Origin: an uncultured Syntrophomonadaceae bacterium
GTDB lineage: Bacteria > Bacillota > Dethiobacteria > DTU022
DNA: 64,000 bases
Assembly (NCBI GenBank): GCA_964492615.1
Contig: CAZBKZ010000002.1
Coordinates: 1,323 to 65,322 of the forward strand
Direction of reading: 5' to 3'
Shown here: positions 1 through 64,000 of the stretch, one piece after another
Numbering within the stretch: position 1 is the stretch's first letter
Layout of the letters: each line of letters opens with the position of its first letter
Position numbers and translations under genes: made by a program
Notes under the pieces: generated by a model
The model's input: the letters and a program-made list of their open reading frames with translations, nothing else
The model's database searches: none
Told to the model about the DNA's origin: nothing

Positions 1-1
1 C

Positions 2-373
2 CATCCCTGGATTTTTACTGATGTCACTAACGGAATGCCTGCAGCTAATAATGAAGTATTTGGCCCTGTATGCTGTCTTATCAGGGCAGCTAACGATGAA
101 GAAGCTTTGCAGATCGCCAACAATTCTGAATATGGATTAAGCGGTTCTATTTTTACAGGCGATATCTTTTATGGCATACAGAAGGCGCGGTGTTTCAAAA
201 CAGGTATGGTTCATGTTAACGATCAGTCGATAAATGATGAACCCCAGGTTATGTTTGGCGGAGAAAAGGCTTCTGGTCTGGGCAGGTTCAATGCGCAATG
301 GGTAGTTGACAAGTTTACAACCGAACAATGGGTCAGTGTGCAATATAAAAACAGGGAGTATAACATTAATTAA
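2..373 (+). CDS. Aldehyde dehydrogenase family protein, C-terminal fragment. The gene starts upstream of the window.
   Basis: The frame is open from base 2. The motif EVFGPV and a C-terminal ALDH-like sequence are present. It ends at TAA 371-373. Confidence 0.8.
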   Translation, partial: HPWIFTDVTNGMPAANNEVFGPVCCLIRAANDEEALQIANNSEYGLSGSIFTGDIFYGIQKARCFKTGMVHVNDQSINDEPQVMFGGEKASGLGRFNAQWVVDKFTTEQWVSVQYKNREYNIN

Positions 374-837
374 CAAATTGATACTTTATTAAACTTATGG
401 TTATTCTGTATTGTTTTGTCGACCATGATTAAACTTTTGCATAAAAGCATGTCTGCTGCCGGCTTTGGATTGATCTGCCAATTATGTTTTATTTTATAGC
501 GATACTATGTTATTGTATAGGCTAAATACTTGACGTAATATTTTAAAGCAACTATTATAACCTCGACGACAGTGCCTGCTTGACCCTCTTTTAACTTAAT
601 TACCCGGTAAGGTCGATAAAATCTTTTAACTTGCACTTTACCAAAGGTGCATTTATTTACACGGGTTGGCAAATACCTTTTATTTAGAAAGGTCTTCTAG
701 CCTTGTATACTGTGTCGATAATAAAAATGCTAATATCATCTGGCTGTTTTGGATGATCTATCCAGGCTTTAATTACAGCGAATATTTGATTTGCATTATA
801 AACAATTTTACACAACGGTTTGCCGACTGTCCTGATA

Positions 838-1899
838 TTACTTTGCTTGGCTGACCAGCATTACTTTCGATGGCGCTATGTGAAGGCGTAATCTTTCTGA
901 TCTGTTAAGAGATGCTCCATATGTTTTTGGCACTCTGATCTGCAGGCGGGAGTCCCCGTTGCCACCTCCGGGAGTCGTAAGCATGACCACGGTCGAAGTA
1001 ACGTCATCAATAACCTGGTTAATCATGCAAGTAATGTTGTTGCTAACTACTCCGTTGGCAAAGACCAGGTCATCTTCTTTTACCACGACATGTGAAATGC
1101 AGGTTGGTACCACATTGTTTGTGCTTAACCTTGCTCCCCAGTCAATTGCATCAACGGTGTAATCGTCGATGGCCCTGGCGCGGGAGATATTTTTTAGACC
1201 AAGGATTAGGCATTCTGAAAGGGTGGAAGGAGCTTCAAAAAGATCTCTTACTGGCTTTTTTCGCTCCGCGTAACCATCGTTTAGAACACAAACGCTGTCG
1301 CTTAAGCGGTAAACTTCATCCTGCTTGTGTGAGACAAGCAAGGAAGTTCCCCCGTAAGATTCTAAAACTTCAATTAGTTCAAGCTCAAGCTGCCATCTGA
1401 GGTGTGAATCAAGGGCTGAGAACGGTTCATCCAGCATTAGCAGTTTCGGATTGTTGATCAGGATCCGCGCCAGGGCAACCCGCTGCTGTTGTCCGCCGGA
1501 TAGCTCGGCGGGACGTTTTTTCTCCTGGCCGCCAAGCTTCATCCGCTCAACCATGGCTGCGACCGCTTTTTGCCTCTTGATCCAGCCCATTTGCCTTGTA
1601 CCGCAGGCGATATTCTCTTCCACAGTCATGTTTGGAAACAAGGCATACTGCTGAAACAGGTAGCCGACCTGGCGCTTCTGGGGTGGCAGGTCGATTCCCT
1701 TATTTGAATCGAATAAAATCTGCCCGTCAAGTACAATTTTTCCCGCTGCCGGTTTTTCAATGCCCGCGATGCATTTCAAGGTCATGCTCTTGCCGCTGCC
1801 GGAGGTGCCAAGAAGGGCCATCTTTTCACGGGTGGCTTCGAAAGCCACTTCAAGGTTAAAGTTAGGCAAGGTCTTCTTAATATCTACCACCAACGCCAT
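838..1899 (-). CDS. modC: Molybdate ABC transporter ATP-binding protein with a C-terminal TOBE/Mop domain.
   Basis: Walker A GTSGSGKS, ABC signature LSGGQQQRVALAR, and a C-terminal molybdate-binding TOBE-like region. It is the last gene of the modABC operon. Confidence 0.9.
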   Translation of the reverse strand: MALVVDIKKTLPNFNLEVAFEATREKMALLGTSGSGKSMTLKCIAGIEKPAAGKIVLDGQILFDSNKGIDLPPQKRQVGYLFQQYALFPNMTVEENIACGTRQMGWIKRQKAVAAMVERMKLGGQEKKRPAELSGGQQQRVALARILINNPKLLMLDEPFSALDSHLRWQLELELIEVLESYGGTSLLVSHKQDEVYRLSDSVCVLNDGYAERKKPVRDLFEAPSTLSECLILGLKNISRARAIDDYTVDAIDWGARLSTNNVVPTCISHVVVKEDDLVFANGVVSNNITCMINQVIDDVTSTVVMLTTPGGGNGDSRLQIRVPKTYGASLNRSERLRLHIAPSKVMLVSQAK

Positions 1900-1920
1900 A
1901 AACTGAAACCCCCCTTTCGT

Positions 1921-2601
1921 TTAAACAGCATTTTTTGTCCTGATGGTCAGGTTTCTTTTTTCAAGCATGTTAACCGCCAGTAAAACTACTGCAGAAATAG
2001 CAATGTTGATTATGACCCAGCGAAGGGCCATTTCATCATTATTAATCCGCCAGTATTGATAGACGGTGGTCGCTATCGTAGCGGTATTACCCGGAATGTA
2101 GCCGGCAATCATGATCGTTGCCCCGAATTCACCAAGCGCCCTGGCGAAAGCTAAAACCGTGCCGGCCAGGATGCCCTGCCGACAGTAAGGCATGCGGATC
2201 CGCCAGAAAATAAAAGTATTTGAAAGACCTAAGGTCTGTCCAGAGTAGGCCAGGGTTTCATCAAAGGCCTCGAAAGCCCCCCGGACTGTACGATACATTA
2301 AGGGAAAGGAAATGATAACAGTGGCAAAGATGGCGCTCCACCAGACCATGACCAGCTTGATGCCGAATAGATCCTGAAAGAATATGCCGATCGGGTGGTT
2401 AGGACCAAGAATTCTGATGATCAGGTAGCCGACAACCGTGGGCGGCAGGACCAGAGGCAGGGTTAAAAATACATCCAGGAAACCCTTGATCACCTTGTTG
2501 GCTCTGGAAATGTGGTAGGCGAAAAAAATACCGAGGAAGAATACGGCTATGGTTGAGATAAGGGCGATCCTGATTGAATTAAGAAGTGGGAAAAAATCCA
2601 T
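1921..2601 (-). CDS. modB: Molybdate ABC transporter permease.
   Basis: Polytopic membrane protein with the EAA-like permease loop (AFARALGEFGATIMIAG). It lies between modA and modC. Confidence 0.9.
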   Translation of the reverse strand: MDFFPLLNSIRIALISTIAVFFLGIFFAYHISRANKVIKGFLDVFLTLPLVLPPTVVGYLIIRILGPNHPIGIFFQDLFGIKLVMVWWSAIFATVIISFPLMYRTVRGAFEAFDETLAYSGQTLGLSNTFIFWRIRMPYCRQGILAGTVLAFARALGEFGATIMIAGYIPGNTATIATTVYQYWRINNDEMALRWVIINIAISAVVLLAVNMLEKRNLTIRTKNAV

Positions 2602-2715
2602 ATGATACTCCTTATATCGCTGATTCAGTCATTTCTGTATATATTCAGCCGTGCCTGTCAGAATTATAGATCTGCTTATCCCACAGGCACAGCCGGAACA
2701 ACATGGTGCCTAAGG

Positions 2716-3600
2716 CTAACGGATCGGGGTAAAGCCGAAAGCTTCTAATAAAGCAGCCCCTTCAGGACCTGTTAAAAAGTCCAGGTAGGCTTTAGCTTCA
2801 TCAACTGCCTTACTGCTCTTCATAACTGCGGCGGGATAAATAACCTGTCCGTCGGTCATCTCCTTGGTTGCCTGATCGACTACCTCAAGATTGGCGGCCT
2901 TGGCATCGGTGGAGTAGATCACTCCGCAATCAACAAGTCCCTCTGCTACCTGGGTTGTAACCTCCTTTACCGTTGAGGCATACGTGATCACCCCGGAGGC
3001 GGCCAGGGCCACTTCATCAAGGCTGTAGTATAATAATATTTTTGAAGTATATTGACCCACGGGAACATCAATATTGCCCATGGCCATTAAAATATCGCCT
3101 TCAATAAGGCGCGTGGCCAGTTCATCAAAACTGCCAATATTGCCGGGATTGCCGCCGGGCACTGCCAAAACTACCTTGTTTTCAAGGATGTTTTTACGGG
3201 TTTCTTCAAGGACAAAATCCAATTGACCTACATTGACTGCCGGGTCTGCGCTGATGTCAAGTTCATTCATTGCTTTTTGGGCGGCGGAAATATATACGTC
3301 GCAATTGGCGCCCTCTTCAATCTGGGTTTTAAGGGTTCCTGAGGAATCGAGGTTTGTAATAATCGTAACATGCGGGTTTGCCTCCATGTAGGCCCTGTTT
3401 ATTTCTTCAATTACTTCAGTCATGGAAGCAGCGGCGAAAACAATTAGTTCAACATCCTGCGCTTCGGGAGTAGTTACTTCGGGATCGGCATCTTCTGCAA
3501 GCTTGCTGTCCCGGATTACCACTTCATTTGTGCTACAGCCGGCAATGCTGAACAGCAGAAACAGTGCCAGCAAAACATAAAAGATTTTTTTATAGTTCAT
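2716..3600 (-). CDS. modA: Molybdate-binding periplasmic lipoprotein.
   Basis: ModA-family sequence. Start chosen at ATG 3598-3600 (MNYKK...), which has a GGAGG RBS. The lipobox is LFSIAGC. The longer ORF to 3648 lacks an RBS. Confidence 0.85.
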   Translation of the reverse strand: MNYKKIFYVLLALFLLFSIAGCSTNEVVIRDSKLAEDADPEVTTPEAQDVELIVFAAASMTEVIEEINRAYMEANPHVTIITNLDSSGTLKTQIEEGANCDVYISAAQKAMNELDISADPAVNVGQLDFVLEETRKNILENKVVLAVPGGNPGNIGSFDELATRLIEGDILMAMGNIDVPVGQYTSKILLYYSLDEVALAASGVITYASTVKEVTTQVAEGLVDCGVIYSTDAKAANLEVVDQATKEMTDGQVIYPAAVMKSSKAVDEAKAYLDFLTGPEGAALLEAFGFTPIR

Positions 3601-3615
3601 TACCGAACCTCCTGC

Positions 3616-3663
3616 AATATATATTCTTGTTCGAAAATATATTCTCAAATGAGAGTATATATT
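3616..3663. promoter_or_regulatory. Candidate ModE-type operator in the divergent modA / modE-like promoter region. It carries repeated ATATAT/TATATA motifs and an imperfect inverted repeat.
   Basis: AATATATTCTC..GAGAGTATATATT imperfect palindrome, with three ATATAT blocks between the divergent starts. Confidence 0.35.
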
Positions 3664-3772
3664 AAAAATTCCTGGCTGGCAATAATTAATTTGAAAAAAT
3701 TATTATTCATTGTTATGATCCAGTTAGGATATTGCATGTATTTTAGCTAAAATTATCTGTAGAGGTTGGAAA

Positions 3773-4129
3773 ATGTTGAATAAAATGCACCCAAAAACCA
3801 GGTTAACCATCTATAATGATTACAAGCCGGCAGCAAGGGGTTTCGGGCGCGGAATAGTCATGCTCCTGGATAATATAGAGAATACAGGATCTATTAAAAA
3901 AGCTGCCCGGACCATGGGAATGGCTTATTCAAAAGCTTGGAAGATGTTGACAGAGGTTGAGAAGGAATTTGGTATTAATCTGCTCAAGCGAGACGGGCAC
4001 AGGGGATCAACTTTAAGCCCGCAAGCCAAGCTGTTGCTTGATGCATATAAAAGTGCCTTGAAAGAGGTTGATGAAACCACCGAAAGCGCCTTTAAAAAAC
4101 ACTTTAAGGATCTGCGTTTTGATAGATAA
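3773..4129 (+). CDS. ModE N-terminal-domain-like winged-HTH regulator. It is short and has no Mop/TOBE domains.
   Basis: GSIKKAARTMGMAYSKAWKMLTEVE...LLKRDGHRGSTLSPQAKLL matches the ModE/LysR-type HTH domain. It is divergent from modABC. Confidence 0.75.
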   Translation: MLNKMHPKTRLTIYNDYKPAARGFGRGIVMLLDNIENTGSIKKAARTMGMAYSKAWKMLTEVEKEFGINLLKRDGHRGSTLSPQAKLLLDAYKSALKEVDETTESAFKKHFKDLRFDR

Positions 4130-4230
4130 GGATGATCGTTATTAAACCTGTAAAATCTGCTTGCTTTATTAGCTTTTCTAATCCTGCATAATGAATAATT
4201 ATATCTGACCGCATAAACAATGAAAGGTCT

Positions 4231-4256
4231 CTGCTATGTCAATATTGACATAGCAG
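4231..4256. promoter_or_regulatory. Perfect 26-bp palindrome CTGCTATGTCAATATTGACATAGCAG. It is either an operator or a terminator hairpin.
   Basis: Perfect inverted repeat about 100 nt downstream of the modE-like stop and about 780 nt upstream of the mop start. The downstream T-tract is weak. Confidence 0.5.
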
Positions 4257-5034
4257 CTATTATATGTTTTAATTGTTACGATTATAGATGTTTATTAAAC
4301 ACCTTGTAGGGTGAACTGTTGCTTGTTGGCCTGCCTGGTATTAATTAAAGCATAAAGAAGCAATGCAATAAGCTGCGAGTAACTAAATAAAAGAACGGTC
4401 ACTGCTAAACTGTGAAACATTCGAACTTCAGTTGCTTAAGCTGTTAGCTATGAACCGGAGATTTTGTGGTGTGGGATGAAACATCTAATTCTCCCGTTTC
4501 GGAAAGGGTGTTTAGTTTGTGGCCTAATATTGTTTCGTTTCAACTTGCGAAATTATTCACATGATACTCCTGTTGAAGGTTTTTACCTTTCGCAGGAGTT
4601 CTTGTTTTTATAAGGTATTTTGCTAAATCTTAACAGGGAGATTAGATCCTCTGAAAACATATTTCACAGTTGTTGGAAATATACATCAGGTGATTGTATG
4701 CTACAAACTGTGCTTAATTGCTCTCCAGGGTAACAGCCTTCATCTTGCTGATATGGAAGTGAGTAATAAAGCCGGCCAGGATAAAAGTTGGTGAGATGGC
4801 TAATTTTGCTGACAGAATCTGGTCAGAAAATTTCAGTTGCCTTTACTCTGTGAGCATGATGTTCAGCTGTTACGTATCTGACTAAGGGCTGGTTGTTTGG
4901 AGGAGCAGCCGGTATTTTTGATTTTGATTACAGTAAAGCTGTTTGGTTTAGTCCGGTTCTTTTTCTTGGAGAGGAGGAGATTGAACAAGTTATAAAGGCG
5001 ATGCAGTCACTAATTTAGGCGAGGAGATGAAAAA

Positions 5035-7752
5035 GTGCTAAAAAAAGTTATAACGGTAAATGGATTGGAAAGAACCCTAATTGTTGAGCCGGAAAGAAGT
5101 TTGGCAAGTGTTCTCAGGGAACAGCTTTTACTGACAGGCTGTAAAGTCGGTTGCAACCAGGGTCAGTGCGGGTGCTGTTCAGTGGTTCTTGATGGCGAGG
5201 TTGTCCGTTCCTGCGTAACGAAGATGAAGCGGGTACCTGATTATGCTGAAATTTGGACCATTGAGGGGATCGGAACCGCCCAAAACCTGCATCCCTTGCA
5301 GGTGGCCTGGATGGCCTATGGTTGTGCCCAGTGTGGTTTTTGCAGTCCGGGCTTTATCATGTCGGCCAAGGTTTTACTGGAGAAGAACCCCGATCCGACC
5401 AGGGAGGAAGTTAGAGACTGGTTCCAGAAAAACCGCAATGCCTGCCGTTGTACCGGTTACAAGCCGCTTGTTGATGCAGTGATGGCGGCGGCCAAGGTTC
5501 TGCGGGGCGAAATGCACAAGGAAGAGCTGCTCTACAAACCGGTGGGCAACAAAATTTACGGCACTAATTACCACCGTCCTTCGGCGATGCAAAAAGTTAC
5601 CGGAACCTGGGACTACGGCGCCGATGTAGCCTTGCAGATGCCCTCTGACACCCTGCGTCTGGCCCTGGTGCAGGCCGAAGTTTCACATGCAAACATCAAG
5701 GGTATTGATACATCTGAAGCGGAAAAGATGCCCGGTGTTTATCAGGTTATCACCCACAAGGATGTAAAAGGTAATAACCGGATTAATGGTATGGTTACTT
5801 TCCCCTCAAACAAGGGAGATGGTTGGGATCGCCCCATCCTTTGTGATGAAAAAGTTTTTCAATACGGTGACACCATTGCCATAGTTGCCGCCGATACGGT
5901 TGAGCATGCCAGGGCGGCAGCCAAAGAAGTTAAAGTGGATCTGGAAGTTTTACCTGCCTATATGAGCGCACCGGCGGCCATGGAGTCCGATGCTATAGAG
6001 ATTCACCCTGGAACTCCAAATGTTTATTTTGAGCAGGGTGTTGAAAAGGGAGAAGACCCGAAACCCTTCATGGAGAACAGCGATCTTGTAACTGTAGAGG
6101 TTAGCACGATCTGCAGCCGTCAGCCTCATCTAATGTTGGAACCAGACTGTGGTTCTGCCTATTTTGATGAAGAAGGACGGTTAACCATCCACTCCAAGAG
6201 TATCGGTATTTACCTGCACCGCGATATGATTTACGAAGGGCTGGGCATTGAGCCAGAAAATCTACGTATTGTGGCCAATCCCACCGGCGGCACCTTTGGG
6301 TATAAATTCTGCCCCACCAACGAAGCTTTACTCGGTGTGGCATGCATGGCTACCGGAAAACCAGTCTCTCTTGTATTTGACATGCACCAGACCATTACCT
6401 ATACCGGAAAACGCTCTCCCGGCTTTGTAACTTGCAAATTGGCTGCAGATAAGGAAGGTAAACTGTTGGCGATGGAGTCAGATTGGACCATTGATCATGG
6501 CCCGTACTCAGAATTTGGAGATCTACTGACCTTGCGCCTCGCTCAGTTTATAGGGGCCGGTTATGATATCCCCAATATTAAGGGTAAAGGACGCACAGTT
6601 TGTACTAATCACGCCTGGGGAGCCCCCTTCAGAGCCTACGGCTCACCGCAGTCTTTCCTGGCTTCTGAAACGGCAATGGATGAGTTGGCGGAAAAACTGG
6701 GCATGGACCCCTTCGACCTGCGCTTTAAAAACATCTATCGTCCCGGAGCGACCACACCGTCACAGCAGGTGCCGGATGTTTACTGTTTTGAGGATATGTT
6801 TAACAAGCTTAGGCCTCACTGGGAAGAAGCGAAAAAACGCTGCAGCGACTTTAACAAACTCGGAAAAAAACGTGGTGTTGGGCTTTCCCTTGGCATTTAC
6901 GGTTGCGGCACCGACGGCCCCGATACCTCGGAAATATTTGTGGAACTGACAAAAGAAGGGGTTACCGTTGGCAGCACCTGGGAAGATCATGGGCAAGGGG
7001 CAGATATCGGCACCTTGACCCATGCCCACGAAACCTTGCGTCAGGCAGGAATCAAGCCGGAGCAGATCAGACTGGTCATGAACGATATGGCCCTTTCACC
7101 CGATAGCGGCCCCTCAGGCGGGAGCCGGCAAAACCTGGTGACCGGTAATGCACTCAGGGTTGGCAGTGAAAGACTCATTGAAGCGATGCGTAAGGAGGAC
7201 GGAACATTCCGCACCTATGACGAGATGGTTGCAGAAAATATACCGCTACGTTATGAGGGTAAGTGGACTGCAAGCATGTGCACCATGTGTGATGCTGAAA
7301 AAGGGCAGGGGGATCCTTTTGCCGGATATGTTTACGAACTCTTTATGCCCGAGGTGGAAGTTGACCTTGAATCGGGCAAGGCAAAAGTGGTTAAGTTTAC
7401 CACGGTTGTAGACTGCGGCACCATTTCGAACAAGAGTGCAGTAGACGGCCAAATCTACGGAGGGTTGGCCCAGGGCATAGGTCTGGCTCTTTCCGAGGAC
7501 TTTGACGATTTGGAAGTTCACACTAACCTCCTGAAATGCGGACTTCCCTATATTAAGGATGTTCCCGATGACATGGAGATCATTTACAATGTTGAGCCGC
7601 GCCCCCATGGGCCTTATGGCGCTTCCGGAGTCGGTGAAGGCCCGTTGACCGCACCTCACCCGGCTATACTTAACGCAATCTATAATGCCTGCGGTGTCAG
7701 GATTTATGATATTCCAGCACTCCCGGAAAAGATTAAAGCCAAGCTTAAATAA
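5035..7752 (+). CDS. mop: Molybdopterin aldehyde oxidoreductase of the D. gigas MOP type: an N-terminal plant-type [2Fe-2S] domain fused to a xanthine-dehydrogenase-family Mo-MCD domain, with no FAD domain.
   Basis: GTG start with a GAGGAG RBS. Cys motifs CNQGQCGCCS and CAQCGFCSPGF. The a/b-hammerhead and Moco-binding regions are present. 905 aa. Confidence 0.85.
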   Translation: MLKKVITVNGLERTLIVEPERSLASVLREQLLLTGCKVGCNQGQCGCCSVVLDGEVVRSCVTKMKRVPDYAEIWTIEGIGTAQNLHPLQVAWMAYGCAQCGFCSPGFIMSAKVLLEKNPDPTREEVRDWFQKNRNACRCTGYKPLVDAVMAAAKVLRGEMHKEELLYKPVGNKIYGTNYHRPSAMQKVTGTWDYGADVALQMPSDTLRLALVQAEVSHANIKGIDTSEAEKMPGVYQVITHKDVKGNNRINGMVTFPSNKGDGWDRPILCDEKVFQYGDTIAIVAADTVEHARAAAKEVKVDLEVLPAYMSAPAAMESDAIEIHPGTPNVYFEQGVEKGEDPKPFMENSDLVTVEVSTICSRQPHLMLEPDCGSAYFDEEGRLTIHSKSIGIYLHRDMIYEGLGIEPENLRIVANPTGGTFGYKFCPTNEALLGVACMATGKPVSLVFDMHQTITYTGKRSPGFVTCKLAADKEGKLLAMESDWTIDHGPYSEFGDLLTLRLAQFIGAGYDIPNIKGKGRTVCTNHAWGAPFRAYGSPQSFLASETAMDELAEKLGMDPFDLRFKNIYRPGATTPSQQVPDVYCFEDMFNKLRPHWEEAKKRCSDFNKLGKKRGVGLSLGIYGCGTDGPDTSEIFVELTKEGVTVGSTWEDHGQGADIGTLTHAHETLRQAGIKPEQIRLVMNDMALSPDSGPSGGSRQNLVTGNALRVGSERLIEAMRKEDGTFRTYDEMVAENIPLRYEGKWTASMCTMCDAEKGQGDPFAGYVYELFMPEVEVDLESGKAKVVKFTTVVDCGTISNKSAVDGQIYGGLAQGIGLALSEDFDDLEVHTNLLKCGLPYIKDVPDDMEIIYNVEPRPHGPYGASGVGEGPLTAPHPAILNAIYNACGVRIYDIPALPEKIKAKLK

Positions 7753-7782
7753 AAGGTCGGTTTTGTGGGTTCACCTTGAGGA

Positions 7783-7810
7783 GAACTGTCGTATCTTGTG
7801 GCGACAGTTC
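7783..7810 (+). promoter_or_regulatory. Stem-loop GAACTGTCG-N10-CGACAGTTC between mop and the downstream oxidoreductase gene.
   Basis: Perfect 9-bp inverted repeat. There is no U-tract, so it is either a weak terminator/attenuator or an operator. Confidence 0.35.
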
Positions 7811-7863
7811 GCTTCAACCGCTATCATCATGCAACATAGACCGATTCAAAGGGAGAGCTCAGG

Positions 7864-10210
7864 ATGGATCATAATTATTTGCACGAGGTAGAGGCTAAAT
7901 GCACACAGGATCAGCAGCCAGGATGTGTGGCAGGTTGTCCTGTCCATGTTGACATTCCAGCATTGATTGCAGCTGTAAAAAAAAGGCGATTACTCGAAAG
8001 GTTTTGCCGTATTTAGAAAACATGTACCATTTCCCGGGATCATCAGCCATATTTGCAACCAGCCCTGTCAACTATCGTGCAAAAGGTCTGAGATAGATCA
8101 TCCTGTTGCAATTAATATCATGGAGCGGGTTTGTGTGCTGACTGGGGATGGCAGTTTGTCGGAAAGGTCGGGCGCCCTGCCGGTGAAAGAACGCAACAAA
8201 AAAGCAGCTGTTATCGGAGCCGGTTTAAGCGGCCTTACTGTTGCATGGGAGTTGGTAAAAAAGGGTTACCCTGTAACCATCTTCGAGCTTTCAGAACAGC
8301 CTGGAGGAAAAATTTTAAAAGAATCTGAAGAACGAATGCCGCGTCATATTATTGAAAAAGATTTTGCCCCGCTAATCAACAACTCCATGCTTGAAACCTG
8401 TTGGGGCTCCGGGGTTGGTGTCAGCGGCGGGATGGTTAACTTTGCCGATCTCCTTGCCCGTTATGATGCCATTTACCTAGGTACAGGTTCAAACTACGCG
8501 CTTCCTGCAGGGGTGGATCTCACCTTTGATGAGCAGGGGTTCCCCAGTCATGATCCAAAAACCCTGGCAACGGCAATTGACAAGGTCTTCATCGGCGGCA
8601 GCCTAATCCTGGAGAGCGAGAAAAGATCACCCATTGAATCAGTTAGCCATGGTAAAATAGCTGCTCTTTCTATTGACCGTTTCCTGCAGGGCGTATCACT
8701 GACTGCAGGGCGCTCACGAGAAGGGGCTTATGAAACCCTACTCTATACATCACTTAAAGGCATTTCCCCTGAACCTGTATATATTGAAGATCGACCGGGA
8801 GAATTACCAAATTCGGAACAAACTTTACAGGAGGCAAATCGCTGCCTTTTATGTACCTGCCTTGAATGTGTAAAGGCCTGCCCCTACCTGGAGCATTATG
8901 GGTCATACCCGAAAAAGTATGTCAGGGAGATTCACAATAACCTGATTATCATTAAAGGTGGGCGTGGCGCAAATGAAAAGATCAATAGCTGCAGTCTCTG
9001 CGGTTTATGTGCCGAAGTTTGTCCTGGCAATTTAGACATGGGCGAGTTTTGTTTCAAAGCCCGGAAGAAGATGGTCGAGACTGGCAAAATGCCCCCTTCA
9101 GCGCACGATTTTGCCTTGCAGGATATGGCATTCAGCACAAGTGAGCTGGTTGCCCTGCATAGGCACCAACCGGGTTTTAGCAAGAGCAGGGCCCTGTTTT
9201 TTCCCGGTTGCCAGTTAAGTGCTTCATCTCCACATTATGTAGGAAGGCTTTATACTTACCTGAGGGAAAAAATTGATGGTGGAGTTGGTTTGAGTCTCAG
9301 TTGCTGCGGCGCGCCTGCCCAATGGGCGGGCAGGGAAGACCTTTTTAATGAAAATATTGATTTACTGAAAAAAAACTGGACCGCATTAGGCAACCCGGCC
9401 ATTATTACCGGCTGCCCGACCTGCTTCAGTGTTTTCAGAAAGGTGTTGCCCGATCTGGATTGTGAGACAATCTGGACAGTTCTTGACCGGGTTGGCCTGC
9501 CAGAAAACAGCGGTGCCGGGGTTAAGATGAAAAAACTGGCTGTTCACGATGCCTGCACCACAAGGTACGACAAACCTCTGCAAAATAGTATTCGTAACAT
9601 TTTACTTGCTCTTGGGCACCAGGTACAAGAGCTTGAAAACAGCCGGGAGACAACAACCTGTTGTGGTTATGGCGGTTTGATGAGTTATGTTAACCGTGAG
9701 GTTGCCCGTAAAGTGGTTGAAAAGCGTATCGCCGAAAACCCTGAAGATTACCTGGCATACTGTGCCATCTGCCGCGACCATTTTGCGGCCCGGGGCAAAA
9801 GAACTTACCACCTTCTTGATCTCATTTTTGGCAGTTCTGACCACGACCTTGCAGGCGATCAAGGCCCTGGTTTTTCAAAACGCCAGGAAAACCGCTACCG
9901 CTGCAAGAAGAGCCTCTTAAAAAAAGTCTGGGGTGAAGAGATTCAAACCAGGGAGCCTGGCTTTGAACTGGCCATCAGCGCCGCCGTGCGCAGCAGCATG
10001 GAGGAGAGGATGATTCTTACCGGTGATATAATCGAAGTGATCAGTCATGCCCGCAGCAGTGGAAATGTAATGGAAAATACTGAAACAGGGACCATGGTCG
10101 CTTACTATAAACACCGCAACGTTACCTACTGGGTTGAATTCACCGTGGAAAACGAAAGTATCTATCACATTCAAAAAGCGTACAGCCACCGCCTAGTAAT
10201 TAAGGGGTAA
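7864..10210 (+). pseudogene. GltD-like NAD(P)H:FAD oxidoreductase fused to 2x[4Fe-4S] ferredoxin and HdrD/GlpC-like 2xCCG domains. It is interrupted by a +1 frameshift in an A8 tract at 7977-7984.
   Basis: ATG 7864 has a GGGAGAG RBS and encodes MDHNYLHEVEAKCTQDQQPGCVAGCPVHVDIP, the GltD N-terminal Fe-S motif. Removing one A joins it in-frame to ICNQPCQLSC...AVIGAGLSGL and so to ORF 8120..10210. Two CCG motifs are present (SCCGAP, TCCGYGG). Confidence 0.7.
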
Positions 10211-10221
10211 AGGAGAACCAA

Positions 10222-10416
10222 ATGAGTGAAACCAGTAAAATATTATGCAGCCGCTGCGGTATTTACTTGACCATGGGCACGGTTACCCTTACCTACCTGG
10301 AGGCCAGTTTCCCGGCTGAACTTTACAAGTGCGCTAAATGCGGCCTGGTCTACATCCCCGAGGATTTGGCTCTGGGCAAGATGGCGCAGGTAGAGAAAAC
10401 ACTGGAAGACAAGTAA
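10222..10416 (+). CDS. Small zinc-ribbon protein (CxxC-N24-CxxC).
   Basis: 64 aa with an AGGAGA RBS. Two CxxC pairs. Confidence 0.6.
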   Translation: MSETSKILCSRCGIYLTMGTVTLTYLEASFPAELYKCAKCGLVYIPEDLALGKMAQVEKTLEDK

Positions 10417-10448
10417 ACCAGCGGTATGTTTTAGGAGGTTAAAAGAAA

Positions 10449-10748
10449 ATGGTTAATAGAAAAACCGGGCCTGATCCGGAGGAAGAGCGCGCTGAAGTAA
10501 TCGAGGCTGACACTGTCACTATTGAAGTAGTTGACAAGACAACAGGCTGCCTTTATCGCCGACAGGTTCCCCTGTGTTATCACGAAAATAGCAACGGAAT
10601 CATACTAAAGGGCGAAAATCTTGAAGGGAAAAGTGCGGTTCTCGCGTTGCTGTCCGACCAAGCTCTTGCTAAATACAGTGACTTGATCGGGATGGGGCCG
10701 GATGCACCTACGCATCATAGTACTGAGAAAAAAAAGAGCAAAAGTTGA
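10449..10748 (+). CDS. Hypothetical protein.
   Basis: GGAGG RBS. No recognisable domain. Confidence 0.5.
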   Translation: MVNRKTGPDPEEERAEVIEADTVTIEVVDKTTGCLYRRQVPLCYHENSNGIILKGENLEGKSAVLALLSDQALAKYSDLIGMGPDAPTHHSTEKKKSKS

Positions 10749-10928
10749 ATGCATGCTAAAAATGAAATCCCACGACGCAGGAAAACCAGGTTATATATGA
10801 AAATGGTTTTATTTATTTAGTTGCCTTTGAAAACCATCAGTCCGGGAGGTATAGTTGTAACCGGTCAGTTTGATTGGTTTAATCATATTAATAAAAATGT
10901 GCTGTAATTATGGATGGAGGTATCGGTC

Positions 10929-11336
10929 ATGAATATTACAAAACGGGTAAATGAATTACTTTTACAAGGTCACTGCTGCAGCCAGATCATCATGAAAATG
11001 GGATTAGACAAAATGCAAAAAGAAAATGAAGATCTGGTAATCGCGATGAAAGGGTTGTCCCAGGGTATGTATGCCGGGACTGTCTGCGGTACTCTTTCTG
11101 CCGCTTCCTGCCTGCTCTTTCTCCTCTCAGTGAGCATGGGGCAAGATATGAGCACGGAACTGACTGGTTGGTTCGAAAAAGAGTTCGGAGTAATCGATTG
11201 TCCCGAATTGCTGGGCGATGACCCTGTTGGAGCAAGCTTGAGCCTCTGTCCGGAAATCATTCAGCGAACCTTTGCCGAAGTCCTCGAAGTAGCAGAACGT
11301 TATAATCTTTCCTGGGTGGAAATAACGAATGGGTGA
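10929..11336 (+). CDS. C_GCAxxG_C_C family putative redox-active protein.
   Basis: Cys pattern GHCCSQ / VCGTLSAASC / DCP / LCP. Start chosen at the ATG with a GGAGG RBS; the upstream ATG lies inside the RBS. Confidence 0.6.
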   Translation: MNITKRVNELLLQGHCCSQIIMKMGLDKMQKENEDLVIAMKGLSQGMYAGTVCGTLSAASCLLFLLSVSMGQDMSTELTGWFEKEFGVIDCPELLGDDPVGASLSLCPEIIQRTFAEVLEVAERYNLSWVEITNG

Positions 11337-11431
11337 TTGATATTTCAATAAATCCGACTATTTCCTGAGTGCAAACATTTTGTTTGGCACTGGGGTTACA
11401 GCTTCATTGATATGAGGAGGTTACTTTAATA

Positions 11432-12703
11432 GTGCTTGAAAAAACATCGCTTGATCGATGGGTTGCAGAAAAGATTGGTCTTCAGGATGAGGATAGCCTG
11501 ACCCCCCGGAAAATCTTGGCTTACCAGGATGTGATGCTTAAGAAACTGTTAGCCTATGTCAGTGTTAAAAGCCCTTTTTACAGGGAGCTCTATCGTAATG
11601 TTGATACTTCAGTTATTTCAGGCCTTGATGATCTATCCAGGTTACCCATGGTAGATGCGGGAGATCTTGTTGAACATAGCAGCCGGATGGTTTGTGTGTC
11701 ACAGAAGGAAATCAGCAGAATCGTTACCCTGGAGACAACAGGAACTACCGGTTCGCCTAAAAGAGTCTATTTTACTAACGAAGATCAGGAATTGACTATA
11801 GATTTTTTTCACCGGGGCATGCTTAACCTGATTGGCCCTTCAGACCACTTGCTGATTTTACTGCCCTGGGAAAGACCGGGAAGTGTAGGTGACCTGTTGC
11901 AAAAAGGTGTCAGGCGTATTGGCGCCGAGGTTACCTGTTACGGATTGGTGGATAGCCCTGAAAGCGTTGTAAACACAATTATTGCAAGAGGAATAACCAG
12001 CCTGGTTGGTGTACCGGTGCAGATTTTGTCCTTGGTTTATGCTCCCGGTGCAGAAAAAGTTAACCTGGCCGCTGTGCTGTTGAGTACCGATTATGTGGCT
12101 GGCAGCTTGGCCGGTAAGATCGGACTCCGGTTTGGTTGCCCGGTTTTTGAACATTATGGGATGACCGAAACCGGGCTTGGCGGTGCGGTTTCCTGCCGGG
12201 CGTTCCAGGGGTATCACCCCCGGGCCGCTGACCTGGTTTTTGAAATAATCGATCCAAATAGCGGGGAGCTTCTTGAAACAGGAGAAACCGGAGAAATCGT
12301 GGTTACTACCCTTACCCGTCAGGGAATGCCTTTCATTCGTTATAGAACCGGCGACAAGGGGCGTTTTCTGGCAAAACCCTGTCCCTGCGGTTCTGTTCTG
12401 CCCAGGCTTGATAAAGTTAAAGGCCGTTATTCTGAAGATGTAACTATGGGGGGGCAAACTGTTAACCTGGCTAATCTTGATGAACTTTTGTTTGCATTGG
12501 ATGGAGTTATAGATTACCAGGCCGAGGTGAAAAACAATAAAGGCAAAGAGTGGATCAAGGTGAATCTTTTGGTAGCCGATAACATTTTTAATATACCCGA
12601 GCACTTATCTTATGATGGCATAGATATCTACATTGATTGTGAAATAATTACCTTAAATGAAGCACCGGTTTACAGGAAAAGAAAATTTGTTAATACTAAT
12701 TAA
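11432..12703 (+). CDS. Phenylacetate-CoA ligase (PaaK) / F390-synthetase-family adenylate-forming enzyme.
   Basis: GTG start with a GAGGAGG RBS. P-loop-like TTGTTGSPKR and a PaaK-like C-terminal domain. Confidence 0.7.
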   Translation: MLEKTSLDRWVAEKIGLQDEDSLTPRKILAYQDVMLKKLLAYVSVKSPFYRELYRNVDTSVISGLDDLSRLPMVDAGDLVEHSSRMVCVSQKEISRIVTLETTGTTGSPKRVYFTNEDQELTIDFFHRGMLNLIGPSDHLLILLPWERPGSVGDLLQKGVRRIGAEVTCYGLVDSPESVVNTIIARGITSLVGVPVQILSLVYAPGAEKVNLAAVLLSTDYVAGSLAGKIGLRFGCPVFEHYGMTETGLGGAVSCRAFQGYHPRAADLVFEIIDPNSGELLETGETGEIVVTTLTRQGMPFIRYRTGDKGRFLAKPCPCGSVLPRLDKVKGRYSEDVTMGGQTVNLANLDELLFALDGVIDYQAEVKNNKGKEWIKVNLLVADNIFNIPEHLSYDGIDIYIDCEIITLNEAPVYRKRKFVNTN

Positions 12704-12741
12704 ATTATAGGTGAGTTTTGTAGCATTTCCTTATGACATTA

Positions 12742-12770
12742 TTGACATAATGATGGCATTGTGTTATATT
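12742..12770 (+). promoter_or_regulatory. Candidate sigma-A promoter upstream of fdhA: TTGACA-N17-TATATT with an extended -10 TGT.
   Basis: Near-consensus hexamers in an AT-rich intergenic region, about 240 nt upstream of fdhA. Confidence 0.4.
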
Positions 12771-13009
12771 TCAAAAGGTTGTTTATTGCTTTTTTTTATT
12801 GCCATTATGTCATAAACTGCATAGTGCTTATAAGAGCGTGGTAGCATAACTGTATTTAAGAAACAATTACCATAGATATTTTTATTCAAAGAAATAAGAC
12901 TTTAAATTTTTTTTTACTTAACTTAGCAGTATGCGGTTTTTGCCTCACATTTTTATTGAAGGCGAGGTTATAATTCCAGCCTATATTTAACAACAAAGGA
13001 GGAACGGTA

Positions 13010-16000
13010 TTGAAACGAAGGGATTTTCTTAAACTTACCGGAGTAACTGGCGCAGGCTTGCTCCTTACCGACCTTGGGTTTAACGCAGCGCCGGTTGAAG
13101 CCGCATCTCAAACGATCAGAATTCACAATTCAGAAGAATTTTATTCTGTTTGTACTTTTTGTTCTTGCGGCTGCGGGATGATTTGTAGCGTTAAAGATGG
13201 GAAAATGATTAACCTTGAAGGTGACCCTGATCATATCGTCAGTGAGGGGGCCCTCTGCAGTAAGGGGGCAGCTATGGCGGTAATGCCCAACTCTGATCAA
13301 CGGATCAGGAACCCTCTCTACAGGGCGCCGCGCAGCAACAAGTGGGAAGAAATCAGCTGGGAAGAAGCTATCGACAAGGTTGCCAGGAAATTTGTTGAAA
13401 CCAGGGACGATTACTGGATCAGCGATGAGACTATTGACGGTACCACTTATAAGGTTAACCGCTGCGACGCAGTTAGCTTCATGGGCGGAGCTCAAAACAA
13501 TACAGAGGAATCATATCTCCTTTCTAAGATGTCGAGAATTCTGGGCGCCGTGTATGTAGAGCACCAGGCCAGGGTCTGACACAGTCCCACGGTCGCCAGT
13601 TTAGGCGCCTCATTAGGACGTGGAGCTATGACCAATCACTGGGTTGATTTAAAAAATGCCAAGGTCTTCCTGATCCAGGGTAGCAATGCTGCCGAGAATC
13701 ACCCCATGGCAGTAAAATGGATGCTGGAAGCAAAGAAAAAAGGGGCAATCATTATTCATGTCGACCCCCGTTACACCAGGACCTCATCCATTGCCGATAT
13801 TCATGCCCAGATTCGTCCGGGTGCGGATATCGCATTTCTAAATTCAATTATTAACTACATTATTACCAATAACCTTTATGATGAAGACTTTGTTATTAAC
13901 CATACCAATGCGCTATTGATTGCCAACGAAGAATTCGATTACCAGGACGGCCTTTTTTCGGGCTATAATGACGGTAAATTCAGTTACACCAACCTTTCCT
14001 GGGGTTATACCCTTGATGAAGAAAGCAAGCCTATTAAGGCGGAAAGTCTCGATGATCCTCGCTCTGTCTTCAGCAAAGCCAAGGAATTCTTCAAGCGCTA
14101 TGATTTTAAGGTGGCTTCCGATATCTGCGGGGTTCCCGAGGAAAAGATCAAGCTAATTGCCGATACCCTGGTTAACAATAAGCCTGGAACAATCTGCTAC
14201 GCCCTGGGGATGACCCAGCATACTACCGGCGTTCAGGGGATTCGTTCTTTCGGTATTCTCCAAATGCTCTTAGGGAACCTGGGCAAGCCGGGCAGCGGTG
14301 TTAACGCCATGCGTGGTGAGCCCAATGTGCAGGGAGCAACCGATATGGCCATGTTGTTCCATATCATTCCCGGGTACCTGGCTGTTCCCAACCACGATGT
14401 CGTGGATCTTGATACTTGGACTTCGCGGACCGGTACTTTTCGCCGGACTTTTATGACCAGTATTCTCAAAGCGTGGTTTGGTGACCACGCCCAACCGGAA
14501 AATGATTTTTGTTTTAATTGGTTACCGAAAAAGAACGGGCGTGAAAACTACTCACTCTTCAGGATCTTTGAGACAGCCCTTGATAAAAAGATGAAGTTTC
14601 TCTATATCATGGGTCAGAACCCCATGGTTACCAACCCTAACCTGAACCTGGTGCACGAATCACTGGGCAACCTGGATATGCTGGTTTCTGTTGACCTCTT
14701 TATGACCGAAACCGCCGCTTTCTGGGAAAAACCGGGTGTGGATCCGAGTACGCTTGATACGGAGGTAATTTTCCTCCCTGCGGCCTCTTTCCTCGAAAAA
14801 GAAGGAACCCTGGTTAATTCAGGGCGGATGGTTCAGTGGCGCTATACCGGGATTAAACCGGTCGGCAATTCAAAAACCGACCTGGAGATCATTGATTTGC
14901 TTTTTAACCGCATCCGCGAGCTTTACCAGGGTTCAAGCGACAGCAAGGATGAGCCCATTTTAAAGGCCAACTGGAACTACGAAGCAGAAGATTCTCCCTC
15001 TTTCTCAGAGGAAGTATTGAAGGAAATCAACGGTTACAATCTGGCCACCGGTGAACTCTTAAAAGGGATTGGCGAACTTAAGCCTGACGGAACCACTGCC
15101 GCGGGGAACTGGCTGTATGCCGGAATCTTCGCCAACAACCAGAACCATTCCAAGCGCAAGGATAACATTAACGATCCCGGCGGCCTTGGCATCTATCCCG
15201 GCTTTGCCTGGACCTGGCCCGGAAACTGTCACGTCTTATATAATCGTGCGTCTTGTGATGCTGAAGGTAAGCCTTATGATGAAGCCAATAAGTGTATCTG
15301 GTGGGATGAGGAAAAGGGTATGTGGACCGGGTATGACACTCCCGACGTGCCGAACAGGAACGACGGACCCGATACACCCAACGGCAAAAGACCCTTCCGG
15401 ATGGCCGGGGAAGGTCTCGCCCGTATTCTTGCCGGGCCCTACCAGGATCCCTTTGCCAATCAGCTTCTGCCCAGGGATTCATCAAGCGTCCCTGCCGACG
15501 GCCCGCTTCCGGAGCACTATGAACCCTTTGAGAGCCCTACAGAAAACGTTTTGCATCCCAACGTCCCAGTCAACCCCTGTGTTAAGTATCCCCGAATTCC
15601 GGATAAGCAGCCAATCGGTACGGCAGCGGATTACCCCTACGTTCTCTGTACATCAAGCATGGCAGAGCACTGGTGTGCCGGGACTCAAACCCGTAACATG
15701 CCCTGGTTAAACGAACTGCAGCCAGAAACATTTATTGAAATACCGAAAAACCTGGCTGCCGAAAAGGGCATCAAGAATGGTGACTGGGTAAAAGTCTGGT
15801 CTGCCCGGGGCGAAGTTGAGGCCAAGGCCCAGGTAACCCACCGTATCCATCCCCTTAAAATTAACGGCAAGGAGGTTGATGTGGTCTGGATGCCGTATAA
15901 CTGGGGATACAAGGGCCTTAGTCAGGCTGCCAGCACAAACTATGTGACTATTGATGCAGGCGATCCGAATACCTGGATCCAGGAAACAAAGTGTTGTCTG

Positions 16001-16021
16001 GTAAACCTGGATAAGGCTTAA
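13010..16021 (+). CDS. fdhA: Formate dehydrogenase catalytic (alpha) subunit. It is a selenoprotein (in-frame UGA = Sec at 13577-13579) with a Tat signal.
   Basis: Twin-arginine signal MKRRDFLKLTGV. Fe-S motif CTFCSCGCGM. Track ORFs 13010..13579 and 13628..16021 are in the same frame and are joined by HQARV-U-HSPTVASLG, the classic Sec motif. The molybdopterin domains follow. Confidence 0.9.
13591..13609 (+). ncRNA. Bacterial SECIS upper stem-loop for fdhA (cis-acting mRNA element).
   Basis: Hairpin GGUCGCC-AGUUUA-GGCGCC with a bulged U. It begins exactly 11 nt 3' of the UGA, the spacing seen in E. coli fdhF. A GU is present in the apical loop. Confidence 0.55.
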
Positions 16022-16142
16022 TCGATTATTGTAGCGCAAATTAAGAACCACTGGTTCTGGATGCTGAAGAATATAAACCCGTTAGCCTGCCGACAGCAGG
16101 CTCACGTGAAGCACACCTAAAACTACTCAAAGGCGGTTTAAA

Positions 16143-17021
16143 ATGAGCAACCAGGAATGGAGCAGCTTTGATAAATGGCTTAAAGAGCATCCTTATTTAA
16201 ATGAAATAGGAAGCTTCCACAGAGTTTTGTCAAAAGCTATTGAGGGTTTTGATAAAGAGCAATTCAGTAAAGATTTGCCGGTATCTGACTTAGAAGAAAT
16301 AAAGCAGGGATACAGTAAGGGTGTACCCTTGCTCAGCTCTTTAACGGAGATCAATATGGTTACTGGAATAGCAGGCAGCCTGTTTAAAAAAATAGTTAAT
16401 GCTCTGCTTGAGGCCGATTTACCTTCTAAAACGCTAGAACAGGTTAAAGCCCTTAGAGGTTATATTGAAAAGGTTCCTGATCTTCCAAGAAGGTTAATAA
16501 GGCTGGTTATTAAGGGCAGTAGTGATTCGAAACCTGAAGAGCTTGAATCTGTTTTTAACGATGTAAACGAAGGGTTTGTTAATTTTCTGGCCTGGTCCTC
16601 CTTATCTGCAATCCTTGAGCCTTTGAGAGAAGTAACTGGTGAGTTGCTGGAAGAGAAACCCTGGAGGAAGGGTTACTGTCCTTTGTGTGGGCATTTGCCG
16701 GCGATGGGCCAGCTAATAAGAACAAAAAGAGGGCGGGAACGGGAATTGATCTGCGGATGCTGCAAAATGAAATGGACCTATCGGCGCATTGGCTGTCCCT
16801 ACTGCGGAAACGAAAATGTCAATACGCTGAAACTGATTGAATTTGTTGAAATGCCCGAAATGCGCCTGGATACATGTGAAGAGTGCAAGGCTTATGTAAA
16901 GACATACATAAATCAGGGTAATGAACAGGTTGCCCTCGCAGATTGGTCTACCTTACACCTTGATCTTATCGGAAAAAATAAAGGATTTCAGAGGGTTGAT
17001 GAGTTTTTCTATGAACTTTAA
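16143..17021 (+). CDS. fdhE: Formate dehydrogenase accessory protein FdhE.
   Basis: Four CxxC pairs (CPLCGH, CGCC, CPYCGN, CEEC), typical of FdhE. Confidence 0.85.
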   Translation: MSNQEWSSFDKWLKEHPYLNEIGSFHRVLSKAIEGFDKEQFSKDLPVSDLEEIKQGYSKGVPLLSSLTEINMVTGIAGSLFKKIVNALLEADLPSKTLEQVKALRGYIEKVPDLPRRLIRLVIKGSSDSKPEELESVFNDVNEGFVNFLAWSSLSAILEPLREVTGELLEEKPWRKGYCPLCGHLPAMGQLIRTKRGRERELICGCCKMKWTYRRIGCPYCGNENVNTLKLIEFVEMPEMRLDTCEECKAYVKTYINQGNEQVALADWSTLHLDLIGKNKGFQRVDEFFYEL

Positions 17022-18210
17022 TCAAAATATATATTTGGATAATGCTGCTACTGGCTTTCCTAGGCCTGCAATCGTAACCGATTCAGTTAGTTGCTGGATG
17101 CTCGAAGAAGGCGGTTCTCCCGGTCGCGGTCATCATTTTCTGTCTCGCCGGGCCGGTGATCAGGTGTCAAAGATTCGCCGGCAGGTAGCCCGTTTTTTTG
17201 GGGTTAATGAAGAGTTCAGGGTTGCTTTTACCTTTGGTGCAACTGATGCATTGAACATGGCGATTAAAGGAATCCTGCGAAAGGACGATCACGTTATTAT
17301 CTCTGGAATGGAGCATAATTCTGTACTACGGCCTCTGCGCCATCTGGAAGCTGAAGGTTTAATCAGTATTGATGTTATATCCTGTAATGAAGAAGGCTAT
17401 CTGGTTGAAAATTTAATTTGGGAAGCCTTTCATGAAAAAACAAAATTAATAGTTATTAACCACGCTTCAAATGTAACAGGCAGTATACAGGCTGTTGCTG
17501 AGATAGGGGCGGAAATCCGTCGTCGGGGAGCATATTTGCTGCTTGATGCAGCCCAGTCAACTGGAAATATTCCGATCAAAATTGGTGAACTGAATGCTGA
17601 TATGATAGTTTTTGCCGGGCACAAGGGGCTTTTTGCCCTCCCTGGGGTAGGCGGTATGATTATTGGTGAGCGGATCAATCAACTAAATACATGGCGACAG
17701 GGAGGAACCGGCTATAATTCAAAATCGGAGACTCAGCCACTTAATTGGCCGGAAGCATTTGAAGCCGGAACAATGAATATGCCAGGTATAATATCACTTG
17801 GTAAAGGGATAGAATATATTGAGGAACAAGGCCTGGAAGCAATTGCAAGCCAGAAGATGGCTCATCTAAAATACCTGTGGGATACCTTATCGGAAATTGA
17901 AGGAATAAAGTTATACGGACCTAATCCGGAAAAGCCCAGGGTAGCGGTTCTCTCATTAAATATAACAGACTGGGAACCTGACGATGTTGCAGAAATATTG
18001 CAGCATAACTATAAGGTTCAGGTTCGTTCCGGGCTGCACTGTGCGCCGCTGGCCCATAATACCCTGGGTACAATGCCCAATGGTTCAGTCAGAATCAGTC
18101 CCGGGTATTTTACTAAGCAGGAAGACCTGGATACGGTTGTGCAGGCGATTAAGAATATGGCTTTAAGCAGAGTCGGCTGGAATCTTTTCAATGAAGCCCC
18201 GGCTAATTAA
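17011..18210 (+). CDS. Class-V aminotransferase: a group-II cysteine desulfurase or selenocysteine lyase (SufS/CsdA-like).
   Basis: PLP-binding Lys in FAGHKGL. Active-site RSGLHCAPLAH. Overlaps the fdhE 3' end. Alternative ATG at 16999. Confidence 0.8.
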   Translation: MNFNQNIYLDNAATGFPRPAIVTDSVSCWMLEEGGSPGRGHHFLSRRAGDQVSKIRRQVARFFGVNEEFRVAFTFGATDALNMAIKGILRKDDHVIISGMEHNSVLRPLRHLEAEGLISIDVISCNEEGYLVENLIWEAFHEKTKLIVINHASNVTGSIQAVAEIGAEIRRRGAYLLLDAAQSTGNIPIKIGELNADMIVFAGHKGLFALPGVGGMIIGERINQLNTWRQGGTGYNSKSETQPLNWPEAFEAGTMNMPGIISLGKGIEYIEEQGLEAIASQKMAHLKYLWDTLSEIEGIKLYGPNPEKPRVAVLSLNITDWEPDDVAEILQHNYKVQVRSGLHCAPLAHNTLGTMPNGSVRISPGYFTKQEDLDTVVQAIKNMALSRVGWNLFNEAPAN

Positions 18211-18345
18211 TTTGGGGTTTTGAACCGGGGAACAGGGCTTTGCGGAGATATTGTATCTTGTCAGGTGGTGATTTTACAGATCTGCTAGTCTTAGTATTGC
18301 CATATGCTGGTATAAACCAAGTAAAGTAAATGGTGGTGATAATTA

Positions 18346-19713
18346 GTGACATTAACATTTGATAGAGGGGTATTTCTGCCCCATTATAAGGAATCAACTG
18401 AAAATGAGCCTATAGAATCAATTTCTATGCCGGAAGAGATTGTAATGCCAATGAGTCAGCATGTCGGGGCACCATGTAACCCTACCGTCAGCGTTGGCGA
18501 TCAAGTGAATATTGGGCAGAAAATCGGAGAAAGCCTTACCATGATTAGCGCGCCAATTCATTCAAGTGTGGATGGTGTTGTAACATCTATCGAACTGCGA
18601 CCATATTTTACCGGAAGTAAGGTTAACAGTGTTGTTATCAAGCCTGATGAAAATCAAAGTGATTTTAATAAAAAGGAAAATGATATCGGTAAGTTGGATC
18701 GGGAAAAAATTGTAGAGATGATCAAAGAAGCGGGAATTGTAGGTATGGGAGGAGCTGCCTTCCCTACCCATGTTAAGCTGAACCCGCCAAAAGAGATTGA
18801 CCGGGTTATTATTAACGCCTGTGAATGTGAACCTTACTTAACATGCGATCATAGGATGCTTGTCGAGATGACTGAAAAGTGTGTAGAAGGAGCTAAAATA
18901 ATTGCAAAAGTTGTCGGGGCTCGTCAGATAATATTTGGCATTGAAACCAACAAGCCTGATGCGGCAGAAAAAATTAGCAGCACTATTTTTAAGGATGATG
19001 ATATTTCCGTTGCTATGCTCGATGTTAAGTACCCGCAGGGCGCCGAGAAACAGTTAATAAAAGCAACGGTTAATCGTGAAGTTCCACCCGGGAAGCTACC
19101 TTTTGAGGTAGGGGTTGTTGTTCACAATGTAGCTACCTGTATTGCCATCTATGAAGCAGTCCGGTATGAAAAGCCTCTTTATGAGAGAGTTTTAACTGTT
19201 ACTGGCGACGGAATTGCCAAATCTGCAAATGTTAAAGCCCTGATTGGCACACCAATTGGACATATTATCCATGAGTGTGGAGGGTTTAAAGGTATTGTCA
19301 GTGGTGAAGTGAAAATTGATACCAGCGATGTCCGTTATCCTGTATATGCTCCGCCGGAAGCCAAGGCCAAGGTTATTATGGGTGGACCCATGACCGGTTT
19401 TGCCCAGCAGAGCCTTGATGTCCCTATAGTGAAAGGGACGGGAGGCATCCTGATCTTCACTCCGGAGATGATTAATGCCAGTGAATACCTGGCCTGTGTT
19501 CGCTGTTCCAACTGTGTTCAGCACTGCCCGATGGGGCTTTATCCAAACTATATAGGGACATATGCCGAAACAGGACGCTACAACCATTCAATCGATTGGG
19601 GAGCTTTAGATTGCTTTGAGTGTGGTGTCTGTGTGTATGTTTGCCCATCGAACAGGCCCATCGTCAGGTTTGTCAGGGAAGTGAAACAGTTTGCGGCGCG
19701 AAAAGCGGATTAA
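18346..19713 (+). CDS. RnfC-like Fe-S flavoprotein (RnfC_N barrel, NuoF-like nucleotide/FMN fold, 2x[4Fe-4S]).
   Basis: PMSQHVGAPCNPTVSVGDQV (RnfC N-terminus). GMGGAAFPTHVKL. CVRCSNCVQHCP and CFECGVCVYVCP. GTG start. Confidence 0.75.
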   Translation: MTLTFDRGVFLPHYKESTENEPIESISMPEEIVMPMSQHVGAPCNPTVSVGDQVNIGQKIGESLTMISAPIHSSVDGVVTSIELRPYFTGSKVNSVVIKPDENQSDFNKKENDIGKLDREKIVEMIKEAGIVGMGGAAFPTHVKLNPPKEIDRVIINACECEPYLTCDHRMLVEMTEKCVEGAKIIAKVVGARQIIFGIETNKPDAAEKISSTIFKDDDISVAMLDVKYPQGAEKQLIKATVNREVPPGKLPFEVGVVVHNVATCIAIYEAVRYEKPLYERVLTVTGDGIAKSANVKALIGTPIGHIIHECGGFKGIVSGEVKIDTSDVRYPVYAPPEAKAKVIMGGPMTGFAQQSLDVPIVKGTGGILIFTPEMINASEYLACVRCSNCVQHCPMGLYPNYIGTYAETGRYNHSIDWGALDCFECGVCVYVCPSNRPIVRFVREVKQFAARKAD

Positions 19714-19772
19714 TACTTGAGAACTTTTAAGCGCAGCTAAGATAAAAGAATACAAAGGAGGGATTTTCTAAG

Positions 19773-20768
19773 GTGAATAATCAGCTCAGGTTAACGGTAA
19801 CACCATCTCCGCACCTGCATTCAAAAGAATCAGTATCGAATGCAATGCGCGATGTATTTATTGCATTAATTCCGATCACTCTTGTATCTGTCTATATATA
19901 CAAGTCATATGCTCTCCTGTTGATCGGTGTTTGCCTGGCCATGGCGGCATTGACGGAATTGCTTTTCCGTAAAATCAGGAGACAACGAGCTACGCTAAAC
20001 GACGGAAGCGCCATGGTTACCGGTCTGTTGGTCGCGCTATGTTTTTCACCTGGTACAGCCTGGTGGACGGCAGCACTCGCAGTGTTCATCGGTATTGGCC
20101 TGGCCAAGGAGTTGATGGGTGGCTTGGGATGGAATCGTTATAACCCTGCATTATTCGGACGCCTTTCAGTTATTCTGCTGATACCGATATTCCACCAGGT
20201 TACATATGTTTTTTCTCCTCTTAAGCAGGATTTCGGCAGTGTTGATGTTTTAACACAAGCTACTCCATTGGCCCTGATGATCCAGGGTTCAGGTTATCCT
20301 AGCTTGCTCCAGATGTTTTTAGCCCACCAGGGCGGTTCGCTCGGTGAGACATCTGCGCTGGCGCTCTTAATCGGTGGCCTCTACTTGCTTTACAAGAAAC
20401 ATATAACCTGGCATACGCCTTTATCGGTTATTGCCGCAGTGGTGGTAATGGCCCTGCTTTTTGGAACAAACTTACTTGGCGCCGGGGCACCGCTTTATCA
20501 CCTATTAGGCGGAGGAGTATTATTGGGGGCTTTCTTCATGGCAACCGACTGGGTAACCAGCCCTATTACTCCTACAGGCAAAATTATTTTTGGGGCATCT
20601 ATTGGGATCCTCTTAATGGTTTTCCGCCTCTTTCTTGCGCCAACTGAAGGGATGGCATTTTCTATTCTAATAATGAACGCATTTGTCCCATTAATTGACC
20701 GTTATACTAAGCGGCTAAAGTTTGGCGAGATTAAAAAATCTGCTACTGAAACTGTTATGGGAACGTAG
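19773..20768 (+). CDS. RnfD/NqrB-family integral membrane protein with a covalent-FMN threonine motif.
   Basis: Polytopic membrane protein. DVLTQATPLA matches the RnfD/NqrB FMN-attachment motif (xTGATPL). AAGGAGGG RBS and a GTG start. Confidence 0.75.
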   Translation: MNNQLRLTVTPSPHLHSKESVSNAMRDVFIALIPITLVSVYIYKSYALLLIGVCLAMAALTELLFRKIRRQRATLNDGSAMVTGLLVALCFSPGTAWWTAALAVFIGIGLAKELMGGLGWNRYNPALFGRLSVILLIPIFHQVTYVFSPLKQDFGSVDVLTQATPLALMIQGSGYPSLLQMFLAHQGGSLGETSALALLIGGLYLLYKKHITWHTPLSVIAAVVVMALLFGTNLLGAGAPLYHLLGGGVLLGAFFMATDWVTSPITPTGKIIFGASIGILLMVFRLFLAPTEGMAFSILIMNAFVPLIDRYTKRLKFGEIKKSATETVMGT

Positions 20769-20780
20769 GGGGGGTAAACC

Positions 20781-21569
20781 ATGACAAAATCAATGTTAAT
20801 AGACATTTCCAAGTGTATGGGTTGTCGCGGCTGCCAGGTAGCCTGCAAGCAGTGGAACCAACTGCCAGCTGAAAATACCCGTAATACAGGGACTTATGAA
20901 AACCCACCTCGTTTTTCTGCTCATACATGGACTAAAATTGGTTTCCAGGAATATACAACTGAAGAAGGAATGGACACCTGGATTTTTACCAAACTGGGAT
21001 GTATGCATTGCAGTGATGCAGCTTGCATAAAAGCCTGCCCGGCAGGTGCAATAAGTCATACTGAATTTGGCACGGTTAGAATTGATGAAAAGAGGTGTAT
21101 CGGGTGTAACTACTGCATAGCCAACTGTACATTTAATGTAGTTGGATTTGATCAGGCAGCAAATCTGGCTAAAAAATGCACCTTTTGTTATGATCGAATC
21201 TCTGCCGGTGAAATACCGGCCTGTGCCAAGACTTGTCCAACCGGGGCAATCATGTACGGTGATCGTAGTGATATGATCAGTTTAGCACAGGAGCGTTTAG
21301 CTGAACTGAAAAGAGGTGCTTTCCCCCGGGCTGAAATTTATGGGCTTAAAGAACTGGACGGTTTGGGCATGATGTACATTTTGCCTGAAGGTAAAAGTAG
21401 TGCAATGGCAAAATATGCTCTTCCGGAGAACCCGAGAGTGCCGCTTTCAACTGAAGTTTGGAATTACATCTTCAAACCTGTTCGGATCATCCTGGTTGCT
21501 GCACTTGGTTTTGCTTTATGGATTAACCGGAGTGAATCGAAAAAGGAACAAACAGAAAAGAGCGCTTAG
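20781..21569 (+). CDS. fdhB: Formate dehydrogenase iron-sulfur (beta) subunit with four [4Fe-4S] clusters and a C-terminal membrane anchor.
   Basis: Four ferredoxin-like Cys clusters. The C-terminal hydrophobic helix is IILVAALGFALWI. GGGGGGG RBS. Confidence 0.85.
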   Translation: MTKSMLIDISKCMGCRGCQVACKQWNQLPAENTRNTGTYENPPRFSAHTWTKIGFQEYTTEEGMDTWIFTKLGCMHCSDAACIKACPAGAISHTEFGTVRIDEKRCIGCNYCIANCTFNVVGFDQAANLAKKCTFCYDRISAGEIPACAKTCPTGAIMYGDRSDMISLAQERLAELKRGAFPRAEIYGLKELDGLGMMYILPEGKSSAMAKYALPENPRVPLSTEVWNYIFKPVRIILVAALGFALWINRSESKKEQTEKSA

Positions 21570-21719
21570 AAAACCTTAGTGTGGGCAATAGCCCCGGGGT
21601 TTTGTTCAATAATATGTTATGCAACTAATATTTTCTGTTTATGAAGAAATATTAGTTGATCGGTTGCTGCACCGTTCAACTTTTATTTGATTAACTGCAT
21701 CAGTTAATCCATCTCAATT

Positions 21720-21746
21720 GGCGGGGTGATAACCCCGCCCCTTTTT
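21720..21746 (+). terminator. Rho-independent terminator ending the fdh operon.
   Basis: GGCGGGG-TGATAA-CCCCGCC followed by CTTTTT. Confidence 0.75.
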
Positions 21747-21779
21747 AAAAATATCGTTCGGCAAAAATGAGGGATAACT

Positions 21780-23018
21780 TTGATACCTTATGAAAAAGCT
21801 AAAGAATTATTAATGAACAGCAGAGTAATTGAAAATCATAGAAATGCAGTAGAATCGCTACATCTTTGGGAAGCAGGAGGAAGGATCCTTGCCGAGGACA
21901 TAATCGCGGGTGAAGATGTTCCTCCCTTCGACCGTTCGCCGGTTGACGGTTATGCTGTTATTGCTTCTGATACGGTTGCCGCTGCTGAAGAAGATCCTGT
22001 TATTCTTGAAGTAACTGGCTCAATTGCAGCAGGCACAACTTCCGAATACAGACTCAGCCCAGGGACGGCAATAAAAATATTTACCGGTGCGCCTTTGCCA
22101 GAGTATGCAAACTGTATAGTTAAGACAGAAGATGTTTTTGAAAGTTTTTTTGTTGATGAAAAGGAGTTTATCAAGCTAACGCACCCTGTTGCCAGTGGAG
22201 AGGTAATTGCTTTTAAAGGGGAGGATATTCAATGCGGAGAGACCATGCTTTTAAAAGGGTCAATAATTAATCCTGCCTGTATAGGAATACTGGCGACTTT
22301 AGGTGTAAGCACGGTTCCTGTTTTTAAAAAACCTTTGATAGGAATCTTTTCTACGGGAGATGAGCTTGTCAACGTAGAAAACCAGTTAAAACATGGTCAA
22401 TTAAGAGCATCAAATATATATACTCTTTCAGAAATTATAAGGTTATCAGGTTGCGAACCAGTCAACCTGGGCGTAATTAAAGATTCAATTGATGATATAT
22501 TAAGTGTATATTGCACTGCGCTAAAACTCGATCTGCCTGTAATAATTTCAACAGGAGGGACAGCTTCGGGTGATAAGGATTTGATCAAAGAAGCAATGAT
22601 TAAACTAGGCTCATCCCGATTATTTAATAAAGTAGCCATCAGGCCTGGAGCTCCGGTTGTTGCCTCTGAAATGGAAGAGCGATTATTGATAGGGCTTTCT
22701 GGAAATCCCTCAGGTTCGACTGTGGGAGCATTGACCCTGTTGATGCCGTTTATTTCTAAGATGGCTGGTAGGATTAAAGAATTGGATCGAGTCAGGGCAA
22801 TATTAAAAGGCTCAATATTTAGGCATGGTGGTTTACGGGCATTTCTTTGGGGTAACTGTTGTTACGACAAGGATATCTATCAGGTGGAAGCTAATAATAA
22901 CCAGTTCTGTGGAGCTGTAAGAAGCTTTGCTTCCAGTAATTGCCTGATAGATGTGCCGGCCGGAAAGGTTAACCTTTCTACTGGCGATTCGGTTGAAATA
23001 TTAAGGTTTTCTGTGTAG
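21780..23018 (+). CDS. moeA: Molybdopterin molybdenumtransferase MoeA (paralog 1).
   Basis: PPFDRSPVDGYAV motif and MoeA domain order. TTG start with a GAGGGA RBS. Confidence 0.85.
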   Translation: MIPYEKAKELLMNSRVIENHRNAVESLHLWEAGGRILAEDIIAGEDVPPFDRSPVDGYAVIASDTVAAAEEDPVILEVTGSIAAGTTSEYRLSPGTAIKIFTGAPLPEYANCIVKTEDVFESFFVDEKEFIKLTHPVASGEVIAFKGEDIQCGETMLLKGSIINPACIGILATLGVSTVPVFKKPLIGIFSTGDELVNVENQLKHGQLRASNIYTLSEIIRLSGCEPVNLGVIKDSIDDILSVYCTALKLDLPVIISTGGTASGDKDLIKEAMIKLGSSRLFNKVAIRPGAPVVASEMEERLLIGLSGNPSGSTVGALTLLMPFISKMAGRIKELDRVRAILKGSIFRHGGLRAFLWGNCCYDKDIYQVEANNNQFCGAVRSFASSNCLIDVPAGKVNLSTGDSVEILRFSV

Positions 23019-23129
23019 AGCTTAATTCAATTTGAAATAACTCAAACAGTAATTTTTCTAATCAAAACCCTGAAGAAATAATGCTAATCCTCAGAGAACA
23101 AAGGGTTAGCATTAGTAGCAGTATTTGCG

Positions 23130-23507
23130 TTACTTAATCGGTATATCATTAAAATGCTTCTCGTATAGTTGGTCTACGGCATTAATAGATTCTTCCTTAA
23201 AAGCTATGTATGCTCTCACCAGTTTTCTTGCGGTATCTGTTAGCTCTGAACCACTTTGCGATCCTCCGATATGTTTATCAATTAATTTAAATCCCAAGGT
23301 TTTTTCAGTAGCAGTTATTTTCCCCCATGCTGCCCGGTAAGACATGCCAAGTTTTGCAGCAGCCTTATTAATCGATCCGCATTCTTCGATTGCCTGAAAT
23401 AAGGCCAGTCGTCCTCCTCCGAAAATAACCTGTTTGTTGTATTCAATCCAGATTTTACACCTGGGCTGCAGCGATAGCTTTTTAACTATTTTCTTTTTAT
23501 CTTCCAA
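23130..23507 (-). CDS. Second ModE N-terminal-like winged-HTH regulator with no Mop domains.
   Basis: GSINKAAAKLGMSYRAAWGKITATEKTLGFKLI is homologous to the HTH in 3773..4129. Confidence 0.7.
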   Translation of the reverse strand: MEDKKKIVKKLSLQPRCKIWIEYNKQVIFGGGRLALFQAIEECGSINKAAAKLGMSYRAAWGKITATEKTLGFKLIDKHIGGSQSGSELTDTARKLVRAYIAFKEESINAVDQLYEKHFNDIPIK

Positions 23508-23662
23508 ACCAATCCACCTCCGGTATAGTAATTCTCTAATAATAGTTTATATCCTTCTCCGTCATATCTACTGTTTTAGATAAGTTTAGGGCTTGGTAAT
23601 TACTTAATAATATGGAATAATTAAAATCATGTTAATAAGCGTTAATTAAGGAGGGTACACTA

Positions 23663-23824
23663 TTGAGAACACCTGTACTGACGAGGAAAGGTTTACGACA
23701 AAAGAAAAGAATAGTAAAAACTAATAGTTCTGGCAGTAATGCAGGTTCTTGCCGGGGGGTTAAATACCCTTGTACTTATCGTTGCAAGAAATGTATATTT
23801 GATACAATGTATTGTGGTAAGTGA
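23663..23824 (+). CDS. Unannotated 53-aa cysteine-rich mini-protein (five Cys in the C-terminal 25 aa).
   Basis: Consensus RBS AAGGAGGG, then 7 nt, then TTG. Sequence MRTPVLTRKGLRQKKRIVKTNSSGSNAGSCRGVKYPCTYRCKKCIFDTMYCGK. It is below the ORF-track size cutoff. Confidence 0.4.
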   Translation: MRTPVLTRKGLRQKKRIVKTNSSGSNAGSCRGVKYPCTYRCKKCIFDTMYCGK

Positions 23825-23857
23825 GGAGGGAAAATTTTTAAGGTCATTATGTCTATC

Positions 23858-23886
23858 TTGACATAATGTAAATTTTTCATTATAAT
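23858..23886 (+). promoter_or_regulatory. Perfect consensus sigma-A promoter TTGACA-N17-TATAAT upstream of moeA paralog 2.
   Basis: Exact consensus hexamers with a 17-nt spacer, about 80 nt upstream of the moeA2 start. Confidence 0.6.
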
Positions 23887-23968
23887 TTATTGACCCTTTA
23901 ATTATTTTACTATAATTAAGAAAATTAACAATATAATATTATATTCATGATTAATAATACAATAATAA

Positions 23969-25270
23969 ATGCCGGAGGTGTTATCACTGGAAGAGAATAT
24001 TTTGAATCCGCAAGTTACCTCTGAAAACCTGGTATCTACAGTTTTCCCGGAAAAAGTTGAATCACCCATAAGTCTTGAGTTTGCCCAGGAACTGCTTATA
24101 CAGCATACAAAAGCTATAGGTTTTGAAAGTATCAGTATTAGTTCAGCCTTAAACCGGGTTCTTCATGAAGACATTATCGCACCTTTAAATATTCCACCGT
24201 TTAACCGATCTCCACTGGATGGTTTTGTCCTTCGGGCAGCGGACATCGCAAAGGCTTCGCCTGCCAACCCGGTCTACATTGAGGTTAACCAGAACATTCC
24301 GGCCGGCAGCCCCAGTCAGAAGGAGGTTGGGGAAAACCAGGCAGCCAGGATCATGACGGGAGCCCCGATACCTTCCGGAGCAGATGTGATAATAAAGATT
24401 GAAGATGTTAATTATTCAGGTAATCATGTGGAGGTTACAAAGGCATTATCGCCATTTGAAAATGTTTGTTTTGCCGGAGAGGATATTGAGCAGGGCGAAG
24501 CAGTTCTTTGCGGGGGAGAGTATATTTGTCCGGCAGGAATTGGAATCCTTGCAGCGTTGGGCATTGACGTTGTAGATGTAAATAGCATACCCCGGGTGGC
24601 GATTATCGGTACCGGTGATGAGTTGATTTCTGTTCAAGATGAATTAAGGCCGGGTAAAATTTATGACAGTAATACGTTTTCCCTTGCTTCATATGTTCAA
24701 CAAATAGGTGCTTGCCCGGTGTTTGCCGGTACTGTTACAGATGATACAGAATTAATAGCTGTTAAAATACTGGAAAACCTTAAACAAGCGGATATGGTTA
24801 TAACTACCGGTGGGGTTTCAGTCGGTGATAGTGATCTGGTTTGTAATGCTCTCCGCTCAATTGGCGCTAGTATATTGTTTCATCGTATTGATATGCGTCC
24901 CGGAACTCCTGCCTTGGGAGCTGAGAAAGATGGCAAGTTGATAATTTGCCTTTCCGGAAATAAGGCGGCAGCCTTTGTTACTTTTCAGCTATTGGCACGT
25001 CCGGCCATAGCATCTCTGATGGGGATAAAAGCTTGCTGCCCTCCTGTGGTAACAGCTGTGTTGGGCGAGCATTATCGTAAAACAAGTGGGCAGCGTAATC
25101 TGTTACGGGGACAGTTGTCCTTTGATGATTGTATGTTGAAGGTTAATATTGCCGGGAAACAAAATCCTGGGATAATCAGATCAACCTTGAACTGCAATGC
25201 TTTAATTGATGTCCCTGCAAATTTCGGACCTTTGAATGCTGGTACGCGGGTTAGTATATTTTTATTGTAG
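23969..25270 (+). CDS. moeA: Molybdopterin molybdenumtransferase MoeA (paralog 2).
   Basis: PPFNRSPLDGFVLRAADI motif. MoeA domain order. Confidence 0.85.
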   Translation: MPEVLSLEENILNPQVTSENLVSTVFPEKVESPISLEFAQELLIQHTKAIGFESISISSALNRVLHEDIIAPLNIPPFNRSPLDGFVLRAADIAKASPANPVYIEVNQNIPAGSPSQKEVGENQAARIMTGAPIPSGADVIIKIEDVNYSGNHVEVTKALSPFENVCFAGEDIEQGEAVLCGGEYICPAGIGILAALGIDVVDVNSIPRVAIIGTGDELISVQDELRPGKIYDSNTFSLASYVQQIGACPVFAGTVTDDTELIAVKILENLKQADMVITTGGVSVGDSDLVCNALRSIGASILFHRIDMRPGTPALGAEKDGKLIICLSGNKAAAFVTFQLLARPAIASLMGIKACCPPVVTAVLGEHYRKTSGQRNLLRGQLSFDDCMLKVNIAGKQNPGIIRSTLNCNALIDVPANFGPLNAGTRVSIFLL

Positions 25271-25438
25271 TAATTATGCCTTGTTTGGAATAGGTTATTC
25301 GACGAGCTTGATTACTTTCAACTAAGCAGCACTCCGGCAGTTACTTTACGCTAACAATAATGCATTAGTATTGTTTTTTATTTTTTTATTTTCAGAGGTA
25401 TTGTGCGGTTGGCCGGGGTAAAATGAATTGCCTGATGT

Positions 25439-25882
25439 TCATAAAGTAGCGGGTGATTCATTCACTTCGAGCCAGTAACTGGCAAGCATTTTTAACACTT
25501 CAGCTGAACGGTTGAAATCGATCGGCTTGCGGACATAGCTGTTTGCGCCCAGTCTGTAACATTCCAGCAAATCTCTTTCTTCCACGGAGGAGGTCAACAC
25601 AACCACCGGAATGAGACTGGTTGCTTCATTGCTGCGAATTTCTTTCAGGACTTCTGTGCCGTCCATTCGCGGTAGTTTTAAATCGAGGAGAATCAGCCCT
25701 ATCTCAGGATTCAGGGGATCCCTGACGAGGTGCTGATCTTTTTTGAAAAGAAAATTAATTGCTTCCACACCATCGTTAGCCACTTCGATAGGGTTGTTGA
25801 TCTGGTTTTTCCTAAAAGCACGGATGGTTAATTCCACATCATCAGGGTTATCTTCAACCAGTAAAATTGCCCTTTTATTCAA
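25439..25882 (-). CDS. Stand-alone CheY-like response-regulator receiver domain.
   Basis: Phospho-acceptor region LILLDLKLPRMDG. TTG start with a GGGGAGAGG RBS. Confidence 0.8.
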   Translation of the reverse strand: MNKRAILLVEDNPDDVELTIRAFRKNQINNPIEVANDGVEAINFLFKKDQHLVRDPLNPEIGLILLDLKLPRMDGTEVLKEIRSNEATSLIPVVVLTSSVEERDLLECYRLGANSYVRKPIDFNRSAEVLKMLASYWLEVNESPATL

Positions 25883-26123
25883 GGTGTAAACCTCTCCCCG
25901 GCCATAGTAATTTCAATAATTGTTAACTTCCCTATATAAGTTTAAAATCCTCTAATACGGGTAAAAAAATTTAAATAAATCAGATTATGGAGGATGAGCG
26001 CAAATCCTGAAGAATATATATACTGAAATATTGTTACTTCCACGGTATTTTCCGATCATCAGTGTAATAAATTTAACTATTTGAATGTTAGGTAAAAGAT
26101 CAGGTGGAAAGGGAATTGTGCCC

Positions 26124-28319
26124 ATGATTGGTCTTCTGAAAAGGTTCAGGAAGAGTAACTGGCACCTCAAACTACTGTTAATTCTTTTCCCTGTTCTTTT
26201 CCTGTTTGTGTTCGTCTACAGGTTTTTAATAATCCCGACCTTCGAAGAAGATATCTACAGTGAAAAAATGCTGCAGACTGCCGAAATGGTCAACATCGGC
26301 CTCTCCATACTGGATCATTTTTACCAGCTGGAACAGCAGGGAGTTTTAAGCCGGTCAGAAGCCCAGAAGGAAGCAGCTGAACTGATTCGCGGTATTAATT
26401 ACGGTGAAGAAAAACTCGATTATTTCTGGATAAACACATATGATAATCTGATGATTGTGCACCCGTTTAGGAAAGATTTTGAGGGGCGGGTGCTCTCTGA
26501 TTCTGATGATCCTGACGATATTTATACCTATGAGCTTTTCCAGCGGTTTATTGCTCTCTGCCGGGAGCAGGGTGCCGGGCATATTACTTATTACTGGCAG
26601 TATTACGACGAGCAGGATCGCTTGGAAGAAAAGCTTTCATACGTTGCCTCCTTTGAACCCTGGGATTGGATTATCGGGACAGGAGTATACCTTGTTGATC
26701 TGGAAATGCTGATCAGTCAGAGGAGTAATATCGCTTCATTATTCATTTTGCTGCTTGGGGTGGCGGTTATAGCCACATTATATTATTACTCGAAAAGTAG
26801 GGTTACTGAAAAAGAATTGCTTGAAAGCGAAGAAAAATACAGGATAATAGCAGAAAACACTGCTGATACAATTACTATTCTTGATCTGGATCTGAAATAC
26901 GTTTATATCAGCCCTTCAATATATAAGCTGCAGGGTTATACAGTAGAAGAGGCAATGAACCGCAACCTTGAGCAAACCCTCACTCCGGATTCACTGCAGA
27001 TTGCCCTCAATACTTTTCTTGAAGAAATGAGTCAAATAAATGAGGACCCTGCTAAACCGGACAAAACAGTACAGCTTGTGCTTGAGGAATATAAAAAAGA
27101 TGGTTCCACAATCTGGGTGGACAATTCGTTGTCGCTGCTCAGGAATGAACAAGGCCAACCTATAGCTATTTTGTCGGTTGCCAGAGATATAACTGAAAGA
27201 AAGAAACAGGAAGAATCTTTGCGCAGAGAACAAAATGAAAAATCGCTTATCCTCGATAACCTGGCAGAAAGGGTCACCTATCTTGATTGTGATATGAGGA
27301 TAGTATGGGCAAACCAGGCGGTTATGCTGCAGGAAGGTAAAAGCCTGGATTCATATATAGGAGAAAAGTGTTACAAAGTATGGCACGGCTACGATGAACC
27401 CTGCAGCGGTTGCCCGATAGTAAAAGCTTTGCAAACCGGCGAAGTGTCTGAAGGTGTGGTTGTTTATCCGGATGATCGATTCTGGAAAATGACCGGTTCG
27501 CCAGTCTATGACAAATCGGGCAGGATTACCGGCGTCCTTGATACAGCGCTGGAGATCAGTGACCTCAAAAAAGCGGAAAGAGAGCTTAAAAACTTGAATG
27601 AAGAGCTTGAAGCCCGAGTTCGCGAAAGAACGGAAGAGCTGATCCGGGCTAACAAGGAGCTGGCGGCTTTTACTTATTCAGTCTCACATGATTTACGTTC
27701 TCCATTGAGAGGAATTAGCGGTTTTACAGAGGCTGTTCTCGAAGATTACGGAGAGAGGCTTAACCGGCAGGGCCGTGATTATCTTGAACGTGTTTTAAAG
27801 GCAACTGCCCGCATGAACGAACTGATCGATGATCTTTTAAAACTTTCAAGGGTAACCAGGCAGGAAATTCATAACAATAAGGTTGATTTAAGCGCAATGG
27901 TTGTTGCTTATAGTACTTATTTGCAAGAGGAGGAGCCGGATCGCAAGGTGGAATTCAGGATACAGCCCGGCTGCACTGTTACCGGCGATGCTGCCCTGCT
28001 GCGCATTGCCCTGGAAAATCTGATTAACAATGCCTGGAAGTACACGGGAAAAATGGAACAGCCCCAGATCGAGTTTGGTCAGTACGAGGAAAACGGTAAA
28101 AATATATGTTATGTGAAAGACAACGGTGTGGGTTTTAACATGGCCTATAGAGAAAAAATATTTAATGCATTTCATCGACTGCATACTCCTGCAGAATATC
28201 CCGGCACCGGAGTTGGGTTAAGTATAGTCCAGCGTATTGTTGAACGTCATGGGGGAGAGATCTGGGCTGTTTCTGAAGAAGGAAAAGGCGCTGTTTTTTA
28301 TTTTTCAATACCTTCCTGA
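26124..28319 (+). CDS. Sensor histidine kinase with an extracytoplasmic Cache-like domain, a TM helix, PAS domains, and HisKA plus HATPase.
   Basis: H-box SHDLRSPL. N, G1 and G2 boxes are present (NAWKY, DNGVG, GTGVGL). An alternative upstream ATG at 26085 has no RBS. Confidence 0.8.
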   Translation: MIGLLKRFRKSNWHLKLLLILFPVLFLFVFVYRFLIIPTFEEDIYSEKMLQTAEMVNIGLSILDHFYQLEQQGVLSRSEAQKEAAELIRGINYGEEKLDYFWINTYDNLMIVHPFRKDFEGRVLSDSDDPDDIYTYELFQRFIALCREQGAGHITYYWQYYDEQDRLEEKLSYVASFEPWDWIIGTGVYLVDLEMLISQRSNIASLFILLLGVAVIATLYYYSKSRVTEKELLESEEKYRIIAENTADTITILDLDLKYVYISPSIYKLQGYTVEEAMNRNLEQTLTPDSLQIALNTFLEEMSQINEDPAKPDKTVQLVLEEYKKDGSTIWVDNSLSLLRNEQGQPIAILSVARDITERKKQEESLRREQNEKSLILDNLAERVTYLDCDMRIVWANQAVMLQEGKSLDSYIGEKCYKVWHGYDEPCSGCPIVKALQTGEVSEGVVVYPDDRFWKMTGSPVYDKSGRITGVLDTALEISDLKKAERELKNLNEELEARVRERTEELIRANKELAAFTYSVSHDLRSPLRGISGFTEAVLEDYGERLNRQGRDYLERVLKATARMNELIDDLLKLSRVTRQEIHNNKVDLSAMVVAYSTYLQEEEPDRKVEFRIQPGCTVTGDAALLRIALENLINNAWKYTGKMEQPQIEFGQYEENGKNICYVKDNGVGFNMAYREKIFNAFHRLHTPAEYPGTGVGLSIVQRIVERHGGEIWAVSEEGKGAVFYFSIPS

Positions 28320-28391
28320 TTATTATGGTTCCACTACATCCGGTGGTATGGTAAAATTTGCTTATGCCTGATTACAGGGAGGAGCGCATTA

Positions 28392-29414
28392 ATGATAGAT
28401 TTACGCAGTGATACGGTAACCAAGCCTACTGAAGCCATGCGCCATGCAATGGCTATAGCAGAAGTGGGAGATGATGTTTATGGTGAAGACCCCTCGATAA
28501 ACCGCCTCCAGGAGTTGGCTGCAGAAATGATGGGCAAGGAAGCGGCGCTTTTTGTTCCCAGTGGAACGATGGGAAACCAGCTGGCGGTTTTGGCCCATAC
28601 CCGTCCCGGTACAGAAATAATTCTCGAGGCAGATTCGCATATATATTATTATGAAGCGGCGGCAGCCTCGGTTTTTGCAGGAGTTCAGCCTCGCCCGCTG
28701 CCGGGTGAGAGGGGCGTTCTGTCAGCCGATCTTGTTGAGTGGGCCATACGTCAGGACGATATTCACCTGCCGCCAACGTCTTTAATATGTATGGAAAACA
28801 CCCATAACCGGGCCGGGGGTACAGTGGTGCCCCTGGAAGATATGCGGGCAGTATATCAGGTTGCCCGGCGGCACCAGATTCCGGTGCACCTTGACGGAGC
28901 AAGAATTTTTAACGCATCAATTGCTTCAGGGATAGCAGTGAAAGAATTAACTGCCTGTACTACATCGGTGCAATTCTGCCTGTCGAAAGGCCTGGGAGCC
29001 CCTGTTGGCTCACTTTTGGCCGGGCCGGAAGAGTTTATAGAAAAAGCCAGAAGATGGCGCAAAAGAATGGGTGGCGGCATGCGTCAGGCAGGAATAGTTG
29101 CCGCAGCAGGGATCGTAGCCCTTGAAACGATGGTTGACCGTTTGTCCGAAGACCATGAAAATGCCCGCATTCTTGCTGATGGCTTGGCCGGAATGGAGGG
29201 TATCGATTTTAACCCGAATGATGTTGATACGAATATAGTTATAGTTAAGCCGACAAAAATGTCAATAAGGCAGCTGGGAGATGAACTGGAGAAAAGAGGC
29301 ATCCTTACTGTTGTTATTGAACCTGATCGAATCCGCTTTACTACCAGCCTGGAGGTTAACAGGACGGATATTGAAAAAACCATTGCAGCTGTTCAGGAGA
29401 TTCTCAAAACCTGA
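28392..29414 (+). CDS. ltaE: Low-specificity L-threonine aldolase.
   Basis: N-terminal DLRSDTVTKPT and the fold-type-I PLP enzyme pattern. Confidence 0.8.
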   Translation: MIDLRSDTVTKPTEAMRHAMAIAEVGDDVYGEDPSINRLQELAAEMMGKEAALFVPSGTMGNQLAVLAHTRPGTEIILEADSHIYYYEAAAASVFAGVQPRPLPGERGVLSADLVEWAIRQDDIHLPPTSLICMENTHNRAGGTVVPLEDMRAVYQVARRHQIPVHLDGARIFNASIASGIAVKELTACTTSVQFCLSKGLGAPVGSLLAGPEEFIEKARRWRKRMGGGMRQAGIVAAAGIVALETMVDRLSEDHENARILADGLAGMEGIDFNPNDVDTNIVIVKPTKMSIRQLGDELEKRGILTVVIEPDRIRFTTSLEVNRTDIEKTIAAVQEILKT

Positions 29415-29666
29415 GAATAGGGTTAATACTTTATTCTTATATTTAAGATTCTTTAATGCTATTTTGCAAAGTTGAGAACCGCTTTTGGAAACACTCTGTT
29501 TTATAGACCTGTTTTAGCTTGTAATAATAACTTTTTGCGGGGTTCTGAAGAATTTACCTGTTGGCATATTAATTGCTCTTATTTCGCTATGGAGGAATAG
29601 TAATTTCTTTTCGTGAAAGGGTTTTTATGCGTTATTATTATAAACTGAGAGGAGCAGTTGAGTATT

Positions 29667-31019
29667 ATGGACCAGTATAAAGAAGCGATGGATTATGCCG
29701 GTCGCTGGCTGGGAATCATCAATTGTGAAGAGCTCGATGAATCGACAGCCCAGCAGATTTCTAAAGAGACGGTTGATAATTTTGTCAATCACTTTAACAA
29801 GGGTTGGGTAGACTATCGTAAGTCGGTTACAGAGGCCGGTGATTATGCAGGCACGGAATGGCGGGGACATGGTATTTATTATTATGATGTCTTTGGCCAG
29901 GAATATATCGACTGCCTGGGTGGTTACGGCGCACTTGACCTTGGCTGGTCGCATCCTGAAGTGGTTGAGGCTGTCCGGGCTCAGGCAGGAAAATCAGGTA
30001 TTCCAAGCCAGGAACTGATGGATCCTCTACGGGGCGTGCTGGCCAGGTTACTGGCCCAAATTACTCCGGGTGATATTGACCATTCATTTTTTGTCAATAG
30101 CGGCACTGAAACTATCGAAGGAGCACTGAAAATAGCCAAGCTATATACCGGCAAGCACAATTTTATCTCCACTGTATCTGCCTTTCATGGAAAAACCCTC
30201 GGTTCACTGAGTGTTATGGGTAAAAAAGACTACCGCGAAGCCCTTCAGCCTTTTGGCGGTCAAACTTTTTATGTTCCCTTCGGGGATGCGGAGGCTCTTG
30301 AAAAACAGCTTGAAATTTGTGCAAAAGTAGGTATTGATATCGCTGCATTTATAGCTGAGCCGATTCAGGGAGAAGCAGGAGCAATAGTCCCTCCCGATCA
30401 TTATTGGCCGAAAGTCAGAGAAATATGCAGTCGCTATGAAATACTGCTTATTTGTGATGAAGTGCAAACCGGTATGGGTAGAACCGGAAAACTCTGGGGA
30501 GTTGAGCACTGGGATATTGTCCCTGATATACTGTGTGTGGCTAAATCACTAGGCGGAGGGCTGATGCCGATGGGAGCCTTCATGGGTAGCGGCAGAATAT
30601 GGAGCGCTTTTGAAGATCCAAACCCCTTTATACATACAACAACAACTGGGGGCAATCCAATGGCATGCGCGGCAGCAATAGCTGCTATTAATGTAACCCT
30701 GCGCGACAAACTACCTGAAAAAGCTGCCGAGCTGGGCGATTATTTTATAGGCAAACTGAATGAATTTGCAGAAAAGTATCCTCAGGTATATAAAGGGATT
30801 ACCGGTAAAGGACTTCTAATCGGGCAGCACTTCCAAGCTCCCGAAATTGGTTACCAGGTGGCTGCCGGGCTGTTTAAAAGGAAAGTCCTGGTAGCAGGAA
30901 CTCTGATCAGCGCCAATACTGTTCGCTTTGAACCGGCCCTGATTATCACCCGCGAACAAATTGATGAAGTGCTTAATCGCCTTGATGATGTATTGCAGGA
31001 AGTGATAAAAAAACTTTAA
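29667..31019 (+). CDS. Class-III PLP-dependent aminotransferase (omega-aminotransferase family).
   Basis: Class-III signatures including the DEVQTGMGRTG motif. ATG 29667 preferred over TTG 29658 on RBS spacing. Confidence 0.8.
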   Translation: MDQYKEAMDYAGRWLGIINCEELDESTAQQISKETVDNFVNHFNKGWVDYRKSVTEAGDYAGTEWRGHGIYYYDVFGQEYIDCLGGYGALDLGWSHPEVVEAVRAQAGKSGIPSQELMDPLRGVLARLLAQITPGDIDHSFFVNSGTETIEGALKIAKLYTGKHNFISTVSAFHGKTLGSLSVMGKKDYREALQPFGGQTFYVPFGDAEALEKQLEICAKVGIDIAAFIAEPIQGEAGAIVPPDHYWPKVREICSRYEILLICDEVQTGMGRTGKLWGVEHWDIVPDILCVAKSLGGGLMPMGAFMGSGRIWSAFEDPNPFIHTTTTGGNPMACAAAIAAINVTLRDKLPEKAAELGDYFIGKLNEFAEKYPQVYKGITGKGLLIGQHFQAPEIGYQVAAGLFKRKVLVAGTLISANTVRFEPALIITREQIDEVLNRLDDVLQEVIKKL

Positions 31020-31064
31020 ACGGCAGTAATCAAGTTTTATATATTTATATTAAAACTGCGTAAA

Positions 31065-31087
31065 GGCCGGCTAAATAGCCGGTCTTT
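31065..31087 (+). terminator. Rho-independent terminator after the aminotransferase gene.
   Basis: GGCCGGCT-AAAT-AGCCGGTC followed by TTT. Confidence 0.5.
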
Positions 31088-31160
31088 ACACAGTCACTTT
31101 AAAGGGGTTTGCTTTATCCTGTCGAATTTATTTTTATAACCCGAATCCTGGGGGAACTAA

Positions 31161-32699
31161 ATGTATTTTAATCCGTATGTTATACCCTACATAATAGCCT
31201 GGGTCATTCTTCTTATGCTGGCCGGGCAGGCATGGCAATACAGGAATAACCGGGCAGCTGTTCCATTTGTGGCACTGGCGCTTACCTGTGCTTTTTATGC
31301 TTTTTTTTATGCCCTGGAGCTATCATCGGCAGAAATTAATATAATTATGTTTTGGATAAAAATAGAATATATCTTTATATTGTTGATTCCACCCCTGTTG
31401 ATTCATTTCACTATAACTTATACAGGATGGAAGGTCGGCTTTAAAAAAACTATTTTCATCACCATGCTTGCTTTTTCCCTGCTTATATATGTTCTAATGT
31501 TGACAAACCAGTATCACGGGTTGATCTACAGTAGAATCGGGCTTGATATGAACGGGCCCTTTCCAATGATATCTTTTGAAAAGGGTATATTCTATTGGAT
31601 AAACACCATATATATTTCAACTGCAGTCCTGGCCGGTAATGTCCTTTTCCTAATCATGTTAATCAATGCCAACAGGGTTTATCGGGGGACGATAGCCCTG
31701 ATGGTTTTAGGCTCTTTTTTGCCCTGGAGCGGTTATATTTATTACCAGGTACAGTTACTACCCTGGAACCTTGATACTACTCCATTATTTATTTCTGCCA
31801 GTGCACTACTGTTTTTTTTCGGAATGTTTCGCTATCGCCTCTTTGATCTAACTCCTGTCGCCAGGACAAGGCTTTTCGAGGATCTCCCTGATGGAGTTCT
31901 TATCATTGATAACAATCTCAATATCACTGACCTGAATAATGCAGCAGCAGTTTTATTCAAAGGGGATAACCAAATGGTGGGCAGACCGGCAGCCGAAATA
32001 CTGAAAGAATGGCCGGGAATGCTGAAGATGATCGGCTCTGCTTCTGACCGGGTTGATTTTGAACTGAGTATGGAGAATGGAGACGAAAAAAAATGGTTCA
32101 GGATTGATATCATACCTTTAAAAGAAAAGCACAGGTCGGTTTACGGCCAGATGGTGATTATCAGCGATATAAGCATCCGTAAAATAACAGAAGAAAAATT
32201 ACAGCTGCTGGCTACAACCGATGAACTGACCGGACTCTGGAACCGGCGTTATTTTATTAAATGCCTGGGCGATGAATTAAAACGCATGAAAAGGCATAAC
32301 CATCCTTTTTCATTATTAATGGTCGATATTGATTATTTTAAAACGGTTAACGATATATTCGGTCACAACACGGGAGATCTCAGCTTACAATATTTATCCG
32401 GCCTGATGCGAAACCGGCTACGTGAGGTTGACCTGGTGGCCAGGTTGGGTGGAGAAGAATTCGGGATTATTTTACCTGATACTGACCTTGACAGTGCACA
32501 GGCAGTAGCGGAAAATTTAAGAAAAATTATTGCTGAAACTCCTTTTTTTCACGATGGAGATACAATTAACCTGACTGTTAGTATTGGTGTTACCGAATGT
32601 AAGCCGGACACTGCATCTGTTGAAGAGCTGCTTAAATTAGCGGATAAAGCTCTTTACTCTGCCAAAAATGAAGGCCGCAATCGCATAGTATTAATATAA
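31161..32699 (+). CDS. Membrane-anchored diguanylate cyclase: an N-terminal 7TM sensor region, then PAS, then GGDEF.
   Basis: Intact GGEEF active site (RLGGEEFGIIL). Multi-TM N-terminus. Confidence 0.8.
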   Translation: MYFNPYVIPYIIAWVILLMLAGQAWQYRNNRAAVPFVALALTCAFYAFFYALELSSAEINIIMFWIKIEYIFILLIPPLLIHFTITYTGWKVGFKKTIFITMLAFSLLIYVLMLTNQYHGLIYSRIGLDMNGPFPMISFEKGIFYWINTIYISTAVLAGNVLFLIMLINANRVYRGTIALMVLGSFLPWSGYIYYQVQLLPWNLDTTPLFISASALLFFFGMFRYRLFDLTPVARTRLFEDLPDGVLIIDNNLNITDLNNAAAVLFKGDNQMVGRPAAEILKEWPGMLKMIGSASDRVDFELSMENGDEKKWFRIDIIPLKEKHRSVYGQMVIISDISIRKITEEKLQLLATTDELTGLWNRRYFIKCLGDELKRMKRHNHPFSLLMVDIDYFKTVNDIFGHNTGDLSLQYLSGLMRNRLREVDLVARLGGEEFGIILPDTDLDSAQAVAENLRKIIAETPFFHDGDTINLTVSIGVTECKPDTASVEELLKLADKALYSAKNEGRNRIVLI

Positions 32700-32714
32700 A
32701 GGAGATACTAATTT

Positions 32715-33098
32715 ATGTCCCGGGAAGAAAAAAGTCTGGATCTGATTGCTTTGTTTCACCATGTTCTGGCAATTATCACCGGAATTACAGCATTAACTCC
32801 CATAATTCATTTTATATTCGGGGTGATGTTGCTCAATGTGGAAAGTGGTGCAGGTGATCCGGCACCAAGAGTTTTTGCCCTTATATTTATTATTTTATCT
32901 ACACTGATAATCCTGGCCGGGTGGACGCTTGCTGTTTTAATATTCATAGCCGGGAATAAAATCAGGAACAGGCAATCTTATAATTACTGCATGATAATTG
33001 CTTTTATCGAGTGTCTATTGCTTCCCCTGGGGCCTATCCTGGGTATTTATACTATTATTACTTTGAACAAGGAAGAATACATTTATCTATTTGAGTGA
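32715..33098 (+). CDS. Small integral membrane protein, hypothetical.
   Basis: Three or four predicted TM helices. AAGGAGA RBS. Confidence 0.55.
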   Translation: MSREEKSLDLIALFHHVLAIITGITALTPIIHFIFGVMLLNVESGAGDPAPRVFALIFIILSTLIILAGWTLAVLIFIAGNKIRNRQSYNYCMIIAFIECLLLPLGPILGIYTIITLNKEEYIYLFE

Positions 33099-33118
33099 GA
33101 TTGAAAGGGGTACTCCAG

Positions 33119-34303
33119 ATGAAGAGCGACCTTATTGTCAATCAGGCCAGGACTGTCCTGGATGAGGTTATTGCCTGGCGGCGGGAATTACACCGTATTC
33201 CAGAGCTTGGATTTGAGCTTTTTAAAACATCGGCTTTTATAAAAAAACAGCTCAATTGTTTAAATATACCCTGCCAGGTTATGGCAGAAACCGGCCTGGT
33301 TGCCCTGGTTGAGGGTGGAGAACCAGGGCCGACCCTGGCTTTTCGCGCTGATATGGATGCCCTGCCGATTAAAGAAGAAACCGGCCTTCCTTATGCTTCC
33401 GATAATGGGAATATGCATGCCTGCGGACATGACGCGCATGCTGCGATGCTGTTGGGGGCATCTAAAATATTAAGCGCGAACAGGGATAAAATAAAGGGCA
33501 GGGTCAAATTGATTTTCCAGCCCGGAGAAGAGGGCTATGGGGGAGCCCAGAAGATGATAGAGGAAGGCTGCCTGGAAAATCCCGGTGTAGATGCAATCTA
33601 TGGACTTCATGTCGGGCAGATATTTCCCGAAGTCGGTCTCGGGCAGGTGGGAGTTTGTTCGGGCACCATTCTGGCCGCGGCAACCGCTTTTACTGTAGAA
33701 GTTATAGGAAAAAGTACTCATGGAGCTCTTCCCCACCTGGGTGTGGACAGCATTACCACCGCGGCCGAGATGATTACATCACTGCAAAAAATCATCAGCC
33801 GTGAGATTAATCCTCTTGAAACAGCAGTGTTGACTATTGGAAAGATAGAGGGAGGGGAGGCGATAAACATCGTTACCCCCAGGGTTGAATTCAGCGGCGA
33901 TTTTAGGACAATAGACCAGGAAAACCGCCATTATATAACCGGCCGTGTAAAAGAAATATGTGCCTCTGTTGCCGCTGCAAACAGGGCTAAGGCAGAAGTA
34001 AAAATAATTGGCGGTTATCCGCCTACTGTTAATCATCCTGCTTTTGCTGAAAAAGTAACCGCAGTCGCAGAACAAGTGGTTGGCTCTAATAATGTGGTCA
34101 GTATCCTTAAACCAAATATGGGAACGGAAGATATGTCTCTATACCTTGAAAAAGTACCCGGCGCCTTTTTTATGCTGGGAACCGGTAATCCCGAACGGGG
34201 TTTTATTTATCCTCATCACAACTCCAGGTTTGATCTCGATGAGTCGGCGCTTTGGATTGGTCCGGCCATTTTCACAACCCTGGCTCTAGATTATCTGAAC
34301 TGA
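33119..34303 (+). CDS. M20D-family amidohydrolase (N-acyl-amino-acid amidohydrolase / hippuricase-like).
   Basis: M20 metal-ligand motifs (HACGHDAH, GEEGYGGAQ). ATG 33119 has an AAAGGGG RBS. Confidence 0.8.
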   Translation: MKSDLIVNQARTVLDEVIAWRRELHRIPELGFELFKTSAFIKKQLNCLNIPCQVMAETGLVALVEGGEPGPTLAFRADMDALPIKEETGLPYASDNGNMHACGHDAHAAMLLGASKILSANRDKIKGRVKLIFQPGEEGYGGAQKMIEEGCLENPGVDAIYGLHVGQIFPEVGLGQVGVCSGTILAAATAFTVEVIGKSTHGALPHLGVDSITTAAEMITSLQKIISREINPLETAVLTIGKIEGGEAINIVTPRVEFSGDFRTIDQENRHYITGRVKEICASVAAANRAKAEVKIIGGYPPTVNHPAFAEKVTAVAEQVVGSNNVVSILKPNMGTEDMSLYLEKVPGAFFMLGTGNPERGFIYPHHNSRFDLDESALWIGPAIFTTLALDYLN

Positions 34304-34339
34304 CAATATTGTAAAGAGTCAAAACAGGGGGGGATTCAC

Positions 34340-35161
34340 TTGTTAAAAGCAGATTCTTTTTTTGATACCGATAGCGAACTATTCCGTGAGTTGTTTGCTG
34401 AAACCTTATATGTTTGGGATGGCCTGGCCAATATCGGACAGTTTCTTGAAAATAATTTACAACCTAACAGTGCCGCCGTGCGAAAAGGCTCTGCCCAGAT
34501 TAGCAGGGATACCATACTTTACAGGGGGGAAATCCTTGTTGATGATTTCAGAATTGACAGCAGCGGAAAGAAAATAAAAGTTTATATGAATGATGAAATT
34601 CTGGAAGGCGCTACTGTAATTTATGCTGGTTCTTACCTGATGGATGATCATATATTTCTGGGCAGTGGAGTTGTTGTTGAACCATCGGCCCTGATCCGCG
34701 GCCCGTCCCTCATTGGTGACAATACGGAGGTAAGACATGGAGCCTATATCCGCGGGCAGGTGATTACAGGAGAGGATTGTGTTGTGGGTCATGCTACGGA
34801 AATAAAGTCTTCCGTAATGCTGGGGGGCAGTAAGGCCGGCCATTTTGCTTATATCGGCGACAGTATTCTTGGCCGGGTTAACCTGGGTGCTGGAACAAAA
34901 CTGGCCAACCTGAAAATGAGTGGAACCCCCGTGAATCTTCATGTCGATGGTAGGCTTTATCAGACCGGGTTACGCAAGTTTGGGGCGATCCTGGCAGATG
35001 GAGTTGAAACAGGATGCAACAGTGTTACCTCTCCGGGAACATTGCTCGGTAAGAATGTTATGCTTTATCCCAACGGGGCGGCCCGCGGTTTTTATCCTGC
35101 CGACACAATAATCAGGGTAAGACAAAAACATGATATGGGTCGGGTTGAAATGGATAAATGA
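34340..35161 (+). CDS. Left-handed beta-helix acetyltransferase resembling the GlmU C-terminal (GlcN-1-P N-acetyltransferase) domain. It lacks the uridyltransferase domain.
   Basis: Hexapeptide repeats. SKAGHFAYIGDSILGRVNLGAGTKLAN parallels the GlmU acetyltransferase core. TTG start with a G-rich RBS. Confidence 0.65.
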   Translation: MLKADSFFDTDSELFRELFAETLYVWDGLANIGQFLENNLQPNSAAVRKGSAQISRDTILYRGEILVDDFRIDSSGKKIKVYMNDEILEGATVIYAGSYLMDDHIFLGSGVVVEPSALIRGPSLIGDNTEVRHGAYIRGQVITGEDCVVGHATEIKSSVMLGGSKAGHFAYIGDSILGRVNLGAGTKLANLKMSGTPVNLHVDGRLYQTGLRKFGAILADGVETGCNSVTSPGTLLGKNVMLYPNGAARGFYPADTIIRVRQKHDMGRVEMDK

Positions 35162-36063
35162 ACAGCGATAATGTTGATTTGCTAAGGGAAAAAGGTCCTT
35201 TACTCGGCAAAGAGTTTGCTGTTTTGAGCGGCCTTGATATTTATCCTGCCTGGAAGTATTGCAGAGGAGCAAAAGAGATAATAAGTGTGTTGGTGGGAAA
35301 CAGATATCTTCGCCTTGATGCCAGGGTTAAGGGATATGCCCGCCTGTCACCGTCGATTATGCGCGAATTCTTAAATTACACTGTAGTTGGACTCTCTGAA
35401 CAGAAAAAAGAAATTGATGATAAAACAAAAAAACTTAATAAAGAGATAAATTCAATCAGTGCTGCAAAAATTGATCTGGCCCGCAGGACGGTGAAGAAAA
35501 TGATCGTTTCTCATCCGGAAAGTGCGCTTATTCTGGAGAAAACATGTATGACTATTGCCGGTGATGTTGTTTTTAACATGGCACACGCCGAACCGAGGCC
35601 GGAGTCATCAACAGGCGAACTGGTTAAAGGTTCCGACCTGGATATTATAGTGATCACCGATGGCTTGCCCTTTCATATAAGTAACGATCTGGATCAGATC
35701 TTTTATCATGAAAAGTATAACCTGCTAATGAATCCGGCCCTGAAAGAGGAGCTGGATTATGTAATTAAAAATGTATCTGTAATTAGCGAGCAACTGCACT
35801 TTAATAATTTCAAGAACATGGTCGCCTCAAAAATACTGGATGAAGGGCAATTTCTGTACGGGAACCCGGAACTTTTTAACCAGGTTAAATCAATGGTTGC
35901 CAAAGCCTCAATATCTTCGAAATTACTTAGTTTAACCAGGAAAGCAGAAGCAGATCGGTTACTTGCCGAGCAGACCCTGTCCGATGCCGGCCGGCTGGCA
36001 GCGGCTGATGAAGAACTTATGACATTGTTTTACACAACAGAAGAAAAAGAAGAAATATTTTAA
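35158..36063 (+). CDS. Pol-beta-superfamily nucleotidyltransferase-domain protein.
   Basis: GSDLDIIVITDG NTase motif. The start overlaps the upstream stop (ATGA), suggesting translational coupling. Confidence 0.6.
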   Translation: MNSDNVDLLREKGPLLGKEFAVLSGLDIYPAWKYCRGAKEIISVLVGNRYLRLDARVKGYARLSPSIMREFLNYTVVGLSEQKKEIDDKTKKLNKEINSISAAKIDLARRTVKKMIVSHPESALILEKTCMTIAGDVVFNMAHAEPRPESSTGELVKGSDLDIIVITDGLPFHISNDLDQIFYHEKYNLLMNPALKEELDYVIKNVSVISEQLHFNNFKNMVASKILDEGQFLYGNPELFNQVKSMVAKASISSKLLSLTRKAEADRLLAEQTLSDAGRLAAADEELMTLFYTTEEKEEIF

Positions 36064-36078
36064 AATGACAGGAGAAAT

Positions 36079-36804
36079 ATGATAATTATTACCGTTCAAA
36101 ACTACAGCGAGCTGAGTATTAAAGCAGCTGATATTGTTGCTTCCGAAATTGTGAATAATGGCCGGACAGTGCTTGGAATGGCAACAGGTTCTACTCCGGA
36201 AGGTATGTATGCAGAACTGGTTAAACGCTTCAAAAGCGGGATGATTGATTTTCGGGATGTGGTTTCATTTAACCTCGATGAATATCTTAGCCTGCCACCC
36301 GATCACAAGCAAAGTTATCATTATTACATGAAAAATAAATTCTTTAAACATATCAATATCAGGACGGAAAATGTGAATTTGCTTTCCGGATCAGCCAGGA
36401 ATCCTGAACTGGAATGCTCCAGTTACGATGCTAAAATAAAAGATGCAGGGGGAATTGACCTTCAAGTCCTTGGTATAGGTTCCAACGGACACATTGGCTT
36501 TAATGAGCCTGCTGACACACTTTCGGTTAATACTCATCTTGTTGAATTATCCCCGGATACAGTTCAGGATAACAGCCGTTTTTTTGGGACCGCCGAACAG
36601 ATTCCTGAAAGAGCCATCACAATGGGTATGGGGTCAATTATGTCTGCCAAAAAAATTGTTCTTCTTGCATCGGGAACAGGAAAAGCCAGGGCAATAAAAA
36701 ACATGTCAGGCGGGAAGGTTACGACAAAAGTACCGGCTTCATTACTTCAGCTCCATCGTGATGTTACAGTTATCGTTGACCACGCTGCAGCATCGCTGCT
36801 TTAA
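36079..36804 (+). CDS. nagB: Glucosamine-6-phosphate deaminase.
   Basis: NagB family: GMATGSTP, LDEY, GIGSNGHIGFNEP. Confidence 0.9.
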   Translation: MIIITVQNYSELSIKAADIVASEIVNNGRTVLGMATGSTPEGMYAELVKRFKSGMIDFRDVVSFNLDEYLSLPPDHKQSYHYYMKNKFFKHINIRTENVNLLSGSARNPELECSSYDAKIKDAGGIDLQVLGIGSNGHIGFNEPADTLSVNTHLVELSPDTVQDNSRFFGTAEQIPERAITMGMGSIMSAKKIVLLASGTGKARAIKNMSGGKVTTKVPASLLQLHRDVTVIVDHAAASLL

Positions 36805-36885
36805 TGTTCACCATGCCGGAGAAACACCGGCAAAAACAGGGACATCATGTTATACTGATATCAAAGATACAGTCGAGGTGAAAAA

Positions 36886-39800
36886 ATGGATTCCGGTTTC
36901 AAGTCGGGGGCGCTTGAAGTTAACCTGGCCAAGACCAGGCATAAACAGACTGAGCTGCCTCAGGAACACCAGTGGTTTGTCTCGCTTTCTTCTTCATACT
37001 GGGGGATTAATAAGCGAACGGAGGAACTATTCCGTGAATTGAATCACCCTCACCCCAATTACTCTTTTATTATTGAAAATTTGCATACTATCTGCCTTAC
37101 TGATTTATGGCTTTACAATTCGCTGAATCAATCTGAAAAAGCGCTATCATTCCTTTTAACTCTTTTTAGCGATCTGTTTGGAAAAGATTTACATGAAAGA
37201 GAACGGGAGCAGTTGATCAAAACTCTGTTCAAGTTTATAGATCGTCTTTTAAATGAAGGCAATTACCCTGAAGACATAGTCAGGCTGTCATTAAGCCTGG
37301 TCGAAAAAGAAGTGTCTGGGCATGAAGAACTTTTTATCAGGAATGCCGGTTATTTTAAAAAATACCTGGCCAGGGCAGCTGTAATCCCCGGGTTTGAGCC
37401 GACAGTTTGCAGAATGACTAAAGATATACTTTTAAAAAGCTGTGCTTATTGGGCTGAAACAACTCAAACTGAAGAGTGGTTTGCAAGTAAAACGGCCCTT
37501 TTTTCCCCGGTGTATGATAAAAAAATTGGCAGGATCGGCAAGCCTTTTTTTAAAGATCTTGAAGAAAACATAAAGAGTTCCCGGACATGGGAAGAGATCA
37601 CTTCGAACCTTTTTTTCAATGACATAGCTAACCATTTTCGTCATTTTAGTGAAGTGTTTGAACTATCCGTTGAAAAAACATATTACCTGGTATTCATTTT
37701 ACATTTGCCCGGCATGTCGCAGTTGAATAAACATTTACTCTATGACCTTAATCGGTTACTGAAAAGCGCCTTACAGGAGTTGGATGAGAAAGGTATCTTT
37801 CATTATGTGGACCTGCTCTTTTCACTTTTCGGCGAACTAAAAAACCGGCAGACGGATATTGTTCTGGATTGCCTGTTTACACTGGGCAAAGAAATAGTGG
37901 AAATTGATCACTACCGGCTAACTTCTCATTACATGCAGAGACTGATCGAATTTGGCTTTATTTATCCCGGAGCTCTGGAAGTAAATGATGAATGGGCGAT
38001 TGAAGCCAACAGTAATCACGTAAAAAACATTCGTATCTGGCTTGACCTGATCGAAACCTCTCCCTATAAATTTAAAAAACTACTTTCTGCACTGGTTGTT
38101 AATCTTAAACTGGGCGGAATTTTCATTGCCGATACCGACCTGTTCCAGCGTGATGTAACCAGGCTTTTAAATGCAGATATAAGTCCTGTCTATAAACAGG
38201 TTAAGCAGTTGGCCCGCTTTTTCCCGGTTTATTTTAATGAAATAGGGGCTGAGGGAAAACTGCGTGATGTAAGTACTTATATCGATGAACTTACGGGACG
38301 CAAAGACCGTTTAATTCATTTTGTCCGCAAGCAGATTCACAGTGAAAGTAATAATACCCATATTGAGCTGGTCAGGAAAGTAGCTGTCTTCTGGTTTAAC
38401 GGGGATAAAAAAATGCTTAAAAAAATTATTCCTCCCGATGTATTTGTTTCTCTTGAGTTGGATACTGCTTATTTCAGGGGAGTAAACAACCTGATGACTG
38501 CTGCCTGCCGGCATTTTGCCCTCAAGGCCGAAGAATTACTGCTGTTAGATGAAGAACAAATCGATTCCTTTATCAATCAAAGGACAGCTGCAACTGAAAG
38601 GGATAAAAAGCGTTTCATTTTACTGGTTCAATTATACCAGCTGCTGCTTGAAAAATATTCGTTTGAGTCACGTGATATCAGTGGTTTGTTGATGAAAAGC
38701 CGTTTCTTCGGCGAAGAAGAGATCGAACAATTGATTGGTAAAATTAATCATAAGCTATATCGTGAAGCATTGGAACAGATCTTTGGATTCATGAAGGTGC
38801 TTAAGGATGTAATACTCGATAAAACTACAACGGAGGCGGTTGAGACTATTTATTACAAGCGCCATATCGCTGCCGGCATACCCTCTATGTATGGGCAGTA
38901 TAAAGAACCAAAATTTGAAGCGCTCGGCTTAATGTACAGGCTCGAACAGTTAGCTTCACGGCAGTTTGAAATGATCCTGGAAGAAATAAAGCTGGAATAC
39001 ATATCAGCGAAAACACTCAATAGCGTCTATGAGACCCTGGTACTTTTCAAGGAAGGGTTGGAACTTGACGGCATGGTAAACCAGAATTTTAATTCAACCC
39101 TGGAAATGTTTCGTTACAGTCTTACTTCAACCAGTGTTACCCTCGGTCAGTTTATGAACATATTTCGCTTTATGGCTCAACATATAAAGGAATTGATCAA
39201 TGAATATTTTATAAGGGTTTACGATGAAACAATCAATGTAGTCATTCCTCAGGTTTATAGTGCTGATAGGGAAACTGTGGCAAGGGAGTCTGAAATGTTC
39301 TATCGCGTTATTCTTTCTTCAGCATTTCTGGTCAGGGAACTGGATCAATTTATCGCCGGTTCGCTGAGTATGATCAATAATATGCTGGAGAATTACTCGG
39401 AAGCGCATATCCATAACATGATGAGTTATAATCCCGATCTTGCGATAAGCTCTTTAAACAGAGACACGGAAATAATGGATAACCAGGTTTTCCTGGGAGC
39501 CAAAGCTTACTATCTAAAAAAGCTGATCAAATACGGTTTTCCCATCCCTCCCGGTTTTGTCTTAACCACAGAGGTCTATCGTCATAAAGAAACTATCTTT
39601 GAACATCCCTACATGAATTATGAACTTGAATTGATGCTTGATGAGAACCTGACTGAACTGGAAAAACAAACCGGGCTTAAATTTGGCAGTACTGAAAAGC
39701 CGATGCTTCTATCGGTTCGCTCTGGAACGGCAATTTCAATGCCTGGTGCAATGAGCACTTTTTTAAATATTGGTATGAACGATCAGGTGGCAGAGGCTCT

Positions 39801-40950
39801 TGCCAGGAAGCCTTCGACTGCCTGGATGGGTTGGGATTCATACCGGCGGTTTATTCAAAGCTGGGGAATGTCCCATGGTGTTGATCGTGATTGTTTTGAT
39901 GAGGTTATGACCATGATCAAAGCTAAATACGGAGTTGACCGTAAGTCGAACTTCAGTGCGGTTCAGATGAAAGAGCTGGCCCTGGAATACAAGCAGGTGT
40001 TAAGTGGTCATGGAATCCCAGTAGTTAATGACCCCCGGGAACAATTGCGGCAGGCAATAGATAATGTATTTAACTCCTGGTCTTCCGGGCGGGCAGTTGC
40101 TTACCGCAAACATCTCCAGATTGCCGACCAGTGGGGCACCGCAGTTTTAGTGCAGAAAATGGTTATGGGCAATCGCTCGAAACATTCCGGTTCCGGGGTG
40201 GTCTTCACCCATAATCCCAAGTTGAAAAAACCGGGTATCAATCTTTACGGTGATTTCACCCTTTGCAGCCAGGGTGAAGATATCGTTGCCGGTTTGGTTT
40301 ATCCCCTTCCTGTTTCCGAGAGCCAGCGTAACAGTGATGAGAAAAATAAAGATATATCGCTGGAAAAGGCTTTCCCCGCTATCTTTAAACGTTTAAGATC
40401 GATAGCTGTAGAGTTGATAGAGAAACATAGTTTTAATAACCAGGAGATTGAATTTACCTTTGAATCTGAACACCCTGAAGATCTATATATTTTGCAGATC
40501 AGGGAACAGAACATCGTGCAGCCGGAAAAAATGGCAGTTTTTAGCGATTCTGGCGGTGATATGAAAATAATTGGTAAGGGAATAGGTGTGGGGGGTGGCT
40601 GCATGAGTGGAGTGGTTGCTTTTGACATGGCAGATCTGGATGACAATCTGAAAAAATGTCCAGGGGAAAAACAAATTCTGATCAGGCCTGACACTGTGCC
40701 CGACGATATTCAGATGATCTTTAAATGTGATGGATTAGTGACCAGCAGGGGAGGTGTAACGTCTCATGCTGCCGTGGCAGCAGAAAAGCTGGGAAAAGTA
40801 TGTATAGTCAGCTGTAAAGATCTGACCGTTGATGAGCGAAAAAAACAGGGTGAATTCAATGGTTTTGTGATCAGGCCGGGCGACGCAATATCGATTGATG
40901 GTAACTGGGGTGGTATTTATGCTGGTAGTTACCCCGTTGAATACATATAA
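36886..40950 (+). CDS. Large (1354 aa) PEP-utilising-enzyme-family protein. It carries the PPDK-type N-terminal ATP-grasp nucleotide-binding domain and the phospho-histidine swivel domain, but no PEP/pyruvate TIM-barrel. A novel ~830-aa helical N-terminal region precedes them.
   Basis: FLGAKAYYLKKLIKYGFPIPPGF, SVRSGTAISMPGAMSTFLNIGMND and FTHNP...YGDFTLCSQGEDIVAG match the PPDK N-terminal domain. GGVTSHAAVAAEKLGKVCIV is the phospho-His motif. The protein ends 90 aa later. Confidence 0.75.
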   Translation: MDSGFKSGALEVNLAKTRHKQTELPQEHQWFVSLSSSYWGINKRTEELFRELNHPHPNYSFIIENLHTICLTDLWLYNSLNQSEKALSFLLTLFSDLFGKDLHEREREQLIKTLFKFIDRLLNEGNYPEDIVRLSLSLVEKEVSGHEELFIRNAGYFKKYLARAAVIPGFEPTVCRMTKDILLKSCAYWAETTQTEEWFASKTALFSPVYDKKIGRIGKPFFKDLEENIKSSRTWEEITSNLFFNDIANHFRHFSEVFELSVEKTYYLVFILHLPGMSQLNKHLLYDLNRLLKSALQELDEKGIFHYVDLLFSLFGELKNRQTDIVLDCLFTLGKEIVEIDHYRLTSHYMQRLIEFGFIYPGALEVNDEWAIEANSNHVKNIRIWLDLIETSPYKFKKLLSALVVNLKLGGIFIADTDLFQRDVTRLLNADISPVYKQVKQLARFFPVYFNEIGAEGKLRDVSTYIDELTGRKDRLIHFVRKQIHSESNNTHIELVRKVAVFWFNGDKKMLKKIIPPDVFVSLELDTAYFRGVNNLMTAACRHFALKAEELLLLDEEQIDSFINQRTAATERDKKRFILLVQLYQLLLEKYSFESRDISGLLMKSRFFGEEEIEQLIGKINHKLYREALEQIFGFMKVLKDVILDKTTTEAVETIYYKRHIAAGIPSMYGQYKEPKFEALGLMYRLEQLASRQFEMILEEIKLEYISAKTLNSVYETLVLFKEGLELDGMVNQNFNSTLEMFRYSLTSTSVTLGQFMNIFRFMAQHIKELINEYFIRVYDETINVVIPQVYSADRETVARESEMFYRVILSSAFLVRELDQFIAGSLSMINNMLENYSEAHIHNMMSYNPDLAISSLNRDTEIMDNQVFLGAKAYYLKKLIKYGFPIPPGFVLTTEVYRHKETIFEHPYMNYELELMLDENLTELEKQTGLKFGSTEKPMLLSVRSGTAISMPGAMSTFLNIGMNDQVAEALARKPSTAWMGWDSYRRFIQSWGMSHGVDRDCFDEVMTMIKAKYGVDRKSNFSAVQMKELALEYKQVLSGHGIPVVNDPREQLRQAIDNVFNSWSSGRAVAYRKHLQIADQWGTAVLVQKMVMGNRSKHSGSGVVFTHNPKLKKPGINLYGDFTLCSQGEDIVAGLVYPLPVSESQRNSDEKNKDISLEKAFPAIFKRLRSIAVELIEKHSFNNQEIEFTFESEHPEDLYILQIREQNIVQPEKMAVFSDSGGDMKIIGKGIGVGGGCMSGVVAFDMADLDDNLKKCPGEKQILIRPDTVPDDIQMIFKCDGLVTSRGGVTSHAAVAAEKLGKVCIVSCKDLTVDERKKQGEFNGFVIRPGDAISIDGNWGGIYAGSYPVEYI

Positions 40951-40986
40951 TAATAATCATGATAATACCTGGGAGGTGGTTGCCTG

Positions 40987-42240
40987 ATGAACGAAGTTAT
41001 GCAGAACAGAAAAAAACTAGGTATAAACGGCATTGGTCGGATTGGCAAATTAACCCTTTGGCAGCATTTAAGCAGCGGTCATTTTAATGCTTTTATCATT
41101 AACACGGGCCGTAATGTGGGCACAAAACTGGAGGATATTATTGATTACCTGCTCAAGGATTCCACCTACGGTTCACTGGATCGTTTTCTTTACGGGTATA
41201 GTGGTAGATGCGTGGAAGTGGAAATTGTCGACCGGAGCCAATCTCTATTTTCAATCGATGGGATTCCGGTTAAAATTTTAACCAGTGAGCGCAATCCCCG
41301 TGATATAAACTGGGCCAGAGAAGGGGTCCAACTGGTTGTCGAGTCGACCGGCACATTTATTGATCCGGTTGCTCCTGCCGACAAACCTGGCGGCAGCGCG
41401 AGAGGCCACCTTGAAGCAGGCGCTGAAAAAGTAATTGTAAGCGCACCTTTTAAAATTGCCGATAGTGCTCAAAAAATGCCGCCTGACAGTGCCATGTTTG
41501 TTTACGGGATTAACCACGATAAATATGATCCCTGCGAGCATCATATCCTTTCAGCTGCAAGCTGTACTACTACCGGGTTGGCCCACATGATTAAACCTTT
41601 ACTTGAAACAAGGGAAACTAAAGATATAGTTACGGCATCCATGTCAACCGTGCATGCGGCCACTAACAACCAGAACATCCTCGATAATGTGCCTAAAAAT
41701 GGCACAGATGATCTGAGGAAAAGCCGTTCAGTATTTAATAATATTATTTTGACTACCACAGGTGCAGCGAGAGCTCTTGAAGAAATACTGCCTGGCATTA
41801 AAAGTATCGGCTTTATGGCTGACTCGGTGCGTATTCCAACCAGCACTTCCTCCCTGATAATGCTTAATATCACCTTTAAAACCAGGCTCAATGAAACCGG
41901 TGAACCCCAGGTAAACCGCGACCTGATTAATGATATATATAGAAAAGCAGCCGCTGGAGCCCAGAAGAATATGGTTGTTTACAGTGACAAGCAAAATGTT
42001 TCCTCCGACCTGGCCGGTTACCCGGCGGCAGTTATTGTTGAAGGAGTTGAAACTCACACACGAACCGGGTTTATATCCCTGGACTCTGCCACCTTGAACG
42101 AATGCGGGGTTCAGGCTTCCTGCGATATCAATATACCGGTAACACATGCTAAAATTTTCGGATGGTATGATAATGAGCTGGGTAGTTATGTAAACTTTTT
42201 GAGTCGGCTTACAATATACGTTGAAAAGAACATGCCCTGA
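40987..42240 (+). CDS. Divergent glyceraldehyde-3-phosphate dehydrogenase-family protein (417 aa).
   Basis: INGIGRIG (NAD fold), catalytic SAASCTTTGLAH, STVHAAT, and WYDNELGSY. It has insertions relative to canonical GapA. Confidence 0.7.
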   Translation: MNEVMQNRKKLGINGIGRIGKLTLWQHLSSGHFNAFIINTGRNVGTKLEDIIDYLLKDSTYGSLDRFLYGYSGRCVEVEIVDRSQSLFSIDGIPVKILTSERNPRDINWAREGVQLVVESTGTFIDPVAPADKPGGSARGHLEAGAEKVIVSAPFKIADSAQKMPPDSAMFVYGINHDKYDPCEHHILSAASCTTTGLAHMIKPLLETRETKDIVTASMSTVHAATNNQNILDNVPKNGTDDLRKSRSVFNNIILTTTGAARALEEILPGIKSIGFMADSVRIPTSTSSLIMLNITFKTRLNETGEPQVNRDLINDIYRKAAAGAQKNMVVYSDKQNVSSDLAGYPAAVIVEGVETHTRTGFISLDSATLNECGVQASCDINIPVTHAKIFGWYDNELGSYVNFLSRLTIYVEKNMP

Positions 42241-42266
42241 TTATTTCAGCTGAAAGGAAATTATTA

Positions 42267-43403
42267 ATGCCGGGAAAAAGTGTACCTATTGTTTCAGTAA
42301 CTGCCTGCAGCAGGTATGATTATAAAGATCTGAAAAAAGCCTTAAATTTTTTATTTGAACCTGCCGGAGGAATAAACAACTTAGTTTCAGCAGGGCAAAA
42401 AGTACTGTTAAAGCCTAACTTGCTGGCCGCAGCTCACCCTTCTGAAGCAGTAACCACCCATCCCATGGTGATCAAAGTTATGGCAGATTTGATCAGGGAA
42501 GCCGGGGGGCAGGTTTACATTGGCGACGGTCCGGGCAGCGATGAGCAGGAATATGCCCACAGGGTGGCCGGTTATGAAAAAATCTGTGAAGAAACCGGTG
42601 CGAAATTGCTTATTTTCCGGGAGATTATAGAAAGTGTGGCTCCTAATACTCCCAGTTTAATTTTGCCCCTGGCTGCCGAACTGGAACAAGTTGACCTGGT
42701 AATTAACGCAGCCAAGTTTAAGACACATCCCCTGACCGGAATGACCGCAGCAGTAAAAAATATGTATGGTGTCGTAGCAGGTAAAAATAAAAAACGGTTT
42801 CACCTTGAACATCCTCTGCCGCTTGATTTTTCCAGGGTTTTAATTGAAGTATGCCTTGCTGCAAAACCGGCTTTTTCAATTATTGATGCAGTTGTGGCTA
42901 TGGAAGGTCTCGGCCCGCGTCGCGGTAAACCGAGGCAGGTCGGTTTGCTGCTCGGATCGGTTAATCCGTTTGCTCTTGACCATGTAATGGCTGAAATTGC
43001 CGGTTTCAGAACAGAACAGGTTACTACTTTAATGGTCGCAGAGCAGATGAATATACCCGGATCGAAATCGGAAGAAATAACAGTACACGGTTTAAATACT
43101 GATCAATGCTTTCTGAAAAATTTTGATCGGGGAGCACTGACAGAAGGCCGTGTAAATCGCTTGCTGACAAATTTACCCCTGGCCTGGTTAAGAAACATGT
43201 TGTATGCGCGCAGGCCTTATCCATACATTGACCAGGAATTTTGCACTTCTTGTGGTGAATGCCTGGAAAACTGTCCGCTCCAGATCATAACAGCGGAAGG
43301 GAAAATTCCGGAAATAGATCATTATGAATGTATTCGCTGTTACTGCTGCCAGGAGGTTTGTGCCAGCGGGGCTATTAAACTGAGCAGGAACATCATCACC
43401 TGA
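42267..43403 (+). CDS. DUF362-domain protein with a C-terminal 2x[4Fe-4S] ferredoxin.
   Basis: DUF362-like N-terminus (VLLKPNLL...GDGPG). CTSCGECLENCP and CIRCYCCQEVC. Confidence 0.7.
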   Translation: MPGKSVPIVSVTACSRYDYKDLKKALNFLFEPAGGINNLVSAGQKVLLKPNLLAAAHPSEAVTTHPMVIKVMADLIREAGGQVYIGDGPGSDEQEYAHRVAGYEKICEETGAKLLIFREIIESVAPNTPSLILPLAAELEQVDLVINAAKFKTHPLTGMTAAVKNMYGVVAGKNKKRFHLEHPLPLDFSRVLIEVCLAAKPAFSIIDAVVAMEGLGPRRGKPRQVGLLLGSVNPFALDHVMAEIAGFRTEQVTTLMVAEQMNIPGSKSEEITVHGLNTDQCFLKNFDRGALTEGRVNRLLTNLPLAWLRNMLYARRPYPYIDQEFCTSCGECLENCPLQIITAEGKIPEIDHYECIRCYCCQEVCASGAIKLSRNIIT

Positions 43404-43435
43404 TTCAAATTATGTTCAGAAAATATCAACGTTTA

Positions 43436-43966
43436 TCACTCGTTTTCATTTTCATGCTGTAGCTGAATCTGGTTCATCTGATCCCAGAGATCAGGAGGAA
43501 CCAGAATTTTTGCATTTTCTTCAGCTCTGGCAGCAGAAGCCTGCAGATGATCGGCCAAGTCAGAAAAAGCCGGTGTGCTGTATTTTTGTCCCCCGGCGGT
43601 TACTGAAAGAGTCACCAGTGAACCACCATCTACAGAATCGCCGCCGGGCCAATCGTTACTGAGGAGGCCGTTATCAAGCAGTAATAGATAAAGGTTATCT
43701 AAATCTCCCGGGCTGACAGGGAAAGACTCAACCATTGATTTTTCCCCATCTCCTGTTTTATAAGAGATTCGTCCCTCATTCCCAGGTCCAATGGTTATTA
43801 CATATGAGTATTGCATCCAGGGGTCGGGCATTATCCCAGTGGCCCAGTTAAGCTGCAGTAAAAAGTCACCCGGTCTTTCCGCGGGAGGCTGTGCGGGTGC
43901 ATCACCAGGCATCCTGCCGCATCCGCTGAGGAAAAAAAACAACAAAAAGAGGGTTACTATTCTCAT
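43436..43966 (-). CDS. Hypothetical lipoprotein.
   Basis: Signal peptide plus lipobox LSGC. AAGGAG RBS. Confidence 0.6.
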   Translation of the reverse strand: MRIVTLFLLFFFLSGCGRMPGDAPAQPPAERPGDFLLQLNWATGIMPDPWMQYSYVITIGPGNEGRISYKTGDGEKSMVESFPVSPGDLDNLYLLLLDNGLLSNDWPGGDSVDGGSLVTLSVTAGGQKYSTPAFSDLADHLQASAARAEENAKILVPPDLWDQMNQIQLQHENENE

Positions 43967-43969
43967 TTT

Positions 43970-44464
43970 TTACTCCTTGTAATCCAGCTTGAATATAATT
44001 TTATCGTCATAAATCTCTTTCAGTATAATTGTAAGGCTGCTGCCCTGGTCATTGAAATAGTAAAAAACCTGTTCCTGCCCTCTTGTAACTGACATCCTGT
44101 CCGGATCAAATGTCCAGTCAAATGAAGTGCCGCTTTCCCTGCGGGCATTCATGTAAAAATTATTTGCCCTTGAAATTTGTAAATTGCCAAATCCTGCAGC
44201 AGTCATGCCGGTTTCGCATCTTTCATACCTGGTAACCCTAAACTCGTTCATCACTGCAGGAACTTCCCGCGGCCAGTCAGCAGGCGTACTGAAAAAATCG
44301 AACAGCACCTCTTCTTCAGCAATAACAAGCCATTCATTATCATCCAGGTTATCATCGTAAATATCAGTATCTTCCGGAGGGATTGTTTGCCCCGAGCAGG
44401 CGTAGAGAGACATAATACCTACGATTAAAACAATAGGCATAATTGTTTTTCGCTTACCAAACAT
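43970..44464 (-). CDS. Hypothetical lipoprotein.
   Basis: Lipobox YACS. GGGGGAGG RBS. Confidence 0.6.
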   Translation of the reverse strand: MFGKRKTIMPIVLIVGIMSLYACSGQTIPPEDTDIYDDNLDDNEWLVIAEEEVLFDFFSTPADWPREVPAVMNEFRVTRYERCETGMTAAGFGNLQISRANNFYMNARRESGTSFDWTFDPDRMSVTRGQEQVFYYFNDQGSSLTIILKEIYDDKIIFKLDYKE

Positions 44465-44699
44465 CAGGGTGCCTCCCCCATATAGCTTTTATTATAACTA
44501 TTATAACCATATTATCTGATAATCACTATATTATTGTTTCTTTTCTCTCAACCTTATTTTATAACTATCTGCTCTGCTGACGGTCAATCAACTATCTGAT
44601 ATGTTGAAAGATATGGCGAGCATTGGAGATTAGGAAAATATATGTTATATTTGTAACATGCCTAATCACAGCATATGATAACAGTCGGAGGTGTTTTTC

Positions 44700-46295
44700 T
44701 TGAAAGTACTGGTTAGCGATCCTCTATCCAAGGAAGGGATTCAAATACTGGAGGAACATGTGGAAGTGGATGTCAAACCTGACATATCACCCGCTGATCT
44801 TGTTTCTGTAATAGGAGAATATGACGGGTTGGTTGTTCGCAGTCGCTCTAAAGTTACGGCGGAGGTAATCGAAGCCGCAGGCAACTTAAAAGTAATCGGA
44901 CGCGCCGGGGTTGGCGTTGACAATATTGATGTGGATAAAGCCACTGAAAAAGGGATTATTGTCTTGAATGCTCCGCACGGCAACACCATCTCAACAGCAG
45001 AACACGCTATTGCAATGCTGACATCACTGGCCCGCAATATTGCCGGGGCGAGCTGTTCAGTTAAGAAAGGTGAATGGAATCGTTCCTCGTTTACCGGGGT
45101 AGAGCTAAACAAAAAAACTCTAGGTATAATTGGGTTGGGACGTATCGGCAGTGAAGTTGCCCGACGAACCAGGGCTATGGGCATGAAAATTATTGCTTAT
45201 GATCCTTACGTGACAGCCGAACAGTCTGAAAAACTGGGAGTGGAGAAGGTGTCATTTGAGGAGCTTATCGGAAATGCAGATTTTATTACACTGCATTTGC
45301 CGATGAGTTCAAATACCCGCCACCTTATCGGAGAAAAAGAATTCAACATGATGAAAACGGGAGTCAGGATCATTAACTGTGCCCGCGGGGGACTGGTTGA
45401 TGAAAATGCTCTCTGCCGGGCAATCAAGGAGGGTAAAGTCGCCGGTGCTGCCCTCGACGTTTTTGAAAAAGAGCCTCCTGCGGGTTGTGAGTTTTTAGAT
45501 TTTGACAATGTAATCGTAACCCCCCACCTTGGAGCACTGACCAGGGAAGCCCAGACCAATGTTGCGCTCCAGGTTGCCGAACAGGTAGTTAAAGCCCTTC
45601 AGGGAGAGCCAATTGTTTCTGCAGTAAATGTGCCGGCCTTGATGCCTGAAGCTAAAGCTGCCCTGGAACCTTACCTGCCTTTGATGAAGGTTATGGGAAG
45701 CTATTACCTGCAAATGTTTGGCGGCCAGGTTGATGAAATTGAGCTGATTTACAGTGGCGAGGCATCAACTTTGCATCTTGCTCCACTGACAATATCCTGC
45801 CTGATCGGGTTTCTCAGGCATATCGTCGGTGATGGAGTAAACTGGGTAAATGCTCATTACATAGCTAAAGCCAGAGGAATCGATGTCAGAGAAGTATCGA
45901 CCACAGAGGTTAAAAATTACAGCACCCTGATTAAGATGATAGGGCGTTCGGGCCAGGAAGAACACCTGATCTCTGGCACCCTGCTTAATAATGAAATGCG
46001 TCTGGTCAGGATTGATGATTTCAGGATTGAAATAGTTCCATCCAAGTATACCCTGATGACTACTCACCATGATCGCCCCGGGGTAGTAGGGAAGCTGGGA
46101 ACCCTTCTGGGTGGTAAAGAAGTTAATATTGCTTCGATGCAGCTCGGCCGTAAGGCGGCTGGCGGAGAAGCGATGATGGCTCTACAGGTTGATAATGATA
46201 TAAATGAAGAAACTATGGAAAAGATAAGAGATCTGGATCTTTTCGATACGGCACAGTTTGTGGTAATCGAGAATAGTATCCCCGGAGTGAAATAA
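44700..46295 (+). CDS. serA: D-3-phosphoglycerate dehydrogenase with a C-terminal ACT domain.
   Basis: MKVLVSDP start (TTG 44700, GGAGG RBS at 8 nt). 2-hydroxyacid dehydrogenase motifs GLGRIG. Confidence 0.85.
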   Translation: MKVLVSDPLSKEGIQILEEHVEVDVKPDISPADLVSVIGEYDGLVVRSRSKVTAEVIEAAGNLKVIGRAGVGVDNIDVDKATEKGIIVLNAPHGNTISTAEHAIAMLTSLARNIAGASCSVKKGEWNRSSFTGVELNKKTLGIIGLGRIGSEVARRTRAMGMKIIAYDPYVTAEQSEKLGVEKVSFEELIGNADFITLHLPMSSNTRHLIGEKEFNMMKTGVRIINCARGGLVDENALCRAIKEGKVAGAALDVFEKEPPAGCEFLDFDNVIVTPHLGALTREAQTNVALQVAEQVVKALQGEPIVSAVNVPALMPEAKAALEPYLPLMKVMGSYYLQMFGGQVDEIELIYSGEASTLHLAPLTISCLIGFLRHIVGDGVNWVNAHYIAKARGIDVREVSTTEVKNYSTLIKMIGRSGQEEHLISGTLLNNEMRLVRIDDFRIEIVPSKYTLMTTHHDRPGVVGKLGTLLGGKEVNIASMQLGRKAAGGEAMMALQVDNDINEETMEKIRDLDLFDTAQFVVIENSIPGVK

Positions 46296-46316
46296 AATTT
46301 TAAAGGAGAGGTTAAC

Positions 46317-46565
46317 ATGGTAAAAGTTTATGCTTTAAGTACCTGTCCCTGGTGCAAGAAGGTGAAGAAATTTCTTGATGATAAAGATGTTAAGTATGAC
46401 TTTATTGATGTAGATCTTGCCCAGGGGGATGAGCAGCGAAAAGCACTTGAGGAAGTAGAAAAACTAACCGGTTCCAGGTCTTTTCCGGTTACTGTAATTG
46501 ATGATCAGGTAATCAGGGGTTATAAAGAGGATGAAATGATAGAGGCGTTGAAGAATGAAAAATAA
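46317..46565 (+). CDS. Glutaredoxin-like small redox protein (CPWC active site).
   Basis: STCPWCKKVKKFL in a thioredoxin fold. 82 aa. Confidence 0.75.
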   Translation: MVKVYALSTCPWCKKVKKFLDDKDVKYDFIDVDLAQGDEQRKALEEVEKLTGSRSFPVTVIDDQVIRGYKEDEMIEALKNEK

Positions 46566-46929
46566 AATTTTCTGTGAGGTTTGCAGAGTCTCCTTTCTTC
46601 ACCGGGACAAGGTAGAAAAAGGACAGATTGTGATCTGTACTGTTTGCGGTGCTGAACTGGAAATAACCGAAACCGAACCGGAAATTAAAGCAGCCCGACC
46701 AAATTGGGAACCTGAGAAAGAAATTCGGGCCAGAGTAGAAAACTATGCCCATCTGCGCGATTATACTTTTAACGAAGATAAAGAAATGATTATTGAAGGG
46801 TTGATTGGCAAAAACAAGCTTTATGGCAATTTTTATTGTCCCTGCCGGTTCGAGAATATTCCGGAAAATATCTGCCCCTGCCTTGAAACCCGTATGAACG
46901 AAGTAAAGAAAATCGGCCACTGTTACTGA
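46555..46929 (+). CDS. Ferredoxin:thioredoxin-reductase catalytic-subunit-like protein with an N-terminal rubredoxin/zinc-ribbon domain.
   Basis: N-terminal CEVC...CTVC. C-terminal YCPCRF...CPCLE...GHCY, the FTR CPC/CHC-type pattern. It overlaps the upstream glutaredoxin-like gene. Confidence 0.65.
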   Translation: MKNKIFCEVCRVSFLHRDKVEKGQIVICTVCGAELEITETEPEIKAARPNWEPEKEIRARVENYAHLRDYTFNEDKEMIIEGLIGKNKLYGNFYCPCRFENIPENICPCLETRMNEVKKIGHCY

Positions 46930-46945
46930 AACCTTTTTCATCTCA

Positions 46946-46964
46946 AGGGGTGAGGATCACCCCT
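46946..46964 (+). promoter_or_regulatory. Hairpin AGGGGTGA-GGA-TCACCCCT. It may be an attenuator or weak terminator.
   Basis: Perfect 8-bp stem. Only a TT tail follows. Confidence 0.35.
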
Positions 46965-46998
46965 TTCAGCGGGAACCAAGAAGCGAGGTAATCATAAC

Positions 46999-47940
46999 AT
47001 GAAATTGGATTTTGTTCGCGGGCATATGGGTGGTAATTTAATTATTCTTTTACGCGGTGATCAGGTTCCGCTTGGTTATGAACTTGAAACAGCGGTTAAA
47101 CTGATGGGTCCTAATTACCTGTATGCGCATGAAGCGGGTATACTTTATCCTGCCGGACAGCCGGGCCAGATAGAAGTGAAAATTGCAGAACCGACAGTTC
47201 CCTGTTTTATCAGTGCCTGTGGAGGTTTTACCCAGGTGTTGGGAGCTGCTCTTGTTGAGACCCCACTTGGAGATTTATTTGGTCTTGACCGGGAGACATC
47301 ACCGGTCGAAGTCCTTTTACATACTGATTGTGGGCCGACCGTTATCAGCATCGAGAGAAACAGTGGTAAAGCAAAAAGAATTAAAACAGGCATGAAGTGC
47401 TTTGTGGAAGAGTGCTACGAACGCGGTGTGGAAAAAATGGTTATCAGCAACCTGGAGTTGCTCCGGGCCGGTAAGTTCCTGATTATTAATGCAGACCTTT
47501 TTCGTCAATTTTTACCTGAAGCAGATTTTAATGGTTGGAACGCTAAAACCCGCCGGGCGATGGTAGAAATACAGGATCAGTTTATGAAAACTACCGGAGA
47601 GGTTGAACCGAACGTAGCTGTCTATGACTGGCACCCTGAACACAGGGGGAATTTGAGAGTTGTCTTCCCCCATTATGTCCGGGACGATTATTTTGAACCC
47701 TCTTGCGGAACCGGTTCAGTAGCTCTTGGTCTGGCTCTTTTGGCAGCGGGTGAGCTTGAAACTGCTAAAATGCCGGATAATGACTGGTATGTTCTGGAGA
47801 TTGAGTCGGGTGGCGGGAACGAACTTGGCGGTCCCGAACTAACCAGGTTGGAAATGAAGATAAGCGGCAGCAAAGTAAAATCTGCTGTTTTTTCGCATAG
47901 CAGGGTAGAAATAACATCAATTGGAGAAGCCAGATTATAA
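46999..47940 (+). CDS. Proline racemase / hydroxyproline epimerase-family protein (tentative).
   Basis: FEPSCGTGSVALG resembles the second catalytic Cys motif (DRSPCGTGTSA). The first is SACGGF. Confidence 0.45.
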   Translation: MKLDFVRGHMGGNLIILLRGDQVPLGYELETAVKLMGPNYLYAHEAGILYPAGQPGQIEVKIAEPTVPCFISACGGFTQVLGAALVETPLGDLFGLDRETSPVEVLLHTDCGPTVISIERNSGKAKRIKTGMKCFVEECYERGVEKMVISNLELLRAGKFLIINADLFRQFLPEADFNGWNAKTRRAMVEIQDQFMKTTGEVEPNVAVYDWHPEHRGNLRVVFPHYVRDDYFEPSCGTGSVALGLALLAAGELETAKMPDNDWYVLEIESGGGNELGGPELTRLEMKISGSKVKSAVFSHSRVEITSIGEARL

Positions 47941-47978
47941 TCTGCTGTATTTTAAAAATATTAACAAACCACGACTGA

Positions 47979-48002
47979 AGCCCGGCTCCCGGCCGGGCTT
48001 TT
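47979..48002 (+). terminator. Rho-independent terminator.
   Basis: AGCCCGGC-TCCCG-GCCGGGCT followed by TTT. Confidence 0.75.
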
Positions 48003-48108
48003 ACTGTCCGCTTGCAGGGAGAAAAAATTTTAATAAAATTAAAATCGATCAGACTTTTTTACAGATTCGGTGTATTAATATATGGATGGCTAAACAGGTG
48101 GTGCTAAG

Positions 48109-48603
48109 TTGCAAGAGATACTGAAGGATATGGTAGAAAAATACAGCGATAAAATATACCGCCTGGCATTACGTTACACGGGGGATCGCGAACAGGCCAG
48201 GGATATAACCCAGGATACGTTCCTTCGCGCTTACAAAAAACTGGATAAGTTTGATCGCTCTAAGAGTGCCGGCCCATGGCTTTTTAAAATAGCAACCAAC
48301 CTTTGTCGTAACTGGCTGCGTGATAACAGGGAGGTTCCGGTGGAAAGCCTGGATGAATTCAATATGAGAGCGGAAAACAGCCCTGAGTCAATTGTAATCA
48401 GGCAGGAAAATGACCGTGAGTTGGCTGAGGCCCTTGATCGCCTGCCAATTATGTATCGGGAAGTAATACTTATGAAACATGCAGCCGATATGAGTTATGC
48501 AGATATTGCTGATGTTCTCGGACTTAAACTGAGCCTGGTTAAAAACAGGCTTTACCGGGGCAGGATGCTGCTCAGAGACCTGTTGGAGAAGGAGAGTGTA
48601 TAA
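48109..48603 (+). CDS. ECF-type sigma-70 family RNA polymerase sigma factor.
   Basis: Region 2 (IYRLALRYTGDREQARDITQDTFLRAY) and region 4 are present. TTG start with an AGGTGG RBS. Confidence 0.85.
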   Translation: MQEILKDMVEKYSDKIYRLALRYTGDREQARDITQDTFLRAYKKLDKFDRSKSAGPWLFKIATNLCRNWLRDNREVPVESLDEFNMRAENSPESIVIRQENDRELAEALDRLPIMYREVILMKHAADMSYADIADVLGLKLSLVKNRLYRGRMLLRDLLEKESV

Positions 48604-48606
48604 AAA

Positions 48607-49086
48607 ATGAAAAACTGCCCGGATATAATCACTATACAGTCCTTTCTCGATGGAGAAGAGAGTGACGAGCAATTAATAAAACATTTGCGAACCTGCCCGG
48701 TTTGCCTTGCTGCCCGCATCAATCTTGAAAAAACAATTAGCCTGGCGGAATGCTTGAACAGTCCTGCTGTTCTGCCAGAAGATTTTTTTGAATGCTTAAC
48801 CGAAAGAATCCAGCCAAAACCTTTCCCAGCGATCCTTGTTTCAGCGGTAATCTTTTTACTGGCCATCTTTTCTGCTTACTTGCTGAACCCGGGGTATCTT
48901 CAATGGTGGCTCTCGGTAGGCATAATCAACCAGTTTGGTTATATTATGGATGTATTTATAGATTTTCTATATTTCAGCCATTATATCGGGCCTTCCGGGT
49001 TGATTGCAGGGCTTGTTTTTCTGGTGGTTGTGGAAGTATTAATTCTAAACAAGTTAAGAAATGTGGAGGGACAAAGAAATGCATAA
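48607..49086 (+). CDS. Anti-sigma factor (zinc-binding HxxxCxxC, single TM).
   Basis: HLRTCPVCLAA motif and a TM helix. It immediately follows the sigma factor gene. Confidence 0.75.
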   Translation: MKNCPDIITIQSFLDGEESDEQLIKHLRTCPVCLAARINLEKTISLAECLNSPAVLPEDFFECLTERIQPKPFPAILVSAVIFLLAIFSAYLLNPGYLQWWLSVGIINQFGYIMDVFIDFLYFSHYIGPSGLIAGLVFLVVVEVLILNKLRNVEGQRNA

Positions 49087-50446
49087 TAAAGGATTAGTAA
49101 AATATTATTTAATAGCTGTTATCATGGTTTTATCCTGCCTGCTGCTTGCGCTTCCGGTTACAGCCCAGGAAGGTTCTGTAATCAATGAAGATATAAATAA
49201 GACAGCGGGTGACCTGGAAATACCCGGTGGAACAACTGTTAACGGTGATGTAGCCCTGAATGTGGGGAACCTTAAAGTCTTGGGTATTATCAACGGCAAT
49301 GTAAATAATAATATGGGCCAGGTTACCGTGGATGGCGATGTGAATGGCGATGTTGAAACCAACATGGGCCAGGTTCTGGTTAACGGCAACGTGAGTGGTA
49401 ATGTAAAAACTCGCATGGGAGAAATTATCATTAATGGCTCTGTTGGCGGTAATCTTGAATCTGACCTTGGTGAGGCAGGGGTTAGCGGTTCGGTTGGTGG
49501 TGATGTTTATTCCGGTTTTGGCGAACTGCGTATTACTGGTTTAGTAGCCGGTAATGTAAGCAGTAATGGCGGTAAAATCATTATCGATGGTATTGTCGAA
49601 GGAGATGTCACCCTTGATCAGGGAGTGATTGAACTCGGTCCCAACGCTGTAGTAACCGGTAAAGTATATGTTAGACGCGGAATGATAGAAAAGGCAGACC
49701 ATGCAATGATCGGCTCCGTTGAAATTGGGGAGGAGATGCTGTTTGAAGAGAGCGACAGGATTGAAACAGGTTCCGGTTATCACTTTGAAGGCCTTGATGA
49801 CAGTGAACATATTATAGAAACAGTATCCTCCAGAATTGTTGAAGAAGTTAGAAGAGGTCTGGATGATCTACCCTTCATTCCAGGTTTTAACTGGGATTGG
49901 AGTTTAAAACATAATCCATTTATGAATTTTTATGGGAATACAGCCCGGGGCATTATTAATATGCTGATCATGTTCGCTCTTGCTGCGCTTACTCACACAC
50001 TTTTCCCGAAGAACGTTAAAGCGGCTGGTGCAGCGGTTACAACAAAACCAGGACCGGTTGCAGGCTGGGGTTTGCTCGCTCTTATCCTCGCCGTGCCCCT
50101 GATGTTTGTACTGGTTTTAACAATCATCGGGATACCTCTGGTGGTTGTTGAAGTAATTCTTCTGGCGGCTGCAGGGATACTCGGTTACACGGGTATCACT
50201 TATCTGCTGGGCGGCAAGATCATTGATGCCGCATCTTCAAAGCCTGCCAATCCACTTGGGTCAATTGCCCTTGGGGTGCTGATACTTGGGTTTGTTGGCA
50301 TGGTTCCCATCATTGGTGGACTGGTTACGGTAGTTATCTATATATTTGCTATCGGAACTGCCCTGGTAACACGCTTTGGAACAAAACATCCCGAAGACGA
50401 GGCAGTAACTTTTGTTGAGCAGCCTGAGGAGACAGAGAAACAGTAG
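49079..50446 (+). CDS. Membrane-anchored bactofilin-like (polymer-forming cytoskeletal / DUF583) repeat protein.
   Basis: N-terminal signal/TM. Tandem G(D/N)V.G.V repeats. C-terminal multi-TM region. ATG 49079 has a GGAGGG RBS. Confidence 0.7.
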   Translation: MHNKGLVKYYLIAVIMVLSCLLLALPVTAQEGSVINEDINKTAGDLEIPGGTTVNGDVALNVGNLKVLGIINGNVNNNMGQVTVDGDVNGDVETNMGQVLVNGNVSGNVKTRMGEIIINGSVGGNLESDLGEAGVSGSVGGDVYSGFGELRITGLVAGNVSSNGGKIIIDGIVEGDVTLDQGVIELGPNAVVTGKVYVRRGMIEKADHAMIGSVEIGEEMLFEESDRIETGSGYHFEGLDDSEHIIETVSSRIVEEVRRGLDDLPFIPGFNWDWSLKHNPFMNFYGNTARGIINMLIMFALAALTHTLFPKNVKAAGAAVTTKPGPVAGWGLLALILAVPLMFVLVLTIIGIPLVVVEVILLAAAGILGYTGITYLLGGKIIDAASSKPANPLGSIALGVLILGFVGMVPIIGGLVTVVIYIFAIGTALVTRFGTKHPEDEAVTFVEQPEETEKQ

Positions 50447-51913
50447 TTAGTCTATCTCCAGTATTGAAAGCAGGTGGTCTTCCAGGGCTTTACGGGTGAT
50501 CACCTGCTTGAATTTAATCTCTTTTTTGCCAAGTTTACTCAGGTTCTCCGGCGCATCAATCCCGGTTAGTTTGACCAGTTCATCAAGGATGGTCAGTTCT
50601 GATTTTTGTTTTACCGCGTCAGGGCCTTTGAGAGCCTTCATAACACTGCCTGCAAACTTAAAAGGGCTAGCCGTGGAAAGTATTATACTGGGCCGATTGT
50701 CGGCTGTATCTGCAATATAACTGTCCAGTACTGCTTTGCCTACGGCAGTGTGGGTATCAACCAGGTATTTATAATCCCTGTAAACGGATTTAATAGTGGA
50801 TAGGGTTTTTTTATCACCTGCAAAACCGGCGTAGAAAAGTTGACCAAGTTTTTCATGAGTCTGTTGGTCTACCCTGTAAGAACCTTTTTCCCTGAGTTGA
50901 TTCATCCAAAAAGATATTTTTTCTGGATCGTGGCTGTTTAGTTCGAATAAAAGCCTTTCTAAATTGCTTGAAATCAGGATATCCATCGAAGGAGAAAGGG
51001 TCAGGCTTAAACGACGGTTACTGTCGTAAATGCCGGTATTAATGAAATCAGAAAGTATATTATTCTGGTTGGAAGCGCAGATCAGCTTGTTAACGGGCAA
51101 GCCCAGGCGCCGGGCATAATAACCGGCCAGGATGTTGCCAAAGTTTCCTGTAGGGACTACATAGTTAACCGCTTCTCCAGCCCGGATCTGTTTATTATCG
51201 ACAAGGGACAGGTATGCCTGAAAGTAATATACTAACTGGGGCAGCAGTCGGCCCCAGTTGATCGAATTTGCAGAGGTGAGCTGGAAGCCATGGCTGGCCA
51301 GGTGTGACGCCAGTTTGCTATTGCTAAAGATTTCCTTGACTCCCCGCTGGGTATCATCAAAATTACCCGTCACAGCTGTAACTGATACGTTGCTTCCTTC
51401 CTGGGTTACCATCTGTAGCTTTTGGATTTCACTGACCCCGTTATCCGGGTAAAAGACAACTATCTTTATTCCGGGGATGTCGCGAAAACCCTCAAGGGCT
51501 GATTTTCCCGTATCTCCGGATGTAGCTGTCAGGATTACCAGCTCATCTTTATAGCCGGTATTGTCGAGCGCAGTTTTCAGCAGGTGAGGCAGAACCTGCA
51601 GGGCTATATCCTTGAATGCCGATGTCGGGCCGTGCCATAGCTCCAGTATGAAGAGGTTTTCAGATAACTTCTGCAGGGGGGTGACCAGTTTATGATCGAA
51701 GTTTCCCGAACTATAAGCTTTCTGTAAGGCGTTTTTTATTTCTATATCTCTGAAACCGGAGAGAAAGGGTTTAAAAATTTTGAAGGCCAGTTCAGGATAA
51801 TCATGAGCGGGCATTTTTTCAATATTCAGTGATAAATCACTTTCAGAGGGGACAAAAAGCCCGCTGTCGGGGGCCAGGCCCCTGATTATCGCTTCAGCTG
51901 CGTTGATTTTCAT
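50447..51913 (-). CDS. thrC: Threonine synthase (long form).
   Basis: PLP-Lys motif HGPTSAFKD. N-terminal MKINAAEAIIRGLAPDSGLFVP. Start set at the internal ATG with an AGGGG RBS; the track ORF extends 10 codons further to a TTG. Confidence 0.85.
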   Translation of the reverse strand: MKINAAEAIIRGLAPDSGLFVPSESDLSLNIEKMPAHDYPELAFKIFKPFLSGFRDIEIKNALQKAYSSGNFDHKLVTPLQKLSENLFILELWHGPTSAFKDIALQVLPHLLKTALDNTGYKDELVILTATSGDTGKSALEGFRDIPGIKIVVFYPDNGVSEIQKLQMVTQEGSNVSVTAVTGNFDDTQRGVKEIFSNSKLASHLASHGFQLTSANSINWGRLLPQLVYYFQAYLSLVDNKQIRAGEAVNYVVPTGNFGNILAGYYARRLGLPVNKLICASNQNNILSDFINTGIYDSNRRLSLTLSPSMDILISSNLERLLFELNSHDPEKISFWMNQLREKGSYRVDQQTHEKLGQLFYAGFAGDKKTLSTIKSVYRDYKYLVDTHTAVGKAVLDSYIADTADNRPSIILSTASPFKFAGSVMKALKGPDAVKQKSELTILDELVKLTGIDAPENLSKLGKKEIKFKQVITRKALEDHLLSILEID

Positions 51914-52151
51914 TTTGTAACCCCTGGTGCTATAGTATTGCAATGAAGATACCTCCCTCGATTAATTTTTTTGATTATATCAAATTAAACAACTTGCTGC
52001 TTGTGGATTGTTCGCATAAAATGGTTAGTGTCGGCATTTTCCTGTGGCAGGCCTGGTCAATAAATACCGGGTTATGCTTTTCCCGGCAGATGTTGAACCG
52101 TTCAGGAGACAGGTAAAATCGCCATATTCCAGTAAGGGGTGTGAACAGAAA

Positions 52152-53366
52152 GTGAAATATTTAGTGATTCTGGGAGACGGTATGTCCGATTATCCCAATG
52201 ATCTATTCGGGGGCAAAACCGCTCTTCAATTCGCCCGCACGCCAAATCTTGATCGTATTGCTGCTGAAGGTGAGATTGGCCTGGTTAAAACAATTCCGAA
52301 GGGTTTGCCGCCGGGTAGCGATACAGCAAATCTTTCCGTAATCGGTTATGATCCGAACCTTTATTATACAGGAAGATCACCATTTGAAGCGGCCAGCCTT
52401 GGTATTGAACTGCTGCCTGAAGATGTTTCCTTCCGCTGCAACCTGGTCACCCTGTCGGGCGAAAACAGTTACAGGGATAAAAGCATGGTTGATTATGCTG
52501 CAGGCGAGATATCAACAGCTGAAGCCGGAGAGTTAATCCAGTCAATTGCAGCTGCGCTGGAAACAGAAATGATCAAGTTCTACAGGGGGTTTCGCTACCG
52601 TCACATTATGGTTTGGCGGGGAATAGCGGACCAATGGAACTTAACCCCGCCTCATGATATCAGCGGGCGGGCAATAGGCAAGTATCTTCCAGCCGGTGTC
52701 AAAGCAGATCAGCTGACCGATATTATGGAGAAAAGCAGTGTAATCCTTTCTGAACATCCGGTTAACCTGAAAAGATTTGAGAAGGGGCTTAATCCGGCTA
52801 ACTCGATCTGGATCTGGGGTAATGGACGCAGGCCTTTGCTACCTTCATTCAAAAAAGTTTACGGTTTAAATGGTGCGGTTATTTCTGCTGTTGATTTAAT
52901 CAAGGGCCTGGGAATTCTTGCCGGATTGGATAGTATAAATGTTGATGGCGCAACCGGCGATATTGATACTAACTATGAAGGCAAGGTATCGGCTGCCCTG
53001 TCAGCATTAAAAGGCGGGCATGATTTTGTTTACTTGCACGTTGAGGCTCCTGATGAATGTTCTCATCGCTTTGAAGCGGGAAACAAGGTCAGGGCAATTG
53101 AGCTGATTGATGAAAAAGTAGTCCAGCCTTTATGGAGTGACCTGGAGAAGAACGGCATAGAGTTTTCCCTATTGCTTGCTGCAGATCACGCCACACCTCT
53201 TTCTCTTGGAACGCACACGGATGATCCGGTTCCCTATGCTATTTATCGGAGCAACAAGTCCGGAAAAGTTGGAAAATTTAGGTATGATGAAAAAAGTGCA
53301 TCCGAGAGCGGGATTTGTTTTGAAGAAGGCTATAAACTGATGAAACATTTTTTACAGCAGGAATAA
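52152..53366 (+). CDS. Cofactor-independent phosphoglycerate mutase, archaeal type (ApgM-like). This family is proposed as a non-orthologous homoserine kinase.
   Basis: VKYLVILGDGMSDYP metalloenzyme N-terminus. GTG 52152 has an AAGGGGTG RBS. Divergent from thrC. Confidence 0.75.
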   Translation: MKYLVILGDGMSDYPNDLFGGKTALQFARTPNLDRIAAEGEIGLVKTIPKGLPPGSDTANLSVIGYDPNLYYTGRSPFEAASLGIELLPEDVSFRCNLVTLSGENSYRDKSMVDYAAGEISTAEAGELIQSIAAALETEMIKFYRGFRYRHIMVWRGIADQWNLTPPHDISGRAIGKYLPAGVKADQLTDIMEKSSVILSEHPVNLKRFEKGLNPANSIWIWGNGRRPLLPSFKKVYGLNGAVISAVDLIKGLGILAGLDSINVDGATGDIDTNYEGKVSAALSALKGGHDFVYLHVEAPDECSHRFEAGNKVRAIELIDEKVVQPLWSDLEKNGIEFSLLLAADHATPLSLGTHTDDPVPYAIYRSNKSGKVGKFRYDEKSASESGICFEEGYKLMKHFLQQE

Positions 53367-53452
53367 ACTAAACTGGCAAGAAGATATAAGCTATGAAATG
53401 AAGAAATATTTAGTTTGATCAAAACAGATTAAATTTCCGGAGGGAAAACTAT

Positions 53453-55369
53453 ATGGCAGAAAACCTAACTCGTAAAATATTGAAACAGCATCTTGTGGAG
53501 GGAAAACTGGAAAAAGGTGAAGAGGTAGGCATTCGTATTGATCAAACCTTAACCCAGGACGCTACAGGGACGATGGCCTACCTGCAATTTGAAGCAATGG
53601 GTATAGATAAGGTTAAAACTGAAATGTCTGTAAGTTATGTTGACCACAACACCCTGCAAAATGGTTTTGAAAATGCAGATGATCATCGCTATCTGCAAAC
53701 AGCAGCAGCACGATACGGGGCCTGGTTTTCCAGGCCTGGTAACGGGATTTGCCACCAGGTGCACCTGGAACGTTTTGGTATTCCCGGTAAAACCCTGCTC
53801 GGATCAGATAGCCACACTCCTACAGCAGGTGGTATTGGTATGCTTGGTATTGGCGCCGGAGGCCTCGATGTAGCTGTTGCCATGGGCGGGGGGCCTTTCT
53901 ATTTAACCATGCCTGAAGTGCTTAAAGTAAACCTGGAAGGAACCCTGTCTCCCTGGGTGGGTGCCAAGGATATCATTCTTGAAGTTCTGCGCCGTTTGTC
54001 GGTGAAAGGCGGGGTGGGTAAAATAATTGAGTACGGGGGACCGGGTGTTACTACTTTAACCGTTCCTGAAAGGGCAACTATAACAAACATGGGCGCTGAA
54101 CTGGGAGCAACCTCTTCTCTTTTTCCCAGTGACGAAATGACCCGCAAATACATGATCAGCCAGGGCAGAGAGAAAGATTGGCTACCCCTGGAGGCAGATG
54201 ACGGAGCCTTATATGATGAAAAAATTACTGTTGATCTGGACAAACTTGTCCCTATGGTTGCCCTTCCCCACAGCCCTGATAATGTAAAAGCTGTCTGTGA
54301 ACTTGATAAAATTAAGGTTGATCAGGTTGCCGTGGGCAGCTGTACCAACAGTTCTTATCAGGACTTATACCTGTTTGCCGAGCTGCTGAAAGGAAAGGTT
54401 GTTCATCCGCATGTCAGCCTGGTTGTTGCTCCGGGATCACGGCAGGTTTATATGAGCCTGGCCCGGGATGGAATTATAGAAACCCTGATTTCTTCCGGGG
54501 CTCGTATTCTGGAGACAGCATGTGGCCCCTGTATAGGAATGGGACAGGCTCCACCTTCCGGTGGGGTATCTGTAAGAACATTTAACCGCAATTTTACCGG
54601 TCGCAGTGGGACTGCTGACGCCAGTGTTTACCTGGCCGGGCCGGCGGTTGCTGCGGCAGCAGCACTGCAGGGATATTTAATAGACCCCAGGGAATTGGGT
54701 GAATACCCGGTTATCCCCGAGATGCCTGATCCGGCCATTGACGATCGAATGATTATATCTCCACCTGCAGACGGAAAAGATATAGAAGTTATCAGGGGGC
54801 CGAATATTAAACCGATTCCGGTTAATACACCTTTGCCCGATAAATTCACCCTTAAGGTATTGCTCCACCTGGGCGATAATATTACTACGGACCACATTTT
54901 GCCCGGGGGGTCGAAAGTTCTTCCGCTGCGTTCAAATATTGAGGCCCTTAGTGAATATACTTTTTCTGCTTTGGACGAAAGTTTTACCGAACGGGCAAAA
55001 CAATCAGGGGGCGGCATTGTTGTTGCCGGGGATAATTATGGCCAGGGTTCAAGCCGGGAGCACGCTGCTCTTGCTCCGATGCACCTGGGACTAAAGGCAG
55101 TTTTGGCCAAATCGTTTGCCCGTATTCACAGGGCTAATCTGGTTAATTTTGGCATTTTACCGCTTATTTTTTGCAGTGATGATGAATATAATAGCCTGTC
55201 TGCAGGAGATGAGCTGGTTATAGAAGAACCGGGAGAACAGCTGAAGAGCGAGGTTGTAATAATTAAGAACATCAGTAAAAACAGGGAAATCAAGGCCAGG
55301 CACGGTCTTTCGCCAAGGCAGCTGGATTTGATTAAGGCCGGGGGGTTGCTTAATTATACCAGTAAGTAA
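53453..55369 (+). CDS. Aconitase-family hydratase (fused LeuC-like plus LeuD-like swivel domains); putative aconitate hydratase.
   Basis: QDATGTMA, SYVDHN, the Fe-S Cys ligands, and C-terminal GDNYGQGSSREHAALAP. Confidence 0.8.
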   Translation: MAENLTRKILKQHLVEGKLEKGEEVGIRIDQTLTQDATGTMAYLQFEAMGIDKVKTEMSVSYVDHNTLQNGFENADDHRYLQTAAARYGAWFSRPGNGICHQVHLERFGIPGKTLLGSDSHTPTAGGIGMLGIGAGGLDVAVAMGGGPFYLTMPEVLKVNLEGTLSPWVGAKDIILEVLRRLSVKGGVGKIIEYGGPGVTTLTVPERATITNMGAELGATSSLFPSDEMTRKYMISQGREKDWLPLEADDGALYDEKITVDLDKLVPMVALPHSPDNVKAVCELDKIKVDQVAVGSCTNSSYQDLYLFAELLKGKVVHPHVSLVVAPGSRQVYMSLARDGIIETLISSGARILETACGPCIGMGQAPPSGGVSVRTFNRNFTGRSGTADASVYLAGPAVAAAAALQGYLIDPRELGEYPVIPEMPDPAIDDRMIISPPADGKDIEVIRGPNIKPIPVNTPLPDKFTLKVLLHLGDNITTDHILPGGSKVLPLRSNIEALSEYTFSALDESFTERAKQSGGGIVVAGDNYGQGSSREHAALAPMHLGLKAVLAKSFARIHRANLVNFGILPLIFCSDDEYNSLSAGDELVIEEPGEQLKSEVVIIKNISKNREIKARHGLSPRQLDLIKAGGLLNYTSK

Positions 55370-55430
55370 TAACGATTTTTCAGCCACCAGGCGAACAATT
55401 AAACCAGAATAAACAAAAGGTGGTTTAAAA

Positions 55431-57056
55431 ATGAGTTCAAACGGCAGGGTAGGCGGAATTAAGGCAGTAACAGCTCAGATTGCGGAAAATGAAGCAAAAA
55501 TAAGGTCAATGTTGCAGGAACTGTTTATTCTTTTACGCTTAAGCGGTTCGATTAGCGACAGTTCGGACAACATACTACTTGACCAGCTCCAGGAGTTTGA
55601 GAGGTACCTGGAAAAAGCCAGAGGCGATATAAATAATATCTATGGTAATGCAGACAGGCTAATTGATGATTCCAAAGAACTGGACCGGGTTGTTGGTGAA
55701 ACTATTGCCAAAACCCGGTCCATTGTTGATAGTGTGGAAGCCACCGGCAGTTCAATGAATTATATGCAGGGTTCGTTCCAGGAAATGGTCGATCTGTTTT
55801 CCGGGGTAAAGGAGGCTTCTCTCGAAGTTATCAAAGGTGTTTCAAGTATAGAGGCAATAGCTTCGCAGACTAATCTTCTGGCTTTAAATGCTGCAATTGA
55901 AGCGGCACAGGCCGGGGTCCACGGCAAGGGCTTTGCAGTGGTGGCCGAGGAAGTAAAAAAACTTGCTGATGCCAGCAGTTCAATTACAAAGGATATTGTC
56001 GGACTGCTTGAGAACCTTGAGGAACGGATGACCATGGCTGAATCGGCAATGGCTGCTTTTCAGGAAAAACATGGAGAAGTTACAGAAAATATTAAAAAAG
56101 AGGACGAAGATATCAGGTATACCCTTGACAGCCTTACAGGAGTAAGTGAGTCCCTGCAGAATGTAACAGGACTGGTTGAAGCCCAGTCGCAGTCAACTAA
56201 AGAAGTAATCGGACATATTTCATCTGCAGCAAAAAATGTGGATAAAGTAATTGAAGAGTCGAAGAAGGTTGATATTACAACAGAGGAAATCAACAGCGGG
56301 GCAACAAAGCTGAATAAGGTTATAACCAGCCAGTTTGAAGATGTGATGGATTTAAAAAAAGTAGTTTTTTCAGCCACTCCTTTTCTTAAACGAAAAGACC
56401 TGGTAATTGCCCATGATGATGCCTTTCCTCCATGGGTTTTTGTCAAGGAAGGTAACTCAAGCGGGATCAGTGTTGATATTTTTCGTTTGATCACGGAGCG
56501 GCTCGGTATGAAAGGTTTATTCGTTGGAGCAACCTGGAGCTCGGTATTTCCCATGCTGACAGAGAGGCGATTTGATTTGATTCTGAACGCAGGTTGGCCG
56601 AATCCCTATTTTGACTCTTTTCCCATTATTGCATCTGAAGCTTATGTTCAATTTGAGCCTGTTATCTTCAGAAAAGAAGCCGCTCGGGAAGAAAAGGTAG
56701 CATTAAAAGATTTACGAGGCAAAAAAGTAGGAGTGCAGAGAGCAGGGCTGGGTGCGGGATTACTCAAGGAAGCAGGCGCCCTGGTAAATGAATATGACAG
56801 TGATGCATTCAGTTTTCTCGACCATTTCTGGGGTAAAACCGATTATGTAGTTGCTGAAAAGATGGTTGGAACCAGGCTCAACCGGGAGTATTTCCAAAAT
56901 AATATCAAAGTAGTCAGTGAACCGATCGAAAAGATGGAAGTAGTCTGCCTGGCACATGAAAAAAATTCCAGGCTAATTGCCAAAATCAATGATGAAATTA
57001 TTAATATGAAAAACTCTTCTACAATAAATGATATAAAGGCGGCTTTTATTAATTGA
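55431..57056 (+). CDS. Soluble protein with an MCP signalling domain, fused to a C-terminal PBPb / SBP_bac_3-like solute-binding domain.
   Basis: Highly conserved MCP core [36 protein letters not shown]. No TM helices. The C-terminal ~230 aa resemble periplasmic amino-acid-binding proteins. Confidence 0.7.
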
Positions 57057-57092
57057 GGTAAAGTAATATAAATACCTGATTATGAAACGAGA

Positions 57093-57464
57093 TCAATATG
57101 CTGCTGCAATAGCGCAGGCATAGGGCGGTTCATGACTCATTGAAATCGATATGCCGTTAATATGCTTTTCTCGAGCCATTTGTGCTGTTATCCCCTTTAG
57201 TTTCACCTGCGGTTGTCTCCCGCCGGGAGCGAGCACTTCAATCTCGTTTAGGGCAGCCGGCCCTATGCCACAGCCTATAGCTTTCAGAACCGCCTCCTTG
57301 GCTGCAAAAGCAGCTGCCAGGGTTTCAATTTTTGATCCCCTGGCTGTAAAGAGCTCTTTTTCCCGTATTGATAAAACCCTGTCTAAAAAACGCTGGGGAT
57401 ATCTGGTAATAATTCTTTCAATTCTTGTTATATTAACAATATCAACCCCAACCCTGATGGCCAT
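57093..57464 (-). CDS. acpS: Holo-[acyl-carrier-protein] synthase.
   Basis: MAIRVGVDIV N-terminus, EAVLKA motif. 124 aa. Confidence 0.85.
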   Translation of the reverse strand: MAIRVGVDIVNITRIERIITRYPQRFLDRVLSIREKELFTARGSKIETLAAAFAAKEAVLKAIGCGIGPAALNEIEVLAPGGRQPQVKLKGITAQMAREKHINGISISMSHEPPYACAIAAAY

Positions 57465-57663
57465 CACAAACCGCTCCCCTGAGGAATCTTTATAAGCCTT
57501 AATTTGGCAACTCCATTATAACACTATGCCTTCTCAAAAATAATCTGTCTGAATGAATATTGCATTTTAAATTATCCAAATACCTTGCTTTTTTACCCTG
57601 ATTGTGATAATCTTTGGACAATATAGTGCTCCACAGCGGGGCAATTTAGGAGGTAAGTGTTTT

Positions 57664-57861
57664 ATGCAAGGTAAGGTTAAATGGTTTAATCCTGAAAAAG
57701 GGTATGGTTTTATTGAAGTCGAGGAAGGAAAAGATGTATTTGTTCATTACTCGGAAATTCAGGAAGAAGGTTTTAAAACTCTGGAAGAGGGACAGGAAGT
57801 TGAATTTGAGATTGTTGAGGGAAACCGTGGACCACAGGCAGCCAATGTAGTAAAAATTTAA
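57664..57861 (+). CDS. cspA: Cold-shock protein (CspA family).
   Basis: [20 protein letters not shown]1 motif and [11 protein letters not shown]2. GGAGG RBS. The track ORF starts 20 codons upstream without support. Confidence 0.9.
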
Positions 57862-58044
57862 GTTTATCATCTGTGTAATAGCATATTACCCGTAAAACTT
57901 ACAACCGGCTTCAAGCCGGTTTTTATTATTCCATTTTTCAGAGATAGTTTCTTCTGGTAGTTGACATTTGTCGAACACGGTGCTATTCTTTTTCTGGGAT
58001 ATCCGAGTTGTTTGGTCGGAATTGATAGAGAGGGAAATTAAATC

Positions 58045-58488
58045 ATGAAATTATCCGCCAGGGTTGAATATGGTGTCAGGGCAATGGCTGTGCTGGCTGT
58101 TCAATATCCGGCCGGTCCGATATCATTACGCGAGGTCGCTGAAAGGGAAAATATTTCTGTAAAATTTCTTGAACAAATATTTCCCGACTTGCGCAAGGCG
58201 AACCTGGTTATAAGCCTGCGTGGATCACGCGGTGGTTACGCCCTGTCTCTTTCACCCGGCGAGATTAGAGTTGGCGATATTGTCAGGGCTGTAGAGGGGC
58301 CGATAACCCCGGTAAACTGCCTTGATGAAGATCACAAAGGCCCCTGTCTACACGATAGGAGCGCCTGCTTAACCAGGCAGGTTTGGAAAAAACTGCGTGA
58401 CAGGATAAATGATTTTTTAGACGAGGTAACTTTGGTTGAGCTGATTGAGACAAAACAGGTAGCACAGATAAATGGTGGGGAGGTTTAA
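58045..58488 (+). CDS. iscR: Rrf2-family transcriptional regulator (IscR-like, with three Cys cluster ligands).
   Basis: Rrf2 HTH (ISLREVAERENISVKFLEQI). Cys residues in CLDEDHKGPCLHDRSAC. Confidence 0.8.
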   Translation: MKLSARVEYGVRAMAVLAVQYPAGPISLREVAERENISVKFLEQIFPDLRKANLVISLRGSRGGYALSLSPGEIRVGDIVRAVEGPITPVNCLDEDHKGPCLHDRSACLTRQVWKKLRDRINDFLDEVTLVELIETKQVAQINGGEV

Positions 58489-58491
58489 AGG

Positions 58492-59661
58492 TTGAAAGAA
58501 CGACAGGTTTACATGGATCATGGTGCGACAACCCCGCTGAGGGATGAGGCCCTGGAGGCAATGCTTCCGTTTTTGCAGGAGCATTACGGTAACCCTTCCA
58601 GCCTGCACGCTCCGGGCCGTTTAGTGCGTAAAGAGGTAGAAAAAGCCCGGGAGAAAATTGCAGGGGCTTTTAATGCAGATAAAGATGAGATTTATTTCAC
58701 ATCGGGGGGGACTGAATCTAATAATATAGCCCTACGGGGAGCTGCAGCTGTAAGAGCTGTTCCCGGCCACATCATAACCTCTGCTATTGAACATCATGCT
58801 GTTTTTGATGTATGCCGTGACCTTGAAAAAGCCGGCCACCAGGTAACATACCTGCCGGTTGACAGCTATGGCAGGGTCGATCCGGAAGATCTCAGAAGAG
58901 AAATCAGGCCGGACACCTTTATAATATCTGTTATGGCGGCTAATAATGAGATTGGCACCCTTCAGCCTCTGGAAGCTATTGGGAAAATTGCAGCGGAACA
59001 TGAAATACTCTTCCACACAGATGCAGTGCAGGCAGTTGGCCAACTGCCTCTCGATCCAGGCAGGCTCAGTATCGATCTTTTATCTCTCTCTGCGCATAAG
59101 TTTAACGGACCAAAAGGTATTGGCGCACTGTATATTCGCAGGGGGGTAGTAGTATCGCCGGTATACCAGGGAGGCGGGCAGGAAAAATCAATCAGGCCCG
59201 GCACCGAGAATGTTCCAGGTATTATCGGTATGGCCAGAGCTCTGGGACTGGCTGTTTCAGAAATGGAACAGAAAAAAGAAAAGCTTTCCAGGCTCAGGGA
59301 TCGCCTGATCAATGGGCTGCTGCAGATTGATCAGGTGCGTTTAAATGGTCATCCCGTGGATCGATTACCCGGCAATGTTAATGTCAGTTTTCAGCATATT
59401 GAAGGGGAATCAATTTTGCTCAGTCTTGATCTGCAGGGTGTGGCTGCTTCAAGCGGTTCAGCCTGTTCTTCCGGAACGGCTGAGCCTTCACATGTTCTAT
59501 CGGCGCTTGGTCTGGATCATCATACCGCGCATGGTTCGATTCGCTTCAGCCTTGGCCGGGGGAATGAAGATGCAGATATTGACTACGTATTAAAGATTAT
59601 GCCGGCAATAGTCGATAAACTTCGTCGTATTTCGCCAACGTATAAACCGGAGGCGGTTTAA
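58492..59661 (+). CDS. nifS: Cysteine desulfurase (class I NifS/IscS).
   Basis: PLP-Lys SAHKFNGPKG. Active-site loop SSGSACSSG. TTG start with a GGAGG RBS. Confidence 0.9.
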   Translation: MKERQVYMDHGATTPLRDEALEAMLPFLQEHYGNPSSLHAPGRLVRKEVEKAREKIAGAFNADKDEIYFTSGGTESNNIALRGAAAVRAVPGHIITSAIEHHAVFDVCRDLEKAGHQVTYLPVDSYGRVDPEDLRREIRPDTFIISVMAANNEIGTLQPLEAIGKIAAEHEILFHTDAVQAVGQLPLDPGRLSIDLLSLSAHKFNGPKGIGALYIRRGVVVSPVYQGGGQEKSIRPGTENVPGIIGMARALGLAVSEMEQKKEKLSRLRDRLINGLLQIDQVRLNGHPVDRLPGNVNVSFQHIEGESILLSLDLQGVAASSGSACSSGTAEPSHVLSALGLDHHTAHGSIRFSLGRGNEDADIDYVLKIMPAIVDKLRRISPTYKPEAV

Positions 59662-59679
59662 TGAAAGGAGATAGAATAG

Positions 59680-60051
59680 ATGTATAACGAAAAGGTTGTG
59701 GATCATTTCAGCAATCCGCGCAATGTGGGTGAGCTGGAAAACCCAGATGCAATTGGCGAAACCGGTAGTTTTAAATGCGGTGATACGATGAAAATTTATC
59801 TGAAAGTAGAAAAGGGAATTATCAAAGATGTCCGTTTCCAGACTTACGGTTGCGGAGCGGCTATTGCAAGCAGCAGTATGCTGACCGAAATGGCTAAAGG
59901 TAAAACCCTTGATGAGGCATTAAAAATAACCAACCAGGATGTGGCTGACGAGCTTGGAGGTTTGCCTCCCCTGAAACTGCACTGCTCAAACCTGGCTGCT
60001 GATGCCCTGCGCAATGCTATCGATAATTACAAGGAAAAAAAGTTTGCATAG
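59680..60051 (+). CDS. nifU: Fe-S cluster assembly scaffold (NifU/IscU N-terminal-domain type).
   Basis: Conserved Cys in GSFKCGD, YGCGAAIAS and LHCSNLAADAL. Confidence 0.85.
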   Translation: MYNEKVVDHFSNPRNVGELENPDAIGETGSFKCGDTMKIYLKVEKGIIKDVRFQTYGCGAAIASSSMLTEMAKGKTLDEALKITNQDVADELGGLPPLKLHCSNLAADALRNAIDNYKEKKFA

Positions 60052-60159
60052 AAATTACCTGGTAGTTGGTTTTGTGTTATTGAGCTGGTCGCAGGCTTGA
60101 GTCTGCTCCTCGATTAGAATTGCCTTTTAGAATTTCTTGCAGGAAATGCTCCAATTAAC

Positions 60160-60188
60160 TTGACAACCCTCCTGGATGATGATATTTT
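60160..60188 (+). promoter_or_regulatory. hrcA-operon promoter: TTGACA-N17-TATTTT.
   Basis: Consensus -35 and a weak -10, immediately upstream of CIRCE. Confidence 0.5.
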
Positions 60189-60198
60189 TTATGTAGCT

Positions 60199-60225
60199 TT
60201 AGCACTCTATTGCATAGAGTGCTAA
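60199..60225 (+). promoter_or_regulatory. CIRCE operator (HrcA binding site): TTAGCACTC-N9-GAGTGCTAA.
   Basis: Perfect match to the CIRCE consensus. The inverted repeat extends to AGCTTTAGCACTC/GAGTGCTAAAGCT. Confidence 0.95.
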
Positions 60226-60249
60226 AGCTTGGTTACAGGGGGATTGAAT

Positions 60250-61284
60250 ATGAGCGCAACATTAAGCGAACGTAAAAAGTATATTCTCAGGGCGGTTGTG
60301 GTTAACTACATCAATACTGCCGAGCCTGTAGGGTCAAGAACTGTTGCCCGCTCGTACAAAATGGGTTTGAGCTCGGCTACAATACGAAACGAAATGGCTG
60401 ATCTGGAGGAAATGGGCTACCTGATCCAGCCTCATACTTCGGCAGGCAGAATTCCCTCTCAGAAGGGCTATCGTTATTATGTCGACAACCTGATGGACCT
60501 GGATGATCTCAGTGATGATGAAGCGTTGGCTTTAAACAGCTCATTAAGCACGGAAAAAATGCGTGAAATTGAACAGATTATCTTTAACTCGGCCAAGGTG
60601 CTCTCTTCTGCCACTAACCAGACTTCACTAATTATGGGGCCGCAGTTTAAAAAAAGCGCCTTCAGGCAGATGAGAATTCTGCCACTTGATGAAAATCGCG
60701 GACTGGTTGTCCTAATTACCGACACCGGTTTCATTAAGAACAAGGTTATTGATATGAAGCAGCAATTGAGTCAGGCTGAGTTGCAGCAGGTTGTTTCCTA
60801 TCTTAACCAGAAACTTTACGGACTGACCATAGATCAGGTTACTACATCGTTAATTAATGAACTGAAACGCGACCTTTTCCGCAGGCTGGAAATACTTGAA
60901 CAGGCATTTATTCTTTTAGAAGAAAGTTTGAAAGAGGAGAAGCAGATTCGTGTATTCCTCGGGGGCACAACCAATATTCTCAATCAACCCGAGTTTAAGG
61001 ATGTAGACAAGATTAGACGGATGCTTAACCTGTTTGAGCAGGAACCGTTACTCTTTAAAATACTTGAGGAAAGTTCAAGTGAAGATGATATAGTAATTAG
61101 GATTGGCGGAGAGAACGAATTTATAGATATCAAAGAATGCACTCTTATTACAGGTACTTACAAGATTCATGATAAAAGTATCGGTACCCTGGGTGTGCTT
61201 GGCCCGACCAGGATGGATTATGGGAGGGTAATCAGTGTGATGAGACGCTTGGTCGATCACCTGAACCAATCACTCAGTTCCTGA
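60250..61284 (+). CDS. hrcA: Heat-inducible transcription repressor HrcA.
   Basis: MSATLSERKKYILRAVV N-terminus and HrcA family. ATG 60250 has a GGGGGA RBS. Confidence 0.9.
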   Translation: MSATLSERKKYILRAVVVNYINTAEPVGSRTVARSYKMGLSSATIRNEMADLEEMGYLIQPHTSAGRIPSQKGYRYYVDNLMDLDDLSDDEALALNSSLSTEKMREIEQIIFNSAKVLSSATNQTSLIMGPQFKKSAFRQMRILPLDENRGLVVLITDTGFIKNKVIDMKQQLSQAELQQVVSYLNQKLYGLTIDQVTTSLINELKRDLFRRLEILEQAFILLEESLKEEKQIRVFLGGTTNILNQPEFKDVDKIRRMLNLFEQEPLLFKILEESSSEDDIVIRIGGENEFIDIKECTLITGTYKIHDKSIGTLGVLGPTRMDYGRVISVMRRLVDHLNQSLSS

Positions 61285-61320
61285 GCCGACTGAATAATTA
61301 AGAAGCAGGTGATAATCGCG

Positions 61321-61932
61321 ATGACTGCAGGAAAGAAAAAGGAAAGCATGGATCAAGTAACATCCGAAGATATAAAGGAGAAAAAGATTAATGATGAAGA
61401 CCTGCATGGTGAATGTAAAGAGATAGAGCAGAAAGAAGCGGTTGAGCCGGATGGCGGTGAAGAAAAAACAGAATTGCAGATGGCAGAAGAGCTCTGGCAG
61501 AAAGAAAAAGAAGAACTGTTGGACAACCTGAAGCGCAAGCAGGCTGACATTGACAACCTGCGCAGGATCAGCAGGCTTGAGCAGGCCGAAGCACGGGAAT
61601 ATGCCCTGCACCAGTTTTTATGCAAACTGTTGCCGGTTTTAGACAATATTGAAAGAGGAATTGAGTCGGCCCGTGAGGCAGATGATGTTCCACCGGCTTT
61701 TGTTGAAGGATTGGAAATGATCCAGAGACAGCTGGTCCAGATTTTTGAGCAGGAAGAGGTTAATATTATAAATTCAGTTGGTGAAAGATTTGACCCCAAT
61801 TGCCATCATGCTGTAATGCAGGTGGAAAGTGAGGAAGTAGAACCTGGAACGATTGTTGAAGAACTGCAAAAAGGTTATCGCCATCGTCAGAGGATCCTTC
61901 GTCCCGCGATGGTAAAAGTATGCAAAGAATAG
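61321..61932 (+). CDS. grpE: Nucleotide exchange factor GrpE.
   Basis: GrpE C-terminal motifs (FDPNCHHAVMQVESEE...GYRHRQRILRPAMVKV). Confidence 0.9.
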   Translation: MTAGKKKESMDQVTSEDIKEKKINDEDLHGECKEIEQKEAVEPDGGEEKTELQMAEELWQKEKEELLDNLKRKQADIDNLRRISRLEQAEAREYALHQFLCKLLPVLDNIERGIESAREADDVPPAFVEGLEMIQRQLVQIFEQEEVNIINSVGERFDPNCHHAVMQVESEEVEPGTIVEELQKGYRHRQRILRPAMVKVCKE

Positions 61933-61965
61933 TAACTATTTAACACATTAATAGGAGGAGTTAAA

Positions 61966-63828
61966 ATGGGAAAAGTTGTAGGAATCGATTTGGGCACAAC
62001 AAACTCTGTCATAGCTGCGTTAATTGGCAGCGAGCCTGAAATTATTGCCAACGCCGAGGGTAGCAGGCTGACCCCCTCTGTAGTGGCATTTACCAAGGAT
62101 AACCAGCGCCTGGTCGGCCAGGTTGCCAAGCGGCAGGCCATTACAAATCCGGATCGCACCATCGCCTCGATTAAAAGAGAAATGGGTACCAGTCATAAAG
62201 TAAAAATTGATGATAAAGAATATACACCCCAGGAAATATCAGCAATGGTTCTGCAGAAACTTAAAGCTGACGCGGAGGCTTTTCTCGGGGAAAAAATAAC
62301 CCAGGCTGTTATTACTGTGCCTGCATATTTCACTGACAGTCAGCGCCAGGCCACCAAAGATGCAGGCACGATTGCCGGGCTTGAGGTGTTAAGGATTATC
62401 AATGAACCGACAGCGGCTGCCCTGGCCTATGGTCTTGATAAAAAGGGCGATCACAAAATTCTTGTTTTCGACCTCGGCGGAGGTACTTTTGATGTTTCAG
62501 TCCTTGAACTGGGCGATGATGTCGTGGAAGTTAAAGCAACCAGCGGTAACAATCGCCTGGGCGGAGATGATTTTGACCAGCGTGTAGTAGACTACGTTGC
62601 CGAAGAATTCAAGAAAGATCAGGGTATAGATTTGCGTACAGACCGCATGGCCCTCCAACGCTTAAGCGAAGCAGCTGAAAAAGCAAAAGTAGAGTTGTCG
62701 TCGGTAACCAGCACCGATATCAACCTGCCTTTCATCACTGCATCGCAGGATGGTCCGAAACACCTTAACGTGACCCTGACCAGGGCAAAATTTGACGAAC
62801 TGACGGCAGACCTGGTTGAGAAAACAATGGAACCGACCAGGCAGGCCATGAAAGATGCAGGGTTGAGTACTGAAGAAATAGACAGGATCATTCTTGTAGG
62901 TGGTTCAACGCGTATCCCGGCTGTACAGGATGCCATTCGTAAACTGCTGGGTAAAGAGCCTCACAAGGGTGTTAACCCCGATGAGGTTGTGGCCATGGGT
63001 GCTGCATACCAGGCTGCCGTATTAAGTGGTGAAGCCAAAGATGTTTTGCTGCTTGATGTTACCCCACTTTCCCTTGGTATCGAAACCCTGGGTGGTGTAT
63101 TCACCAAAATCATCGATCGCAACACCACCATCCCTACTGAGAAAAAACAGATTTTTTCAACCGCTGCTGATAATCAGACCAGTGTTGAAATTCATATTCT
63201 GCAGGGAGAAAGGGCTATGGCTGCTGACAACAAGACGATGGGGCGGTTTATGCTTGATGGTATCCCCCCGGCTCCACGCGGCGTTCCGCAGATTGAAGTT
63301 AGTTTTAATATTGATGCTAACGGTATTGTTAATGTTTTAGCTAAGGATCTGGCTACTAATCGTGAGCAAAAAATAACGATTACTGCTTCCAGCGGCCTGG
63401 AAAAAGACCAGATTGATGAAATGGTTAATGATGCGGAAAAGCATGCTGAAGATGACCGCAAGAGAAAAGAACTGGCCGAAGCCCGCAACCAGGGTGACAC
63501 CCTGGCATACAGCGCTGAAAAAGCCCTCAAGGATTTAGGTGATAAGGTGGATGAGGCCAAGGCTGAAGAAGTTAAGAAGGCAATTGAAGAATTGCGTGAG
63601 GCAGCCAAGGGAGAAGACCTTGAGCAGATCAAGGCTGCTACAGAAAAAATGAATAGTTTTATGCACGAGCTGTCATCCAAGCTTTACGAACAAGCTAAAA
63701 GTGAGCAGGCTGGAGCAGAAGAAGCCGGGAGTGATAATACTGCCGGTGGTAGCGACGATGAAGCTGAAAATGTTGTAGATGCAGATTATGACGTCCAGGA
63801 TGAAGAAGAAGAGCAAAAAGAAGAATAG
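61966..63828 (+). CDS. dnaK: Molecular chaperone DnaK (Hsp70).
   Basis: [17 protein letters not shown], and an acidic C-terminus. Confidence 0.95.
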
Positions 63829-63834
63829 TTTATT

Positions 63835-63852
63835 CCGGCGGTTTAGCGCCGG
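63835..63852 (+). promoter_or_regulatory. Hairpin CCGGCG-GTTTAG-CGCCGG between dnaK and dnaJ. It may be a partial terminator or mRNA-processing structure.
   Basis: 6-bp GC-rich stem with no U-tract. Confidence 0.35.
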
Positions 63853-63911
63853 GATAAATTATCACTTTATACCTGGAGACTATATTGTTTCACAAGGAAT
63901 GATTAAGTTAT

Positions 63912-64000
63912 ATGAACAAAAGAGACTACTATGAAATATTAGGTCTAAGCCGTGATGCATCGGCTGAAGAAATTAAAAAGGCTTATCGAAACCTGGCAAA
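63912..64000 (+). CDS. dnaJ: Chaperone DnaJ, N-terminal J-domain fragment. The gene continues past the window.
   Basis: [29 protein letters not shown]. Confidence 0.9.

Follow-up and report, generated by a model that had tools for sequence, protein, structure and literature searches.

An in-frame TGA at positions 13577-13579 of the window, the 64-kb stretch of DNA that was analysed, very probably encodes selenocysteine (Sec) within a single formate dehydrogenase (FDH) alpha subunit, FdhA, that carries a candidate Tat signal, and the mRNA just downstream would act as a bacterial SECIS; we give this reading a probability of about 0.93. On read-through translation, fdhA is a single gene of 1003 codons (13010-16021, + strand) in which the TGA is codon 190. 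As an earlier sequence-only reading had claimed, the TGA splits the gene into open reading frames (ORFs) 13010-13579 (189 aa) and 13628-16021 (797 aa), which lie in the same frame. The read-through junction is ...VEHQARV*HSPTVASLGASLGRGAMTNHW..., such that the predicted Sec-site peptide is ...HQARV-U-HSPTVASLGASLGR. The features of the gene are as follows.

12998..13002, + strand: Shine-Dalgarno-like GGAGG, 7 nt 5' of the TTG start (sequence inspection)
13010..16021, + strand: fdhA, FDH-N-type alpha subunit with predicted Sec codon 190, TTG start, 1003 codons plus stop (translation, TIGR01553)
13010..13066, + strand: candidate twin-arginine (Tat) signal region, residues 1-19, with RRDFLK (PF10518, translation)
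13577..13579, + strand: in-frame UGA, predicted Sec codon 190 and predicted Mo/W ligand (alignment to homologues and to 6sdr-type chains)

The read-through product reaches 1048.6 bits (cut-off 814.2) with TIGR01553, the NCBIfam profile for formate dehydrogenase-N alpha, and the match covers profile positions 3-1009 of 1009. The N-terminal Fe4S4 domain is clear (PF04879, 56.3 bits vs 22.7). For the TAT_signal profile, PF10518, the score is 22.4 bits (E 1.1e-4), just short of the gathering score of 22.7, with RRDFLK present. The TTG start is shared by the 93%-identical relative L085, which encodes KRRDFLK. In an ungapped alignment of 127 residues with the 6sdr-type chains (flank EHQARIxHSPTV), the UGA falls on their non-standard residue; these chains bear the title 'formate dehydrogenase, alpha subunit, selenocysteine-containing'. 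The site is also inside the matches to 1kqf (FDH-N) and 1aa6 (FDH-H). With TIGR01553 above its cut-off and these alignments in hand, the earlier placement of the codon at the conserved Sec site of FDH-N/H enzymes stands. The same flank, EHQAR(I/V)-U-HSPTV, is found in the Sec-containing W/Mo FdhAB enzymes (PDB 6sdr, 6sdv and 8cm4 series), in the D. gigas enzyme 1h0h and in E. coli FDH-N (1kqf).

The RNA element downstream of the codon is described with the U of the UGA as position 1.

13580..13590, + strand: 11-nt spacer from the UGA to the upper stem, positions 4-14, most of which doubles as the 5' arm of the lower helix (counting, minimum-free-energy fold)
13591..13597, + strand: 5' arm of the upper stem, GGUCGCC, with U17 bulged at 13593 (minimum-free-energy fold)
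13598..13603, + strand: apical loop, sequence AGUUUA, in which 13599 is G23 and 13600 is U24 (minimum-free-energy fold)
13604..13609, + strand: 3' arm of the upper stem, GGCGCC (minimum-free-energy fold; family pairing)
13616..13622, + strand: 3' arm of the lower helix, GGACGUG, partner of 13580-13587 (minimum-free-energy fold; inside the SECIS_3 match)

The hairpin was recovered as first proposed, with its GGUCGCC and GGCGCC arms, bulged U and AGUUUA loop set 11 nt 3' of the UGA, and it is the minimum-free-energy fold of 13577-13625 (-16.3 kcal/mol). In the upper stem, G15 and G16 (13591-13592) pair with C32 and C33, and C18-C21 (13594-13597) pair with G28-G31, leaving A22, G23, U24, U25, U26 and A27 (13598-13603) in the loop. 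The same fold contains a lower helix that the sequence-only reading had left out, in which 13580-13582 and 13584-13587 pair with 13616-13622, and which extends the element to 13622.

The Rfam model RF01989, SECIS_3, matches 13574-13632 with 49.4 bits (E 7.7e-11, 201 nt searched), and the alignment spans the full model, positions 1-59. An Rfam scan of the whole window at the gathering threshold returned no match, given that 49.4 bits is below the SECIS_3 gathering score of 63; by the Rfam criterion the element is therefore a sub-threshold relative of SECIS_3 and is not called a member. The Sec-type relatives behave alike, since all seven that were matched (7/7) score 51.5-58.6 bits, all below 63. 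The element shares with the model the same helices and the conserved GUCUGAC...ACGGU...AGU...AUGAC, but three of the model pairs are non-canonical in it because its pairing register is shifted by one base.

The upper element of the E. coli fdhF SECIS is 17 nt long with a 4-nt loop, GGUC, whereas that of the window is 19 nt long, with a 6-nt loop and a stem of six G-C pairs. The host genes also differ, in that E. coli FDH-H is cytoplasmic and the window gene encodes an FDH-N-type subunit that is predicted to be exported. In the account of PMC8659212, which cites Liu et al. 1998, the E. coli fdhF element is a 17-nt upper stem-loop 11 nt from the UGA, with a bulged U17 and with G23 and U24 in the loop, in agreement with the geometry quoted in the sequence-only reading. 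The window element resembles it in a stem that begins at position 15, a bulged U17, G23 and U24 at the same numbers, a lower helix that includes UGA-proximal bases, and a location within coding sequence. The fdhF-type hallmarks of sequence and fold are found here: a UGA at the catalytic site, a stem 11 nt 3' of it, a bulged U17 and an exposed G23/U24.

On its own, the hairpin is weakly unusual. Its folding energy is marginally better than that of shuffled sequences (z = -1.97, with 10 of 200 shuffles equally stable), and an equally stable hairpin lies 10-12 nt 3' of 15 of the 2455 TGA triplets in the window, two of those 15 with GU in the loop. Support was therefore drawn from comparison, and the SECIS_3 match in structure and sequence, together with the comparative evidence, lies far beyond chance.

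The chance figures, and the location of the hairpin in a region that encodes a highly conserved peptide, are what would favor the view that the UGA does encode Sec but that the hairpin at 13591-13609 is a mere by-product of the peptide TVASLGA, with the signal elsewhere or unneeded. The conserved peptide does force part of the sequence conservation. However, synonymous positions are constrained as well: U24 falls at the wobble position of a codon and is retained by 66 of 67 Sec-type homologues, those from high-GC genomes included, and the Ser codon at 22-24 is always AGU. G23 is present in 67/67 of these homologues, and U17 is invariant across 67 sequences. Family-wide pairing in the apical helix is 94.6%, and five of the eight pairs have changed on both sides, with A-U for G-C at 15-33, U-A for C-G, and G-C for C-G. 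Some of these changes alter residues 196 and 199 jointly (VGSLS, VASLG, VPSLG), so the comparative set illustrates how an RNA signal can shape coding sequence, with frozen wobble bases and two residues that co-change to keep pairs. None of 500 shuffles reaches the observed score, slid controls are at most 54.5% paired, and RNAalifold independently recovers the same apical helix. In addition, Cys-type homologues of Deferribacterales and Mucispirillum have lost both the hairpin and the GU. A by-product hairpin is therefore very improbable.

The family-wide signal does not extend to every detail of the window fold. U17 is paired with G in 62 of 63 distinct relative sequences, so the bulge is not family-wide, and the loop is 3-5 nt long in most relatives. 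Given that most relatives do not share the window register, with its bulged U17 and 6-nt loop, the covariation supports the family hairpin and not the exact register. The lower helix is weakly conserved in relatives, with 75.7% of cells paired and one covarying pair. For the SECIS itself, any novelty would be confined to a variant whose register is shifted and whose loop has 6 nt.

The codon itself is conserved. TGA occupies the homologous position in 66 of 72 genome loci, which span several phyla, and the other six loci have Cys; the alignment of homologues proposed in the sequence-only reading thus bears it out, as the closest relatives of fdhA all have TGA. Among the best 120 protein matches (61-93% identity), about 70 are fragments that start just after the Sec codon; among the full-length proteins in that set, the site could be located in 46 of 48, and it is Cys in all 46. 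The sequence-only reading had named Cys homologues with identical flanks as the finding that would speak against Sec. The Cys homologues are instead more distant (50-64% identity), with flanks of C-H-S-S-T or C-H-A-x-T as opposed to U-H-S-P-T for the Sec type, and the two Cys-type loci scanned with Rfam, L022 and L024, gave no SECIS match.

Gene callers split fdhA at the TGA in every assembly. TGA ends 9 of the 37 family-assigned genes and is therefore a normal stop codon in this organism, and no sel genes were seen in the window and about 10 kb of flank on either side. These observations would fit a genuine stop, with fdhA a pseudogene or a split gene that yields a 189-aa fragment with or without a separately initiated 797-aa fragment. 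Against this, the same "stop" recurs at the catalytic codon across phyla, the SECIS match lies exactly where it is expected, and a second gene of the same genome has the same arrangement. A separate C-terminal piece would also be without the candidate Tat signal and the Fe4S4 domain. In comparison with L085, which likewise has TGA at the Sec codon, fdhA differs at 430 codons synonymously and at 80 non-synonymously, with changes in each half of the gene: 77 and 21, respectively, 5' of the UGA and 353 and 59 3' of it, but zero in codons 193-201, which contain the upper hairpin. Both halves are under purifying selection, as read from these codon comparisons, and a genuine stop is hardly credible. 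For annotation, the selenocysteine reading means that ORFs 13010-13579 and 13628-16021 should be merged as one selenoprotein gene.

Decoding of the UGA in some other way, by a reassigned code or by near-cognate read-through as Trp or Cys, or a sequencing error for TGY, was considered solely because the Sec machinery was not observed; no support for it was found and it is scarcely to be believed, given that TGA otherwise terminates genes here, that the TGA at 13577 is the sole one in the window to link two long ORFs of one protein family, that the site reads the same in six independent assemblies (JGI, ENA and Logan data), and that the 93%-identical relative has the TGA too. Other pairs of ORFs joined by a TGA in the window were rejected as merely adjacent genes that share a frame by chance.

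Insertion of Sec at the fdhA UGA would proceed as in the E. coli and Moorella systems. By analogy with these, SelB-GTP carrying Sec-tRNA(Sec) would bind the apical loop of the SECIS. With the UGA in the ribosomal A site, SelB would deliver Sec in competition with release factor 2, and the inserted Sec would become a ligand of the Mo/W bis-pterin cofactor. In the fold of the window, the weaker lower helix closes around the UGA-proximal sequence.

The machinery for these steps probably lies elsewhere in the genome. The 64-kb window and about 10 kb on either side of it yielded no selA, selB, selC or selD, ARAGORN detected no tRNA-Sec in the window or in flanking loci L086-L090, and an NCBIfam scan of about 50 long window ORFs, which took in all that are big enough to encode SelA, SelB or SelD, found none of the three. 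The same genome contains a second FDH gene with a UGA at the Sec site followed by the hairpin GUGGCC-GGUCU-GGCCAC, and it encodes the selenouridine synthase MnmH (344.6 bits vs 241), which requires selenophosphate made by SelD (PMC1794560). In the relative L034, selC, selB, selD and selA directly adjoin the homologous fdhA. We infer that this genome has its own selA, selB, selC and selD, and with two Sec-type formate dehydrogenases and MnmH the organism should be classed among selenium users. A second selenoprotein upstream of fdhA was suspected, since a gene matching 'diclust_near_Sec' lacks the first 85 profile positions. It was rejected, given that a frameshift in an A8 run, and not a UGA, accounts for the missing positions; the small ORFs at 10222-11336 have no in-frame UGA.

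The UGA and SECIS of fdhA are real but of an ordinary, well-known kind that would hold no surprise for specialists: no bacterial selenoprotein is more widespread than FdhA (PMC1794560), and Rfam already has a model for this SECIS. Of more interest are the unusual RnfC and RnfD partners of the enzyme, which are encoded downstream.

16143..17021, + strand: FdhE-like FDH maturation protein (TIGR01562, 53.9 bits, under cut-off)
16921..18210, + strand: cysteine desulfurase family protein (TIGR01977, 423 bits, cut-off 377)
18346..19713, + strand: RnfC-like subunit with FMN/NAD(H)-binding domain and two [4Fe-4S] motifs (TIGR01945, 490 bits, cut-off 246)
19773..20768, + strand: RnfD-like polytopic membrane subunit (TIGR01946, 280 bits, cut-off 207; PF03116, 332 bits)
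20781..21569, + strand: FdhB-like iron-sulfur subunit with C-terminal membrane helix (TIGR01582, 235 bits, under cut-off 334.7; Fer4_11)

The central and C-terminal Pfam domains of FdhE score just under threshold in the 16143..17021 product, and an FdhE-like gene adjoins fdhA in nearly all relatives. The true start of the desulfurase gene is probably near 17029. This enzyme was rejected as a selenium-specific selenocysteine lyase, with a SclA score of 321.7 bits against a cut-off of 525; the gene is also beside Cys-type fdhA, in loci L020-L024, and is therefore not selenium-specific. The RnfC-like subunit has the Pfam domains RnfC_N, Complex1_51K and Fer4, the RnfD-like subunit contains a DVLTQAT motif along with several hydrophobic segments, and the hydrophobic segment of the FdhB-like subunit spans residues 229-248.

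The cluster can be set beside those of Thermacetogenium phaeum (Tph_c15400/15410) and Syntrophomonas wolfei (Swol_0799/0800), in which a periplasmic Sec-FDH is likewise annotated as two genes and the UGA and SECIS were found by bSECISearch (PMC6895022). All three share a Firmicute alpha subunit and an fdhE gene in the cluster, and the Tat signal of the T. phaeum and S. wolfei subunits has a candidate counterpart in the window gene. In contrast, the T. phaeum and S. wolfei clusters have gamma or quinone-reactive membrane subunits (PMC6895022), whereas the window cluster has RnfC and RnfD. The partners likewise differ from those of the 6sdr-series, 1h0h and 1kqf enzymes, in that RnfC-like and RnfD-like genes are present in the operon and a cytochrome b subunit (FdnI) is missing from it. 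A canonical FdnGHI is not matched, as the beta-like gene is below its cut-off and there is no FdnI cytochrome b alongside.

Tentatively, the Sec-FDH might form the catalytic head of a membrane complex in which electrons would pass from exported FdhA and anchored FdhB through the RnfD-like subunit to the cytoplasmic, RnfC-like NAD(H) subunit. In such a complex, the route through the RnfD-like flavin subunit may replace the usual cytochrome b or HybB-type anchor. If this doubtful proposal were true, formate/CO2 on the outside would be coupled to NAD+/NADH on the inside as a redox loop, and in the reverse mode the complex would allow proton-motive-force-assisted formate production in a syntroph. 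A literature search found no description of an FdhAB plus RnfCD complex; a partial, unexplained Rnf that is limited to subunits C, D and G has been described in a Syntrophomonadaceae genome (PMC6295475). No gene for a cytochrome b or HybB-type protein lies in 16021-23018, where the RnfC-like and RnfD-like genes are found instead, and an FdhB-HybB-type fusion gene occurs in the relative L034.

The fdhA gene (13010-16021, forward strand) is interrupted by a TGA at 13577-13579, codon 190, which is very probably a selenocysteine (Sec) codon. The open reading frames 13010-13579 (189 aa, TTG start, with a GGAGG 7 nt upstream of that start) and 13628-16021 (797 aa) share one frame, and read-through translation gives a single product of 1003 codons with the junction VEHQARV*HSPTVASLGASLGRGAMTNHW, which bears out the split of fdhA into two halves of one frame, as described in the sequence-only reading. 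This TGA is the only one in the window to link two long open stretches of a single protein family. Once the UGA is masked as X, the translation fits the NCBIfam model TIGR01553 (formate dehydrogenase-N alpha) across the whole profile, and the score of 1048.6 bits, above the cut-off of 814.2, places the predicted product in the FDH-N alpha family. The N-terminal piece carries an Fe4S4 domain and a Tat signal with RRDFLK that is at threshold (22.4 vs 22.7 bits). In ungapped matches of 127 residues to PDB sequences, the X falls on the non-standard residue of Sec-containing FDH alpha chains (6sdr, 6sdv, 8cm4 and others); the 6sdr-type chains are titled 'formate dehydrogenase, alpha subunit, selenocysteine-containing' and have the flank EHQARIxHSPTV. 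Matches to FDH-N (1kqf) and FDH-H (1aa6) of E. coli also span the UGA site.

In the established bacterial model, a SECIS lies just 3' of the UGA, is bound directly by SelB, and consists of a hairpin with a stem of 6-8 bp and, some 20 nt away from the UGA, a conserved G (PMC4605307). According to a passage of PMC8659212 citing Liu et al. 1998, the element in E. coli fdhF is a 17-nt upper stem-loop 11 nt from the UGA, with U17 and G23 contacting SelB. The window element has the same 11-nt distance, and U17 and G23 at equal positions, counting the U of the UGA as 1:

13580-13590: spacer of 11 nt (positions 4-14)
13591-13609: hairpin of 19 nt, GGUCGCC-AGUUUA-GGCGCC
13593: U17, bulged
13599 and 13600: G23 and U24, in the hairpin loop

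Given these established features at the same positions, it can be inferred by analogy that SelB would bind the element and direct Sec insertion at codon 190, where Sec would serve as the Mo/W ligand of an exported formate dehydrogenase. At minimum free energy (-16.3 kcal/mol), ViennaRNA folds 13577-13625 into exactly the proposed hairpin, confirming its 11-nt spacing, bulged U and GU-bearing loop; the fold also includes a lower helix between 13580-13587 and 13616-13622, which is absent from the sequence-only reading. Taken alone, the fold is marginally better than chance (z-score -1.97, with an equally good fold in 10 of 200 shuffles). An equally stable hairpin lies 10-12 nt 3' of 15 of the 2455 TGA triplets on both window strands, twice with GU in the loop. 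It is therefore the context and the comparison with relatives, rather than folding energy, that carry the case for Sec and a SECIS.

When 13500-13700 was searched with covariance models, the Rfam family SECIS_3 (RF01989) was matched over its full length at 13574-13632, scoring 49.4 bits (E 7.7e-11). This score is below the gathering score of 63, the membership threshold of Rfam, which is why a scan of the whole window at the gathering threshold gave no match. Such a shortfall is typical of the clade: scores of 51.5-58.6 bits were obtained for seven relatives of Sec type, and no match for two of Cys type. Despite the sub-threshold score, the window element is plainly a relation of the SECIS_3 family and is predicted to work in the same way.

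The same codon was followed through homologues in a large protein database. Of the best 120 hits, about 70 (61-93% identical) are fragments of approximately 770-820 residues that begin at the first start codon past the UGA position, typically MTNHW, which is the usual treatment of UGA-split genes by gene callers. Among these 120, every full-length hit in which the site can be located (46 of 48) has Cys there. Cys homologues with identical flanks, together with a lack of sel genes in the organism, would have spoken for a true stop or pseudogene; Cys homologues were found, but they are more distant (50-64% identity) and their flanks differ (C-H-S-S-T, C-H-G-P-S or C-H-A-x-T). An alignment of the fragments was used to fetch 80 genomic loci; the motif was located in 72 of them, with TGA as the homologous codon in 66 and TGT or TGC in 6. 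The FdhA proteins of Candidatus Electronema sp. JM and sp. PJ (loci L012 and L028) are 85% identical but differ in the catalytic codon, TGT (Cys) in one and TGA (Sec) in the other (site 9950-9952); the Cys form has Ser rather than Pro at +3 and yet keeps a foldable relic of the upper hairpin (-7.3 kcal/mol).

Covariation supports the apical helix across the family. In a gap-free alignment of 67 TGA-type sequences, 94.6% of its cells are paired and 5 of 8 pairs are altered on both sides; the observed covariation score and paired fraction were reached by 0 of 500 shuffles, slid partners gave pairing of at most 54.5%, and RNAalifold independently recovered the same helix. A-U replaces G-C at positions 15-33 in three loci (L007, L014 and L018), and U-A and G-C replacements occur deeper in the stem, some of these changes bringing coupled protein changes at residue 196 (Ala, Pro, Gly, Ser) and residue 199 (Gly, Ser), as in VASLG, VPSLG and VGSLS. 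G23 is invariant, and U24, a codon wobble base, is retained in 66 of 67 sequences; Ser at this place is encoded by AGU throughout. The Cys-type genes of Deferribacterales and Mucispirillum lack both the hairpin and the GU. The lower helix is far less conserved (75.7% paired, one covarying pair). Because the window pairing register is shifted by one base from that of most relatives, the covariation supports the element of the family and not the exact register in the window. Gly199 is GGC in the window, L019 and L028, resulting in the bulged U17 and 6-nt loop. Most of the remaining sequences pair U17 with G, which leaves GUY as the loop, or (A/G)GUYU of 5 nt when the closing pair opens.

The gene differs from its 93%-identical relative (L085) by 430 synonymous and 80 non-synonymous codons, 77 and 21 of them upstream of the UGA and 353 and 59 downstream. 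Codons 193-201, which contain the upper hairpin, show no differences, although about half of all codons differ. The excess of synonymous changes on both sides of the UGA indicates purifying selection on the two halves, as expected of a functional gene. The UGA and hairpin are the same in six independently assembled contigs (JGI, ENA and Logan data), five of which equal the window over the full 5.4 kb compared; the sixth differs by one base in 4.9 kb. TGA terminates 9 of 37 family-assigned genes, and therefore the genetic code is standard.

The Sec machinery is the weak point of the Sec reading. The window is devoid of tRNA genes and also lacks selA, selB and selD, and neither these genes nor tRNA-Sec occur within about 10 kb past either window end. 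Indirect support for a Sec trait comes from a second UGA/SECIS formate dehydrogenase, from MnmH, and from sel genes beside fdhA in relatives. Approximately 4.3 kb past the window start, on a 306-kb contig of the same organism (L086 13439-16120), lies an FDH gene of the NAD-linked FdhA type (TIGR01591, 842.8 bits vs 666), whose neighbours are NuoE-like and NuoF-like. A TGA splits this gene at CART-U-HAPTVAGL, a hairpin GUGGCC-GGUCU-GGCCAC follows (SECIS_3, 37.1 bits, E 3e-7), and by sequence the product would be a second Sec-type formate dehydrogenase in the genome. The contig L087 has IS21-type genes (IstB-like, 13423-15341) where L086, from another sample, has this operon, which suggests either that strains differ here or that the assembly broke at an insertion sequence. 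MnmH (SelU/YbbB, tRNA 2-selenouridine synthase; 344.6 bits vs a cut-off of 241) is encoded about 4.6 kb past the window end on the same contig (L089/L090 16433-17473, reverse strand). As MnmH needs selenophosphate made by SelD (PMC1794560), this second selenium-utilisation trait implies SelD in the genome. In an Acidobacteria relative with the same UGA/SECIS (L034 16014-20749), fdhA, a fused fdhB-HybB-type gene and fdhE are directly followed by selC, selB, selD and selA; tRNA-Sec is at the same place in L036 and L041, also with the same UGA/SECIS.

FdhA is the commonest bacterial selenoprotein and has the usual signal here, and split-annotated Tat-signal Sec-FDH genes of Firmicutes have already been described in just this manner (PMC6895022). 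The company of RnfC and RnfD is a more unusual feature than the SECIS. Downstream of fdhA, 16143-21569 encodes an FdhE-like protein followed by:

16921-18210: cysteine desulfurase family gene
18346-19713: RnfC-like gene
19773-20768: RnfD-like gene
20781-21569: FdhB-like gene, with a C-terminal membrane helix

This is not the make-up of canonical FdnGHI, and the window encodes neither a membrane subunit of the cytochrome b or HybB type nor any of RnfG, E, A and B. The gene content suggests a putative FdhAB-RnfCD complex, an arrangement for which a literature search found no published account. The RnfC-RnfD-FdhB trio also adjoins fdhA in L006 (unit inverted), L010, L011, L015 and L085; in other lineages FdhB immediately follows FdhA and is either fused to a HybB-type membrane protein or next to one. 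The 16921-18210 product resembles the selenocysteine lyase SclA but scores below the cut-off of that model, and its gene also accompanies Cys-type fdhA in L020-L024; it is therefore more likely to supply sulfur for cofactor maturation than to be selenium-specific.

Elsewhere, 36886-40950 encodes a 1354-residue protein that matches the N-terminal part of pyruvate, phosphate dikinase only at residues ~860-1210, leaving roughly 1000 residues uncovered. Mo/W-related genes surround the fdh operon (838-12703 and 21780-25270), including modABC, a molybdopterin aldehyde oxidoreductase with DVU_1553/1555/1557-family companions, and two MoeA paralogues. The gene at 7864-10210, of the family NF045663 (NCBIfam, pyridine nucleotide-disulfide oxidoreductase/dicluster-binding protein), has a frameshift in an A8 run at 7977-7984; removal of one A raises the match from 838.6 bits over profile positions 86-758 to a full-length 957.8 bits over 2-758. 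Three independent assemblies show the same run, which is therefore not a random error; the gene could be a pseudogene or could be expressed via transcriptional or translational slippage.

Follow-up and report, generated by a model that had tools for sequence, protein, structure and literature searches.

The stretch of DNA that we analysed, referred to here as the window, is 64,000 nucleotides long and contains a gap of 460 nt between a gene for a ModE-like regulator and moeA2. Within this gap the first-pass annotation had placed an uncalled, cysteine-rich frame of 53 codons, preceded by a consensus ribosome-binding site (RBS) and followed by a perfect promoter, and the sequence bears out each of these elements. 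The RBS AAGGAGGG occupies 23648-23655, a spacer of 7 nt (TACACTA) separates it from a TTG start codon at 23663, and the frame, which encodes MRTPVLTRKGLRQKKRIVKTNSSGSNAGSCRGVKYPCTYRCKKCIFDTMYCGK in the ORF listing, ends at 23824. The features of this region, with L007 and L019 denoting two homologous loci, are as follows.

23130..23507, minus strand: ModE N-terminal-domain-like HTH regulator of 125 aa, without a molbindin domain, the divergent 5' neighbour (PF00126; TIGR00637 at E 1e-18, below the cut-off)
23593..23621, plus strand: candidate promoter of the mini-gene, TTGGTA-17-AATAAT with TG (extended -10), 9/12 match
23648..23655, plus strand: RBS, 7 nt 5' of the start; AAGGAGG aligned and conserved in L007 and L019
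23663..23824, plus strand: ORF of the mini-protein, 53 aa, TTG start and TGA stop; variable basic codons 1-25, then a tetracysteine core
23738..23812, plus strand: conserved core N26-Y50, NAGSCRGVKYPCTYRCKKCIFDTMY (alignments A4, A7 and A8)
C30 at 23750, C37 at 23771, C41 at 23783 and C44 at 23792, with V33 and Y50, plus strand: invariant residues of the core (A4, A7 and A8)
23845..23878, plus strand: 9-bp perfect inverted repeat CATTATGTC-N6-GACATAATG (23845-23868), then a T-run; putative terminator-like hairpin of the mini-gene and operator-like palindrome over the -35 of the moeA2 promoter
23858..23886, plus strand: consensus sigma-70-type promoter of moeA2, TTGACA-17-TATAAT, 12/12 match, both hexamers kept in L007 and L019
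23969..25270, plus strand: moeA2 (molybdopterin molybdotransferase family), the 3' neighbour in the clade of the window

The mini-gene had been proposed to be real but unannotated, and comparison with its relatives supports this proposal. Homologous frames of 53 codons lie 5' of moeA2 in both L007 and L019, and the RBS and start codon align across the three loci, the start being ATG in L007 and L019 and TTG in the window. By the Nei-Gojobori method, codons 26-53 of the three copies have saturated synonymous differences (pS 0.82-0.93) against a pN of 0.08-0.14, and their differences by codon position (1/3/16, 5/3/13 and 4/2/17) fall mostly at the third position. The same third-position periodicity of substitutions is found over the 22-codon core in all other clades of the family described below. 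Codons 2-25 are near-neutral, with dN/dS of 0.5-1.1, and their frame, length and basic character are kept. The opposite case, a frame that is not conserved in close relatives and shows no coding constraint, does not hold, because the homologous frame is kept and the synonymous sites of the core are saturated at low pN. On this comparison of sequences it is practically certain that 23663-23824 is a protein-coding gene.

The flanking signals suggest how this gene may be transcribed. The block around the extended -10 of its candidate promoter, ATATGnAATAAT/ATATGATATAAT, is conserved among the window, L007 and L019. Downstream, the inverted repeat is predicted to fold into a hairpin with a centroid energy of -10.6 kcal/mol (z = -3) in the window; its L007 counterpart has a stem of 16 bp and an energy of -19.5 kcal/mol. 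The sequence of the repeat, beyond its pairing alone, is conserved in L007 and L019; the repeat overlaps the -35 hexamer of the conserved moeA2 promoter, and L007 carries a second copy of it 5' of an aldehyde dehydrogenase gene. The chance expectation is 0.02 copies per window. We infer that the repeat may serve two functions, ending transcription of the mini-gene and providing an operator, to which the neighbouring ModE-like regulator would most plausibly bind. With a putative promoter of its own and a hairpin followed by a T-run, the mini-gene would thus form its own transcription unit rather than a leader of moeA2. An Rfam search of 23300-24200 returned nothing at E <= 10, and across the whole window no match reached the gathering score, so that no riboswitch or known RNA was recognised in the intergenic region.

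These results also bear on the possibility that the frame is a cis-acting leader peptide (uORF), or simply a chance ORF, in the regulatory region of moeA2. Its position in a 460-nt intergenic gap 5' of moeA2 would suit such a reading, and AT-rich DNA often contains small ORFs by chance. However, the amino-acid sequence is conserved across lineages in which the downstream genes differ, with synonymous sites saturated, and both a terminator-like hairpin and a full promoter stand between the mini-gene and moeA2, with no Rfam element at E <= 10. The chance that this reading is correct is close to negligible. For an attenuation leader peptide in particular, the purifying selection at the protein level, the differing downstream genes and the separate promoter of moeA2 all speak against membership in that class.

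The relatives of the mini-protein were gathered by iterated profile searches, a metagenome scan and six-frame HMM scans. A word-indexed search retrieved one homologue of 53 aa (P0001, encoded at L007). A two-sequence profile searched with HMMER against 1.84e9 representatives then gave 7 hits, among them five further small proteins and one repeat artefact (P0003), which was discarded as low-complexity noise, and larger profiles reached 18-19 clusters in a collection of 5.8e9 proteins. The family now comprises approximately 22 distinct proteins of 51-96 aa, with one copy per locus in the window and the other loci according to a paralogue search. The window peptide belongs to this family, as it matches the family HMM with 74.9 bits (E 3e-22) and is the sole match in the window. 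After P0001 and P0002 (encoded at L019), the next closest relative found is P0012, with 47-49% overall identity in alignments A4/A7 and 18/22 identical residues in the core.

The shared part of these proteins is a core near the C-terminus, whose broad form is [GC]-[ST]-C-x-[GS]-V-[KR]-[YH]-[PTF]-C-x-[YF]-x-C-x-x-C-[IFYM]-[FY]-x-x-x-Y and whose typical form is G-S-C-x-G-V-K-Y-P-C-x-Y-H-C-K-x-C-[FIY]-[FY]-D-x-x-Y. In alignments A4, A7 and A8 the residues C30, V33, C37, C41, C44 and Y50 are invariant across the family, and S29 and Y39 nearly so. The five cysteines pointed out in the first-pass annotation are all present (positions 30, 37, 41, 44 and 51); however, only four of them are conserved across the family, and C51 is replaced by Y, H, L, N and other residues in the relatives. 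The four invariant cysteines have the spacing Cx6Cx3Cx2C, lie within 15 residues, and keep this spacing in the ~22 members. Such constraint on the C-terminal half supports the earlier reading of a metal-binding mini-protein, and it is likely, judging from the sequence pattern, that the protein binds a metal or a cluster; alternatively, the four cysteines could form disulfides or serve as modification sites.

The N-terminal part varies much more among the members. In the window protein it is basic, with 8 K/R among the first 25 residues, and the net charge of the whole protein read from its sequence is approximately +13. A K/R-rich tail is found in the clade of the window and in several other members, while P0007, 8 and 18-22 carry instead a zinc-ribbon-like module, CxxC-x11-12-CxxC, with weak matches to Pfam and NCBIfam zinc ribbons. 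The GC-rich members are approximately neutral in charge. A common docking mode is uncertain, because a basic charge is not universal in the family. Two AlphaFold2 (AF2) runs, one with the window peptide first and one with a zinc-ribbon member first, yielded no confident fold (pLDDT 52.6 and 53.2); the sole element predicted in this low-confidence model is a helix at residues 45-50, directly after the C41-x2-C44 pair.

The genomic neighbourhoods of the family allow the link to the molybdenum cofactor locus, implied by the first-pass annotation, to be placed in a wider frame. This link is real for the clade of the window, L007 and L019: P0001 and P0002 are encoded directly 5' of a moeA2 orthologue and near moeA1 and a ModE-like gene, even though the mini-gene of L007 is separated from the ModE-like gene by an inserted aldehyde dehydrogenase gene. 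Nevertheless, it is not family-wide. P0012 is encoded in a PerR-desulfoferrodoxin operon, and the moeA2 link is therefore clade-specific. Family-wide, the mini-gene is linked to two other settings, an FdnH/RnfC/RnfD module, with or without its selenocysteine formate dehydrogenase (Sec-FDH), and PerR-type oxidative-stress operons. The first of these settings is present in the window itself.

13010..21569, plus strand: FDH/Rnf-like module with genes for Sec FDH alpha (TGA at 13577-79), an FdhE-like protein, cysteine desulfurase, RnfC-like and RnfD-like proteins and an FdnH-like 4Fe-4S protein
16143-17021: FdhE-like gene of the same cluster in the window

In eight lineages, which are not fully independent (the window, L007, L019, L015/31, L021, L026/27, L028 and L034), the family gene lies within ~2.5 kb of the FdnH-like/RnfC/RnfD module or of its Sec-FDH. 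The FdnH-like protein of this module is a four-cluster protein, and the module usually adjoins a gene for an FDH alpha subunit with a TAT signal, split by selenocysteine, together with an FdhE-like gene. The position of the mini-gene relative to the module differs among the lineages: it lies two genes beyond the FdnH-like gene in the window, L007 and L019, directly 3' of RnfC on the same strand in L026/27 and L034, and convergent with RnfD in L015/31 and L021. The same module stands beside family members in L015, L021, L026 and L034; L031, a relative of L015, has the RnfD-like gene only, and the L028 contig has FDH alpha only. Since gene order and orientation change while the linkage persists, functional coupling between the mini-gene and the module can be argued.

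In three further lineages (L011/29, L024 and L035/36) the mini-gene belongs to Fur/PerR-desulfoferrodoxin-flavodiiron operons, in which the order is a Fur/PerR gene, a Cys-rich ORF of 41-43 aa, the mini-gene, and then genes for RUBY_RBDX, desulfoferrodoxin, flavodiiron protein and rubredoxin. Two contexts fall outside both main themes. In L022 the mini-gene is divergent from nicotianamine-synthase-like genes and FeoAB, and in L032 it lies between a permease gene and CysK. The host contigs range from 41 to 66% GC, the GC-rich ones carrying RND efflux and sigma-54 activator genes, which indicates that the family spans very different anaerobic lineages.

This distribution weighs on the idea that the mini-protein is a Mo- or W-specific helper of MoeA2, whose thiolates would capture molybdate, tungstate or a thiometallate and then either deliver it to the second MoeA paralogue or choose it for that protein. 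The immediate 5' position of the mini-gene next to moeA2 in the window, L007 and L019, kept despite the aldehyde dehydrogenase insertion, is in keeping with this idea, as is the fact that the window is a Mo/W island with an ABC transporter with SBP_bac_11, two ModE-like genes, an enzyme of the XDH family and FDH. However, the three moeA2-linked loci represent one closely related clade, P0012 is encoded in its operon without Mo genes, other members have no moeA nearby, and the hairpin with its T-run and the separate consensus promoter part the mini-gene from moeA2. We regard such a helper function as very unlikely.

The neighbourhoods are also informative about a second suggestion of the first-pass annotation, that the peptide is the precursor of a RiPP. 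In its explicit form this reading supposes a substrate of the radical-SAM thioether type (SCIFF/ranthipeptide or sactipeptide) with its maturase encoded elsewhere. The small size of the mini-protein, its Cys-rich C-terminus and its charged N-terminus, which could pass for a leader, would suit such a substrate. The mini-protein also resembles the SCIFF six-cysteine ranthipeptide precursors (TIGR03973), which come from anaerobic Firmicutes, are likewise Cys-rich at a length of ~45-55 aa, and are conserved in the Cys region at their C-terminus. Nevertheless, a search for partners found no radical-SAM/SPASM enzyme, dedicated processing peptidase or exporter adjacent to the mini-gene in ~13 independent contexts. 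In the 64-kb window no real ORF apart from the mini-gene itself carries CX3CX2C, and the only peptidase-family gene there encodes an M20 peptidase ~9 kb downstream. In addition, unlike the SCIFF precursors, the mini-protein has a different Cys pattern and no adjacent ScfB-type maturase; it matches no NCBIfam precursor model and contains no Gly-Gly or other cleavage motif, and the presumed leader is near-neutral and in some members gives way to a zinc ribbon. Taken together, these observations make a RiPP precursor highly improbable.

Three members do match the SCIFF maturase model ScfB (TIGR03974) weakly, at its positions ~85-117 (E >= 0.007; 12-15 bits compared with a cut-off of 425), but what they share with it is the CX3CX2C of the enzyme and not a feature of its substrate. 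The segment C37-T-Y-R-C41-K-K-C44 has the CX3CX2C spacing of the radical-SAM loop, is invariant in the family and is followed by aromatic residues, as in ScfB. Since the scores are far below the cut-off, the resemblance may be convergent. The mini-protein is not itself a member of the radical SAM superfamily: it has 53 aa compared with a partial TIM barrel of more than 200 aa, and C30 is a fourth invariant cysteine, which would close the cluster and thus leave no site for SAM.

Among known proteins, the mini-protein appears by analogy to be most like rubredoxin/desulforedoxin-type mini-metalloproteins or Cys4 redox switches in the way it would work. It shares with rubredoxin and desulforedoxin a length of ~50 aa and four cysteines, and these proteins are encoded in the same PerR/desulfoferrodoxin/flavodiiron operons as some family members. 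The first knuckle of rubredoxin, Y-x-C-x-x-C-G-Y-x-Y-D, also recalls Y-x-C-x-x-C-[FY]-[FY]-D of the mini-protein, a similarity that is not significant. In contrast, rubredoxin has two CxxC knuckles ~29 residues apart, whereas the mini-protein has its four cysteines within 15 residues and an N-terminal tail that is basic or a zinc ribbon. It does not belong to the rubredoxin family PF00301, with no match to that model and an hhalign probability of 0.2% (E 0.3); hhalign comparisons with rubredoxin, desulfoferrodoxin and FdhE-like proteins revealed no homology. FdhE offers another parallel, as a Cys-rich putative metal-binding accessory protein encoded beside a TAT-exported Sec-FDH, and an FdhE-like gene lies in the same cluster of the window. 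However, FdhE has ~300 aa with four CxxC pairs.

On balance, we favour the explanation that the locus contains a separately transcribed gene for a 53-aa tetracysteine metal or Fe-S mini-protein that acts as a redox accessory for oxygen-labile metalloenzymes. The product would be a cytoplasmic protein whose working part is its C-terminal ~25 residues. The four invariant cysteines would together hold a single metal centre, which could be an Fe-S cluster or an Fe/Zn(Cys)4 site. C30 is a possible fourth ligand beside C37-x3-C41-x2-C44, and the last two ligands would lie at the N-terminal start of a short aromatic helix, as is typical for small sites of the Fe/Zn(Cys)4 or Fe-S kind. In the window protein the variable N-terminal half is the +8 basic tail, and in other members it is a CxxC..CxxC zinc ribbon; its probable function is docking to a partner. 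The mini-protein may then serve metalloenzyme systems that are oxygen-labile, either as a small electron carrier or as a sensor or protector that responds to oxidants. The main such system would be the Sec-formate dehydrogenase/FdnH/RnfC/RnfD module in the window, and in other lineages the host would be the PerR-controlled superoxide-reductase/flavodiiron operon. The redox-accessory role taken by itself is a tentative assignment, which we prefer because both recurrent contexts involve electron transfer of the Fe-S, flavin or rubredoxin type that is oxygen-sensitive or oxygen-responsive.

The same contexts could also be read in terms of regulation. In this case the mini-protein would sense redox state or iron through a Cys4 site that holds Zn or an Fe-S cluster. 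Stress from O2, peroxide or iron would cause this site to be lost or oxidised, and the change would control whether the basic tail or zinc ribbon binds its target (nucleic acid, RNA polymerase or a regulator), much as WhiB-like proteins or zinc-thiolate switches operate. WhiB-like (Wbl) proteins are actinobacterial proteins of 80-120 aa with the pattern C-x(n)-C-x2-C-x5-C, and they and the zinc-thiolate switches resemble the mini-protein in their small size, four Cys ligands, basic segment and link to redox-stress regulons; Pfam reveals no similarity to Wbl proteins. The net charge of the window protein and the zinc-ribbon N-termini of P0007, 8 and 18-22 agree with a regulatory function, and so do the location of the mini-gene 3' of Fur/PerR genes in three lineages, Fur/Per-box-like palindromes 5' of it in L024, L021 and L015, and the iron-uptake neighbourhood in L022. 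However, the mini-protein has no detectable DNA- or RNA-binding domain, its GC-rich members lack the basic charge, the Fur/Per-like boxes sit in AT-rich promoters, and a subunit or carrier would account at least equally well for the tight linkage to RnfC/RnfD. A regulatory mini-protein is, in our view, unlikely.

Returning to the redox-accessory reading, we can speculate on a more specific form of it, although we consider this form unlikely. The mini-protein might be a subunit, with an Fe-S or Fe(Cys)4 centre, dedicated to an undescribed membrane complex, or it might be a guard of that complex that is itself oxygen-sensitive. In the complex, a TAT-exported Sec-FDH and the FdnH-like protein would be wired to RnfD/RnfC-like proteins instead of cytochrome b, forming a transmembrane formate:NAD(+) oxidoreductase. 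PerR regulons might employ the same four-cysteine module again, as a new part of the chain for O2 detoxification in anaerobes. In any case, the mini-protein is encoded repeatedly, and in anaerobes that are unrelated, next to redox machinery of two oxygen-sensitive kinds. If it does bind metal, its core, in which an additional Cys joins a radical-SAM-like CX3CX2C, would be a tetracysteine scaffold that is both new and minimal, and the mini-protein would provide a handle on the uncharacterised Sec-FDH/FdnH/RnfC/RnfD module and on the PerR-controlled detoxification operons.

Small Cys4 metalloproteins are well known, but this family is new, rare and previously unnamed. Searches of Pfam, NCBIfam and PDB sequences with the peptide and all members assigned them to no family and returned only the weak zinc-ribbon matches of the N-termini and the sub-threshold ScfB matches, and searches of the literature on the Cys motif, on PerR-associated small proteins and on clusters of FDH with RnfC/RnfD turned up no account of either the family or the module. 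A tblastn search of plasmids found no match. A pattern scan of GTDB representative genomes, a collection that apparently does not include the window's organism, produced one match, in a Woeseiaceae genome (L010); it falls within GC-rich coding DNA read in another frame and is attributed to chance. The exact window peptide was not found among 15 billion predicted proteins, and its absence from the collection of 5.8 billion clusters makes under-calling evident; the rarity of the family in databases may reflect such under-calling or genuine patchiness. Proteins of less than 60 aa are routinely missed, and the mini-gene, which was not called in its own genome although it is strongly selected, is an example. 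In six metagenomic copies of the window's organism, the whole intergenic region that carries it is identical.

A palindrome, CATTATG-N10-CATAATG, is conserved in sequence across the window and L007 and L019, two loci of close relatives in which the mini-gene (a 53-codon ORF with an invariant Cx6Cx3Cx2C pattern) also lies in front of moeA2, and it overlaps the -35 element of the moeA2 promoter.

Window 23845-23868: palindrome
L007 2716-2739 and 4668-4691: palindrome, two copies
L019 3196-3219: palindrome
L007 2897-4282: aldehyde dehydrogenase gene encoding 461 aa, flanked by the ModE-like gene and the mini-gene

The palindrome probably serves as operator for the ModE-like regulator, a truncated, HTH-only protein. 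The aldehyde dehydrogenase gene is an insertion in L007 relative to the window and L019, and the second copy of the palindrome in this locus lies upstream of it. Because the gene has its own copy, its recruitment into the same regulon is suggested.

A second promoter-like site in an extremely AT-rich 5' region is found immediately 3' of the perfect moeA2 promoter.

Window 23890-23916: TTGACC-N15-TATAAT

A conserved GGAGGT (23974-79) lies 3' of the called moeA2 ATG (23969). The called start in L007 is a TTG 8 nt past this motif, aligned to a CTG in the window (23987) and L019. Translation of moeA2 may therefore actually begin some 18 nt past the called ATG, possibly at this CTG.

The window is a Mo/W island, which includes an ABC transporter whose binding protein is SBP_bac_11 (ModA/TupA-type), a xanthine-dehydrogenase-family aldehyde oxidoreductase of 905 aa, and one HdrA/CCG-domain and one C_GCAxxG_C_C protein.

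Window 838-4129 and 5035-11336: Mo/W island stretches
Window 3773-4129: second HTH-only ModE-like gene, part of the island
Window 13010-21569: formate dehydrogenase/Rnf-like module

The formate dehydrogenase alpha subunit of this module carries a TAT signal, and its reading frame is interrupted by an in-frame TGA (13577-79) within HQARV*HSPTV, the classic Sec site. Downstream are FdhE-like, cysteine desulfurase, RnfC-like, RnfD-like and FdnH-like genes; a cytochrome b gamma subunit is absent from the module. No description of formate dehydrogenase paired with RnfC/RnfD was found in the literature searched. The pairing recurs in unrelated contigs, in the counterpart modules beside the mini-gene in L015, L021, L026 and L034.

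In the Fur/PerR-desulfoferrodoxin-flavodiiron operons, a second unannotated Cys-rich mini-ORF of 41-43 aa (for example, MAVWKCSLCGKEKETRCRPSKCECGATKEEMVKAETPKEKK) overlaps the Fur/PerR gene at the latter's 3' end and is followed directly by the Cx6Cx3Cx2C gene.

L024 1845-1970, L035 728-859, L036 832-963: 41-43-aa mini-ORF
L021 ~1-40, L015 ~6900-6960, L024 ~1995-2015, L011 ~3735-3760: candidate Fur/Per-box-like palindromes

These candidate palindromes, of 6-1-6 or 7-1-7 form (TGATAATGATTATTA, TAATAATCGTTATTA, AAATAATTATTATT, ATAATAATTATTAT), are located in a promoter, either the mini-gene's or that of the perR operon containing it.

Follow-up and report, generated by a model that had tools for sequence, protein, structure and literature searches.

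Six closely spaced genes in an uncultured Syntrophomonadaceae bacterium (GenBank assembly GCA_964492615.1, contig CAZBKZ010000002.1) raise the question of whether they encode a single metabolic route or several separate units. The window, i.e., the whole 64,000-nucleotide stretch that was analysed, carries a triad of genes for a left-handed beta-helix protein, a nucleotidyltransferase-like protein and NagB, followed by genes for a PPDK-like protein (PPDKL), a GAPDH-type dehydrogenase (GAPDHL) and a DUF362-ferredoxin protein (Table 1). A sequence-only reading had described six co-directional genes with gaps of at most 81 nt and one 4-nt overlap, and the ORF coordinates bear this out: the start of the second gene overlaps the stop of the first by 4 nt, and gaps of 15, 81, 36 and 26 nt follow in the 5' to 3' direction. 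The domain content that it had named for all six genes is likewise confirmed by domain and family matches. Co-directionality and short gaps are weakly informative here, because nearly the whole window is co-directional (about 40 of the 46 ORFs of at least 150 aa lie on the + strand) and its GC skew is positive throughout. The tight spacing also extends upstream, to genes for an M20 amidohydrolase, a 127-aa membrane protein and a GGDEF protein (gaps of 36, -4 and 15 nt).

Table 1. Genes, protein regions and sequence elements of the cluster, in window coordinates.
Feature	Coordinates	Strand	Match
Triad gene 1, 273 aa, C-terminal left-handed beta-helix like the GlmU/GMPPB C-terminus	34340..35161	+	TIGR03992
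Triad gene 2, 301 aa, winged helix-turn-helix and GlnE/DrrA-like Pol-beta nucleotidyltransferase fold	35158..36063	+	
Triad gene 3, NagB, glucosamine-6-phosphate deaminase/isomerase	36079..36804	+	TIGR00502
Predicted extended -10 promoter element, TGTTATACT	36848..36856	+	TGnTATAMT
PPDKL, 1354 aa	36886..40950	+	
PPDKL region N1, aa 1-260, helical, least conserved part	36886..37665	+	
PPDKL region N2, aa 261-860, conserved alpha-solenoid core with one beta-hairpin	37666..39465	+	
PPDKL ATP-grasp nucleotide-binding domain, PPDK type	39466..40530	+	C. symbiosum PPDK 1kbl
PPDKL swivelling phosphohistidine domain, motif GGVTSHAAV	40531..40950	+	
PPDKL His1294 codon, in GGVTSHAAV (Thr-Ser-His)	40765..40767	+	
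GAPDHL, 417 aa, phosphorylating GAPDH-type dehydrogenase, distinct subfamily	40987..42240	+	
GAPDHL catalytic Cys193 codon	41563..41565	+	
DUF362 and 2x[4Fe-4S] protein	42267..43403	+	domain match

Comparison of gene neighbourhoods across 45 related loci separates the cluster into parts. GAPDHL lies immediately downstream of PPDKL, less than 300 nt 3' of it, in 29 of the 29 loci with room for it. The adjacency is kept in three distant Clostridia contigs, in which all other neighbours differ, and in four of five relatives at only 27-35% identity; these partnered relatives come from seawater and a diderm lineage and include a hemerythrin-fused form. Clustering of all flanking ORFs revealed neither a second universal partner of PPDKL nor sugar-acid or polymer genes recurring beside the pair. 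PPDKL-GAPDHL is an evolutionarily fixed, uncharacterised unit, and the two proteins are likely to work together.

The remaining genes follow the pair less faithfully. The triad genes are contiguous wherever they are seen, gene 1 directly before genes 2 and 3, and the triad is absent or apart from the pair in 17 of 24 loci. A PAS-GGDEF gene stands between nagB and PPDKL in four loci (L006, L021, L024 and L037), and the syntenic site of L036 carries the triad and, later, serA, without the pair and the DUF362 gene. Of the 21 loci that have room for it, 13 carry the DUF362 gene after GAPDHL. It is absent from all distant loci and is a lineage-specific add-on that only close relatives carry after the pair; here it is probably co-transcribed with GAPDHL, because the gap is so short. 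DUF362 and LarA/DUF2088 belong to the same Pfam clan (PMC11770544).

The predicted promoter element TGTTATACT lies 38 nt 5' of the PPDKL start codon, within the nagB-PPDKL gap. Of 28 loci, 21 have the TGnTATAMT motif in the 100 nt preceding PPDKL, whereas by chance shuffles give 0.26 on average (maximum 3), and the background rate is 0.0096 per 100 nt. PPDKL and GAPDHL would be transcribed from this extended -10 promoter of their own.

These data bear directly on the proposal of a single amino-sugar or phospho-sugar pathway, in which the six genes link NagB, acetylation, nucleotidylation, phosphorylation, oxidation and ferredoxin-dependent redox chemistry. The co-directional arrangement with short gaps agrees with it, as does the full six-gene order in the closest relatives (L001, L002, L007, L011, L014 and L026). 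The check on neighbourhood conservation that had been suggested for it does find the genes co-localised, but the triad, the pair and the DUF362 gene occur together only in close relatives within Syntrophomonadaceae/Dethiobacteria, and the only genes of the cluster that stay together in distant lineages are those for PPDKL and GAPDHL. With the separated triads, the PAS-GGDEF insertions, locus L036, the conserved promoter element inside the cluster and the nearly window-wide co-directionality also against it, the single pathway is largely refuted and very improbable. What survives of the undescribed phospho-sugar route is a real, uncharacterised PPDK-like/GAPDH-like unit. The region very probably consists of three juxtaposed units, triad, pair and add-on, with the pair as core.

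The triad is probably a separate amino-sugar-related module with an AMPylating or regulatory component. GlmU is a bifunctional GlcN-1-P acetyltransferase/uridylyltransferase; the first triad protein shares its type of beta-helix but lacks the pyrophosphorylase domain. Its match to the archaeal GlmU model (141.7 bits) is confined to the C-terminal part (profile positions 245-390 of 393), and its N-terminal ~100 aa gave no family match. The second protein consists of an N-terminal winged helix-turn-helix, a long helix, a nucleotidyltransferase fold and a C-terminal tail with the invariant acidic sequence FYTTEEKEEIF. The fold resembles that of the GlnE/DrrA AMPylases and is Pol-beta-type, not that of sugar-1-P nucleotidylyltransferases. 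NagB scores 289.1 bits with its family model (cut-off 236.9).

In PPDKL, the PPDK_N and PEP-utilizers mobile domains are located at residues 866-1342, and a domain search found no PEP/pyruvate domain. The C-terminal half (aa 861-1354) matches C. symbiosum PPDK 1kbl with 280.5 bits and ends where the linker of PPDK to the PEP/pyruvate barrel would start. The ATP-grasp domain keeps the equivalents of Lys22, Arg92, Glu323, Gln335 and Arg337, while Asp321 is replaced by Glu. With the PPDK family profile PPDKL scores 351 bits, against 72 bits for PEP synthase, which places it much nearer to PPDK; the RPH model gives only 28.9 bits (cut-off 999). The match to TIGR01828 (369.6 bits) lies below its cut-off of 843, as does that to the second-best NCBIfam model, NF004531 (283.7 bits, cut-off 456), a 534-position 'pyruvate, phosphate dikinase' model that is shorter than full-length PPDK.

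No Pfam or PDB relative was found for the N-terminal 860-aa alpha-solenoid, which resembles HEAT/ARM scaffolds only and is seen only as a fusion to this dikinase module. Its N1 region is swapped for a hemerythrin domain in a distant branch. Conservation of N2 almost equals that of the catalytic domains: even in relatives at 27% identity, its motifs (DTDLFQRD, FPVYFxEIGAEGKLR...HFxRKQxHxESNN and IYYKRHIAxGIPSMYGQYxEPKFEALG) keep invariant Asp, Glu, Arg, Lys and His residues. N2 may form a second active site or serve as a docking domain.

GAPDHL is even more conserved than PPDKL. Type I GAPDH is its best family match by far (301.6 bits with TIGR01534, below the cut-off of 367.2), and the erythrose-4-P dehydrogenase model gives 115 bits. 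Equivalents of Ser148-Cys149-Thr150, His176, Thr179, Thr208-Gly209 and Arg231 are retained, as is every residue that in GAPDH binds the C3 phosphate or inorganic phosphate. Asp32 of GAPDH is replaced by an invariant N-x-G-R, which suggests the use of NADP(H). Five subfamily-specific insertions, which include one within the S-loop region and another close to the end of the C-terminal catalytic domain, are shared by the GAPDHL proteins that accompany the most distant PPDKLs.

On these grounds, PPDKL may be a swivelling-histidine dikinase, the PPDK-type ATP-grasp of which would load His1294 from ATP, yielding AMP and probably PPi. The phosphohistidine domain would then swing to a second site, which in PPDK is the PEP/pyruvate barrel and in PPDKL could be the N2 core, possibly jointly with bound GAPDHL. 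The pair would form a kinase and acyl-phosphate reductase couple: PPDKL would phosphorylate a carboxylate to an acyl phosphate, and GAPDHL would interconvert the acyl phosphate and the aldehyde, probably with NADP(H). Transfer from phosphohistidine to a carboxylate is known in succinyl-CoA synthetase. Among dikinases, RPH, HpeHI and PpsAB have substrate modules that are swapped or separate (PMC12167813). Taken as a whole, this explanation, with separate units and the pair as dikinase and acyl-phosphate reductase, has close to, though under, an even chance of being correct; that the coupling is metabolic rather than regulatory is proposed more tentatively still.

The best single guess at the chemistry, itself improbable, is 3-phosphoglycerate, 1,3-bisphosphoglycerate and glyceraldehyde-3-P. 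If correct, the pair would provide an AMP/PPi-linked bypass of phosphoglycerate kinase. More generally, the pair may represent a novel step in central sugar metabolism or a point at which it is controlled. A circumstantial fit comes from neighbouring genes that act at the 3-PG node: serA follows the cluster in 11 fetched loci (12 including the window), and an ApgM-type phosphoglycerate mutase gene lies directly 5' of PPDKL in L008, L009 and L010; the window and six further loci have it 6-9 kb downstream. The proximity of serA is weak evidence, because it remains in L036 without the pair. Counting against a bypass, a cultured relative in the group is reported to encode every Embden-Meyerhof enzyme (PMC10608574).

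The main rival, a rather unlikely one, is that PPDKL is an autophosphorylating histidine kinase like VadK (Rv1127c) of Mycobacterium tuberculosis, a PPDK that lost its PEP/pyruvate domain and acts as a regulatory autokinase (PMC13400623). The alpha-solenoid would bind GAPDHL or other metabolic enzymes, and PPDKL would adjust how active they are through phosphotransfer or binding that depends on phosphorylation; the cue would be ATP/AMP/PPi or, in the hemerythrin-fused relatives, O2 or iron. VadK, the best-characterised truncated PPDK, autophosphorylates on its catalytic His, and methylcitrate-cycle enzymes were pulled down with it (PMC13400623). This precedent, the hemerythrin fusions and the placement of PPDKL after ptsN-rapZ-EIIA in one lineage hint at signalling and count against a metabolic role; the likeness to HEAT/ARM scaffolds and the second-best rank of the short model NF004531 point the same way. 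However, the score with NF004531, the nearest model to a VadK-like architecture, is below its cut-off, PPDKL has 860 extra residues, and the many invariant charged residues of the highly conserved N2 would be unusual in a pure scaffold. GAPDHL, moreover, forms a GAPDH subfamily of its own with an intact catalytic site, and its sequence is better conserved than that of PPDKL.

The same dikinase/reductase logic could instead serve another phospho-acid/aldehyde pair, such as 4-phosphoerythronate/erythrose-4-P or one based on a phosphorylated sugar acid; alternatively, the solenoid could hold a polymer as the substrate, as in glucan water dikinase. Dikinase acceptors are very diverse (PMC12167813, PMC13553574), a domain of 860 aa is big for a substrate the size of a triose, erythrose-4-P dehydrogenase belongs to the GAPDH family, and GAPDHL, with its five insertions, falls under the type I cut-off. 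Such a substrate is nevertheless improbable, given the complete set of phosphate-binding residues, the clear preference for type I GAPDH among family models and the lack of recurring sugar-acid or polymer genes among the clustered flanking ORFs.

Among known systems, PPDK (EC 2.7.9.1; Clostridium symbiosum 1KBL/1DIK) shares with PPDKL the ATP-grasp and swivelling phosphohistidine domains, including the ATP/Mg residues and the GG-x-TSHAAV motif, but PPDKL ends with the His domain, lacks the PEP/pyruvate TIM-barrel and alone carries the alpha-solenoid. VadK and PPDKL are both PPDK-derived, without the PEP/pyruvate domain and with the catalytic His, and both are associated with specific metabolic enzymes. 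VadK apparently comprises two domains only (~50.5 kDa; masses in PMC13400623), to which PPDKL adds 860 conserved residues, and its methylcitrate partners contrast with the genomically fixed GAPDH paralog of PPDKL. RPH-type dikinases (rifampin phosphotransferase, HpeHI, CreHI and phenylphosphate synthase PpsAB) likewise combine ATP-grasp and swivelling His domains with a non-PPDK acceptor module, which can reside in a different domain or on its own polypeptide (PMC12167813, PMC4844700). Their order is ATP-grasp, acceptor, swivel, whereas that of PPDKL is candidate acceptor, ATP-grasp, swivel, and the ATP-grasp of PPDKL is PPDK-like rather than PEP-synthase-like.

GAPDHL shares with type I GAPDH (T. 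thermophilus 1VC2, G. stearothermophilus 1GD1) the Rossmann GxGxxG, the catalytic Cys/His and the phosphate-site Thr and Arg residues; it differs in its length, its insertions, the N-x-G-R replacement and its constant position beside PPDKL. PGK/GAPDH, Ask/Asd, ProB/ProA and ArgB/ArgC are gene pairs of a kinase and an acyl-phosphate reductase. By analogy only, PPDKL-GAPDHL also places an ATP-dependent phosphotransferase beside a Cys-dependent phosphorylating aldehyde dehydrogenase, and the two enzymes would share a labile acyl phosphate as intermediate. The kinases of the known pairs are ADP-forming, whereas PPDKL, as the kinase coupled to GAPDHL, would be a His-swivel dikinase (ATP to AMP).

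The window matches uncultured metagenome contigs, with Syntrophomonadaceae/Dethiobacteria MAGs as its nearest relatives, and contains six ORFs that a sequence-only reading had taken for a single operon of one pathway. The ORFs lie on the + strand where that reading had placed them, the first two overlapping by 4 nt and the later gaps measuring 15, 81, 36 and 26 nt, and Pfam and NCBIfam agree on the domain content it had assigned. The operon criterion is weak in the window, because almost all of its genes share the + strand and its GC skew stays positive from end to end; tight spacing also extends upstream of the gene for a GlmU-C-like beta-helix protein (LbH), taking in the genes for an M20 amidohydrolase, a membrane protein of 127 aa and a GGDEF protein. 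The single six-gene operon did not survive comparison with other genomes, in which only PPDKL, a 1354-aa PPDK-like protein, and GAPDHL, a 417-aa GAPDH-like protein, form a universal pair. The pathway reading is therefore supported only in part, linkage being universal for these two, whereas that of the triad (LbH, NTase and nagB) and of the DUF362-ferredoxin gene is limited to some relatives.

Positions of the six genes, the putative promoter element and the phosphoglycerate mutase (ApgM) genes near the pair
Feature	Position	Strand	Assignment
LbH gene (gene 1)	34340-35161	+	left-handed beta-helix (Pfam/NCBIfam)
NTase gene (gene 2)	35158-36063	+	borderline Pol-beta nucleotidyltransferase match (Pfam/NCBIfam)
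nagB (gene 3)	36079-36804	+	NagB equivalog model passed
Extended -10 element TGTTATACT	36848-36856	+	within 81-nt nagB-PPDKL gap
PPDKL (gene 4)	36886-40950	+	PPDK ATP-grasp and phosphohistidine domain at aa 866-1342
GAPDHL (gene 5)	40987-42240	+	GAPDH family, score under type I cut-off
DUF362 gene (gene 6)	42267-43403	+	DUF362 and two 4Fe-4S motifs
ApgM gene, window	52044-53366		
ApgM gene, L008	7934-9136		
ApgM gene, L010	3363-4568		
ApgM gene, L009	9-893		

PPDKL as a query against one genome per GTDB species gave 28 loci, and exact-protein look-ups raised the total to 45, with synteny mapped by tblastn. The neighbourhood comparison that had been suggested for the operon holds for PPDKL and GAPDHL, the latter lying less than 300 nt downstream in all 29 loci with room for it, but not for the triad, which is directly upstream of PPDKL in only 7 of the 24 loci with more than 3 kb of upstream sequence; 6 others have it at a distance of 0.4-5 kb, and 11 lack it. 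Three large Clostridia contigs (PPDKL ~53-58% identical) carry a 417-418-aa GAPDHL adjoining PPDKL, with all other neighbours different, and clustering of all flanking ORFs revealed no universal PPDKL partner besides GAPDHL. Of five PPDKL members with 27-35% identity, all but one are followed by a GAPDH-like gene of 409-453 aa, immediately in three cases and after ~1 kb in one; these four are a hemerythrin-fused form and members from a seawater metagenome, a diderm lineage and an unknown lineage. The fifth (P0429, L040 1166-5788) carries Tyr at the position of the catalytic His and lacks a GAPDH-like neighbour.

In the diderm lineage (L042-L044, 1-12680), a 1425-aa PPDKL is encoded right after lptB-rpoN-hpf-ptsN-rapZ-EIIA(man)-GNAT, a position often occupied by the nitrogen-PTS phosphocarrier gene in other bacteria, and a 453-aa GAPDH-like gene is found 1 kb downstream. 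The hemerythrin-fused relative P0418 (L045, 6001-10368) keeps its GAPDH-like neighbour and is followed by a V-type ATPase operon.

The three triad genes are contiguous in every case (15 loci including the window, one at a contig edge). In L037, a 907-aa PAS-GGDEF gene separates nagB from PPDKL. The backbone of another locus, L036, consists of genes for a histidine kinase, threonine aldolase, aminotransferase, M20, LbH, NTase and nagB, followed by serA and a sigma factor, and here the triad is kept at the syntenic site without PPDKL, GAPDHL or the DUF362 gene. The DUF362 gene follows GAPDHL in 13 of 21 loci, exclusively in close relatives, and its linkage to the pair is lineage-specific.

When the 110 nt upstream of PPDKL are aligned across loci, an extended -10 element of the form TGnTATAMT stands out as conserved, at a distance of 38-73 nt from the start codon. 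Of 28 loci, 21 have it, distant Clostridia and Sumerlaeota among them, whereas shuffled sequences average 0.26 and never exceed 3 (background 0.0096 per 100 nt). A generic promoter/terminator scan was no better than shuffles, and the promoter signal comes from the cross-locus comparison only. The element argues for a separate transcription unit comprising the pair and, in the window, the DUF362 gene, into which read-through from nagB may also occur.

The C-terminal half of PPDKL (aa 861-1354) matches C. symbiosum PPDK with ~280 bits as a single sequence and 351 bits as a family profile, while the profile gives only 72 bits for PEP synthase and 27 bits for rifampin phosphotransferase. The ATP-grasp domain (PF01326, 104 bits) retains the equivalents of Lys22, Arg92, Glu323, Gln335 and Arg337 in 1kbl, with Asp321 changed to Glu. 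The swivel domain (PF00391, 63 bits) contains the Thr-Ser-His motif as GGVTSHAAV with His1294, which 26 of 28 aligned family members conserve. The dikinase half is complete and has the residues that ATP- and Mg-dependent autophosphorylation on the catalytic His would require. The PEP/pyruvate domain is missing, as the earlier reading had noted: PF02896, the C-terminal PEP/pyruvate-binding TIM barrel, is not matched, and the chain ends 12 residues past the position aligned to PPDK residue 509, where the linker to the barrel would begin. PPDKL reaches 369.6 bits on TIGR01828 (cut-off 843) and, by domain comparison, cannot bind PEP/pyruvate the PPDK way.

The N-terminal 860 aa have no Pfam match even at E = 5, and PDB sequence and profile searches found no relative of PPDKL outside its PPDK part. 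An AlphaFold model of this region (pLDDT 85, pTM 0.76) is nearly all helix, with one beta-hairpin at 652-673. Its alpha-solenoid core N2 (aa 261-860) is almost as conserved as the catalytic domains, while N1 (aa 1-260) is the most variable part: identities of N2, ATP-grasp and His domain are, for example, 52%, 57% and 56% at the level of Clostridia, falling to 31%, 46% and 43% at the outer edge of the family. A hemerythrin domain replaces N1 (approximately the first 260 aa) in a distant branch (L040, L045). Motifs of N2 that are near-invariant down to 27% identity are DTDLFQ(R/K)D, FPVYFxxIGAEGxLR..ST..DE...R.D..HFxRKQxHxESN and, on the hairpin, IYxKRHIAxGIPSMYGxYxExKFEAxG. Homology of DTDLFQ to GTNDLTQ of the PEP-utilizer barrel was considered and rejected, the confident model being all-alpha with a single hairpin. 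The N-terminal 860 aa were searched exhaustively against 1.84 billion representatives, which gave 482 relatives; since nearly all full-length ones measure 1335-1540 aa, the domain is found only fused to this dikinase module. It constitutes a new domain family with candidate active-site motifs, and in PPDKL this new, strongly constrained domain takes the place of the acceptor domain. The PPDKL family comprises at least 1591 clusters at 90% identity (482 at 50%) from Clostridia, Dethiobacteria/Syntrophomonadaceae, Sumerlaeota, diderm lineages and marine metagenomes. Its members are all named 'pyruvate phosphate dikinase' or 'PEP/pyruvate-binding protein', and no cultured, studied organism is among the cluster-member names.

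GAPDHL was aligned to T. thermophilus GAPDH and across its own subfamily. It retains GxGxxG, Ser-Cys-Thr with Cys193 (equivalent to Ser148, Cys149 and Thr150), the catalytic His223 (His176) and the equivalents of Thr179, Thr208-Gly209 and Arg231, the catalytic and Ps/Pi phosphate-site residues. The motifs SAASCTTT, TVHAAT, TTTGAA and VRIPT are invariant throughout the subfamily, the partners of the most distant PPDKLs included. The retention of these residues predicts a phosphorylating, phosphate-substrate dehydrogenase with intact chemistry. Its description as a divergent GAPDH-family dehydrogenase was correct, with 301.6 bits on TIGR01534 (type I) falling under the trusted cut-off of 367.2. 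GAPDHL has 417 aa compared with about 330-340 aa in type I, and its five insertions are common to all members, again including the partners of the most distant PPDKLs. They mark out a GAPDH subfamily of its own, co-inherited and constant in length (about 409-453 aa). An invariant N-x-G-R takes the place of the NAD ribose binder Asp32, which, on general Rossmann-fold knowledge, suggests the use of NADP(H). GAPDHL, annotated in databases as ordinary GAPDH, is more conserved than PPDKL (65-91% vs 51-87% identity in the first 28 loci), and this special GAPDH with intact catalytic residues is the obligatory genomic partner of PPDKL.

The most economical function of the pair would be that of a kinase and acyl-phosphate reductase couple. 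To our knowledge, all classical couples of this type, i.e., PGK/GAPDH, Ask/Asd, ProB/ProA and ArgB/ArgC, are encoded as gene pairs, and by analogy a metabolic dikinase/reductase model is tentatively put forward, at somewhat less than an even chance. PPDKL would load His1294 from ATP, with PPi and AMP as probable by-products because the grasp domain is of the PPDK type. The swivel domain would then carry the phosphoryl group over to N2, which would form the second site, possibly together with GAPDHL docked on the solenoid via its insertions. Alternatively, PPDKL could be regulatory and control GAPDHL or other targets like VadK (Rv1127c) of M. tuberculosis, a PPDK without PEP/pyruvate domain that functions as autophosphorylating histidine kinase, binds methylcitrate-cycle enzymes and tunes flux (PMC13400623). 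This role would agree with the solenoid fold, the hemerythrin fusions and the location of PPDKL after lptB-rpoN-hpf-ptsN-rapZ-EIIA in one lineage. Two points count against it, namely that N2 is conserved to a catalytic grade and that PPDKL has an intact GAPDH paralog dedicated to it; a regulatory role is possible but rather unlikely.

For the dikinase/reductase model, 3-phosphoglycerate (3-PG), 1,3-bisphosphoglycerate (1,3-BPG) and glyceraldehyde-3-phosphate (G3P) are the guessed substrates, because GAPDHL keeps every GAPDH substrate residue and also because genes of the 3-PG node recur nearby. serA is found after the cluster in 11 fetched loci (12 counting the window). A gene for an ApgM-type cofactor-independent phosphoglycerate mutase lies 6-9 kb downstream of the pair in the window and six relatives; in another lineage (L008-L010), a 29%-identical homolog immediately precedes PPDKL. 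DUF362 is placed in the LarA clan, that of 2-hydroxy-acid racemases (PMC11770544), a membership that would fit a substrate of the (phospho)glycerate type. A '3-phosphoglycerate, phosphate dikinase' would form 1,3-BPG, or harvest it in reverse, with ATP + Pi <-> AMP + PPi, and 1,3-BPG would pass straight to the dedicated NADP(H)-linked GAPDHL bound on the alpha-solenoid of PPDKL. Such an enzyme would relate to phosphoglycerate kinase as PPDK relates to pyruvate kinase. Textbook free energies put the reaction 1,3-BPG + AMP + PPi <-> 3-PG + ATP + Pi close to equilibrium, with an estimate of about -4 kJ/mol towards ATP formation. The step could save energy in glycolysis or support gluconeogenesis pulled by PPi hydrolysis, and either direction would suit syntrophic, energy-limited anaerobes. 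That the pair connects 3-PG and G3P in this way without phosphoglycerate kinase is nevertheless doubtful, and a dikinase/reductase pair with a different substrate is likewise improbable.

In gene 1, the GlmU-type model is matched at positions 245-390 of 393, its C-terminal third, with every GlmU model far under cut-off, and the N-terminal ~100 aa are without family match. Gene 3 scores 289.1 bits on TIGR00502 (cut-off 236.9) with full-length coverage. Gene 2, whose translation is coupled to that of the LbH gene, belongs to a family of 771 members, none of them named; thus, the triad is a separate conserved module, plausibly combining amino-sugar metabolism with a protein-modifying or DNA-binding regulator. 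At its C-terminus (residues 290-300), the NTase has an acidic tail that hardly varies, LFYTTEEKEEIF. Disorder is predicted for this tail, which may act as a docking peptide or as a site (Tyr/Thr) of self-modification by the AMPylase-like domain. LbH and NTase as a split GlmU for UDP-GlcNAc were judged unlikely, as the NTase has a Pol-beta/GlnE-type fold and not that of a sugar-1-P nucleotidylyltransferase. A defence function of both genes was dropped, because a PADLOC scan of the six genes and two downstream hypothetical genes matched no anti-phage defence model.

Upstream (32715-34303, +), the gene for the predicted 127-aa membrane protein shares 4 nt with that for the M20 amidohydrolase (CpsA/DoeB-like), which ends 36 nt before the LbH gene. 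M20 also adjoins the triad upstream in L036, and therefore the triad may extend upstream in some genomes. Downstream, two convergent minus-strand genes (43436-43966 and 43970-44464; 176 and 164 aa) break the + strand run between the DUF362 gene and serA; they have no Pfam, NCBIfam or PADLOC match and are kept only in the nearest relatives, L001 and L004. Elsewhere in the window (13010-16021, +), ORFs of 189 aa and 797 aa (molybdopterin oxidoreductase) share one frame and are split by a TGA at 13577-13579, surrounded by the motif EHQARV-*-HSPTVASLG, which resembles the selenocysteine site of formate dehydrogenases. They probably encode a single Sec-containing FDH alpha subunit of ~1000 aa, which ORF callers would split. 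Rfam and tRNA scans of the window gave no matches.

The open-access literature, in which absence is not proof, contained no description of the pair, the PPDKL N-terminal domain or a phosphoglycerate dikinase, and a term search of a review of the PEP-pyruvate-oxaloacetate node gave no match for PPDK homologs in truncated or extended form. Both the dikinase superfamily and the GAPDH family are already known, while a dikinase with a novel acceptor or docking domain, tied to a novel GAPDH subfamily, is new. There is a modest chance that the pair represents a new central-metabolic reaction. As a coupled dikinase/reductase, it would add an ATP/AMP/PPi-linked step to lower glycolysis or gluconeogenesis in organisms living near the thermodynamic limit, and with 3-PG as substrate this would be an unrecognised central-carbon reaction in energy-limited anaerobes. 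If PPDKL is regulatory, the newly described VadK principle of a PPDK turned metabolic kinase would spread to a much larger, older family. In both cases, the N-terminal domain is a new family. Because the names of PPDKL and GAPDHL are generic or misleading, metabolic reconstructions of the carrier anaerobes may miscount PPDK and GAPDH.

PPDKL shares the ATP-grasp and the Thr-Ser-His swivel domain with PPDK but lacks its PEP/pyruvate barrel. VadK-like truncated PPDKs consist of ATP-grasp and His domain only (about 50 kDa), whereas PPDKL has the conserved 860-aa N-terminal domain besides, and on NF004531, the nearest short PPDK model (534 positions), it scores 283.7 bits (cut-off 456). RPH-type dikinases, with ATP-grasp, RIF-type substrate domain and C-terminal swivel, differ in domain order, and PPDKL obtains 28.9 bits on NF041857 (cut-off 999). 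With type I GAPDH, GAPDHL has the catalytic and phosphate-site residues in common, but differs in score, length and Asp32. In the triad, gene 1 corresponds only to the LbH acetyltransferase part of GlmU, with no match to the sugar-1-P nucleotidylyltransferase domain, and gene 2 shows the G-[GS] ... D-x-D catalytic motif of GlnE/DrrA-like Pol-beta NTases on a minimal NTase fold.
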